The notes under the pieces are model-generated. The model was not told where the DNA came from and ran no database searches. It saw nothing but the letters and a program-made list of their open reading frames with translations. Both the position numbers and the translations under genes were made by a program. A DNA stretch of 32,000 bases from Nostoc sp. PCC 7120 = FACHB-418. GTDB lineage: Bacteria; Cyanobacteriota; Cyanobacteriia; Cyanobacteriales; Nostocaceae. Positions 1-32,000 of the stretch are shown one piece after another; the first letter of the stretch is position 1, and the number at the start of each line of letters is the position of its first letter. Where the stretch lies: assembly GCF_000009705.1 (NCBI RefSeq), contig NC_003272.1, positions 2,520,001 through 2,552,000 on the forward strand, given 5' to 3'.

Positions 1-110
1 AAAATATATAAATTTTACATTTTGTACATTTATTCTATCAAAGAGGTAATTGAGAAACAAAATGAATTCAGCCATGAGGACATCGCCCACAGGCTGAACA
101 CATTGAGTAA

Positions 111-1289
111 TCATCCTCGTAGATACTTGCAAGCAGCGTAAGCCATAGTTACTACTCCTGTGACGATCGCAGATTCATCGACTTCAAATTCAGGGTGATG
201 TAAGGGATGATTGATAATTCGCTCAGGGTAGCCTACACCTAAGCGAAACATTGAACCAGGGATGTGTTCTAAGTACACAGAAAAATCTTCTGCACCCAAA
301 GAAGGTTCGGGTAATACCTGGACGCGATCGCTTGTCCAAGCTTCTTCTCCTGCTGATTGAAACAACTGGGTAAGAGCATAATCATTGTAGACACCGGGGA
401 CACCTTGGCGATAATTAACTTGATAACGCGCCCCGTAAGAATGACAGACATTGGCAACGATTCTTTCAATCCAGTTGGGGAGTTGGGCGCGGGTTTCTGG
501 GTGGAGCGATCGCACTGTTCCCAACAACTGTACTTTATCAGCAATTACATTCGGCGCTCTCCCACCAGTAATTTTCCCAATGGTCAACACCACCGGACGT
601 AAGGGGTTCTGGGTACGGCTAATGGCTTGTTGCAAACTAGTAATCACCTGGGAAGCGATCCAAATGGCATCAATCGCCTCATGGGGACGCGCACCATGTC
701 CAGATTCACCAATAATCAAAATCTCTAAATCATCCGCCGCCGCCGTTAAAGCCCCATAACGCACTCCAATCGAGCCAGCCGGAATCGAAGGGAAAACATG
801 AATACCTAAAATAGCGGAAACATCCTTGATTGCCCCATCTGCCACCATCCAGCTTGCACCTTGAGCAATTTCTTCCGCAGGCTGGAATAAAAACCGCACA
901 TTTCCACTCAATTCCTCTGTCATTTGGGACAGTACCATTGCCGCCCCTAAACCTACTGTAGTGTGGATATCATGACCACAAGCGTGCATTATGCCATCCG
1001 TCCGTGAGGCATATTCTAAACCAGTACGTTCTTGAATAGGCAAGGCATCCATATCGGTGCGAATTGCCAAGAAACTATGATTTTCCTCAGTAACTTGTAA
1101 TTCACCAACTACACCAGTTTTACCAACACCTTCTTGTACACGCAGACCACTGGAAGATAAGACACCAGCCACAAAGGCAGCAGTTTGATATTCTTGACCA
1201 CTAAGTTCGGGATGAGAGTGGATGTGACGGCGAATTTCAATGAGGCGAGGCGCTAGTTTTGTGGCTAAGTCTTTAATAAGGGTGAGCAT
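111..1289 (-). CDS. M20D-family amidohydrolase (N-acyl-L-amino-acid amidohydrolase / hippurate-hydrolase-like metallopeptidase)
   Basis: ORF track 111..1436(-). The body carries M20D-like motifs: RRHIHSHPELSGQE, MHACGHD, FQPAEE, GESGHGARPHE. I moved the start to the ATG at 1287-1289 (MLTLIKDL...) because the 49 upstream codons are a read-through of heptamer repeats. Confidence 0.85.
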   Translation of the reverse strand: MLTLIKDLATKLAPRLIEIRRHIHSHPELSGQEYQTAAFVAGVLSSSGLRVQEGVGKTGVVGELQVTEENHSFLAIRTDMDALPIQERTGLEYASRTDGIMHACGHDIHTTVGLGAAMVLSQMTEELSGNVRFLFQPAEEIAQGASWMVADGAIKDVSAILGIHVFPSIPAGSIGVRYGALTAAADDLEILIIGESGHGARPHEAIDAIWIASQVITSLQQAISRTQNPLRPVVLTIGKITGGRAPNVIADKVQLLGTVRSLHPETRAQLPNWIERIVANVCHSYGARYQVNYRQGVPGVYNDYALTQLFQSAGEEAWTSDRVQVLPEPSLGAEDFSVYLEHIPGSMFRLGVGYPERIINHPLHHPEFEVDESAIVTGVVTMAYAACKYLRG

Positions 1290-1329
1290 TGCTTGATTTT
1301 CGTTGACAGGCTTTGTTCCATGATAGTTA

Positions 1330-1359
1330 GGGATTGGGGATTGGGGATTGGGGACTGGG
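1330..1359. repeat. STRR heptamer array: GGGATTG x3 plus GGGACTG (CCCCAAT on the minus strand, STRR1-type)
   Basis: Direct reading of 1330-1357 gives four 7-nt units. CCCCAAT is a classical short tandemly repeated repetitive (STRR) unit of heterocystous cyanobacteria. Confidence 0.85.
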
Positions 1360-1366
1360 CATTTCT

Positions 1367-1429
1367 CCCCCTGCCCCCTGCTTCTTATCTCTCTCCCTTG
1401 CTCCCTGCTCCCTGCCCCCCTGCTTCTTG
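1367..1429. repeat. C/T-rich heptamer blocks (CCCCCTG x2, CTCCCTG x2) with a duplicated CCCCCTGCTTCTT
   Basis: Direct reading: CCCCCTG at 1367 and 1374, CTCCCTG at 1401 and 1408, and CCCCCTGCTTCTT present twice. The blocks lie in the 5-prime leader of the M20 gene. Confidence 0.7.
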
Positions 1430-1462
1430 CGACCACCAGACGGGTTTTTTGTTTGAGTGATT

Positions 1463-2056
1463 TTATGGATTGAGGATGAAAGCCAAATCTAAGATAAACC
1501 CAGGTAATATATCTTCGCCGGAAAGTTGGGGCGGTTGGTCAGCCGAAAAATTGATCGTTTCTACCTCAGCATCAGAGCGATAAATTTCTACTAAGGGTGT
1601 TTTTGGGTCAATGAGAAAACCCAAACGAGCGCCATTATCCCGATACTCCTGCATTTTGGCACGCAATTTCTTTAAAGAGTCAGTTTCCGATCGCAGTTCA
1701 ATCACAAAATCGGGACATAGTGGCGGAAAGCGTCGCCTTTGTTCACTTGTCAATGCTTCCCAGCGTTCTAGTTTCACCCAAGCCGCATCAGGGGAACGAA
1801 AAGCACCATTTGGTAAGCGAAATTCTGTTGATGAATCAAATACTTTACCGAGTTTGGCTTGTCGATTCCATAAGTTTAAATCTGTTGTTAAATTAGCGTT
1901 TCTAATGCCGCTTTCGCCGCCTGTTGGGGGCATAATGATTAATTCTCCTTCTGCCGTCAATTCAATTCGCCATTCGTCATTGGCTATGCACAGTTGATAA
2001 AACTGCTCATCCGTTAAACCTACGGCTGGTGGTACGTTGAGGGTGAGAGTTTCCAT
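1463..2056 (-). CDS. Uma2-family (DUF820) PD-(D/E)XK-like endonuclease
   Basis: 197-aa ORF with the typical Uma2 layout: EGELIIMPPTGGESG, RSPDAAWV, CPDFVIELRSETDS, MQEYRDNGARLGFLIDP. Confidence 0.85.
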   Translation of the reverse strand: METLTLNVPPAVGLTDEQFYQLCIANDEWRIELTAEGELIIMPPTGGESGIRNANLTTDLNLWNRQAKLGKVFDSSTEFRLPNGAFRSPDAAWVKLERWEALTSEQRRRFPPLCPDFVIELRSETDSLKKLRAKMQEYRDNGARLGFLIDPKTPLVEIYRSDAEVETINFSADQPPQLSGEDILPGFILDLAFILNP

Positions 2057-2090
2057 AGGTAATTTGCCAATCGGGTTTATTTTATTATGA

Positions 2091-2098
2091 GCGATCGC
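2091..2098. repeat. HIP1 octamer GCGATCGC (one example of many)
   Basis: Exact copies verified at 324, 506, 2091, 2440, 3483, 4101, 4658 and 7538. More were seen by eye through the rest of the window, at least 20 in total. About 0.5 is expected by chance for a palindromic 8-mer in 32 kb. Confidence 0.9.
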
Positions 2099-2288
2099 CT
2101 ACGGTGGGTCACGGTTTATGGATCATTGAGGCAGCTAACTTAATTGTTTCCCTTCTTGTAATATCTACCAACAGATAGGTGGCATACATGAAGCTAGCGA
2201 ATATCAAGTTAAGTATGAGTACTAACTAGAGTACATAAGTACTTTGCGTAAGTCCTACAGAGTAAACCAAACATACATCCAGGATTTG

Positions 2289-3878
2289 ATGAAAGCACTA
2301 TTGCTCTATCCTCGGTTCCCTCAGTCTTTTTGGTCGTATGACCGCTTTATAGAAATTGCTGGACTCAAAGCTCTCTTGCCCCCATTGGGGATTATTACAG
2401 TTGCAGCACTGCTACCAAAGGACTGGGAAATTAAATTTTGCGATCGCAACGTCAATCTGGAAACAGAAGCGGATTGGGAGTGGTGTGACCTCGTTATCCT
2501 TTCGGCAATGCTAGTGCAGAAACCAGATTTTCATGCCCTAATTCAAAAAGCAGTGCGCTTAGGTAAAAAAGTAGCAGTTGGTGGCCCTTACCCAACATCA
2601 ATCCCCCAAGATGCCTTGAACTCTGGAGCGCATTATTTAATTCTGGATGAGGGGGAATTGACAATTCCCCAGTTTCTGGAAGCCCTCAACCAAGGTCAAG
2701 AACAAGGAATCTTTCGCTCCCCGGAAAAACCTGATGTTAGCCAAAGCCCGATGCCCCGTTTTGACTTGCTACAACGGGATGCTTACTTGATGATGGCTAT
2801 TCAGTTTTCTCGCGGTTGCCCCTTCAATTGCGAGTTTTGCGATATTATTACACTCTACGGTCGCAAACCACGTACAAAAGAGCCTCAGCAAACCATAGCT
2901 GAGTTACAGACTCTTTATGATTTAGGCTGGCGAGGGTCACTGTTCATAGTTGATGACAACTTTATTGGCAATCAGCGTAACGTCAAACGCCTCCTGCAAG
3001 AGTTAATTCCTTGGATGAAGCAGCATAATTATCCCTTCACCTTCATCACAGAAGCTTCTGTGAACTTAGCCGAAGATGAAGAAATGTTGCAATTAATGAA
3101 TGAAGCAGGTTTTTATGCAGTTTTTCTTGGCATAGAAACTCCTGACCAAGACAGTTTGCAAGTCACACAAAAACTGCAAAATACTCGCAATCCACTTGTG
3201 GAAGCCTGTCGCAAGATCAATGAAGCCGGAATGCTGATTTATGCAGGGTTTATCCTTGGTTTTGATGGAGAACGCCCAGGAGCAGGAGAACGAATCCAAG
3301 CTTTTGTAGAACAAACCAATATTCCTCAACCGATGTTGGGTATCCTTCAAGCTTTGCCCAATACTGCTTTGTGGACTCGTCTACAAAAAGAGCAGCGTTT
3401 ATTAGAGAATCAGGGTATTGGTGGTACTGAAGTGGGAGACCAAAATACCTTAATGAATTTTATTCCCACCCGTTCCATCGATGCGATCGCTAGAGAGTAT
3501 GTAGACGGCTTGTGGACATTATACGAACCCAGCAACTATCTCCGGCGATGTTTTCAGCAATGTCTGAGTATTGGCGTGTCTTCAAAGCGAAAGCAAACAA
3601 TGCAATTTTCTCCGGGTCAGGGATTGCGGCTCGTTGCTCAATTAATCTGGCATCAGGGCTTACGACGACCGGAAATTCGCTGGCAGTTTTGGCAACAACT
3701 CTGGACGATTCTGGTGAAAAAGCCTCAAGTTCTCAATATGTATTTAGGTCTATGCGCTGCGGGAGAACATTTTTGGGAATACCGCACTTTAGCGAGGGAA
3801 CGGATTACTCAACAATTAGGCTACGACCCACTCAAAGTCTCTGTTTTACCTAAGCCAGAACTGATGCTGACCAAATAG
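2289..3878 (+). CDS. B12-binding-domain radical SAM protein (class B; DUF4070-type C-terminal extension)
   Basis: The N-terminal third is cobalamin-binding-like (LLPPLGIITVAALLP..., VAVGGPYPT). The radical SAM motif CPFNCEFC lies at 2817-2840. A long helical C-terminal tail follows. I prefer the ATG at 2289 (MKALLLYPRFP) over the TTG at 2244, which sits inside a dispersed repeat motif. Confidence 0.85.
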   Translation: MKALLLYPRFPQSFWSYDRFIEIAGLKALLPPLGIITVAALLPKDWEIKFCDRNVNLETEADWEWCDLVILSAMLVQKPDFHALIQKAVRLGKKVAVGGPYPTSIPQDALNSGAHYLILDEGELTIPQFLEALNQGQEQGIFRSPEKPDVSQSPMPRFDLLQRDAYLMMAIQFSRGCPFNCEFCDIITLYGRKPRTKEPQQTIAELQTLYDLGWRGSLFIVDDNFIGNQRNVKRLLQELIPWMKQHNYPFTFITEASVNLAEDEEMLQLMNEAGFYAVFLGIETPDQDSLQVTQKLQNTRNPLVEACRKINEAGMLIYAGFILGFDGERPGAGERIQAFVEQTNIPQPMLGILQALPNTALWTRLQKEQRLLENQGIGGTEVGDQNTLMNFIPTRSIDAIAREYVDGLWTLYEPSNYLRRCFQQCLSIGVSSKRKQTMQFSPGQGLRLVAQLIWHQGLRRPEIRWQFWQQLWTILVKKPQVLNMYLGLCAAGEHFWEYRTLARERITQQLGYDPLKVSVLPKPELMLTK

Positions 3879-3969
3879 AGTTGATTGGTTCTAGTGGTTC
3901 ACCAACTCAAAATTGCCGTCTTTGGGTTTCTTCGGCAGAACGTAGCCACTTGAGTGTTAATTATTAACG

Positions 3970-4070
3970 TAAGTTGCTAGTTATTACATCATGGATTGAT
4001 GATGAGTAATAGCTAGGCATTTTGCTCAGTTACCAAATCCAGAGGCTATATCTACATAACTAGCAACTTA
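3970..4070. repeat. 15-bp perfect inverted repeat (TAAGTTGCTAGTTAT / ATAACTAGCAACTTA) enclosing a smaller hairpin (CATCAT-GGATTG-ATGATG)
   Basis: The arms at 3970-3984 and 4056-4070 were verified base by base. The repeat lies between the convergent radical SAM and azoR genes. Its role is unknown; a terminator-like or MITE-like function is possible. Confidence 0.6.
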
Positions 4071-4078
4071 GGTTATCG

Positions 4079-4702
4079 CTACCAGTTAGCTACAGCTTGA
4101 GCGATCGCATCTTTCGCACCTGCGAGAGATTTTTCACGAGCATCTTCGCCCATGTTCAAGGACTCAGCATGGATGAAGGTAACATCTGTTAGTCCCATGA
4201 ACCCTAAGATAGCACGGAGATAAGGTTCTTGATAGTCATAGGCTGCATAGGGTGTTCCTGGTGGATAACTACCACCACGGGATGTAATAATCAGTACTTT
4301 TTTGCTGCTATCAACTAAACCTTTATAGCCGTTTGCATCAACAGTAAAGGTTTTGCCTGCACGAACTATTTGGTCGATATACGCCTTGAAAGTCGAAGGT
4401 ATATTTAAGTTATACATCGGTACGCCAAAAACCAAGCGATCGGCGGCGAGAAATTCATCAATGAGGGTATCAGACAGCTCTATTGCTGTTTTTAGCTCAG
4501 GGGTGTGTGATTCTGGTGAAGAAAACGCCGCCGCAATCCAGGGTTCATCTACATGGGGAACAGGGTTGTGACCTAAATCCCGGTAAGTTACGGTATCACC
4601 AGGATGGGTATCTTTCCAAGATGTGATGAACTCGTAAGAGAGTTTACGGGATATAGAGCGATCGCCACGAGGGCTAGAATCAATATGGAGGATATTTGCC
4701 AT
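4079..4702 (-). CDS. azoR: FMN-dependent NADH-azoreductase
   Basis: MANILHIDSSPRGDRSISRKL is a flavodoxin-like N-terminus. FGVPMYNLNIPSTFKAYIDQIVRAGKTF matches the AzoR signature region. Length is 207 aa. Confidence 0.9.
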   Translation of the reverse strand: MANILHIDSSPRGDRSISRKLSYEFITSWKDTHPGDTVTYRDLGHNPVPHVDEPWIAAAFSSPESHTPELKTAIELSDTLIDEFLAADRLVFGVPMYNLNIPSTFKAYIDQIVRAGKTFTVDANGYKGLVDSSKKVLIITSRGGSYPPGTPYAAYDYQEPYLRAILGFMGLTDVTFIHAESLNMGEDAREKSLAGAKDAIAQAVANW

Positions 4703-4899
4703 AAATAAATTATTTACCGTTACGCAGAGAATAGTTGTCGGTACTGAGTGCTGAGTTAAAAGACTATTTACCAGGGAAATATCAACGGCGAGTCAATACA
4801 CTCTGACTCATTACTCACCACTCATCAACATATTTGTCAAGTTCAAAAATACTTGCTGAATCGACTTTAAACTATGTAAAGTTGATATGAAAAGTACGC

Positions 4900-4930
4900 A
4901 CTTAAAAGTAAGCTACTTACTTAAAAGTAA
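4900..4930. promoter_or_regulatory. Two 12-nt direct repeats ACTTAAAAGTAA (4900-4911, 4919-4930) around a GTAAG-CTA-CTTAC dyad; candidate operator
   Basis: Verified base by base. The site sits directly upstream of the HxlR-family gene ATG (4933) in the azoR-hxlR divergent region. Function is inferred only. Confidence 0.35.
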
Positions 4931-4932
4931 CT

Positions 4933-5265
4933 ATGAAAGCTGAAGCACAAAAAGATGAAAAGCTAACTTGTGAAGTGGAAACCACTTTGAAGGTAATTGG
5001 CGGACGCTGGAAGGTTTTAATTATCAGAGAATTGATGTTGGGTGTAAAACGATTTGGGGAATTGCAGCGAGCCTTACCCGGAATTACACAAAAGATGCTT
5101 ACCCAACAACTCCGGGAAATGGAAGACGACGGGATCATACATCGACAAGTTTATGCACAAATCCCCCCAAAGGTAGAATATTCTTTAACACCTGTGGGGG
5201 TAAGCTTACAGCCAATTCTCTATGCTATGCACGAATGGGGTGTAAAGCATTTAGCAAACAAATAA
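4933..5265 (+). CDS. HxlR-family winged-helix transcriptional regulator
   Basis: [52 protein letters not shown] is a textbook HxlR wHTH. The gene is divergent from azoR, which is a common pairing. Confidence 0.9.
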
Positions 5266-5289
5266 TTACCAAAGCCGAATTTGTTTCAA

Positions 5290-5670
5290 TTAGTTACTTT
5301 GCAAATATTCAATTGCTGCTTCTAATTTAGAGGGGTAGCTTTCAGCAAATCTTTCAAACCAAAGTCCTTCTGGAGAAAAGGGGTCTAGTTTTTCTAACCA
5401 ATTTTGTGCTTGCTGTTTTAAAGCCTCTCGCTGTTTAGCTTTGATTTGTTCTTGTCGAAGTCTTTCTTGTTCTAGTTCTTGCTGTTTTCTCAGTTCCTCA
5501 GCCGCATCTTCAGCAGCAATATCTGCTTGAACCTCGGCCAAAAGATTATCCATCATGGATGATGACTTAGGTTCAGAAGGACTGAAGGATTTGAATATAT
5601 TTGGTTGTTGTGTTTGTCCGTTCTCGTATTCAGCTTTGATTTGAGATAACAGCTTGTCTAGAGCATCCAT
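5290..5670 (-). CDS. Hypothetical E/Q/K-rich coiled-coil protein (last gene of the vWA operon)
   Basis: 126-aa ORF whose ATG lies 2 nt after the stop of the upstream vWA gene. The central segment EELRKQQELEQERLRQEQIKAKQREALKQQAQ is heptad-like. I recognise no family. Confidence 0.6.
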   Translation of the reverse strand: MDALDKLLSQIKAEYENGQTQQPNIFKSFSPSEPKSSSMMDNLLAEVQADIAAEDAAEELRKQQELEQERLRQEQIKAKQREALKQQAQNWLEKLDPFSPEGLWFERFAESYPSKLEAAIEYLQSN

Positions 5671-5672
5671 AG

Positions 5673-6278
5673 CTAATCTGTAATAGCATTAAGTAGCACT
5701 TCAGAAAGACTCAAATCTTCCATATCTTCCATTGTAACGGTGTCACAGATATCAAATTTAGCACCAGCACCTTGCAACTCATCATCTAAGACCTTGAGGA
5801 AGCGGGTTGCTTGAGCATCTGAGCCGACTTGAATGAAGGAAATGGCTAATTCTTCATCTTTATCCATGCGGCGGGAGGCTTCGATGATGACCCTCATCAC
5901 GGCTTTGCGATCGTCTGGTTCACCATCAGTAACTACTAAAATTGTCTCACCATTGGGCTTAGTTTTGCCAGCACCTTTGCGTTGAAAGTAATCATCAGTT
6001 GCGTGTTTTAGCACAGCAGCTAAATCAGTCGTTCCAGATGGGTCATTTTCTTGGAAAATTTGATTAACTTTGGCAGAAGTTACATTTTCATAGCGCTTAA
6101 ACCTGCCAGAAAAAACATATAATGTAATGCCATCTGGATCAAATTGTTCGCATTTACTAGCTAACGCCAAGGTAGATTCTTGTGCCGTTACCCATCTATT
6201 CCTACCACCTTTTTGATCAGGGGTAGCCATACTACCACTTTTATCGATAATGAGAGTGTAATCACGATTTTCTAGCAT
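5673..6278 (-). CDS. Cytoplasmic vWA (MIDAS) domain protein, paralog 3 of 3 in operon order
   Basis: DKSGSM (DxSxS), GTTDL and VTDGEPDD form the MIDAS set. It shares the tail GAKFDICDTVT...AITD with its neighbours. The track start at 6281 is a TTG. The ATG at 6276-6278 sits 8 nt after a GGGAGGA Shine-Dalgarno-like motif. Confidence 0.85.
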   Translation of the reverse strand: MLENRDYTLIIDKSGSMATPDQKGGRNRWVTAQESTLALASKCEQFDPDGITLYVFSGRFKRYENVTSAKVNQIFQENDPSGTTDLAAVLKHATDDYFQRKGAGKTKPNGETILVVTDGEPDDRKAVMRVIIEASRRMDKDEELAISFIQVGSDAQATRFLKVLDDELQGAGAKFDICDTVTMEDMEDLSLSEVLLNAITD

Positions 6279-6319
6279 CAATAAATCCTCCCGTTGCTAA
6301 CAAAAATAATTGAAATCAA

Positions 6320-6928
6320 CTAGTCAGTGATTGCCTTCATTAGCACATCTGATAAATTAGTTATTTCTAATTCATCCAAAGTGATGGTGTCACAAATATC
6401 AAACTTAGCACCAACACTTTGCAGGTGATCATCCAAAGCTTTAAGAAACTTAGTCGCGTGGGAATCCGAACCTACTTGAATAATGGAAATTCTCAATTCA
6501 TTAGCACTTTCCACAAGATGAGTCGCTTTAATTATGACTTCACATACAGCTTGACTATCAACTGGTGCGCCATCTGTAATCACTAAGATGACTTCTCCTG
6601 CGGGCTTTGTTTTACCCAGAGATTTGCGTTGAAAGTAACTATTGATGGCATCCTGAAGTACGCCAACTAGATTTGTGGTTTCGCTGGGGGAATTTTCTGC
6701 AAATAACTGTTTAACTTTGGCCGAATTTACATAATCGTAACGCTGAAAAGTTTTAGAAAATAAATAGACAGTAATACCATCAGAATCGAACTCCTCACAT
6801 TTACGAGCTAAAGCAAAAGTCGATTCCTGTATGGCTTGCCATTTGCTATTTTCACTATTGCCATCTGGCTTGGCCATGCTGGCACTGTGGTCGATAACTA
6901 GGGTGTAATCACGATTTTCTAACATCAT
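6320..6928 (-). CDS. Cytoplasmic vWA (MIDAS) domain protein, paralog 2 of 3
   Basis: DHSASM, ETTNL and ITDGAPVD motifs. The start was chosen at the MMLENRDY methionine (6926-6928) by homology with paralog 3. The track ORF extends to 6940. Confidence 0.8.
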   Translation of the reverse strand: MMLENRDYTLVIDHSASMAKPDGNSENSKWQAIQESTFALARKCEEFDSDGITVYLFSKTFQRYDYVNSAKVKQLFAENSPSETTNLVGVLQDAINSYFQRKSLGKTKPAGEVILVITDGAPVDSQAVCEVIIKATHLVESANELRISIIQVGSDSHATKFLKALDDHLQSVGAKFDICDTITLDELEITNLSDVLMKAITD

Positions 6929-6946
6929 ATTCAGTTGCATGAATAA

Positions 6947-7552
6947 CTAATCAGTAATTGCATTCATTAACACATCTGCAAGACTCATGTCTTCTAAATC
7001 TTCCAGGGTGATGGTATCGCAAATATCGAATTTAGCACCAACGCTTTGTAATTGATCATCTAAAGCTTTGAGAAACTTAGTAGCTTGAGCATCTGAACCA
7101 ACTTGAATCATGGAGATACCCAATTCCTCGTCGCGTTCCATCTGGCGGGTAGCATGAATGATGGTTTCAAATACGGCTTTGCGGTCGTCTGGTTCGCCAT
7201 CAGTAATTACTAAAATTGTTTCGCCATTGGGTTTAGTTTTACCCGCAGCTTTGCGTTGAAAGTAGTTATTCAAGGCATCTTGCAGTACGCCTGCTAAGTT
7301 CGTTGTTCCGGCTGGGTCATTTTCTAAAAATATCTGGGCGACCTTAGCTGAGGTAACATCGTCGTAACGTTTAAATTTGCCAGAAAATAGATAAACAGTA
7401 ATGCCATCTGGGTCAAACTGTTCGCACTTCCTGGCTAAAGCTAGGGTTGACTCTTGGGCTATCTCCCATCTGCTTCTACCACCAGCTTGATCGGGGGTAG
7501 ACATACTACCACTTTTGTCGATGATTAGTGTGTAGTCGCGATCGCTCATCAT
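6947..7552 (-). CDS. Cytoplasmic vWA (MIDAS) domain protein, paralog 1 of 3 (operon-first)
   Basis: DKSGSM, GTTNL and ITDGEPDD motifs. There is no signal peptide. The protein is collinear with the other two over its full length. Confidence 0.85.
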   Translation of the reverse strand: MMSDRDYTLIIDKSGSMSTPDQAGGRSRWEIAQESTLALARKCEQFDPDGITVYLFSGKFKRYDDVTSAKVAQIFLENDPAGTTNLAGVLQDALNNYFQRKAAGKTKPNGETILVITDGEPDDRKAVFETIIHATRQMERDEELGISMIQVGSDAQATKFLKALDDQLQSVGAKFDICDTITLEDLEDMSLADVLMNAITD

Positions 7553-7741
7553 AGTATTCCTTAAATTATTACCCTGCCGTTCTAGTCTAGTTCACACATC
7601 TCTGGTATAGGCAAAGACTTTAAGCTTTTGTATCAATCCTTGTGATCTTTTCATCTCTGGTGATGAAACTTGTGTTCAGAGAACTGCCTGAGTAGTCTGT
7701 CAATTAAAGTGAAGTAAGAAGTCTGAATATCAGGAGTAGTC

Positions 7742-8419
7742 ATGTACGTACTGATTGGTGGAGCCGGCTTAGTGGGGTTAACCCTGGCGCAAAAACTGGT
7801 GGAACTGGGGCATACTGTTGCCATAATTGATGTTGACCATACCGCTTGCCGTTACGCTCGTGAACAAGTAGGAGCAATGGCGTTTGAAGGTAGTGCGGTG
7901 AGTACAGAAGTATTGTTAGAAGCGGGAATCCGTAAAGCTGATGCTTTGGCGGCTGTTCTCAGAAATGATGCTTTAAATTTAGCCATGGTAATGCTGGCTA
8001 AACACTACGGTGTTTCCCATATTCTGTCACGGATGCGCCATGCCGATTTTGCTCAACCATTGCGTCTGGCAGGCGCTAATCATGTTATTAGTACTGTTGA
8101 ACTGTCAGTTTCCACGATGGTGAATGCGATCGAGTATCCACAAGTAGAATCAATGATGCACTTTGAGCAAGGACAGATTGAGGTTTTAAAAATTTCTATT
8201 CCCAACAGTTGTTATGTAGCCAATCGTAGCCTAGCTGAAATTGCTCAAGATTCTCGCTTTCCCTCAGGTTCCCTCATTATTGGCTACCAACCCCACCCCC
8301 ACGAAGATTTGGTAATTCCTAATGGTAGTACTGTACTAGAATCGGGTTCAACTATATTAATTGCAACCAAACCAGGTTCTCTGCATCAAGTGATTGACTT
8401 TATCGAAGGATGTAAATAG
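7742..8419 (+). CDS. TrkA/KtrA-family RCK protein (NAD-binding TrkA-N plus TrkA-C)
   Basis: The Rossmann motif IGGAGLVGLTLAQKL is followed by IIDVD. The C-terminal half has TrkA-C-like beta-rich sequence. An AGGAG motif lies 6 nt upstream of the ATG. Confidence 0.85.
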   Translation: MYVLIGGAGLVGLTLAQKLVELGHTVAIIDVDHTACRYAREQVGAMAFEGSAVSTEVLLEAGIRKADALAAVLRNDALNLAMVMLAKHYGVSHILSRMRHADFAQPLRLAGANHVISTVELSVSTMVNAIEYPQVESMMHFEQGQIEVLKISIPNSCYVANRSLAEIAQDSRFPSGSLIIGYQPHPHEDLVIPNGSTVLESGSTILIATKPGSLHQVIDFIEGCK

Positions 8420-8423
8420 TTTG

Positions 8424-8975
8424 ATGAAGTTTTGCCGACATTTTTGTTTAGCGATCATATTAATGCTTCTTGTGTCTTGTGAATCAACCAAGACGACCCT
8501 AAAGCCTTCAACAAAAAATACTTTGGCAACCCCATCCCGAAAGGTGGTGACTCTAGATAAAAATTTTCAGATAGCAATGGGACAAACCATCTATGTTCCT
8601 ATCTATTCCCATATTTATCATTACAATCGCCAGGAGGTTTTCAATTTAGCCGCTACACTCAGTATTCGCAACACAGACTTATCAAATCCAATCATTGTCA
8701 CGTCTGTGCGTTACTATGACTCAAATGGAAAATTAGTTAAGCAATATTTAGAACGTCCGATTCAACTTGATGCCCTAGCTTCTACTGATTTTTTTATCGA
8801 TAAAAGCGATACTAGTGGCGGTCTAGGCGCAAATTTTATTGTCGAGTGGGTAGCAGCAACAGAAGTCTCGGAACCGATAGTAGAAGCAATCATGATTGGT
8901 ACTGACTTTCAGCAAGGAATTTCTTTTACTAGCCCTGGTAAGGTCATTAAAAGTCAAAGTAAACCTGTGAAATAA
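8424..8975 (+). CDS. Putative lipoprotein of unknown function (possibly DUF3124 family)
   Basis: MKFCRHFCLAIILMLLVSC has a lipobox-like LVSC. The ATG at 8424 lies 4 nt after the trkA-like stop. The track start at 8394 is a TTG overlapping that gene. The family name is from memory only. Confidence 0.65.
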   Translation: MKFCRHFCLAIILMLLVSCESTKTTLKPSTKNTLATPSRKVVTLDKNFQIAMGQTIYVPIYSHIYHYNRQEVFNLAATLSIRNTDLSNPIIVTSVRYYDSNGKLVKQYLERPIQLDALASTDFFIDKSDTSGGLGANFIVEWVAATEVSEPIVEAIMIGTDFQQGISFTSPGKVIKSQSKPVK

Positions 8976-8978
8976 CTA

Positions 8979-9115
8979 TAGGACTTACGTATGAAAACGA
9001 AAAATCAAGGGTTTGGAGAAGGGTATAGGGGTGTAGGGGTATAAATGTTTGAAACCCTTACACCCCTACACCCTTACACCCGGTCTCAACAGAAAATCTC
9101 GGTGCGTAAGTCCTA
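8979..9115. repeat. 137-nt composite palindromic element: 11-bp terminal inverted repeats (TAGGACTTACG / CGTAAGTCCTA) around inverted octamer arrays (GGGTGTAG-type vs CCCTTACA-type)
   Basis: The arms at 8979-8989 and 9105-9115 are verified. Inner pairing was checked for 9029-9040 with 9062-9073. The element lies between convergent genes. Confidence 0.7.
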
Positions 9116-9120
9116 AACCA

Positions 9121-10674
9121 TTAATCATCGTCCAGTTGCAGCAACTTTTCATTAATCGTTTGTATCCGATTCTGCCCAATATCTTGGGAGAGAATGCGTT
9201 TACGCATTGCTTCTGTGAGCGCGCCTTTTTCTGCTAGTAGTAAACGACGGCGGATAGCGTCAAGTTTGCTAAATGCGCCACTTTTATGATCAAACTCATC
9301 TGGGCGGCGATTATAGAACTCTCGTAAAGCTTTTTCTGCGCCTGCTACTTGTACTTGGTAAGCTGAACGCATTTCCTCATATACAGCTTTTGGTAACACT
9401 CCCGTTTTCAAGAGGGCATCTAATTCGTCTTGTGCGGCTTTGGCTGTGATTAGTTGGGCTTGTAATTCTTCAACCTGTTGCTGTGAGTGTGAAAATTTGG
9501 ATAATTTTAAACGTTTTACTAAGAATGGCAAGCTTAACCCCTGTCCCACCAACGACACTAGAACACAGCCGAAGACTATAGCAATCAGACTTTCGCGTCC
9601 TGGCAGTGTGGTAGGTAAACTTAACGCCAAAGCCATTGAGAGTGAACCTTTAATGTTGCCTAAAAACAGTAAGTGTTGCCAGCGTAGTGGAATCGGCCTG
9701 TCAAACCAGCGAACCCCTGCTAGCAAAGGATAGATTGTCAAAACTCGCCCGACTTGATAAGCCAAAACTGCCAGTAGAATTGCAGGCAAAGTTTGCCAGA
9801 GAGTTACTAGGTTGATTTCTACACCAATCAGCAGAAAAATAAAGGTGTTAGCAGTAAAACTGGCATATTCCCAAAAACTCAATAAGGTAATGCGACTGGA
9901 AGCAGAAGTATTGCCAGACAGCCCAAAATTTCCAAAAATTAACCCAGCAACAACTACAGCTACAGCGCCGGATACGCCTAAAAATTGTCCAACCTGAAAA
10001 GTTCCTAAGGCAACTGCCACAGTCAGCAGTAGACTGCTCAGGGGATCATCTAAACGGTTAAATACAGGTATGCTCAAGTAGCCTAAGACTAAGCCAACAA
10101 GGCAGCCACCCACGGAAATAAATAGCAGTTGTTGGATTCCCTCTATTAACGTGAGCGAACCAGTCGAATATACTTGCAAAATTAGATTAAAGGAAACTAA
10201 GGCCGCAGCATCGTTAAATAAAGTTTCTCCTTCAACAATGGTAGAAAGGCGGGAAGGTACTGGTATTTCCTTAAATACGGCAATCATGGAAACTGTATCT
10301 GTGTTTGCCAGAATTACTCCTACAAGGAAAGCCGGTATCCAATTCAATCCCAGCCCAAATTTTAACAAGATGGCGATAATAGCACTGGAAAGTATAGCCC
10401 CTGGCCCTGCCAGCAGGGCAATTGGTTTGAATGTACTACGTAAGCGGCTGATATCTGTATTGATACCGGCTTCAAAGATGAGAATAGGCAGGAAAAGATT
10501 TAAAACCAGCGCCGGGTCTAAACCAATGGGACGAGACAAGAGTTCAGTTATAGGCAAACCTGCTAATACTAATCCTGTGACATAAGGAACTCGCAATCGC
10601 CGGGATAGCAACGCTACACCTGTGGCAACGAGTAAGAGAATAATAGAAATCTTGATTAATTCGGTAATATTCAC
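9121..10674 (-). CDS. CPA1-family Na+(K+)/H+ antiporter (NhaP/NhaS1-like) with a soluble C-terminal tail
   Basis: 517 aa, with roughly 11-12 hydrophobic helices. Motifs include ANTDTVSMIAVF and ETLFNDAAALV. The hydrophilic C-terminus is about 120 aa. Confidence 0.9.
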   Translation of the reverse strand: MNITELIKISIILLLVATGVALLSRRLRVPYVTGLVLAGLPITELLSRPIGLDPALVLNLFLPILIFEAGINTDISRLRSTFKPIALLAGPGAILSSAIIAILLKFGLGLNWIPAFLVGVILANTDTVSMIAVFKEIPVPSRLSTIVEGETLFNDAAALVSFNLILQVYSTGSLTLIEGIQQLLFISVGGCLVGLVLGYLSIPVFNRLDDPLSSLLLTVAVALGTFQVGQFLGVSGAVAVVVAGLIFGNFGLSGNTSASSRITLLSFWEYASFTANTFIFLLIGVEINLVTLWQTLPAILLAVLAYQVGRVLTIYPLLAGVRWFDRPIPLRWQHLLFLGNIKGSLSMALALSLPTTLPGRESLIAIVFGCVLVSLVGQGLSLPFLVKRLKLSKFSHSQQQVEELQAQLITAKAAQDELDALLKTGVLPKAVYEEMRSAYQVQVAGAEKALREFYNRRPDEFDHKSGAFSKLDAIRRRLLLAEKGALTEAMRKRILSQDIGQNRIQTINEKLLQLDDD

Positions 10675-10839
10675 GAAGATATGCAGAATTTATATGGTGT
10701 TCAATCAATTTTTGGAGGATACAGCCAGTTTGAACACATCCCAAAGGATGAGAGGCTTGCATAAAGTTATCAATTGCAACTCTCCCCTACTAAAAAATGG
10801 AAAATTACCCCCTTTGTTATTTGGGCAGGTCACAACCTC

Positions 10840-10866
10840 GTTATAGATTGGTAATGTATCTATAAC
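10840..10866. promoter_or_regulatory. 9-bp perfect inverted repeat GTTATAGAT-N9-ATCTATAAC upstream of the M50 protease gene
   Basis: Verified base by base. It lies 45 nt upstream of the ATG at 10912. Function is not established. Confidence 0.25.
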
Positions 10867-10911
10867 ACCGGCCTAATTCGGGCTTAGTCTTTCACAGCGA
10901 AGGGTTGGGAA

Positions 10912-12393
10912 ATGTTTGCTTCCTCAGAGACTTCTATACTGGGAATAATTTTACTTGTAGCTTTCACCATTTTGGGTTGGGGCTTTTACCGCGCCAGACC
11001 TTTTGGTAAACTGGGAATCTTAGCCTGGTTGCAGTCGGTGGTATTAATGGCTCCCTGGCTGTTGTTTTTTGGTTTGTTTGCTGCCGGGATTTATATCAAC
11101 ATCGTCGGCATATTGTTCTTGGTCGTAGGTTCTGCTGGATTGTACATCTACTTGGGTAGACAGTTGCGATCGCTTGGACAAGATGCCATCCTTAAGCAAC
11201 GGGCAACGGAAAGGCTGGCGGCTGAATCTTTACCAGCGCCAGAAAATATGTCTCAGCCAGTGGGAGTGGTTGTGGAAATCATGCCAATCCCCGAAGAAGA
11301 CTTAAATGTGATTAAAGGCATTTTCGGGATTGATACCTTTTTTGCCACAGAAACGATCGCCTACCAAGAAGGTGCTATCTTCAAAGGTAATCTGCGCGGC
11401 GAACCCCAAGCGGTTCATACTCGTCTGAGTAAGAGTTTGCAAGACAAGTTAGGTGAGAAGTATCGCCTATTTTTAGTAGAAAACACAGACACTAAACCTG
11501 TGGTGATTGTGCTACCCAGCACTAATGATCCACGTCCGACAACACTACCACAAAAAGTATTTGCCGCTATCTTGGCTATAGCAACTATCGGCACTAGCTT
11601 AGAAACTGCCGGATTACTCTTGAATTTTGATTTATTTTCCACCCCAGCCAGATTGCAAGAGGCTTTACCCATAGGGGTTGGGATCTTTGTTATTTTAGTG
11701 GCTCATGAAATTGGGCATTGGTTAGTTGCTCGCCGTCATCAAGTCCGCCTCAGCTGGCCTTTCTTTTTACCTGCTGTACAAATCGGTTCTTTTGGGGCAA
11801 TTACCCGCTTCGAGTCTTTGTTACCCAATCGCTCAGTATTATTCGATATTGCGGTGGCTGGGCCAATAGCTGGCGGAACGGTTTCTTTGCTAATGCTGAT
11901 TGTTGGTTTGCTGCTATCCCACCAAGGCAGTTTATTTCAGTTACCCAACCAGTTTTTTCAAGGATCAATTTTGGTGGGTAGCCTAGCACGGGTTGTCCTG
12001 GGTTCGGCGTTGCAATCACCTTTAGTCAACGTCCACCCCTTGGTAATTATTGGTTGGCTAGGGTTAGTCATCACCGCTTTGAACTTAATGCCAGCCGGTT
12101 CCTTAGATGGTGGTCGGATTATTCAGGCAATTTACGGACGTAAGACCGCAGGTAGAGCAACATTTGCTACTTTGATTGTGTTGGCGTTGGTTTCTCTGGG
12201 TAATGCACTGGCGATGTATTGGGCGATCGTGATTTTATTCTTACAACGGGATTTGGAACGTCCCAACTTGAATGAAATTAGCGAACCCGATGATGCTAGG
12301 GCGGCTTTATGCTTGCTTGTTTTATTCTTGATGATTACTACCCTTTTACCTCTAACTCCTGCTTTGGCTGGGCGTTTGGGGATTGGTGGCTAG
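10912..12393 (+). CDS. M50 site-2-protease-family membrane metalloprotease (EGY-like)
   Basis: HExxH occurs in VAHEIGHWLVARRH. The second S2P motif is ALNLMPAGSLDGGR. The protein is polytopic. Confidence 0.85.
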   Translation: MFASSETSILGIILLVAFTILGWGFYRARPFGKLGILAWLQSVVLMAPWLLFFGLFAAGIYINIVGILFLVVGSAGLYIYLGRQLRSLGQDAILKQRATERLAAESLPAPENMSQPVGVVVEIMPIPEEDLNVIKGIFGIDTFFATETIAYQEGAIFKGNLRGEPQAVHTRLSKSLQDKLGEKYRLFLVENTDTKPVVIVLPSTNDPRPTTLPQKVFAAILAIATIGTSLETAGLLLNFDLFSTPARLQEALPIGVGIFVILVAHEIGHWLVARRHQVRLSWPFFLPAVQIGSFGAITRFESLLPNRSVLFDIAVAGPIAGGTVSLLMLIVGLLLSHQGSLFQLPNQFFQGSILVGSLARVVLGSALQSPLVNVHPLVIIGWLGLVITALNLMPAGSLDGGRIIQAIYGRKTAGRATFATLIVLALVSLGNALAMYWAIVILFLQRDLERPNLNEISEPDDARAALCLLVLFLMITTLLPLTPALAGRLGIGG

Positions 12394-12410
12394 TTAATAT
12401 CTGGCTGTAT

Positions 12411-12432
12411 CCTCGACTTTTCTAAGTCGGGG
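12411..12432 (+). terminator. Hairpin CCTCGACTT-TTCT-AAGTCGGGG (9 bp with one G-U) after the M50 stop; weak T tail
   Basis: Seen directly. It starts 17 nt after the stop at 12393 and is followed by ATTTAAAAA, not a clean U-tract. Confidence 0.3.
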
Positions 12433-12453
12433 ATTTAAAAACTCAATTTCATC

Positions 12454-13326
12454 TTAAAGGGCTTCTAACCAAGTTTGTAAATCAGCCAAACTTGTAAAAT
12501 CTAATAAAGCTTCGCTCAAATCTTCGAGAATCGGTAGAGGTAGAGTGGAAATGTGCGATCGCATTTCTTGAGAAATTTCTCCAAACCGCTTATTTAGCAA
12601 TCGAATAACCAGATTCACAGCCTCTTGCTGTCTTCCTTCTTCACGCCCTTCTTCCCGTCCTTCTTCCCGTCCTTCTTCTTTAATCTCTCTATAAACTCTC
12701 GTTTCTTTAAGTGTAATTCCCAACATTTCTTCTACCTCTGTTTTACTTAATTTTTCAAACTTGTACACCATTATCGTTGTGATCATCTCTATTATGGCGC
12801 GGTTTGATGGTTGAGATGCTTGCTGTTGACTCCTTGTTAATAAATATCTAGCTTCCAAGGGTGCTTGTTCTTCATCTATCGTAGTTAAAACCATCAATGC
12901 TAACCATAAGGGCAAAGAGCGAATATCACCCAATTCATCTAAATACACTCGATGAACTTGGTTGCTGTTCAGTAATGCACGATGGGGATAAACATCGCTT
13001 TGTTCGGTATAGCGCGATGGATAAATGATTACCGCTTGCCAATCGCTAAATCTAGCACGGTTGTGGTAGAAGTATAACGTGGATTCTGCAAATACTCTTT
13101 CATAAAGCTGTTCATCTTTTTGGAACTGCACCTCACAGAAATACACAACACCAGGATTTTCGCTGTCTGGTGGTAAAAATACCCCATCGATTTCAAATTT
13201 TGGTTCTTTAACAGCTACCGAATCAAATCGATAAGACTCCGCATTTATAGGAGGATTTGTCAATAGTTCAAATAGTAAACTGGGAGATTGTTGGAATAGT
13301 TTATAAAATATAGAGTCTCGGCGCAT
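12454..13326 (-). CDS. Rpn-family recombination-promoting nuclease / putative transposase (PD-(D/E)XK N-terminus, DUF4351-type C-terminus)
   Basis: The N-terminus DSIFYKLFQQSPSLLFELL and the C-terminus LVIRLLNKRFGEISQEMRSHISTLPLPILEDLSEALLDFTSLADLQTWL are typical of the cyanobacterial expansion of this family. Confidence 0.85.
   Translation of the reverse strand: MRRDSIFYKLFQQSPSLLFELLTNPPINAESYRFDSVAVKEPKFEIDGVFLPPDSENPGVVYFCEVQFQKDEQLYERVFAESTLYFYHNRARFSDWQAVIIYPSRYTEQSDVYPHRALLNSNQVHRVYLDELGDIRSLPLWLALMVLTTIDEEQAPLEARYLLTRSQQQASQPSNRAIIEMITTIMVYKFEKLSKTEVEEMLGITLKETRVYREIKEEGREEGREEGREEGRQQEAVNLVIRLLNKRFGEISQEMRSHISTLPLPILEDLSEALLDFTSLADLQTWLEAL
12635..12682. repeat. In-frame 12-nt tandem repeat (CCTTCTTCCCGT-type, about 4 copies) encoding (EGRE)n inside the Rpn-family gene
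   Basis: Units at 12635, 12647, 12659 and 12671. The protein reads EEGREEGREEGREEGR. Confidence 0.85.
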
Positions 13327-13409
13327 GAAAGAATTTGACTGATTTTCCGTTGATGGTTAACAGTCTCTAATAAAACTTAAAAAAGAGCAATTTTTGACAG
13401 ATTTGTACA

Positions 13410-13435
13410 CCACAGAAGCCTCAAGTCTTCTGTGG
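13410..13435 (-). terminator. Hairpin CCACAGAAG-N8-CTTCTGTGG, 12 nt downstream of the GHL10 gene stop
   Basis: 9-bp perfect stem verified. There is no U-tract on the minus strand, so it may be a transcript-stabilising hairpin rather than a terminator. Confidence 0.3.
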
Positions 13436-13447
13436 CTTATGACTTTC

Positions 13448-14698
13448 CTATGGTTTCCAACCTGTAATCAGATTGGGATATTTGGCTGGTTGGGTGAATA
13501 TTTGTTGGAAGCCAGCCTGACGTTTTGCAGATGCTTCCTGGCTTAAGTTCCAGAGAGTTTCGTAGAAGAAGAAAGAAACGCCGGCAAAGTTGCGATCGCG
13601 TACTTTTTGTACTTGGGTTTGAATCTGCTGTATGGGTACAGAGCGATTTTTCAACCCGGATAAAATACCAATACTCACAGGGATATGTGCTTTGGCTGCT
13701 TTGACTTCTGGATATTCTAATTCTTGAACAAAGACGTTTAAATCATCTCGGTAAATTTGCAAGACCAGTTCTTCAATTAGTCCCATCCTTTCCCACTTCT
13801 GCCAATCTGCGAGAAAGTAATCATAGGAGAAACGCTGAGGATTAGGTGCAACGGAAACCAAGCAATCTTTTTTAGTGGCTTTAATTGCTTTAAATATTCT
13901 TTGCATGAAGTTGGTAATTTTACTAGCTCTCCAGCGTAACCATTCCGGATCACGGGGGTTCTTAGAAGGAGCTTGACCACGGTGTTCTTTCTTGTATAAA
14001 GCTACTGTGTAGGCATCGTAGCCTAATTCTGAAGGTAAGCCGAAATGATCGTCAAATTGAATACCATCGATGTCGTAGTTTCTTACAATTTCCACGATTA
14101 AATCTTGGATAAATTGTTGGACATCTGGGCGAAAGGGATTTAACCACACGCGATCGTGTATGCCTTCCTTGACTATACGACTACCATTGCTACGACTGGT
14201 TAACCATTGGGGACGGTTTTTGGCGAGGAGAGAATCGGCTGGAGCCATGAACCCGAATTCAAACCAGGGAATTACGGTTAATCCTTGTTTATGTCCCTCA
14301 GTGACTATTTCTTTGAGCATATCTCGCCCTTGTAATCCTGGGGTGGGGTCGATCGCCCGTCCAATAACTTTGGCTGCAACTTTGCTGGGGTAAAGTGTAT
14401 ATCCCCAGTTCCATACTGCTGGATAGACGGTGTTGAAGTTGAGTTTATCTAACTTTTGTAAAGATGTTTTGAGGCGATCGCGTTCAAATAATACATCACT
14501 ATCAATATTGGTTAACCATACCCCTCTCAATTCAGATGCTAGTGCAGCACTAGGAGTAATTTGAGCATTTAAGGGAAACGATAGCATTACCGTAGCCACA
14601 ACACTCAAAGCCATCATTAAGGCAAAGAATATCTGCTTTCTAATTGCCGCCATATTCGGTAATAAGGATTCACTACACCACTTCGCAAATACTTTCAT
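13448..14698 (-). CDS. GHL10 / DUF187 family 10-like glycosyl hydrolase (YddW/YngK-like), exported
   Basis: Motifs: LRGVWLTNIDS, NTVYPAVWNWGYTLYPS, IPWFEFGFMA, WLNPFRPDVQQF, DGIQFDDHFGLP. An N-terminal hydrophobic signal is present. An alternative start is MAAIRKQ at 14653. Confidence 0.8.
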   Translation of the reverse strand: MKVFAKWCSESLLPNMAAIRKQIFFALMMALSVVATVMLSFPLNAQITPSAALASELRGVWLTNIDSDVLFERDRLKTSLQKLDKLNFNTVYPAVWNWGYTLYPSKVAAKVIGRAIDPTPGLQGRDMLKEIVTEGHKQGLTVIPWFEFGFMAPADSLLAKNRPQWLTSRSNGSRIVKEGIHDRVWLNPFRPDVQQFIQDLIVEIVRNYDIDGIQFDDHFGLPSELGYDAYTVALYKKEHRGQAPSKNPRDPEWLRWRASKITNFMQRIFKAIKATKKDCLVSVAPNPQRFSYDYFLADWQKWERMGLIEELVLQIYRDDLNVFVQELEYPEVKAAKAHIPVSIGILSGLKNRSVPIQQIQTQVQKVRDRNFAGVSFFFYETLWNLSQEASAKRQAGFQQIFTQPAKYPNLITGWKP

Positions 14699-15003
14699 AA
14701 ATCGTTACAAACATCCGCTAAGAAAATGAAGCATGACTGTAATAGTTAAGCAGAAGTTGCACCTTTTTGTTAGCTTGGGGATTAGGTAAATGTTTTATCC
14801 CCTCTACTCTCTTGCTTCTTCCTGTTTCCTATTTCTCTTGAAATACTTAGGAACAAAAAATTAATACACGAGCGTCTATCTTTACATCTACATAAGAAGA
14901 TATACCAGCAAGAAGTCCCAAGTAATTTTATTTGGGGAATAATTACGGAATTTATCTTATTTGTTAGGTATTAATTTTTGATCATTGCAATACTGAACTC
15001 TAG

Positions 15004-15023
15004 ACGCTGATGTCAGCGTTTTA
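15004..15023 (+). promoter_or_regulatory. Terminator-like hairpin ACGCTG-ATGT-CAGCGT followed by TTTTA, 12 nt upstream of the 603-aa gene start
   Basis: Seen directly. There is no upstream same-strand gene to terminate, so it is a leader hairpin or a candidate attenuator. Confidence 0.3.
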
Positions 15024-15034
15024 TCTTAGGAATT

Positions 15035-16846
15035 ATGCTGCCAATTTATCGTTATACTAAACAGGCTCAAATTATTACTGCTTTAATTTTGACTGGCATT
15101 CTATCCGTTGGTAGTGGGTTGACACTTATAAAAAACGCCAGTGCTTCATCTATCGATTTTTCAGCAGAAACACCCAATGAACGCCTCAAACAAAATGTTC
15201 CAGCGAACCGCTTACCGCGCCTTGTAGCTAATGCTGTGTTGCGGGATTTATCAAATAGAGCAGGAATTTCTTCCCTCTTTTTGAAAATCACTGATTATCG
15301 TCAACAAACTTGGCGCAATGGTTGTTTAGAACTACAGCGACCGGATGAACTCTGTTCTCAGGCTTTAGTTCCAGGTTGGCGAGTTGTAGTTTCTCGCGGT
15401 AAACAAACCTGGATTTATCACACCAATCAAAATGGTTCTGTAGTCAGGCTAAATGAACGAGCTAACACAGGTAGATTACCCCAAAATGTGAGAAATGCTG
15501 TATTAGCACAGGCGCGACAAATCTCAGGATTACCAACTAGGGCTTTGAGTATTGTGGAATTTCAACCGACTAACTGGGTTGAAGGTTGTGAAGTCTCCAC
15601 TTTTCCCAATCCTTGCGATCAGATTTTAGTCTCTGGTTGGCAAGTAACTGTAGGTGCGGGGAATCAACGTTGGGTATTTGTCAGTAATGAAAATGGTGAT
15701 AGAGTCCGGTTAGCAACTGGAAGTAATCCAAGTGCAAATTTACCAACATCGATTATAGATGAAGTGTTAGCGGATGCTTCCAACCGCAGTAGAACCAAGA
15801 TTGCAGTCAGTTCGAGAAATATTACCCAAGCAGAACGGGTAGTTTGGAGCAATGGCTGTCTAGATTTAGATGGGGGCGTTTGTACTTTCGCTCAGGTACC
15901 TGGTTGGCGTGTTACTGTCACCATAGGCCGGGAAAAGTTTGTTTATCACACCGACAATAACTTTTTAGTCAAGTTCAATCGAGCTGCTAGCACAACTACT
16001 GGTAATGTTGGCTCTGTGCAACCAATACCTATTTCTGAAAGTGAATTACCGCCACCCTTAGATAGGAATGTGGTCTTTCGCTCAATTGCGAGTGGTGGTT
16101 TTACTGGGAGAACCTACGAGACAATTTTGCTCAATGATGGGCGATTAATTCGTGTGCAGATTGGTAATATTAATAATTCTGAGCGTAGTGTCCGCCGTCT
16201 GAGTCGCCAAGAATTACAGCAATTTCAGCAGTTGCTACAACGTTATAGAGGCGAATTTAATAATCTGCGCTACCCCGCACCCAGAAGCGGTGCTGATTTC
16301 AGCACTTACACTCTCACTAGCCAAGAGGGTACAGTCGAATACAATGATCTTTCCGTAAATAGCGTACCGAGAAATTTACAAGCTGTCATTACCGCATGGA
16401 ATCAAATTAACGATACCCCAATCTCAGATAATGGTAATCTCAACCCTGTAGCGATTCGTCCCAGTGAGTTACCACTACCTTTAGATCAAGGTGTAGTATT
16501 TCGAGAAATTTCTAGCGGTGGCTTTGCGGGTAGAACCTACGAAACAGTATTACGTGATGATGGTTTGTTAATCCGTGTGCGGATTGGCGACGCTAATGAT
16601 TCTGAGAGGAGTGTGCGCCGTGTTCCTGTGCAGCAAGTACGTCAATTCCAACGGTTGCTGGAACGCAGATCACAGGAGTTCCAAAATATTAACTATCCAG
16701 CCCCTAGAGGTGCTGCTGATTTTATTACCTACACTCTGACCAGCGAAGACGGTACAGTACAGTACAACGATATTTCTCAGAATAACTTGCCGCAGGATTT
16801 ACAGGGAGTGGTGCAAGTTTGGGGGGATATAGTGGGGAATAGGTAA
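15035..16846 (+). CDS. Exported or membrane-anchored repeat protein of unknown function (3 x ~85-aa two-Cys modules plus 2 x ~122-aa modules)
   Basis: N-terminal hydrophobic anchor AQIITALILTGILSVGSGLTLI. The internal repeats were read directly from the translation (see findings). Confidence 0.75.
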   Translation: MLPIYRYTKQAQIITALILTGILSVGSGLTLIKNASASSIDFSAETPNERLKQNVPANRLPRLVANAVLRDLSNRAGISSLFLKITDYRQQTWRNGCLELQRPDELCSQALVPGWRVVVSRGKQTWIYHTNQNGSVVRLNERANTGRLPQNVRNAVLAQARQISGLPTRALSIVEFQPTNWVEGCEVSTFPNPCDQILVSGWQVTVGAGNQRWVFVSNENGDRVRLATGSNPSANLPTSIIDEVLADASNRSRTKIAVSSRNITQAERVVWSNGCLDLDGGVCTFAQVPGWRVTVTIGREKFVYHTDNNFLVKFNRAASTTTGNVGSVQPIPISESELPPPLDRNVVFRSIASGGFTGRTYETILLNDGRLIRVQIGNINNSERSVRRLSRQELQQFQQLLQRYRGEFNNLRYPAPRSGADFSTYTLTSQEGTVEYNDLSVNSVPRNLQAVITAWNQINDTPISDNGNLNPVAIRPSELPLPLDQGVVFREISSGGFAGRTYETVLRDDGLLIRVRIGDANDSERSVRRVPVQQVRQFQRLLERRSQEFQNINYPAPRGAADFITYTLTSEDGTVQYNDISQNNLPQDLQGVVQVWGDIVGNR

Positions 16847-16969
16847 TGGGTAATTGGTGATAGTCGTTCGTCAATTTTTAGAGCTATCTATGGGAAAAAT
16901 TTACGGTTGAAGCCCATTTCTTCGGGAACACCAAAAAAATCAATTAGCCGAAATTGATGGTTTGGTAGA

Positions 16970-17024
16970 GTGCGTCAGTATGAATAATTTCTGAGTATAG
17001 TTAGGTTTTATCGCACTGACGCAC
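16970..17024. repeat. 10-bp inverted repeat GTGCGTCAGT ... ACTGACGCAC with a 35-nt loop in the feo upstream region
   Basis: Arms at 16970-16979 and 17015-17024 verified. Confidence 0.5.
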
Positions 17025-17124
17025 GCTACATCTTGAAAATTTTTTATCTGGAATTCCCTTAGTCTATCTGTCATGAGTTCATCATAGTTGCCCATCTAGT
17101 AAATTTCCTCACAAGTTCCTCATC

Positions 17125-17165
17125 TTTCTCGTTGAGAATAATTTGCAGTTAATCTCAACGAGAAA
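17125..17165. promoter_or_regulatory. Perfect 13-bp inverted repeat TTTCTCGTTGAGA-N15-TCTCAACGAGAAA ending 5 nt before the feoB (G-domain) ATG
   Basis: Verified base by base. The spacer ATAATTTGCAGTTAA is AT-rich. It is a candidate operator (FurA-type?) or a hairpin occluding the ribosome binding site. Confidence 0.45.
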
Positions 17166-17170
17166 TTCCT

Positions 17171-17791
17171 ATGGATTGTCACAAATGTAAATCTCAGGGT
17201 AAATCTTGTAAAAAGCGATCGCCTAAATCGTTATTTTTTCCCAAAAATCAGCAACCATTTACTCAGGACGTTTCCCACAATCCCCAAATTGCTTTGGTAG
17301 GAATGCCCAATGTTGGTAAGAGTGTGTTGTTCAATACACTGACGGGAATTTATGTCACAGTCTCTAATTACCCTGGCACAACTGTAGAAGTAAGTCGTGG
17401 GCTGGCGCAGATTGGGGAACAAAGCATCACAGTCATTGATACACCAGGAATGTATTCACTACTACCCATTAGTGAAGAAGAAAAAGTTGCCAGAGATTTA
17501 TTGCTTCTAGAACCTGTAGCGGCTGTGGTTCATGTGGTAGATGCGAAGAACTTGGGAAGAATGCTGCCTTTGACTTTTCAATTGATAGAAGCTGGTCTGC
17601 CGATTTTACTCGCCGTCAACATGATGGATGAAGCCCATCGTTGGGGGTTGGATTTACAACCAGACTTACTGGAGATGGAATTAGGGATTCCAGTAGTTTG
17701 TATGGCGGCTGCTTTGAACCAAGGTATAGATGAATTGCGACACAGGATAGCCTCACTCCTCCCAGTTCAGGTTGCCATGATACCAGCGTAA
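17171..17791 (+). CDS. feoB: FeoB N-terminal GTPase (G) domain as a stand-alone ORF, with a Cys/Lys-rich N-terminal extension
   Basis: G1 GMPNVGKS, G2 region YPGTTVE, G3 DTPG, G4 NMMD. The ORF ends shortly after the G5 region (MAAALNQGIDEL). Confidence 0.85.
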   Translation: MDCHKCKSQGKSCKKRSPKSLFFPKNQQPFTQDVSHNPQIALVGMPNVGKSVLFNTLTGIYVTVSNYPGTTVEVSRGLAQIGEQSITVIDTPGMYSLLPISEEEKVARDLLLLEPVAAVVHVVDAKNLGRMLPLTFQLIEAGLPILLAVNMMDEAHRWGLDLQPDLLEMELGIPVVCMAAALNQGIDELRHRIASLLPVQVAMIPA

Positions 17792-17795
17792 TACC

Positions 17796-17827
17796 AATTC
17801 AAAATTCAAAATTCAAAATTCAAAATT
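17796..17827. repeat. Heptamer array AATTCAA x4.6
   Basis: Units at 17796, 17803, 17810 and 17817, plus a partial unit. The array starts 5 nt after the G-domain ORF stop. Confidence 0.9.
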
Positions 17828-17918
17828 AGGGAAGCCAAACAGAATAAGGGTTTTAGATTGTGTATCTGTCGCATTTTTTTCAAATTGGCGTAAGTATTTG
17901 AGATCAGGAGAAAAGGGC

Positions 17919-19382
17919 ATGATTAGCCAAGTTATCTATCCAGAACCAATTGAAGCAGCGATCGCTCAATTAGAATCGTGGTGGCAGACATTGGGGAATC
18001 GCTATTTATTTCATAATTACTCACTATCACCTCGTAGCCTGGCTTTATTACTGTTACAGAAAGACCCAGGATTATGGCAAATATTACAACAAGACCAAGA
18101 ACAGTGTCGTCATCTGGAAGTTTTGATTACTGTTACCCAAAATCAACTTCATCAGCCTTTGGGACTAGCGATCGCCAATACTCGTCAAAGTCAGGCTCGG
18201 ACAATAGAAAGAGCAGTTTTGCATGAAGCCAGAGAAGCGCGATCGTCAATTACAGAAACAATCCACAAACTCACAGTCAATCCTATTACTGGCTTCCCTA
18301 TTCTTGTCGTTATTCTTTATTACGGAGTTTACAAATTTGTCGGTGAATTTGGTGCAGGGGAACTAGTGGATCGCATCGAAAGCTTTTTTGAATCACAAAT
18401 TAACCCATTAGTCAACCAAGTCACGGCACAAATCATTCCCTGGCGACCAATTCAAGACTTGATTGCTCATGACTATGGCATTATCACCTTGGGAATCCGT
18501 TATGCTACAGCGATCGTTTTACCTGTAGTTGCCACTTACTTCTTGATGTTCTCGTTACTAGAAGATAGCGGCTATCTCCCACGTTTATCTTTGATGCTGG
18601 ATCGCTTATTCAAATCCGTTGGTTTATCTGGTCGTGCGGTAATTCCGATGGTATTGGGCTTGGGGTGCGACACAATGGCAACAATAGTCACCCGCACCTT
18701 AGAAACCAGACGTGAACGATTAATTGCCACCTTTTTACTTTCCCTAGCCATACCTTGTGCAGCACAGTGGGGTGTAATTGTAGGACTACTGGCTCAAAAA
18801 CCAGCCGCCTTAATATTTTGGGGAGGCTTTATCACCGCCATCTTCCTAGTAGTTGGGTATCTCACCGCCAGATTGTTACCTGGGACTTCCGGCAGGTTTT
18901 ACATGGAAATTCCCCCTTTACGTTTGCCCAAATTACGGAATGTGTTCACCAAAACCTGGGTGCGGATGAAGTGGTATTTCTTAGAGGTATTACCCTTGTT
19001 TATCTGGGCATCTGTGTTGATTTGGGTGGGACGTTTAACCGGATTATTTGACGTAATTATTCGTGCAATTGAACCTCTCACCTTGGCTTTAGGAATGCCA
19101 AAACAAGCAGCGCCCATATTTCTCTATGGCTTCTTCCGTCGAGATTATGGTGCAGCCGGACTGTTTGATTTGCAGCAACAGGGAAGCTTGACAGGTAATC
19201 AATTAGTGATAGCTGCGATCGTTCTGACTTTATTTTTACCTTGTATTGCCCAATTGCAAATGCTGATTAAGGAACGGGGAACTAAAACTACTTTGGCAAT
19301 AGTACTGTTTATTTTTCCCTTCGCCTTCCTCATGGGATATGTCGTCAACCTCGGCTTAATATTATTCGGAGTGAACTTTTAA
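17919..19382 (+). CDS. feoB: FeoB helical (GDI-like) domain plus membrane permease domain as a separate ORF
   Basis: Begins MISQVIYPEPIEAAIAQLE, which is the segment that follows the G domain in intact FeoB. Polytopic gate/nucleoside-recognition-type region follows (GRAVIPMVLGLGCDTMA). AGGAG at 17906-17910 precedes the ATG at 17919. The track start at 17898 is a TTG. Confidence 0.85.
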   Translation: MISQVIYPEPIEAAIAQLESWWQTLGNRYLFHNYSLSPRSLALLLLQKDPGLWQILQQDQEQCRHLEVLITVTQNQLHQPLGLAIANTRQSQARTIERAVLHEAREARSSITETIHKLTVNPITGFPILVVILYYGVYKFVGEFGAGELVDRIESFFESQINPLVNQVTAQIIPWRPIQDLIAHDYGIITLGIRYATAIVLPVVATYFLMFSLLEDSGYLPRLSLMLDRLFKSVGLSGRAVIPMVLGLGCDTMATIVTRTLETRRERLIATFLLSLAIPCAAQWGVIVGLLAQKPAALIFWGGFITAIFLVVGYLTARLLPGTSGRFYMEIPPLRLPKLRNVFTKTWVRMKWYFLEVLPLFIWASVLIWVGRLTGLFDVIIRAIEPLTLALGMPKQAAPIFLYGFFRRDYGAAGLFDLQQQGSLTGNQLVIAAIVLTLFLPCIAQLQMLIKERGTKTTLAIVLFIFPFAFLMGYVVNLGLILFGVNF

Positions 19383-19383
19383 T

Positions 19384-19608
19384 ATGAACGCCTTATCAAC
19401 AGTTAAAGTCGGTCAACCACAAACGGTAGTAAGTTTACGAACTCAAGATCAGGCCGTACTACAAAAGCTGATGGCATTCGGGATTTTACCAGGGAGCAAG
19501 TTGGTGCTAGAGCAACGCTTTCCATCCTATATCATCATGGTTGGCAGAACCCGCACCGCCTTGGATCGAGAAACAGCACAATGTATTTTTGTGGAATCTC
19601 GCAATTGA
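19384..19608 (+). CDS. feoA: FeoA-family small SH3-like protein
   Basis: 74 aa with VGQPQTVVSL...LQKLMAFGILPGSKLVLEQ. The ATG lies 1 nt after the feoB stop. Confidence 0.8.
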   Translation: MNALSTVKVGQPQTVVSLRTQDQAVLQKLMAFGILPGSKLVLEQRFPSYIIMVGRTRTALDRETAQCIFVESRN

Positions 19609-20601
19609 TTACTTTTGAGCAACCTTGATCGCAGATGTCTGTTCTGCTGATGATCTTACAGTGTCAGCTCGTAAAGCGCGGAACATCCCAAATCTACAGA
19701 GTCCTGTACCGAATGCCAGCCTCATCAGTAGTAGGGTAGGCACTTCTCGCAGAGATTTAATGAAACCAGATAGACCAAAACGCACTAATCCTTCTGGTCT
19801 AACTATTCCTTGCCAGATAGAATCAAGCCAAGAGGGGAGTGTTTGTTTCGTCCAGTCTGCGGTGATTACCTCCCCTTCTACTAATCCCGTCGCTGCCAAA
19901 AGCTCAGAAAAGCCTTCGATGCTGGAAAAAGCTGGATGAGACCACTGATCTAGTAGTTGCTGCATTACTGGTTTCTCCCAAAAATTGAGGGGTTTTTGGC
20001 GATCGTCTCGCTGATTCCAGTCGGCTAAAACCATGATTCCACCAGGCTTTAGTACCCGCATCAATTCTTTGGCAAAAATGGCTTTATCTGGCATATGTGG
20101 GCCAGCTTCAATTGACCAAACTACATCAAAACTATTATCTGGGAAGGAAAGCGCCATTGCATCATCCACCAAAAACTGTGCATTCAGTTCCTGTGGTGTT
20201 AACTCTTGAGCGCGTTGGACTTGTTGGGGGCTGATGGTGATACCTGTAACGGCAAATCCATAATCCCGTGCCAAAATGCGACTACTACCCCCAATTCCAC
20301 AACCAACATCTAACAAGGTAGTACCAGGGGGTAGTTTATCCAAACCACCCCAACGCACCATTTCATGGACAAAATCAGATTTAGCCACCAGAAAATCCTT
20401 TCTTTGAGGTGGCGAACCATAATGACCTAAATGGATATGTTCGCCCCAGTAAAACTCTAAAATACCGTCTTCAGTCCACTGGTCGTAGGAATTGGCTACG
20501 GAGTTAGATGATTGATAACGTCTAGCAGTAATGAGATATAACGCGATCCCTGCTGTCAATAGCGTTAAGAAAAATACCAGTGTAGAAAACAACCAACTCA
20601 T
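19609..20601 (-). CDS. MPBQ/MSBQ methyltransferase (Sll0418 / VTE3-type; tocopherol and plastoquinone pathway)
   Basis: N-terminal TM segment, then YDQWTEDGILEFYWGEHIHLGHYG, the SAM motif LDVGCGIGGSS, and ADWNQRDDRQKPLNFWEKP. It is collinear with my recollection of Synechocystis Sll0418 and differs from the gamma-TMT type. Confidence 0.75.
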   Translation of the reverse strand: MSWLFSTLVFFLTLLTAGIALYLITARRYQSSNSVANSYDQWTEDGILEFYWGEHIHLGHYGSPPQRKDFLVAKSDFVHEMVRWGGLDKLPPGTTLLDVGCGIGGSSRILARDYGFAVTGITISPQQVQRAQELTPQELNAQFLVDDAMALSFPDNSFDVVWSIEAGPHMPDKAIFAKELMRVLKPGGIMVLADWNQRDDRQKPLNFWEKPVMQQLLDQWSHPAFSSIEGFSELLAATGLVEGEVITADWTKQTLPSWLDSIWQGIVRPEGLVRFGLSGFIKSLREVPTLLLMRLAFGTGLCRFGMFRALRADTVRSSAEQTSAIKVAQK

Positions 20602-20696
20602 GAAAATAGAGCCTTAATATTTATATACAATTTTATCCCATTACTTTCTTCCTAGACTTTAACTATTAACATCTACCTCATTACTTAGAATTGTAC

Positions 20697-20721
20697 GTAG
20701 GGTGGGCATTGCCCACCCTAC
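20697..20721. repeat. Perfect hairpin GTAGGGTGGGC-ATT-GCCCACCCTAC
   Basis: 11-bp GC-rich stem verified. It lies in a divergent promoter region, so it is not a terminator. It resembles dispersed palindromic repeats of Nostocales. Confidence 0.7.
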
Positions 20722-20871
20722 AGATACTGAGAATTTTACGCGCAAGCGCAGGCTACGGCAACAGAAATCAAATCGGATTCCTATATATGTTTTCCCTGTT
20801 AGTTATAGCTAGAAACACACTTAAGACGGGAATAATAAAGTGTCTGTACATACTAAATAGTTAGAAATACA

Positions 20872-21480
20872 ATGCAACCCCAAAGTACTGCTGTGATCTT
20901 GATTGGTTATCAAAATGACTACTTTGCAGCCGATGGTATTCTACATAATGTCATTGAGGAATCCTCAAGAGCCACCAAAGTATTAGAAAACACGGTTGAG
21001 CTTGTAGGATGTTTGCTACAGATTCCAGTATTGATGATTGCCACACCGATTTTTTTTACGCCAAACTACCAGGAATTGGTTGAACCTGTTGGCATTCTTA
21101 AAACTATCAAAGAAGTTGGGGCTTTTCAAGCTGATACGAAGGGATCGCAGATGATTGATGAGTTGCTACCCTTTTGCAGCAAAATTCTCGAAGTTCCTGG
21201 AAAACGAGGATTTAATGCTTTCATGAATACTAACTTAGACATGATTCTCCATGAAAAAGAGATTACTCATGTAGTTATAGCTGGTGCAGTCACTTCGGTT
21301 TGTATCGATTCTACAGGTCGTTCTGCTCATGAAAAAGGTTACCAGGTGGTTATTTTGTCTGATTGCACTTCTGCTCGCACGGTGTTTGAGCAAGAATTCT
21401 ACCACACTCATGTCTTCCCCTTATACGCCGATACAATTAACCACACCGAGCTACTTCAGCGTTTGACGAGTACAGTATAA
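20872..21480 (+). CDS. Isochorismatase-family cysteine hydrolase
   Basis: AVILIGYQNDY at the N-terminus, PGKRGFNAF, and the nucleophile region IAGAVTSVCIDSTGRSA. Confidence 0.8.
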   Translation: MQPQSTAVILIGYQNDYFAADGILHNVIEESSRATKVLENTVELVGCLLQIPVLMIATPIFFTPNYQELVEPVGILKTIKEVGAFQADTKGSQMIDELLPFCSKILEVPGKRGFNAFMNTNLDMILHEKEITHVVIAGAVTSVCIDSTGRSAHEKGYQVVILSDCTSARTVFEQEFYHTHVFPLYADTINHTELLQRLTSTV

Positions 21481-22862
21481 TGTCAGATTTTAGCAATGAA
21501 TTGCATACACAGATTCAGTACAGTTTGATTGAGAAATTGTCTGAATCCGAACGGCGTTACCGGGAATTAGTGGATAGTCTGCGCGAAATTGTGTTTAAAT
21601 GCGATCGCTTGGGTAATCTCAATTTCCTCAACCGAGCCTGGACAAATACCCTTGGTTATGGGATAACAGATGCCATCGGTAGTGCTTTAAGCAATTTCAT
21701 TGACTTGGATGATCAGTACTTGTGGTCAGAAACTCTAGAAAAATTACAAACCGGAGTAGAGGTTTGTCAAAAACTCCGCTTTTACCATCAAACTGGTGCA
21801 ATTGTTTGGTTGGAACTATCTGCTCAACCTCAAAGTGAAACAGAATTCTCTGGCTCACTGATCAATATTACTGATGTCTACGACGAGCTTCGCTTACGCA
21901 AACACGCAGAAGGATTACTGAAGCAAACAAATGAGGAATTGGAAGCTAGGGTAGAACAACGAAATATTGAGCTAATTCAAGCTAATCACGACCTAAAAGT
22001 TACCCTTGATAAACTCAAATATACTCAGGCTCAACTGGTGCAAACTGAAAAAATGTCGAGTTTGGGGCAATTAGTTGCAGGGATTGCTCACGAAATTAAT
22101 AATCCAGTTAACTTTATTTATGCTAATCTCACCCATGCATCTGAATATACACAAGTCTTATTAAAAATCTTACAACTTTACCAGCAAACCTATCCAGTTC
22201 CCTCGCTGCACATTCAAAAAGCAATAGTAACCTGGGATTTGGACTTTATTAAAAAAGATTTGGGTAAGGTACTGGAGTCGATGCAAGTTGGCAGCGAACG
22301 CATTAGAGAAATTGTGCTGTTACTGCGAAATTTTTCTCGGTTGGATGAAGCAGAAATCAAAATTGTTGATATTCACGCAGGTATCAATCACACAATCACG
22401 TTTCTGCATCACCGCCTTCAAAATGAGTCTGCAAATAGGGTAATTCAAATAATTAAAAACTATGGATTAATTCCCCAGGTAAAGTGCTATCCCGCGCACC
22501 TAAATCAAGTATTCATGAATATTTTAAATAATGCAATTTATGCTTTAGACGAGAAAATTACTGATTTCTCAATTATTCACAGTCCTCAATCTCAACCCTT
22601 CGTTCCTACTATTTGGATTAAGACTGAGATCGTTGATGAAACTTGGCTTAATATTTGCATTAAAAACAATGGTGGGGGTATTCACGAATCGGTAATTTCC
22701 AAAATATTTGATCCGTTCTTTACAACAAAACCTGTTGGTAAGGGAACTGGACTTGGTTTATTTATTAGTTATCAGATTGTAGTAGAAATGCACCAAGGTA
22801 ACTTAATATGTAACTCCAAAACAAGCCAAGAAACGGAATTTTGCATCCAAATTCCCATCTAA
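21480..22862 (+). CDS. PAS-domain sensor histidine kinase (cytoplasmic, no receiver)
   Basis: PAS-like RYRELVDSLREIVFKCDRLGNLNFLNRAWTNTLGY, H-box GIAHEINNPVNF, N-box NILNNAIYAL, G1 IKNNGGGI, G2 GKGTGLGL. The ATG overlaps the upstream TAA (TAATG). Confidence 0.85.
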   Translation: MSDFSNELHTQIQYSLIEKLSESERRYRELVDSLREIVFKCDRLGNLNFLNRAWTNTLGYGITDAIGSALSNFIDLDDQYLWSETLEKLQTGVEVCQKLRFYHQTGAIVWLELSAQPQSETEFSGSLINITDVYDELRLRKHAEGLLKQTNEELEARVEQRNIELIQANHDLKVTLDKLKYTQAQLVQTEKMSSLGQLVAGIAHEINNPVNFIYANLTHASEYTQVLLKILQLYQQTYPVPSLHIQKAIVTWDLDFIKKDLGKVLESMQVGSERIREIVLLLRNFSRLDEAEIKIVDIHAGINHTITFLHHRLQNESANRVIQIIKNYGLIPQVKCYPAHLNQVFMNILNNAIYALDEKITDFSIIHSPQSQPFVPTIWIKTEIVDETWLNICIKNNGGGIHESVISKIFDPFFTTKPVGKGTGLGLFISYQIVVEMHQGNLICNSKTSQETEFCIQIPI

Positions 22863-23170
22863 TAGAACTATTGCCTTTAAAAGGTTGACTAATGCTTATG
22901 TCTTGTTTGCTATGCACCATTGTTTGATTAGCATATACGTGAAATGGCTTGTCGCTAGACCGCATCATCTCCGCCCAGGCCACAGCCTCACCATCCGGCG
23001 TATACACGACCTCACCCAACATCTCAATCACAATCCTGTTTTTCCTCGCCCACTCAAACCAAGCGAACGCTCCAGACCTAGCCTGAGCCTGTGTGGACTC
23101 CGGCTTCCTACCTTCCTTTCTGCGCCACCCTGCGGGTGCGGGTAGCCGCAAAGCGTCTAATGTGTGATAA

Positions 23171-23310
23171 ACATCATCCCAATATGGTTCGGATAAGCTC
23201 TTGAAGCAGAGGAGGTAGGGGAGGAAAGGAGGTTATTTTCATAATTTTTCTCTTCCCCTGCCTGCCTTAACCCAGAAATCCCTTAACCGAACCGTATTGG
23301 ACATCATCCC
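23171..23310. mobile_element. MITE-like element: 14-bp terminal inverted repeats (CCAATATGGTTCGG / CCGAACCGTATTGG, 1 mismatch) flanked by the direct repeat ACATCATCCC
   Basis: TIRs at 23179-23192 and 23287-23300. Direct repeats at 23171-23180 and 23301-23310. The interior is an imperfect purine/pyrimidine hairpin (AGGTAGGGGAGGA vs TCTTCCCCTGCCT). There is no coding capacity. Confidence 0.6.
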
Positions 23311-23335
23311 GCATTTATGCAACGTCGAATTTTGC

Positions 23336-26300
23336 TTAACTAGGACAGAGTTTCTGTTCGTTAGGCGTAACATTGGGATTGGTGTTGAGATAATCCTGTA
23401 GCCAGTTGCAAGCAGACATGACTAGAGTATTCATCTGGGAAGTTTTGGCTTGCTGGCTATCAAAACGCCAAATTTTGGTGGTAGTGTCTAAACTGCCGGA
23501 GATGAGAGTTTTACCATCTGGGCTGAAAATTGCACTCATGACTCCGGCTTGATGCTGGGGTAGGGTGGTTAACAGGTGACCATCAATTTGCCAAATTTTT
23601 ACTGTTTTATCTTCGCTGGCTGATGCAATGTAACGACCATCAGGAGAGAAGCTACTACTATAAACTACATTACTATGGCCTGAGAAAGTATGCAGTAGAT
23701 GACCGTCATGACTCCTCCAGAGTTTGACGGTTTTGTCGGCGCTAGTTGAGGCAAGCATACTACCATCAGGATTGAAGTTGACGCTGTATACTAAGTCATT
23801 ATGGGCTGGCAAACTTTTAATTAAGTTGCCGCTAAAACTGTCCCAGAGTCGGATAGTTTTGTCAGCACTAGCAGAGGCGATAATTTTACCATCGGGGCTA
23901 AAACTGACCCAAAATACTTCGTCTGTATGACCCTTGAGGGTTTTTTTAAATTTACCATCGCTCACATTCCAAAGTTTAACTGTGTTGTCCCGACTGGCGG
24001 AAGCGAGGGTTTTACCATCAGGGCTAAAATTTACTTTGTTGACTTCGTTGTCATGTCCTATGAGTGTTTTTAAAGCTTTACCATCCCTAACACGCCAAAT
24101 TTTCACAGTTTTATCGGCGTTGGCGCTAGCTATTAAATCACCTTGGGGTGTAAAACTAATACCATAAATTGCTTTGTTCCCTGGTAGGGTTTTTAGTAAA
24201 CTACCATCTTGACTGTGCCAAAGTTGAATATTGCCATCTGCACCGGCTGTAGCAATGATACTACCGTCATGCAGGAAACTGACCGCATAAACACCGCTAT
24301 TGCCGGCGAGAACTTCTAAGGGAGATATCAAGGGACGCTGCCAAAGTCTGATGGTGTTGTCTAAACTAGCGGAAGCGATGATGTTACTATCAGGAAGAAA
24401 ATTCACAGCATAAACACCACCGCTATGGCCTGTAAAGGTTTCTAGTTCGATGCCGTGACGGTTCCACAGTTTGATAGTGTTATCTCTACTAGCAGAGGCG
24501 ATCGCTTTACCATCTGAGCTAAAATTAACATCCCAAACTGAATCATTGTGACCTTTTAGGGTTTTGACCAATTTACCATCAGCGATGCGCCAAAGTTTGA
24601 TGGTTTTGTCCGCACTAGCGGAAGCGAGAGTTTTACCATCAGGGCTAAAACTGAGGCTATTTACCCAATCTTGATGTCCATTGAGGGTTTTTAATAATTT
24701 CCCATCCTGGCGATGCCACAGTTTAACGGTTTTATCTTCGCTACCGGCAGCAATAGTTTGACCATCAGGACTGAAACGCACGGTGATAACTCCAGCACTA
24801 TGACCAGTGAGGGTCATTAAGAGTTGACCAGATGTAGTATCCCACAACTTGATGCTGTGATCACTACTGGCAGAGGCGAGATTTTTACCATCTGGACTAA
24901 AATAGACATTATTGACTGTTTGCTCATGACCTGTGATGGTTTTGAGTAGGGTTCCATCACTGGTTTGCCAAAGTTTAATGGTTTTGTCACTCCCCCCGGA
25001 AGCAATGGTTTGACCGTCGGGAGAGAAACTGACACTATAAACAGCATCTTCATGTCCGTTGAGAGTTCTGAATAACCGACCGTCTCGACTCCAAAGTTTA
25101 ATAGTTTTATCTAAGCTACCAGAGGCGATAGTTTGACCATCCCGACTGATACTAATACTAATCACGCCGTCCTTATGTCCTTCTAGCCTGTTACGTTCCT
25201 GCATCTCAAACAAGGCTTGTTGTAAGGTAGTGACAGTTGCTAATTTGAGATTATTGGGAACTGCTATCACATGATTAACCTGTTGTGCAGCTTTGAGACT
25301 GGCAATAAGTGCTGCTAATTGTTGATGAGATAACAAATTTGCCTGGGATGAAGAATTTAACGCCGCAATTTCCCTAAATTGGGCTTCCCTACCTTGCCAA
25401 TAAGCTAAACCCCCAAAACTCACAGATGCAATACCTAAAACACTCAAGGCGACTACAGCCCTTTGTGCTTGTTTGAGGCGATTTTTTGCTTGTAATTGTT
25501 GATGCTTGCGTTCTGCTAAACAAGCGCCTATAAATTCTTGCACATCCGCCCCTAGTTCATCAGTCCAGTAAATATAAATGTCTTCGGCTTCCGCTAACCT
25601 AGCACCTTGTAACAAAAAGTCTGCTTGTTTGCCGCTTTGTTGCCACAACTGACAAGCATGATTAATTTGCCTTTGTTTACGCAAGCGATCGCGGTTTTCT
25701 TCTAACCACCAGCGCAAAGTTGACCAATGACGTATTAAAATTTCGTGGGCGACCTCTACTGTCACGAAGGGAGTGGAGAGATTAGGGGGAGTGGGAGAGA
25801 AACTTTTACCTTGTGCTTCTATCTCTGCTTCTAGGTTAATTACTACTAATTTGGCGTTAGTCAAAACATTGAGAGTTTGTTCTACTAACCCAGCCGGATA
25901 TTTTTTAACTATTAAATCTGACTTATATATGCGTCTTCTGGTATCTTCTGTACCTTCCCCTAACTGAGTTAATGAAAGAAAAATCCACTTCGCACATTCT
26001 TGTAGTTGTGGTGGTAAACTTTCATAAACCCCTTGACACGATCGCTCTAATGCTCCTTTAATTCCCCCTAGTTGTTCTTGATAGCTTTGTAGAGTTAATT
26101 TACCAGCCGTTCGTTGTTGCCATAACTGTTCTAAAACAAATTCCAGTAAAGGTAAATCCCCCACGGATTGATTTAACTCCCGTAACAGCACTTCCACCAG
26201 TTCCGCTTCCACCTGCAACCCTACCTGCTGTGCTGGGTGGAGAATCACCCGCCGATAATCATCCAAACTCAGTTTTGGGGGAACTAACACACTAGCTACC

Positions 26301-28387
26301 TGTAACGCCTCAGCTAAAGCTGGTACTTCCAAACAAGGAGCGATAAAATCAGCCCTTAAAGTAATAATTAATTTAAAGCGATCGCCTGCATACTGTACAG
26401 CCCCCAATAATAATTCTAGAAATAACTCCCTATCTGGTGTTGGCGCAAGGGTAAATAATTCCTCAAACTGGTCTATTACCAACACCGTCACCCCCTGGGG
26501 AAGGCTACGCAGCCAGTAAACAAAACCCTCCACTCCTTGATGTAACATTCCCTCAATCAAAAGATGGGTTTCTCCCCATTCCCCCAACTTCCTGGCTAAA
26601 GCCTCCAAAGGATTGACACCAGGACGAATAGTTTTTATCCCCCACTGTTCACTATTGGGGATGTGTTTCCCTTGTCGCAGTTGGGGAATAAGTCCAGCTT
26701 GCACTACGGAAGATTTACCACTACCAGAAGCGCCGATAACAGCGAGAAATGAATTATCCCGCAGATGATGAATTAACTGCTGGGTGACGGTTTCTCTCCC
26801 GTAAAAATAGGCTGCGTCTGCTTCCGCAAAAGCATTTAAACCCATGTAAGGACACACCCCTAAATCCAAACCGCTTGTCCGTTGGCTTTTGTGTGTGTTG
26901 TTAGTCAAAATTTCGATAATTCCCTGGGTTCCTGATAGCCAGACGTAGAGAGGGGTTTTACTATCCGCTAAAGATAATTGTAATTGAGCGATCGCTCCAG
27001 CCGCAGACAAACCATCTCCTTGAGCAGATGCAGTCAAGGTATCAAGGAATTTCTGGGCAAAATTTTCTGGTGCTTCTGGAGGTGAGGCGCAAGCAATTAA
27101 ACATTGTCCGTGATGAGATTCAATTTGTAAGTCTTCTATCCAATCCCCTAACGAAGCAGTCCCTAGCGGACAATCCAAGATAATTACCTGTTGGCTAGTG
27201 CATTGGCGTAACTGTTGTTTTAACCAGGAACGTTTGATGCAGATATCCTCTCCCAGTCGTAGCCATTCCCCAGCTTCGCTTTCCTCAATGCGTCCCCGCA
27301 GATATAACAAAGTTAATTCTGCTTGGGGTTGTTGCCAATGACGAGCGATCGCTGCTTTAATATCCTCAGATGATGTTTTAGTAGCTGGCAAATACTCAAC
27401 CGCAAAATCTCCCGTACTACCAAGAAGTTTACTAATATCTAAAGTAATTTTACTATTTGATAACCCCTCCACTACTATCCCCAAGCCACGATACACCCCT
27501 GGGGCGTTTTTCTCTAATCTTTTCCCTAAAATTAATTCCCCCACTCCCTCCACAATTCTTTTAGGAGTTTGCAAGGGATATTCATTATAAAGTTGCGTGT
27601 CACCCTTCCCCCGTTTCTGCTGATTAATTAGCCGTAATTGTTGATTAGTTTTATCGATATATTGCAGGGTTTGGTGATATACATAACGATATAAGCCATC
27701 CAAATAAATCAAGCCTTGACTATCTACCGCCTCGCCTTGCAAACCCCGTATCAAATAATATGTAAATACCCCATGTCCCAATTCGGGAAATTCCCAGGAT
27801 TGTTGGTTATTGTCACAAGAAAGTAAAGCATAAAAACCTTTACTCTTAGCCGCGCTTTGTTGTAGTAGCTCAACTAATTGCAGTGTTACTCCCCTAAGAG
27901 ACATTCCCCCACTATGACAAGCATCTAACCACACTAGCTGATTCTGTACCCCACTCTTACCCAAAATTTGCAATATTTCTTGTAAAGCTAAACCTGTATT
28001 TTGCAAATTTGATTTTTGCGTATCTACCAAACATAAAAATACTTCTTGTGTCGTGGGATCTACTACCCCGTGACCAGAAAAATAAAATAAAATCGTATCA
28101 ATGGGGGATACATGAGACGTGATATCTCGTAGGCTATGACGGACGTTAGTTAAAGATGGTGGTTGTGGTGCAAAGTCGTGATACACGTTGACAATCTTTT
28201 GGGTAAATTGAGTAGCTGCTTCAGTTAACGCCTCAGATAAACCCTGACAATCTATGGCTGAGTAATTCAGGTTGGGTAGGTATTCGTCCTGATATTGATT
28301 TACTCCCACCATCACTAACCACAACTTGGGGACGTTGGTTTGTTTGGTATGAGTTGTACGGCTGGTGGAAAGACCAATTGGTGGCAT
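23336..28387 (-). CDS. Caspase-like (peptidase C14, orthocaspase) protease fused to a STAND P-loop NTPase and 14 WD40 repeats
   Basis: His-Cys dyad: FYFSGHG (His codon 28070-28072) and WLDACHSGG (Cys codon 27917-27919). Lead-in motif [21 protein letters not shown]. Walker [10 protein letters not shown] (Lys codon 26714-26716). Walker [12 protein letters not shown] counted 14 units of the x-GH-x...SFSPDG...AS(A/G)S.DKT(I/V)KLW type. Confidence 0.9.
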
Positions 28388-28440
28388 TTTTTACACAAAA
28401 GTAGCTTGGATAATGGGTAATTATAGAACTTACGCACTCA

Positions 28441-28489
28441 AGTTGACAGTTGACAGTTGACAGTTAACGGTTAACCGTCAACTGTTTAC
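28441..28489. repeat. Heptamer array AGTTGAC x3 degenerating into AGTTAAC / GGTTAAC / CGTCAAC / TGTTTAC; contains the 12-nt palindrome ACGGTTAACCGT
   Basis: Read directly with 7-nt periodicity over seven units. Confidence 0.85.
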
Positions 28490-28602
28490 TCTTGGTGTTA
28501 TGCAAAGATTGTTCCTAAAAGCAATGTGATCGTCATTCAATTAATCAATATTCAACATTTATAAATAGAAATCAATCATCCTAAAATCTATTTCTTATGG
28601 CT

Positions 28603-28618
28603 TATTCCTTAAGGAATA
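28603..28618. promoter_or_regulatory. Perfect 16-bp palindrome TATTCCTTAAGGAATA
   Basis: Verified base by base. It sits in the 0.58-kb divergent intergenic region between the caspase-STAND gene and the PEP-CTERM-like gene. It is a candidate dimeric regulator site. Confidence 0.3.
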
Positions 28619-28867
28619 GACTTTAGATATAGTCAAGAATAGCAAGTAAACCCGCTAATTTATTCTCTGCTGAAAGTGATATAAAAATGTCAAAACGTAA
28701 CGTTATGTAGCGCGTTGTTTTTTTTTGAAAAAAATAACTTATATTACTAGATAGTCAAGCAATTATCATAGTTAAGACTCTTCATCAAAGAAGGGAACAA
28801 AAGACCCCTGCAACTAAGCATTAACAGTTTCAGGTGCGCTCTAAATACCCTTTTTTCTTATTTGCTG

Positions 28868-28902
28868 CTGTTCCCTGTTGACTATTGCCTGTTCCCTGTT
28901 CC
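28868..28902. repeat. Heptamer array CTGTTCC-type, 5 imperfect copies
   Basis: CTGTTCC at 28868, 28889 and 28896, with degenerate units between. Confidence 0.7.
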
Positions 28903-28970
28903 CTCTTTATATAGTCGTTGATTTAATGTAATTGCTTGGTATTAACAACTGCATTAAAGACTTTTTGATC

Positions 28971-29705
28971 ATGTTTACAACTAATAAATTGACCAGAACT
29001 TTTGCTTGTGCATCGGTAACACTTGGTGTTGCGATTGGTGCAAGTATGTCTGCTTCTCCCGTTCAGGCTGGAACTCTTAACTGGAATGACGGAACTAGCA
29101 ACTTTTTTGAACAGGTAAGTCCTGTTCTTGGGGATACTTTTTCCGTCACTTTCTCTCCTGCATCACTTGGAGGATTTGCGTCGATTTTTCAAGCCAATGG
29201 TGAGTTTGCATCAGCTTTCTCCTCAATTCCGCCAAACCCTCCTGTGTTTCGCTCAATCCTGCCACCAGACTCTGCGGTGGGAAACTTTTTGTATGCGGGT
29301 ACTAGTGGCGCTAAGTTCATATACGAACTCACTAATGATTTAGTGTTTCAGTTCGATGCGGACAATAATGGTGCTTTTGATCCGCTTCAAGATGTGAGCG
29401 TGAAATATGCAAAAGACTCTAAATTTCTCGGTACTTTTGCTGGTGGAGGTGTGGCATTTGAGTTAGATTGGAAGGCTCCGGCTTCAGTGATTAGCATTCA
29501 GGGAGTCAATTACAATCCAAGTCGACTTCAATTAGGCTTTCAGGATCTTCCAGGAGGACAAGGAGGGGGATATAGCGGTGTAGCCCAAGTCTCTACTCCC
29601 GAATCTGGTTCTATTCTGGGGTTTATCGCCCTTGCTGGTTTAGGACTTGTATCTAAGGTCAGAAAAGAGAAAACACAGTCACTGGCGTGTGCAAGACACC
29701 AGTAA
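28971..29705 (+). CDS. Secreted protein with a PEP-CTERM-like sorting tail (P-E-S variant)
   Basis: Signal peptide MFTTNKLTRTFACASVTLGVAIGASMSASPVQA. The C-terminus is TPESGSILGFIALAGLGLVSKVRKEK: a PEx motif, a hydrophobic helix and a basic cluster. I prefer the ATG at 28971 over the TTG at 28932. Confidence 0.7.
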   Translation: MFTTNKLTRTFACASVTLGVAIGASMSASPVQAGTLNWNDGTSNFFEQVSPVLGDTFSVTFSPASLGGFASIFQANGEFASAFSSIPPNPPVFRSILPPDSAVGNFLYAGTSGAKFIYELTNDLVFQFDADNNGAFDPLQDVSVKYAKDSKFLGTFAGGGVAFELDWKAPASVISIQGVNYNPSRLQLGFQDLPGGQGGGYSGVAQVSTPESGSILGFIALAGLGLVSKVRKEKTQSLACARHQ

Positions 29706-29738
29706 CTGTTTCGTTAACTAAGTGTGACTAAAAGTTAG

Positions 29739-29761
29739 AGCTAGCAAGCATCTAGCTTTTA
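29739..29761 (+). terminator. Candidate intrinsic terminator AGCTAG-CAAGCAT-CTAGCT followed by TTTTA
   Basis: 6-bp stem, 7-nt loop and a T-run, starting 34 nt after the PEP-CTERM-like stop. Confidence 0.4.
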
Positions 29762-29872
29762 GCCAACTATATACCTAAGTCATGATAACACTTTCAAGAG
29801 TTGGCAAGGACATAATTATGTACCCCTATCTCTTGATATTTTTCCATAATTTTTGTAAAGCAGATATGGCTA

Positions 29873-29898
29873 TAGGGACGTACAAAAGTACGTCCCTA
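29873..29898. repeat. Perfect hairpin TAGGGACGTAC-AAAA-GTACGTCCCTA
   Basis: 11-bp stem verified. It lies between convergent genes with no U-tract on either side. Confidence 0.6.
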
Positions 29899-29940
29899 CT
29901 AAGATGATCTGTCCTTGCTTTAATTTGCACATATTTTTGT

Positions 29941-29967
29941 GTTGACAGTTGACTGTTAACTGTCAAC
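29941..29967. repeat. GTTGACN heptamers x4 forming a 10-bp inverted repeat (GTTGACAGTT / AACTGTCAAC) that overlaps the stop codon of the 332-aa gene
   Basis: Read directly. It belongs to the same heptamer family as 28441-28489. Confidence 0.75.
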
Positions 29968-30961
29968 TTCTCATTAAAATAAGTTTGTGTGGCAAATCAT
30001 TCCAAGACAGTGAATCTTGGACAATTTCCTGACGAAAATCTAACCAACCTTGCTCATTGCATAAAGCCAACAAATCATGAATTATTGTGTACCAAAGCAG
30101 AGGTGTATCAGCACGTCCCTGAGCAAGAAACTGAGCAGCTTGTGTGAGAAAAGTAGTGATATCTTGCTCCACAAACGCGTGTTTGATGGAAAACCAAGCA
30201 TAGGAACGTGAGTAGCGAGATTTGTCAGAGTGAACTGGTAACTGTAAATAATCTGCCGCAATTGTTAACAAATTAGCTGCTTGATTGCGGTCTTTATCTG
30301 CCAAAATTAGGGCAACTTCACTGGTAATTTGGGCAAACATAGCAGAGACAAACTCAGGCGGCTGGCGTGCTATGCGTTCAAAACCCCAAGGATGGGGAGT
30401 AGGTAAAGTCTGCAATTGTCCATCAAGATAGGCAAGAAGTTGAGCAGCAAGTGCGATCGCTCCTGTAAAATTTAATTGTCGTGCTTCTGTCCGCACCAAA
30501 TTATGTAACAGTTGGATACGCTGCATCAGGAGAATATCATAACCATATTCTTCCTCTAAAACCGCACTTAATCTTAAAGCCTCTTCAGTGCGACTGTAAA
30601 CTTGGTCAAAATCCTGATGACAATAATCGAGATAGGCTGCTGATTGCTCTAAAAATGACTGATGTAATAGCTTGGACTCCCGCGACAGTGTAGCCATTTG
30701 CAAAGGCTTACGCGCTTCCTCAAATAACTGCGCGGCTGTTGTTAGTTGGCGGTGGCGAGCCGCTACCATCCCTTGACTACGAGCATTACTATAGCGACGC
30801 AGTAATAATTGTTCTTGTAATGGTAAACGTTTCGCCATCAAAGCTTCTAGTTTTTCGCTAAATAAATCACCACTACCTGTGGGTAAATCCATAGTTGCAG
30901 TACACCCCTGGCGATAACTTTCTGTGATTTGTGTTAGGAGTTGACTGGAAGTATCAAGCAT
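29963..30961 (-). CDS. Hypothetical all-helical 332-aa protein, translationally coupled to the radical SAM/SPASM gene
   Basis: Its ATG (30959-30961) overlaps the upstream TGA (30954-30956), reading ATGCTTGA. It is Leu/Gln/Ala-rich and I found no recognisable catalytic motif. Confidence 0.7.
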   Translation of the reverse strand: MLDTSSQLLTQITESYRQGCTATMDLPTGSGDLFSEKLEALMAKRLPLQEQLLLRRYSNARSQGMVAARHRQLTTAAQLFEEARKPLQMATLSRESKLLHQSFLEQSAAYLDYCHQDFDQVYSRTEEALRLSAVLEEEYGYDILLMQRIQLLHNLVRTEARQLNFTGAIALAAQLLAYLDGQLQTLPTPHPWGFERIARQPPEFVSAMFAQITSEVALILADKDRNQAANLLTIAADYLQLPVHSDKSRYSRSYAWFSIKHAFVEQDITTFLTQAAQFLAQGRADTPLLWYTIIHDLLALCNEQGWLDFRQEIVQDSLSWNDLPHKLILMRS

Positions 30962-32000
30962 AAACTAAAGCCTCCTGGTTAGCTTCTGCTTCTTCAATCC
31001 GAGATAACGCATAGGTAAGTAATAAACGTTGCTCAATGTTATGTTTAGCACTGGGGCATGGTTCAATACCTTCTAACCAACTCTTTGGACAAGAACCACC
31101 GCAAACAGGTAACATAGGGCAAGTAGAACAGGGGTATGAACCTTGACGCACTTTATCATTAAAACTAGCTAAACGTTCCCTGTTACCAGGCATCTGTTTA
31201 CCTGATAAATGATCAATGGCATATTCATTAGGTGTGCCGTATGTAGGGACATAAGATACTTCTGTACAATTAAAAATATTGCCATAGGCATCAACTAATT
31301 CCGAATGGGGCATTACAGCCATACAAACTAGAGGTTTGCGCTCTGGTAATAACCCAACATTGAAACCTAACTCAACCATTTCCCCAAACCAAGTTATTTC
31401 CCAATTAGCAAATTCTTCTTTAGATAGGGAACGAGTATGAGCATCATTGCCCCAAGAATGAATTGGTGCTACATAAAAACTAATCTTGTCTTGTATCTCT
31501 ACCTCAGCTAACTTTTGTAGTAACAAAGAGACAGATTCATAATTTTGATAGTCAACATTACAACGAATATTAATTTGCACATCCAAATCTTGTCGATGAG
31601 CTAGGGCTGTAACATTAGCAAAAATTTTATCAAAAGTAGGTAAGCCATTTTTCTGCATCCGTCGAGCATCATGATATTCACCTACACCATCAAGAGTAAT
31701 TTCAATAGAATTTACGCCTAATTCTTGAACAATTTCTGTTGCTACTTGATGTGTTAGAGCTAAACCGTTGGTGACAATTTTTGCATGATAACTACAACCA
31801 AAACTGGCTGCAAGAGACTGTAGTTTTGGCGTGAGAGTTCTCATCACTGGCAACCCTACCAAAGGTTCTGCACCAAACCAACTAATTGAGAGACTACGAA
31901 AGTTCTTGCTTGCGAGTTTTTTAGCAGCCCGTTCTATAAATTTTTGCTGCTCATCTTCAGTCATCATTTTGCTAGTATGTTCTTGACCGCAGTAATGACA
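30954..32000 (-). CDS. Radical SAM/SPASM-domain enzyme (anSME / peptide-maturase-like), 5-prime end outside the window
   Basis: The frame stays open to base 32000. The last in-window codons read C-H-Y-C-G-Q-E-H-T-S-K-M-M, which is the end of a CxxxCxxC motif. The C-terminal SPASM-type cluster is YPCSTCPMLPVCGGSCPKSW, followed by EPCPS. Confidence 0.85.
   Translation of the reverse strand, partial: CHYCGQEHTSKMMTEDEQQKFIERAAKKLASKNFRSLSISWFGAEPLVGLPVMRTLTPKLQSLAASFGCSYHAKIVTNGLALTHQVATEIVQELGVNSIEITLDGVGEYHDARRMQKNGLPTFDKIFANVTALAHRQDLDVQINIRCNVDYQNYESVSLLLQKLAEVEIQDKISFYVAPIHSWGNDAHTRSLSKEEFANWEITWFGEMVELGFNVGLLPERKPLVCMAVMPHSELVDAYGNIFNCTEVSYVPTYGTPNEYAIDHLSGKQMPGNRERLASFNDKVRQGSYPCSTCPMLPVCGGSCPKSWLEGIEPCPSAKHNIEQRLLLTYALSRIEEAEANQEALVYA

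Follow-up and report, generated by a model that had tools for sequence, protein, structure and literature searches.

The window, i.e. the whole stretch of 32,000 nucleotides from Nostoc sp. PCC 7120 that was analysed, contains four tightly packed genes on the minus strand (Table 1). According to the list of open reading frames (ORFs), three of them encode full-length vWA paralogs of ~200 aa and the fourth encodes a 126-aa coiled-coil protein, in agreement with the original prediction for this DNA, which had also placed the start of the coiled-coil ORF 2 nt after the last vWA stop codon, exactly the spacing found between vwaC and cc. We take these genes to be all2110 to all2107 of Anabaena/Nostoc PCC 7120, names assigned by the numbering of their neighbours.

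Table 1. Features of the vWA/Slr1339 locus, in positions of the window
Feature	Position	Strand	Basis
vwaA (presumably all2110), cytoplasmic vWA protein of 201 aa, MIDAS intact	6947..7552	-	ORF, Pfam, orthologs
vwaB (presumably all2109), accessory middle vWA paralog of 206 aa, MIDAS intact	6320..6940	-	ORF, orthologs
vwaC (presumably all2108), second core vWA paralog, 202 aa from TTG, MIDAS intact	5673..6281	-	ORF
cc (presumably all2107), Slr1339-family protein of 126 aa	5290..5670	-	ORF, NCBIfam NF047397, AlphaFold model
Putative operon promoter and leader, conserved	7553..7660	-	alignment upstream of vwaA orthologs, 20 Nostocales loci
HxlR-family transcription factor (presumably alr2106), convergent with cc	4933..5265	+	Pfam HxlR, E 4.5e-38

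Two of the gene models probably require a shorter 5' end than the maximal ORF: vwaB probably starts at about 6925-6928, because its orthologs begin with MLENRDY, and the start of vwaC is probably the ATG at 6278, located behind a GGAGG. The gap before vwaB is 6 nt (about 18-21 nt with the ortholog-type start), that before the maximal ORF of vwaC is 38 nt, and no terminator-like site was found on the minus strand inside the operon. In the promoter region, the alignment reveals a putative upstream box ATTGATACAAAAGCTTAAAG, a -10-like element TAGACTAG, a CAGGGTAA leader and an AAGGA ribosome-binding site. The GC content of the module genes (0.38-0.44) is ordinary for the window, where it ranges from 0.36 to 0.46.

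Relationships and selection among the paralogs

At the protein level A and C are 76% identical, A and B 69%, and B and C 60%, while the identity of third codon positions among the paralogs is only 45-50%; both the identity of about three quarters between the outer two proteins and the many third-position differences had been noted originally. Pairwise dS values of the paralogs are 1.7-2.0, i.e. saturated, which indicates that the paralogs are old, as had been supposed, rather than products of a recent duplication. Tandem genes for highly similar proteins could also have arisen by recent duplication and be redundant, one or two of them being in decay, or could be an artefact of assembly. We regard this explanation as already refuted and its probability as practically nil, given the saturated dS, the separate ortholog clade that each paralog forms across many genomes, the intact reading frames, the invariant MIDAS and dN/dS values of at most 0.13; an artefact, which the original prediction had likewise dismissed, is excluded because dozens of independent genomes contain orthologs that fall into these same paralog groups. 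Within Nostocales, vwaA is the most conserved paralog (orthologs on average 95% identical, dN/dS 0.033), followed by vwaC (93%, 0.051) and vwaB (78%, 0.128), the last evolving roughly four-fold faster. These ratios indicate that all three paralogs are under purifying selection and that none is decaying.

There are 18 fixed differences between A and C, and vwaB carries the A state at 12 of these 18 diagnostic sites. In a neighbour-joining tree, B (100% bootstrap), C (99%), A together with the single-copy Chroococcidiopsis protein (91%) and copies 2-4 of Laspinema (80%) are recovered as groups, and the split uniting A, Chroococcidiopsis and B receives 92%; by inspection, the tree of B copies broadly mirrors that of A. 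The middle gene is thus best described as a faster-evolving accessory derivative of A and not as an equal third subunit. Five of the 18 differences fall at residues 85-96, which adjoin the MIDAS threonine, their place relative to the metal site being taken from sequence order only (the vWA model has a pLDDT of 60).

The vWA proteins and their relatives

All three vWA proteins exceed the Pfam thresholds for VWA_2 (30.8-41 bits, cut-off 27) and VWA (30.2-30.7 bits, cut-off 23.8). Against vWA-TerF-like (PF10138, cut-off 29.4) vwaA and vwaC score just above the threshold (30.8 and 33.6 bits) and vwaB just below it (29.3); all 14 of the diverse members compared match this family (E<=0.01, best E 5e-11), with nearly the full model covered. 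The assignment to cytoplasmic vWA modules of the TerF, TerY or copine type made in the original prediction is therefore supported, and the motifs on which it drew, namely DxSxS, the threonine of TT(N/D)L, TDG(E/A)P and the GAKFDICDT tail, were all located. The MIDAS residues D12, S14, S16, T84 and D118 (vwaA numbering) are invariant in 168 sequences (78 A, 9 B and 81 C) and are likewise kept in the 14 diverse cyanobacterial members, so that each vWA protein possesses a complete MIDAS and is predicted to bind a divalent metal. As had been expected, the vWA proteins show no hydrophobic stretch of the length of a membrane segment or signal peptide (the maximum Kyte-Doolittle mean over 19 residues is 1.19), and the absence of the usual vWA partners was also confirmed: no genes for TerD, a Ser/Thr kinase, PP2C, a MoxR-type AAA+ protein or Bat were found in the window.

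The AlphaFold model of the vWA protein consists of alternating strands and helices, at a pLDDT of 60 obtained from an alignment of near-identical orthologs only; the Foldseek matches to this model were meaningless and were discarded. Sequence and profile searches against solved structures returned only remote vWA matches, the best being BatB (3ibs, E 0.009), along with integrin alpha-M at an E of about 0.6.

Among known systems, the closest resemblance is to TerY and vWA-TerF-like proteins of the Ter tellurite-resistance-type stress systems, with which the module shares stand-alone vWA proteins of ~200 aa, a complete MIDAS and the lack of a signal peptide, although the scores in the window lie near the PF10138 threshold. 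The typical context of Ter-type vWA genes comprises TerD, TerZ or TerC genes, or a pair of a PP2C phosphatase and a Ser/Thr kinase. In contrast, TerD, TerZ, TerC and the kinase/phosphatase pair are absent near the cyanobacterial copies examined, where the partner is a coiled-coil protein of the Slr1339 family and the vWA genes form tandem arrays of one to four. The A-domain of eukaryotic copines is also a cytoplasmic vWA domain with a similar motif order, and 12 of the 14 members match it weakly; however, the proteins of the window reach only 19-21 bits (cut-off 27), lack C2 domains and are bacterial. With BatA/BatB, MoxR-associated vWA proteins and integrin I-domains there is only the remote similarity of a generic vWA/MIDAS fold, and the module differs from them in having neither a membrane anchor nor a MoxR AAA+ partner, nor are its proteins extracellular.

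The Slr1339-family partner

The original prediction described the fourth gene as an ORF for an E/Q/K-rich coiled coil. The coiled coil is indeed present, but the protein can be given a name: over its full length it matches, with a high score, the curated family NF047397 of NCBIfam ("salt stress protein, Slr1339 family"; E 1.2e-45, 155.9 bits, cut-off 45), the match spanning residues 4-126 of cc and positions 2-143 of the 143 in the model, and its homologs carry PF26643 in precomputed Pfam annotations. The cc protein is also more than a coiled coil. Its N-terminus contains two copies of the motif D.LL..vKaEY, its centre is a long Q/E/K-rich helix, and its C-terminus is a conserved helical module, WL..LDP.S.EG.WFE.FA..Y.S.LEAAI.YL. 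The AlphaFold model shows the long helix and a confident C-terminal module, with pLDDT above 90 across residues 80-125; no match among solved structures was found by either sequence or fold.

We considered the possibility that there is one N-terminal motif per vWA subunit and rejected it: in loci with vWA genes, the repeat count shows no increase with copy number. A weak overall correlation between the two was traced to an over-strict pattern that failed on one redundant clade without vWA genes. The motif also occurs where no vWA gene is adjacent.

The NCBIfam name implies a putative role of the Slr1339 family in salt stress, and the databases yielded no functional information beyond that name. 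The gene slr1339 was not found in the available supplements of a Synechocystis salt multi-omics paper, nor in the main text of an older proteomics study.

Conservation and gene order in cyanobacteria

For Nostocales, 80 species loci were compared; the scan of the genome collection, ranked by similarity, gave members of this order only. Cyanobacteria outside Nostocales were covered by a profile built from distant members, by gene-context look-ups in eight named genomes and by a consensus-led scan of metagenomes, which supplied 37 loci with enough flanking sequence. In all 80 Nostocales loci the Slr1339 gene (cc) is immediately preceded by vWA genes, and in 69 of them these are the two copies A and C. 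The middle copy B is present in only eight of the 80 loci, plus the window, and elsewhere the number of vWA copies varies from zero to four in eight different arrangements. Co-conservation of the coiled-coil partner, as anticipated, is thus complete in this order, whereas the four-gene set is restricted to those eight loci and the window, and the description of three conserved paralogs was overstated, the conserved Nostocales unit being A, C and cc. Over the cyanobacteria as a whole, the conserved unit consists of a Slr1339-family partner accompanied by vWA genes in varying number.

On the other side of the module, the HxlR gene is present in 69 of the 80 Nostocales loci, always on the opposite strand and at a median distance of about 98 nt from the end of cc, while the genes beyond it vary from locus to locus. 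This conserved convergent regulator, missed in the original prediction, is of a redox/electrophile type and by its position is a candidate regulator of the module. A link to salt by way of a TrkA-like gene and a Na+/H+ antiporter gene in the neighbourhood was rejected as incidental, these neighbours being conserved in only one or two of the 80 loci; that the ion-transport genes of the window are not conserved neighbours counts against a connection with stress.

Outside Nostocales, the Slr1339 gene usually lies downstream of ndhN, with zero to four vWA genes on either side. A vWA gene adjoins it in five of the eight named genomes (not in the other three) and in 20 of the 37 metagenome loci (the other 17 have no adjacent vWA gene), and the adjacency is kept in both gene orders (VC, CV, VCV, VVCV and others, with V for a vWA gene and C for cc). 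Synechocystis PCC 6803, Spirulina and Chroococcopsis are among the genomes without adjacency. ndhN is found upstream on the same strand in 20/37 metagenome loci, a downstream ldpA was recognized in 6/37 as well as in Laspinema and Symploca, and the order ndhN, vWA copies, slr1339 on one strand recurs in Coleofasciculus, Laspinema, Xenococcaceae, Symploca and Spirulina. This ancestral ndhN neighbourhood had been missed in the original prediction. In Nostocales loci neither ndhN nor ldpA occurs within 10 kb of the module; because the vWA genes and cc are nevertheless adjacent in all 80 of these loci, gene order indicates that the whole cassette was relocated together within the chromosome. Copy numbers reach four in Laspinema and up to four in metagenome loci, and the neighbour-joining tree shows that the vWA gene was amplified by repeated, independent, lineage-specific tandem duplication.

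Part of this pattern would be expected if vWA and Slr1339 genes had separate functions and were neighbours merely by history, with a synteny inherited from an old ndhN-to-ldpA region near the ribosomal S10 operon. There are many loci in which the Slr1339 gene directly follows ndhN and a vWA gene is missing; adjacency is lacking in the 17 metagenome loci and three named genomes mentioned; ndhN is on the same strand upstream in over half of the metagenome loci, viral vWA relatives are never accompanied by Slr1339, and the count of motif repeats is not correlated with that of vWA copies where vWA genes are present. However, the Nostocales cassette has left the ndhN/ldpA site and yet its vWA genes and cc have stayed together throughout, the adjacency outlasts rearrangement of gene order (VC, CV, VCV), and only 2 nt separate the vwaC stop codon from the cc start codon, so that we consider a purely historical neighbourhood unlikely.

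The recurrent one-strand order with ndhN, seen also in those 20 metagenome loci, and the occasional ldpA downstream would also agree with a factor of NDH-1 or the thylakoid, in which Slr1339 acts on NDH-1 or on a redox-sensing pathway and the vWA proteins are adaptor or assembly subunits. ChlD, CbbO and NorD are vWA proteins that function as adaptors in assembly or activation. For the present module such a role seems quite improbable: an AAA+ partner is absent, Nostocales lack ndhN and ldpA within 10 kb, and the region also borders ribosomal genes and may therefore represent plain synteny. Literature searches with the gene names and the ndhN/ldpA neighbourhood returned no link between these genes, and no account was found of the pairing of Slr1339 with vWA genes or of the position of Slr1339 downstream of ndhN.

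Phage-borne relatives

We also identified 77 full-length relatives of the vWA proteins on viral contigs, which the original prediction had not noticed. They are single-copy, 33-57% identical, and their GC content varies from 28 to 67%. Many of them lie in early regions resembling those of temperate phages, with an S24 repressor, RecT or a SNF2 helicase; eight of the 77 loci also contain TerC, directly adjacent in five, while no TerC was found at any cyanobacterial locus examined. The vWA proteins of the window match phrog_5359 (E 1e-17). Such data might suggest a primarily phage-borne vWA family acting in virus-host conflict, and hence either a phage gene that has been domesticated or a module of phage defence or counter-defence. 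We regard this as very improbable, however. PADLOC defence-system models gave nothing meaningful, only marginal matches (E 0.0008-0.04) to unrelated models; the very strong conservation (orthologs 95% identical in Nostocales, dN/dS 0.03) and a B tree broadly similar to the A tree suggest vertical inheritance; the GC content is ordinary; and the partner family is absent from all 77 viral contigs. No mobile-element genes occur within about 2.5 kb, and the nearest candidates, a gene for a Uma2-family endonuclease and a DUF2887/DUF4351 gene, are 3-5 kb away.

Proposed function

We propose that the locus encodes a metal-dependent two-component assembly of vWA proteins and the Slr1339-family coiled-coil protein, possibly linked to stress, and we give this proposal about an even chance of being correct. 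Each vWA subunit would hold Mg2+, Mn2+ or Ca2+ as the divalent cation of its MIDAS, and the metal coordination would be completed by an acidic side chain of a protein ligand, by analogy with other vWA domains. The most likely ligand would be the Slr1339 partner, which offers an invariant Glu in an exposed S-x-E-G-x-W-F-E loop as well as acidic N-terminal helices, and its coiled coil would gather several vWA subunits into a metal-dependent hetero-oligomer. That fixed charge-changing differences between A and C adjoin the metal site suggests that the two are non-redundant subunits or bind non-redundant ligands, and a hetero-oligomer is plausible. The output would probably be a function in ionic, metal or redox stress, which is the weakest step of the proposal.

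The existence of a module is supported by the tight packing of the operon, by purifying selection on every gene and by co-inheritance after the move of the cassette. Counter-evidence to the partnership comes from the occurrence of each component without the other nearby: since Slr1339 lacks an adjacent vWA gene in 17/37 metagenome loci and 3/8 named genomes, and viral vWA genes lack Slr1339 in 77/77 cases, the components can exist apart. A further point against it is that repeats of the N-terminal motif in the partner do not scale with the number of vWA copies. Hints of stress or metals are the NCBI family name, shifts in All2110 abundance, TerC near viral relatives and the conserved HxlR neighbour.

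A bolder and quite improbable extension is a metal-switched scaffold common to cyanobacteria, in which Slr1339 oligomers would display MIDAS-vWA subunits and link the function of NDH-1 or the thylakoid to the redox state or divalent cations of the cytoplasm. The vWA subunits would have diversified repeatedly, so that what had been homomers became obligate hetero-oligomers, composed of A and C, plus B, in Nostocales and of four copies in Laspinema. If true, this would explain why the ancestral position is downstream of ndhN, in some loci with ldpA following, as well as the HxlR neighbour and the single-copy versions that phages carry near TerC.

Whatever its biochemical role, the two-component module includes some of the most conserved uncharacterised proteins of heterocyst-forming cyanobacteria (about 95% identity across genera). 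The real conserved unit, vWA copies with Slr1339 and, in Nostocales, a convergent HxlR gene, is now defined, its core paralogs A and C are separated from the accessory B, and independent amplifications and phage-borne relatives near TerC have been revealed, which turns the vague annotation "vWA domain-containing protein" into a concrete, testable system. The module may exemplify the natural evolution of heteromers from homomers by tandem duplication. Two of its proteins, All2110 and All2108, appear in published Anabaena proteome lists: All2110 is listed from a cytosolic 2D gel and changes in abundance with Cd and with LexA overexpression (bioRxiv 10.1101/2022.09.23.509143), and All2108 has been reported from the Anabaena exoproteome (PMC4390845).

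Family and structure of the vWA proteins

The three vWA genes and the coiled-coil gene cc are laid out as an operon (see table). The gap between vwaA and vwaB is 6 nt with the maximal vwaB ORF, or ~18-21 nt with an ortholog-type start, that between vwaB and vwaC is 38 nt (maximal vwaC ORF), and only 2 nt separate the vwaC stop from the cc start. Shine-Dalgarno-like sequences precede vwaA (AAGGA) and vwaC (GGAGG), and no minus-strand terminator-like site was found inside the operon. Since All2105, an FMN-dependent azoreductase in a published list, corresponds to the window ORF at 4079-4702, we infer from the gene order that vwaA, vwaB, vwaC and cc are all2110, all2109, all2108 and all2107, respectively.

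Coordinates of features in the window and, in the last two lines, on the viral contig of locus L169
Feature	Position	Strand	Remarks
Uma2-family putative endonuclease	1463-2056	minus	
FMN-dependent azoreductase	4079-4702		divergent from HxlR gene
HxlR-family regulator	4933-5265	plus	convergent with cc
cc, coiled-coil ORF	5670..5290	minus	126 aa
vwaC	6281..5673	minus	202 aa
vwaB	6940..6320	minus	206 aa
vwaA	7552..6947	minus	201 aa
Conserved promoter region upstream of vwaA	~7570-7650	minus	ATTGATACAAAAGCTTAAAG box, TAGACTAG -10-like, CAGGGTAA leader, AAGGA ribosome-binding site
DUF2887/DUF4351 protein	12454-13326	minus	
FeoB, first ORF	17171-17791	plus	N-terminal G-domain, 206 aa
FeoB, second ORF	17898-19382	plus	cytosolic-helical, gate and C-terminal part, 494 aa
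nSTAND1 NTPase with many WD40 repeats	23336-28387	minus	1683 aa
ORF	28932-29705	plus	
ORF	29963-30961	minus	
ORF	30954-31967	minus	
L169 vWA	4926-5591		viral contig
L169 TerC	5612-6292		viral contig; confirmed against Pfam TerC

The original prediction of an anciently maintained set of paralogs was accurate. The proteins are 76% (A/C), 69% (A/B) and 60% (B/C) identical, third codon positions are only 45-50% identical, and dS (Nei-Gojobori) is saturated at 1.7-2.0, which, together with dN/dS of 0.033-0.128, characterizes the genes as real, old and strongly constrained, and excludes a recent duplication or an assembly artefact. All three proteins pass the Pfam thresholds of VWA_2 and VWA. As to the suggested TerF/TerY or copine type, the former has held: A and C exceed the threshold of vWA-TerF-like (PF10138), B falls 0.1 bit short of it, and 14 of 14 diverse cyanobacterial members match nearly the whole model (best E 5e-11), whereas all Copine matches are below threshold. 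The metal site (MIDAS) residues D12, S14, S16, T84 and D118 (vwaA numbering) do not vary among the 168 sequences compared. In agreement with the prediction, the vWA proteins have no hydrophobic segment of membrane or signal length, and TerD, a kinase/phosphatase pair, MoxR and Bat genes are missing from the 32-kb window, in which defence-system models also found nothing meaningful. No solved structure of a close relative was found; the nearest matches, BatB (3ibs, E 0.009) and integrin alpha-M, are not close relatives.

The partner as a member of the Slr1339 family

The protein predicted simply as a coiled coil is indeed chained to the vWA genes, but it also belongs to a named family, which requires the earlier framing to be corrected: it is a full-length match to NCBIfam NF047397, 'salt stress protein, Slr1339 family' (155.9 bits versus a cut-off of 45), and its homologs carry Pfam PF26643. 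An exhaustive search yielded 187 clusters (50% identity) at E 1e-10 or better. Members comprise one to five N-terminal repeats of the motif D.LL..vKaEY with Pro-rich linkers, a Q/E/R-rich helix and a conserved C-terminus, WL..LDP.S.EG.WFE.FA..Y.S.LEAAI.YL. In the AlphaFold model of cc (mean pLDDT 78; >90 at residues 80-125), a short helix at the N-terminus is followed by a disordered linker, one long helix (34-93) and a pair of short helices at the C-terminus; no PDB relative was found by sequence or fold. The module is best filed under cytoplasmic vWA proteins of TerY/TerF-like type, but with a different, cyanobacteria-specific partner.

Conservation and paralogs in Nostocales

A scan of a genome collection matched 375 species genomes, of which the best 80, all Nostocales, were analysed. 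In these best 80 of 375, vWA genes lie directly upstream of cc on the same strand without exception (80/80), so that the predicted co-conservation stood for the vWA-cc adjacency. It failed for the triplet of the window, present in 8 of these loci; two copies are found in 69 and a single one in 3, two of which are cut by a contig end. The conserved unit is thus a variable number of vWA genes with an Slr1339-family partner, accompanied in Nostocales by HxlR. The sole amply flanked single-copy locus among the best 80 (L061, Nodularia sp. UHCC 0506) has a C-type vWA upstream of cc, pointing to the A paralog having been lost in this lineage. Contig L071, whose label is that of an 'Acetobacteraceae bacterium' MAG, carries a typical Nostoc-type module, with cc 65% identical to that of the window, and is probably a cyanobacterial binning contaminant.

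The Nostocales copies sort into three ortholog groups, with mean within-group identity of 95% in A, 93% in C and 78% in B, and dN/dS of 0.033, 0.051 and 0.128, respectively. All B copies retain intact frames and MIDAS, and no copy is decaying. A and C differ by fixed residues at 18 positions, at 12 of which B has the A state; a bootstrapped NJ tree recovers B as monophyletic (100%) and places it with A and the single Chroococcidiopsis copy (92%), C being monophyletic as well (99%). On these grounds B is an old, A-derived, faster-evolving paralog, retained sporadically (Anabaena/Trichormus, some Nostoc, Calothrix/Tolypothrix) and lost from most other lineages. Because five of the 18 A/C differences are charge-changing and fall in residues 85-96, straight after the MIDAS threonine, the roles of A and C are probably non-redundant.

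Among the same best 80 of 375 loci, an HxlR gene stands beside the module in 69, always on the opposite strand and with a median of ~98 nt to the cc end; what lies further out differs between loci. In the window it is also divergent from the azoreductase gene, an arrangement that resembles known electrophile-response gene pairs. A link to salt through a neighbouring TrkA-like gene and Na+/H+ antiporter is unsupported, as these occur in 1/80 and 2/80 loci (best 80 of 375), one antiporter being a weak 28%-identity match. Upstream of vwaA, the ATTGATACAAAAGCTTAAAG box (~20 nt long) lies ~40 nt before the TAGACTAG -10-like element, followed by the CAGGGTAA leader; these elements are common to many Nostocales genera and may contain a site bound by a regulator. 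In a preprint, a LexA box has been proposed close to the all2110 -10 region.

The module outside Nostocales

A profile built from distant Slr1339 members was used for searching, followed by inspection of gene neighbourhoods. The order is ndhN, one vWA, cc in Coleofasciculus and Xenococcaceae; one vWA, cc in Chroococcidiopsis; ndhN, cc, one vWA, ldpA in Symploca; and ndhN, four vWA, cc, ldpA in Laspinema. No vWA gene adjoins cc in Spirulina, Chroococcopsis and one ENA genome. In Laspinema, Xenococcaceae and Symploca the ribosomal S10 operon (rplC) is situated upstream of the ndhN neighbourhood in divergent orientation, and an R3H/AAA ATPase follows ldpA in Laspinema and Symploca. In Laspinema, copies 2-4 cluster in a clade of their own (bootstrap 80%; 100% for copies 3-4), so the vWA gene has been amplified independently there, and hence repeatedly.

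In 37 metagenome loci with at least 1.5 kb on each side of cc, the vWA copy number is 0 in 17, 1 in 6, 2 in 8, 3 in 5 and 4 in 1; eight arrangements occur (V, vWA; C, cc): C, VC, VVC, VCV, VCVV, VVVC, VCVVV and VVCV. Of these 37 loci, 20 have an upstream ndhN gene in the same orientation (e.g. L089, L093, L098, L110, L111), and ldpA was detected downstream in six. In these 20, and likewise in loci L082-L085 and L088, the Slr1339-family gene lies just 3' of ndhN and is codirectional with it, whether or not vWA genes intervene. We found no description of the ndhN-Slr1339-ldpA neighbourhood in the literature consulted. A role linked to NDH-1 is possible, at low probability. In the window and in all Nostocales loci examined (best 80 of 375), the module has no ndhN or ldpA gene nearby, and therefore the vWA-cc cassette evidently relocated as a unit in Nostocales.

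Phage-borne relatives and a possible mechanism

A viral-contig collection (IMG/VR) contains 77 full-length single-copy vWA relatives (L169-L245; 33-57% identity, contig GC 28-67%), many in surroundings that resemble the early regions of temperate phages and encode an S24-type repressor, RecT or SNF2 helicase. A TerC-like membrane protein is encoded in eight of the 77 loci, directly adjoining the vWA gene in five, which strengthens the TerY-like classification; TerC is absent from the cyanobacterial vWA loci examined. Among phage protein families, the window proteins match phrog_5359 (function unknown; E 1e-17). The vWA clade thus has affinities of TerY type and relatives carried by phages. A role in phage conflict is possible, albeit of low probability. 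The phage-borne pair of TerY-like vWA and TerC may be worth a separate study.

Generally, vWA domains hold an acidic residue of their protein ligand by way of a bound divalent cation. The subunits described here would likewise bind a divalent cation and through it capture such a residue, the Slr1339 partner being the most likely ligand and scaffold because an exposed loop carries an invariant Glu, the N-terminal helices are acidic and the long helix is suited to oligomerisation. According to the main rival, the vWA and Slr1339 genes are neighbours solely through inherited synteny. Several facts count against the partnership: in about half of the loci outside Nostocales no vWA gene adjoins the Slr1339 gene, the number of N-terminal repeats does not track vWA copy number, and the Slr1339 family is absent from the viral contigs, whose vWA relatives show that such a protein can act without it. 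However, the cassette was relocated together in Nostocales, and adjacency is preserved in both gene orders, which argues against synteny alone. There are weak hints of a stress function, namely the NF047397 name, the TerC link on phage-like contigs, the HxlR neighbour, and the changes in All2110 abundance with Cd and with LexA overexpression (bioRxiv 10.1101/2022.09.23.509143).

Other features of the window

Three ORFs of 257-337 aa (28932-29705, 29963-30961 and 30954-31967) have no Pfam match at E<=1e-5. FeoB appears divided between two ORFs ~106 nt apart, which could represent a genuine split gene, a frameshift/pseudogene or an insertion. The wider region is flanked by Uma2 and DUF2887/DUF4351 genes, members of repeated nuclease-like families common in cyanobacterial genomes. 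The large protein combines an nSTAND1 NTPase with WD40 repeats, an architecture typical of conflict/signalling systems in multicellular cyanobacteria.

What the first reader, a model, noticed from the sequence alone, without database searches (positions are those of the whole stretch)
23336..28387. 1683-aa caspase-like protease / STAND NTPase / 14xWD40 protein: an NLR- or apoptosome-style single-gene switch
One ORF combines three parts. The first is a peptidase-C14 fold with an intact His-Cys dyad (FYFSGHG and WLDACHSGG). The second is a P-loop STAND NTPase (CPYMGLNAF...FYGRE lead-in, Walker [10 protein letters not shown], Walker [11 protein letters not shown]). The third is 14 WD40 blades. 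Effector protease plus nucleotide-driven switch plus repeat sensor is the logic of apoptosomes, eukaryotic NLRs and bacterial Avs/bNACHT antiphage proteins. Cyanobacterial orthocaspases are linked to cell death, but as far as I know no trigger or substrate is defined for a protein of this full architecture. The gene has no operon partners. It is bracketed by a MITE-like element on one side and a repeat-laden 0.58-kb AT-rich spacer on the other, which fits an accessory or variable locus.
Basis: partly seen in the sequence, partly recalled or inferred. Interest (0 to 1): 0.72.

Follow-up and report, generated by a model that had tools for sequence, protein, structure and literature searches.

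The report
Membrane-spanning caspase–STAND–WD40 protein All2124
This is the uncharacterised gene all2124 of the model cyanobacterium Nostoc/Anabaena PCC 7120, a caspase-like protease fused to an ATP-driven switch and a WD40 sensor; the design is already catalogued, and the sensor most likely sits outside the cytoplasm, so the protein resembles a death receptor more than an apoptosome.

Summary
Window 23336-28387 (-) is one 1683-aa ORF with a Peptidase_C14 domain (H106 and C157 invariant), an nSTAND1 NTPase (Walker A K558) and 14 WD40 blades.

The protein is identical to All2124 of Nostoc sp. PCC 7120. Its Anabaena variabilis ortholog, Ava_0039, is already listed in a 2020 review as p20-AAA_16-TM-WD40. 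I found no functional study of either.

- Residues 977-997 form a conserved transmembrane helix. It obeys the positive-inside rule, and the roughly 690 residues after it are almost free of cysteine apart from one invariant C-terminal Cys pair. This places the WD40 propellers outside the cytoplasm.
- Residues 296-505 are a second caspase-fold domain without the catalytic dyad, a pseudo-caspase.
- The protein is one member of a large cyanobacterial caspase-nSTAND1-TM-repeat family.

The gene evolves under purifying selection (dN/dS 0.16, with the WD40 region no different from the rest). It has no EACC1-type partner gene. The MITE-like element and the repeat-laden spacer are real.

Verdict: a known kind of protein in a model organism, better read as a transmembrane receptor-protease than as a cytosolic NLR. 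Interest is moderate to low.

The parts
23336..28387 (-). Whole ORF, 1683 aa plus stop. Identical to All2124 of Nostoc sp. PCC 7120 (BAB73823.1).
27512..28336 (-). Active caspase-fold (orthocaspase, Peptidase_C14) domain, aa 18-292. The catalytic His106 codon is at 28070-28072 and the Cys157 codon at 27917-27919.
   Evidence: Pfam E 2.3e-14. H106 and C157 are invariant. The AF2 model of aa 1-520 has pLDDT 81.8. Foldseek top hits are MALT1, metacaspases and caspase-9. His aligns to the HYSGHG motif of AtMC4.
26873..27502 (-). Second caspase-fold domain lacking the dyad (pseudo-caspase), aa 296-505. R366 stands in place of the catalytic His and P407 in place of the catalytic Cys.
   Evidence: hhalign against the first domain gives probability 87.9%, E 3.3e-6, 156 colinear columns. 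AF2 of the domain alone gives pLDDT 89, pTM 0.88. Foldseek PDB ranks 1-23 are all caspases or metacaspase-9. Only 87 representative clusters in 1.84 billion proteins match, and where enough protein precedes the match it starts at about residue 300.
25622..26851 (-). nSTAND1 STAND NTPase, aa 513-922. Walker A GASGSGKS is at 26711-26734 (K558). Walker B LVIDQFEE starts at aa 636.
   Evidence: Pfam nSTAND1 E 2.6e-121 over 378 of 379 profile positions. Motif positions.
25460..25621 (-). Basic juxtamembrane linker, aa 923-976. Mean identity among orthologs is 75%.
   Evidence: K+R-rich N-terminal flank of the helix.
25397..25459 (-). Predicted transmembrane helix, aa 977-997 ([21 protein letters not shown]), rich in small residues.
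   Evidence: Kyte-Doolittle 2.06, the highest in the protein. A hydrophobic 19-mer sits at Walker A +380..480 in 79 of 86 nSTAND1 homologs, against 4 of 344 control windows, and the N-flank has more K+R than the C-flank in 74 of 79. It aligns in all 47 orthologs, with KD >=1.5 in 45 of 47 and 72% mean identity to the query.
25205..25396 (-). Linker after the transmembrane helix, aa 998-1061.
   Evidence: Mean identity 51%.
23465..25204 (-). 14 WD40 blades, aa 1062-1641, enough for two 7-bladed propellers. The array contains no cysteine.
   Evidence: Pfam WD40 with 14 stretches. Blade boundaries. Blade-to-blade identity averages 48%, maximum 67%. Cys counts.
23336..23464 (-). C-terminal tail, aa 1642-1683, plus stop codon. 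It carries the only two Cys after the TM helix (C1660, C1681).
   Evidence: Both Cys are conserved in 47 of 47 orthologs, and exactly two post-TM Cys occur in 41 of 47.
23171..23310 (.). MITE-like element. Terminal inverted repeats lie at 23179-23197 and 23282-23300, flanked by 10-bp direct repeats ACATCATCCC. It starts 26 bp downstream of the stop codon.
   Evidence: The TIR pattern gives 2 hits in the window against 0.02 expected. Related copies on two Nostoc plasmids.
22960..23118 (-). Remnant of a multi-copy 127-aa hypothetical gene of Nostocales plasmids. Only the C-terminal 53 codons remain, 85% identical.
28388..28970 (.). AT-rich upstream spacer. It contains an (AGTTGAC)n tandem and palindromic repeat at 28441-28490, CTGTTCC-type repeats at 28868-28907, and a promoter-like CTGTCA-18-TATAAT site at 28420-28449 on the minus strand.
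   Evidence: The promoter-like match is not above chance. No minus-strand ORF longer than 40 aa lies here, so there is no EACC1-like partner.

Best explanation
All2124 is a single-pass membrane receptor-protease with its N-terminus in the cytoplasm and its C-terminus outside.

The cytoplasmic part holds three domains: an active orthocaspase, a tandem dyad-less pseudo-caspase, and an nSTAND1 NTPase. One transmembrane helix follows. Two WD40 propellers, with a tail that probably carries a disulfide, lie in the periplasm or possibly the thylakoid lumen.

Proposed mechanism (inferred, not shown):
1. An extracytoplasmic ligand binds the propellers.
2. This releases or clusters the receptor, and the small-residue-rich TM helices pack together.
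3. nSTAND1 oligomerises in an NTP-dependent way on the cytoplasmic face.
4. The caspase domains are activated by induced proximity. The pseudo-caspase serves as a built-in partner or regulator.
5. The protease cuts itself and/or unknown cytoplasmic substrates. An acidic S1 pocket (D46, D155, D192) makes cleavage after Arg/Lys likely.
6. The result is growth arrest or cell death of the conflict-system (abortive-infection or altruistic) type.

Shown here: the domain identities, the intact dyad, the dead second caspase fold, and the conserved hydrophobic helix with its charge and cysteine asymmetry. Inferred: the topology itself, the ligand, oligomerisation, the substrates and the biological outcome.
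For: -
- The TM helix has the highest hydropathy in the protein.
- A helix at the same position is present in 79 of 86 nSTAND1 homologs, whether the C-terminal repeats are WD40, pentapeptide or TPR, against 4 of 344 control windows.
- Mean K+R in the N-flank is 4.59 against 2.48 in the C-flank, with N greater than C in 74 of 79.
- The helix aligns in all 47 full-length orthologs at 72% mean identity to the query, about the same as the catalytic domains.
- Cys frequency is 1.30% before the helix and 0.31% after it. The WD40 array is Cys-free, and exactly two Cys, both invariant, sit in the C-terminal tail in 41 of 47 orthologs.
- The wider family shows the same trend: 1.32% against 0.52%, with even post-TM Cys counts in 59 of 66.
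- Single-pass kinases with predicted periplasmic WD40 arrays are a precedent (PMC11032199).
- The same topology was proposed for the ortholog Ava_0039 (PMC7475262).
- A caspase-like protease fused to a STAND sensor has been shown to act as a phage-triggered death switch, KrAvs12-EACC1 (PMC12642450).
- Basic P1 specificity of orthocaspases and metacaspases is described in PMC5756287.
Against: - No topology predictor or experiment was available. The case rests on hydropathy, charge bias and cysteine statistics.
- A STAND NTPase whose sensor lies across a membrane has no experimentally characterised precedent that I found.
- No substrate or partner gene is evident.
- PADLOC recognises no known defence system here.
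- Purifying selection on the WD40 region (dN/dS 0.13 and 0.23) and wide conservation fit a conserved, possibly endogenous, ligand rather than an arms race with phages.
- The caspase type that NCBIfam associates with EACC1 scores 129.8, below its 140 cut-off. The one characterised member of that type cleaves next to Asp, so Arg/Lys specificity is not certain.
Confidence: 0.55

Rival explanations
1. The receptor-protease architecture is the same, but the role is physiological signalling rather than immunity or cell death. The protein would sense envelope or periplasmic state, filament integrity, development, or a conserved endogenous ligand.
For: - dN/dS is 0.16 overall and no higher in the WD40 halves.
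- Full-length homologs occur in at least 46 other species representatives, all with an intact dyad.
- The locus is syntenic with A. variabilis: ABA19665 and ABA19667 bracket one gene.
- The same caspase plus pseudo-caspase module is fused to the tetrapyrrole-binding GUN4 domain in many roughly 720-aa paralogs, which suggests a metabolic input.
- The surrounding genes are housekeeping types.
- PADLOC finds no defence system.
Against: - nSTAND1 and caspase fusions are placed in counter-invader conflict systems that are enriched in multicellular bacteria (PMC8195603 and PMC7159879).
- The WD40 halves are the fastest-evolving large domains at genus level, at 50-55% identity against 73% for the enzymatic domains. 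Positional blade orthology is lost beyond the closest species.
- A second STAND gene (EAD4-NACHT-HEAT) lies about 4.6 kb upstream.
Confidence: 0.25
2. This is the first reader's model: a fully cytosolic NLR-, apoptosome- or Avs-like switch. The hydrophobic segment at aa 977-997 would be a buried or oligomerisation helix, and the WD40 propellers would bind a cytoplasmic (for example phage) protein and autoinhibit the NTPase.
For: - Every experimentally characterised STAND death switch that I know of (Apaf-1, NLRs, Avs, bNACHT) uses a cytosolic sensor; this rests on my own knowledge.
- The domain order effector-NTPase-repeats is the same.
- Hydropathy alone can mispredict TM helices; Asplund-Samuelsson et al. 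cite 77-78% topology accuracy for TMHMM.
Against: - The hydrophobic segment is conserved in position across WD40-, pentapeptide- and TPR-bearing homologs and has a strong positive-inside bias.
- The post-helix part shows roughly four-fold Cys depletion and one invariant Cys pair.
- No Avs, bNACHT or NB-ARC model matches above threshold.
Confidence: 0.12
3. The protein is a non-catalytic scaffold or relic. The caspase domain would be no longer active and the WD40 array would merely be a membrane-anchored interaction platform.
For: No activity data exist. One of the two caspase folds is clearly dead.
Against: H106, C157, the Walker motifs and many pocket residues are invariant across homologs. 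dN/dS is 0.10 in the caspase domain.
Confidence: 0.05

Closest known systems
Ava_0039 / Ava_3079-type cyanobacterial orthocaspases (p20-AAA_16-TM-WD40), catalogued in Bhattacharjee & Mishra 2020 (PMC7475262) and Asplund-Samuelsson et al. 2012 (PMC3501461)
   Same: Ava_0039 (ABA19665.1) falls in the same 90%-identity cluster as this protein. The domain order is the same, and a TM helix with an 'extracellular WD40' was already proposed.
   Different: Those surveys are purely in silico. In the passages I read they call the NTPase AAA_16 or NACHT rather than a STAND clade, and I found no mention of a second (pseudo) caspase domain or of the C-terminal Cys pair.
nSTAND1-centred conflict systems (Kaur et al. 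2021, PMC8195603; Kaur et al. 2020, PMC7159879)
   Same: The NTPase clade is the same (Pfam nSTAND1, E 2.6e-121). An N-terminal caspase is one of the listed effectors. The systems are enriched in multicellular bacteria.
   Different: The nSTAND1 proteins described there carry FGS/C-type-lectin sensors, often diversified by DGRs, or sit in two-gene EACC1 systems. This protein has WD40 repeats, no DGR and no EACC1 gene. The passages I read do not mention a TM helix between NTPase and sensor.
KrAvs12-EACC1 protease-effector module (Evans et al. 2025 preprint, PMC12642450) and Avs/bNACHT antiviral STANDs
   Same: A caspase-like protease is fused N-terminally to a STAND sensor. The catalytic Cys is needed for triggered toxicity in KrAvs12. 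The caspase here scores 129.8 bits on NCBIfam 'caspase, EACC1-associated type'.
   Different: That score is below the 140-bit cut-off. No upstream EACC1 gene exists. No PADLOC Avs or bNACHT model matches. The sensor here is predicted to be extracytoplasmic, whereas KrAvs12 is reported to be activated by a phage tail connector protein.
Apaf-1 apoptosome / caspase-9
   Same: The logic of NTPase plus two WD40 propellers plus caspase activation by induced proximity is shared (general knowledge; PMC7159879).
   Different: Apaf-1 has an AP-ATPase (NB-ARC) domain and recruits its caspase through CARD. It is cytosolic and senses cytochrome c with its propellers. Here the NTPase is nSTAND1, the caspase is fused, and a membrane lies between the NTPase and the propellers.
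Death-receptor pathway with the caspase-8/cFLIP(L) heterodimer; MALT1 paracaspase
   Same: An outside-in signal across a single-pass membrane protein would activate a caspase. An active caspase fold is paired with a catalytically dead one. MALT1 is the best structural match of the N-terminal module, and a caspase-8:c-FLIP(L) complex chain is among the matches of the pseudo-domain (rank 26).
   Different: This is an analogy only. There is no sequence relationship beyond the caspase fold, no death domains, and everything is on one polypeptide. The packing of the two domains could not be inspected because no model coordinates were returned.
Single-pass Ser/Thr kinases with periplasmic WD40 or TPR arrays (Planctomycetota and others; PMC11032199)
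   Same: The output domain is cytoplasmic, followed by one TM helix and a long C-terminal WD40 array predicted to be periplasmic.
   Different: The output there is a kinase, not a STAND-gated protease.
MaOC1 orthocaspase of Microcystis aeruginosa (Klemencic et al. 2015, as summarised in PMC5756287)
   Same: Same peptidase family, with a His-Cys dyad. Basic P1 specificity is expected from an acidic pocket.
   Different: In the passages I read, MaOC1 is the only biochemically characterised orthocaspase and is not described with an NTPase or a WD40 array. All2124's own activity is untested.

Membership tests
Peptidase C14 (orthocaspase/metacaspase-like) | Pfam Peptidase_C14 match above the gathering score | tested here: met
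   54.1 bits against a cut-off of 21.4, aa 25-220.
Peptidase C14 (orthocaspase/metacaspase-like) | Caspase-hemoglobinase fold | tested here: met
   AF2 model pLDDT 81.8. Foldseek PDB top hits are MALT1, metacaspases and caspase-9, E down to 1.8e-9.
Peptidase C14 (orthocaspase/metacaspase-like) | His-Cys catalytic dyad at the canonical positions | tested here: met
   H106 and C157 are invariant in 56 sequences and present in 47 of 47 orthologs. H106 aligns to the HYSGHG motif of AtMC4.
Peptidase C14 (orthocaspase/metacaspase-like) | Proteolytic activity and P1 specificity | not testable with these tools
   Arg/Lys preference is inferred only, from conserved D46, D155 and D192 and the family literature.
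Pseudo-caspase (second domain, aa 296-505) | Caspase fold without the catalytic His and Cys | tested here: met
   hhalign probability 87.9%, E 3.3e-6, with H106 aligned to R366 and C157 to P407. The stand-alone model has pLDDT 89. Foldseek ranks 1-23 are caspases or metacaspase-9.
STAND NTPase, nSTAND1 clade | Pfam nSTAND1 match plus Walker A and B motifs | tested here: met
   406 bits against a cut-off of 27.1, covering profile positions 1-378 of 379. GASGSGKS with K558, and LVIDQFEE at 636.
STAND NTPase, nSTAND1 clade | C-terminal superstructure-forming repeats | tested here: met
   14 WD40 blades. Paralogs carry pentapeptide or TPR repeats.
STAND NTPase, nSTAND1 clade | NTP-dependent oligomerisation on ligand binding | not testable with these tools
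   No experiment or multimer model was available.
Avs / bNACHT antiphage STAND systems | Match to PADLOC defence-system models | tested here: not met
   Only the generic 'caspase' model (PDLC02987), HEAT-ARM_XIII on the WD40 part, and a 21-residue P-loop hit to mad3 were found.
Avs / bNACHT antiphage STAND systems | Cytosolic sensor domain contiguous with the NTPase | tested here: not met
   A conserved TM helix with positive-inside bias and post-helix Cys depletion separates the two. This is a prediction, not an experiment.
EACC1-caspase two-gene system | Small EACC1 gene immediately 5' of the caspase gene | tested here: not met
   No minus-strand ORF longer than 40 aa lies in the 544-583 bp upstream spacer. 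The next gene is divergent.
EACC1-caspase two-gene system | NCBIfam NF047832 (caspase, EACC1-associated type) above cut-off | tested here: not met
   129.8 bits against a cut-off of 140.
Apoptosome-type AP-ATPase (Apaf-1/CED-4) | NB-ARC NTPase domain and CARD adaptor | tested here: not met
   No NB-ARC or CARD match was found in the Pfam scans of aa 1-511 and 513-1072 at E<=0.1.
Hypervariable WD40 sensors of the fungal HET-E/NWD type | Near-identical internal repeats with diversifying selection or repeat shuffling | tested here: not met
   Blade-to-blade identity averages 48%, maximum 67%. All 14 blades are positionally orthologous in the 95% relative. WD40 dN/dS is 0.13 and 0.23. Loss of positional signal at genus level cannot be told apart from saturation.
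Bitopic N-in/C-out membrane protein | One hydrophobic helix of about 20 residues, positive-inside charge bias, and signatures of an oxidising compartment after it | tested here: met
   The experimental topology was not testable.
MITE | Short non-coding element with terminal inverted repeats and a target-site duplication | tested here: met
   122 bp, 19-nt TIRs (89%), 10-bp perfect direct repeats.
MITE | Many dispersed copies in the genome | tested here: inconclusive
   There is one copy in the window and none in the 57 other loci. Two related plasmid hits were found, at 69.6% over the whole element and 96.9% over one TIR. The host chromosome could not be scanned.

The most novel reading that the evidence does not exclude
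All2124-type proteins may be transmembrane STAND 'death receptors', a prokaryotic counterpart of extrinsic apoptosis. On this reading a disulfide-stabilised double WD40 propeller sits in the periplasm. From my own knowledge, the periplasm is reported to be continuous along Anabaena filaments. The propeller would detect a danger or infection cue coming from outside or from neighbouring cells. The signal would cross the membrane through a conserved small-residue TM helix and drive nSTAND1 oligomerisation. That would fire a fused pair of active caspase and pseudo-caspase, analogous to caspase-8/cFLIP. This would be the first STAND NTPase shown to be gated from across a membrane.
Probability: 0.3. 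Interest if true: 0.7.

Novelty: already known. Interest (0 to 1): 0.35.

Why it matters
The caspase-STAND-WD40 design in cyanobacteria has been cited for years as a bacterial root of apoptosis and innate-immunity machinery, yet I found no experimental study of a member with this architecture. This copy sits in PCC 7120, which from my own knowledge is genetically tractable, so point mutants (H106A, C157A, K558A, TM and Cys-pair mutants) are feasible.

Three observations sharpen what to test. The sensor is probably extracytoplasmic. The protease comes with a built-in dead caspase partner. No adjacent effector gene is apparent. Trigger searches should therefore look in the periplasm or lumen rather than among cytosolic phage proteins. 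If the topology is confirmed, STAND signalling would extend to outside-in transmembrane receptors.

As a genome-scan finding, however, it is a re-discovery of a catalogued protein family.

Tried and rejected
- **BLASTP of aa 1-295 against 296-512.** It found nothing significant. Only profile-profile comparison and structure prediction revealed the second caspase fold.
- **EACC1-like or other small partner ORF upstream.** None was found. PADLOC, NCBIfam and Pfam scans of the neighbours gave no effector candidate.
- **Hypervariable, arms-race WD40 sensor.** Rejected at short range. Identity to the N. parmelioides ortholog is 93-95% in the WD40 halves, as in the rest of the protein. dN/dS is 0.13-0.23.
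- **Concerted evolution of blades.** Not supported. Blades are 48% identical on average, and all 14 are positionally orthologous in the closest relative.
- **First repeat scan of the downstream spacer** (seed 8, minimum 12). It found nothing, and the spacer is single-copy among the held loci. A laxer scan then found the TIRs and direct repeats, so I withdrew my provisional rejection of the MITE claim.
- **The 128-aa ORF at 22765-23151 (-) as a possible downstream partner.** Rejected. It is a 53-codon remnant of a multi-copy plasmid gene fused to read-through sequence, and it overlaps the histidine-kinase gene.
- **Rfam scan of 22000-30000.** No match. Promoter and terminator scans were not above chance.
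- **Literature search for all2124.** It appears only as a BLAST label in unrelated eukaryote genome papers.
- **The search for homologous proteins.** Every listed hit was under 1000 aa, so full-length relatives did not appear. I recovered them from genome contigs instead.
- **Sequence-only PDB search.** It gave only a weak metacaspase-4 hit.
- **Model coordinates.** None were returned, so the packing of the two caspase folds could not be examined.

Full report
- Peptidase_C14 at aa 25-220 (E 2.3e-14, above the gathering score).
- nSTAND1 at aa 513-922 (E 2.6e-121, covering 378 of 379 profile positions).
- 14 WD40 repeats (E 1.4e-167), which I delimited at aa 1062-1641.

In an alignment with 55 homologs, H106, C157 and the surrounding FYFSGHG and LDACHSG motifs are invariant. 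A profile search of PDB sequences aligns the His motif with HYSGHG of Arabidopsis metacaspase-4. An AlphaFold2 model of aa 1-520 (pLDDT 81.8, pTM 0.78) matches MALT1 paracaspase, metacaspases and caspase-9 best.

**2. Identity of the gene.** The exact protein is All2124 of Nostoc (Anabaena) sp. PCC 7120 (BAB73823.1, 'Uncharacterized WD repeat-containing protein all2124'). It is also present in Anabaena sp. FACHB-709. The A. variabilis ATCC 29413 protein ABA19665.1 falls in the same 90%-identity cluster. A full-text search finds all2124 only as a BLAST label in unrelated eukaryote papers. I take ABA19665.1 to be Ava_0039, the locus tag that appears in one review of cyanobacterial orthocaspases; that mapping was not checked directly here.

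The most hydrophobic 19-mer of the protein (Kyte-Doolittle 2.06) lies at aa 977-997, between the NTPase and the WD40 array. Several results argue that this is not chance:
- Among nSTAND1 homologs long enough to judge, 79 of 86 have a 19-mer with KD >=1.6 at 380-480 residues after Walker A. This holds whether their C-terminal repeats are WD40, pentapeptide or TPR. Only 4 of 344 control windows inside the NTPase reach that value.
- The 15 residues before the helix carry on average 4.59 Lys+Arg, against 2.48 after it. The N-flank is richer in 74 of 79 cases. This is the positive-inside pattern of an N-in/C-out signal anchor.
- In 47 full-length orthologs recovered from genome contigs (1633-1906 aa, all with an intact dyad), the helix aligns throughout. 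It is 72% identical to the query on average, about the same as the caspase (72.8%) and NTPase (73.7%) domains, and it is rich in small residues.
- Independently, Cys makes up 1.30% of residues before the helix but 0.31% after it. The 580-residue WD40 array has no Cys. In 41 of 47 orthologs the post-helix part has exactly two Cys, both in the C-terminal tail and both conserved in 47 of 47 (C1660 and C1681). The wider family shows the same depletion (1.32% against 0.52%) and mostly even counts.

Together these point to cytoplasmic caspase and NTPase domains and extracytoplasmic WD40 propellers carrying one disulfide. I cannot tell whether the compartment is the periplasm or the thylakoid lumen. 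Predicted periplasmic WD40 arrays on single-pass kinases are a precedent (PMC11032199).

Residues 296-505 match no Pfam family, and BLASTP sees no similarity to the first domain. Profile-profile comparison, however, aligns them colinearly over 156 columns (probability 87.9%, E 3.3e-6). R366 stands opposite H106, and P407 opposite C157. Modelled alone, the region folds with pLDDT 89 and pTM 0.88. Its 23 best PDB matches are all caspases or metacaspase-9: caspase-11 at E 1.6e-6, then Dronc, caspase-9, and procaspases-3, -6 and -8. A scan of 1.84 billion representative proteins finds only 87 clusters with this domain. Where enough protein precedes the match, it starts at about residue 300, directly after a caspase-sized N-terminal region. 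The host proteins are about 700-860 aa or about 1200-1830 aa long. The roughly 510-aa caspase plus pseudo-caspase module is thus a constant unit. It is fused either to GUN4 or another small domain, or to nSTAND1-TM-repeats. I found no mention of a tandem arrangement in the orthocaspase papers I read. How the two folds pack could not be checked because no coordinates were returned.

**5. Partners and neighbourhood.** The gene is flanked by a convergent histidine-kinase gene and by a divergent gene. The product of the divergent gene has, by eye, a signal-peptide-like start and a PEP-CTERM-like end, with no HMM support. By orientation the gene is therefore monocistronic here. No EACC1-like small ORF lies upstream. 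The NCBIfam 'caspase, EACC1-associated type' model scores 129.8, below its 140 cut-off.

In four other Nostoc genomes a radical-SAM/SPASM RiPP-maturase gene lies directly upstream on the same strand, with a 332-aa gene of unknown function (all2126 here) between it and the caspase gene in at least two of them. In PCC 7120 the divergent gene is interposed between this pair and all2124. I treat this as conserved synteny of unknown meaning. About 4.6 kb beyond all2124's start, outside the window, lies a 958-aa EAD4-NACHT-HEAT-NCC-H gene, another STAND-type conflict gene. The rest of the window encodes ordinary metabolic and transport functions.

**6. The flanks.**
- *Downstream spacer.* It contains a 122-bp element with 19-nt terminal inverted repeats (89%) and perfect 10-bp flanking direct repeats. 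The TIR pattern is far above chance in the window, and related sequences occur on two Nostoc plasmids. 'MITE-like' is a fair description, although I could not establish copy number. Next to it, 22960-23118 is a 53-codon remnant of a multi-copy 127-aa gene found on 22 Nostocales plasmids.
- *Upstream spacer.* It is 544-583 bp long and AT-rich (GC 0.36 in 28001-29000). It holds heptamer tandem and palindromic repeats.

So the flanks are indeed littered with repeats.

**7. Is it a variable, fast-evolving immune gene?** Only partly.
- The nearest other species (N. parmelioides FACHB-3921) has a 1692-aa ortholog. It is 95% identical in the caspase and NTPase domains and 93-95% in the WD40 halves.
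- Nei-Gojobori dN/dS is 0.16 overall, and 0.13 and 0.23 in the two WD40 halves. This is purifying selection throughout.
- Blades within the protein are 48% identical on average, with a maximum of 67%. All 14 are positionally orthologous in that relative. There is therefore no concerted evolution of the fungal HET-E kind.
- At genus level the WD40 halves are the most diverged large domains, at 50-55% against about 73%. Positional blade correspondence is lost except for blades 1-2. This could reflect faster surface evolution, repeat turnover or simple saturation.
- The gene family is widespread, with at least 46 other species representatives across Nostoc, Tolypothrix, Calothrix, Stigonema, Scytonema and a few Oscillatoriales. 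Synteny beyond the immediate upstream genes is not conserved.

**8. Mechanism.** I think the most likely reading is a bitopic receptor-protease. An extracytoplasmic ligand engages the propellers. The TM helices and nSTAND1 domains oligomerise with NTP. The fused caspase, with its pseudo-caspase partner, is then activated by proximity and cuts itself and/or unknown cytoplasmic targets.

Arg/Lys specificity is likely from the conserved acidic residues D46, D155 and D192 and from the family literature (PMC5756287). The one characterised EACC1-type bacterial caspase is proposed to cleave next to Asp49 (PMC12642450), so specificity is open.

The biological output, immunity or cell death versus physiological signalling, is not decided by my data. 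Family context favours a conflict system (PMC7159879, PMC8195603). Purifying selection and the GUN4-fused paralogs keep a regulatory role alive.

**9. Comparison with what is known, and novelty.**
- Metacaspase-NTPase-WD40 proteins were catalogued in 2012 (PMC3501461).
- The 2020 review PMC7475262 names Ava_0039 among orthocaspases with p20, AAA_16, a TM helix and WD40. It proposes an extracellular WD40 and an 'extrinsic' death pathway.
- nSTAND1 with caspase effectors was defined in 2021.
- A caspase-STAND fusion (KrAvs12) has been shown to be a phage-triggered switch that cleaves EACC1 into a pore.

The object is therefore already known as a kind, and this very ortholog group is already listed. 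To my knowledge the new details are the tandem pseudo-caspase, the invariant C-terminal Cys pair with a Cys-free propeller, and the family-wide quantitative support for the topology. These are refinements, not a new system. I score interest at 0.35. The more novel reading, a STAND NTPase gated from across the membrane as a bacterial 'death receptor', is not excluded, and I give it about 0.3.

Noticed in passing
L001 2490-5366 (about 4.6 kb beyond all2124's start, just outside the window's right end): A 958-aa EAD4-NACHT-HEAT_2-NCC-H protein, a second STAND conflict-system gene close to all2124. By the 'EAD principle', EAD4 implies a partner effector carrying the same adaptor elsewhere in the genome.
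   Followed up: partly
window 29963-30961 (-) and 30954-32000 (-, cut); L001 5566-7434: A radical-SAM/SPASM RiPP-maturase gene (best NCBIfam match TIGR04463, 201 bits, below cut-off), a 332-aa gene of unknown function (all2126) and a 112-aa ORF. In L006, L014, L022 and L051 the maturase gene lies directly upstream of the caspase-STAND homolog on the same strand, with the 332-aa gene between them in L006 and L022.
   Followed up: partly
window 22960-23118 (-): A 53-codon remnant (85% identical) of a 127-aa hypothetical gene. That gene occurs on 22 Nostocales plasmids, in up to 10 places on one plasmid. In Nostoc sp. HK-01 a copy also lies just downstream of a WD40-repeat gene.
   Followed up: partly
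window 28441-28490 and 28868-28907: Heptamer tandem repeats in the upstream spacer. (AGTTGAC)n forms a 25-nt-arm palindrome, and there are CTGTTCC-type repeats. They resemble the short tandemly repeated sequences I recall being common in heterocyst-forming cyanobacteria.
   Followed up: partly
window 5673-7552 (-): Three tandem paralogous genes of about 200 aa, each with a vWA / vWA-TerF-like domain.
   Followed up: no
window 28932-29705 (+): A divergent neighbour of 244-257 aa. By eye it has a signal-peptide-like N-terminus and a C-terminal 'PES + hydrophobic stretch + basic cluster' that looks like a PEP-CTERM anchor. It has no HMM match. In some other Nostoc genomes (L006, L022) the 332-aa gene runs almost up to the caspase-STAND gene, leaving no room for such a gene there.
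   Followed up: partly
L004, ortholog residues about 863-871 (window protein about aa 862): The N. parmelioides ortholog carries a 9-residue Ser-Pro-Ala repeat expansion (SPASPASPASPA...) in a loop of the C-terminal part of the nSTAND1 region. It is the only indel between the two proteins.
   Followed up: no
window 1463-2056 (-) and 12454-13326 (-): A Uma2-family restriction-endonuclease-like gene and a DUF2887/DUF4351 gene. From my own recollection both families are multi-copy in cyanobacterial genomes.
   Followed up: no
window 25397-25459 (-), aa 977-997: The TM helix sequence is conserved about as strongly as the catalytic domains and has a regular pattern of small residues (G/A/S every 3-4 positions). 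This suggests helix-helix packing rather than a passive anchor.
   Followed up: partly
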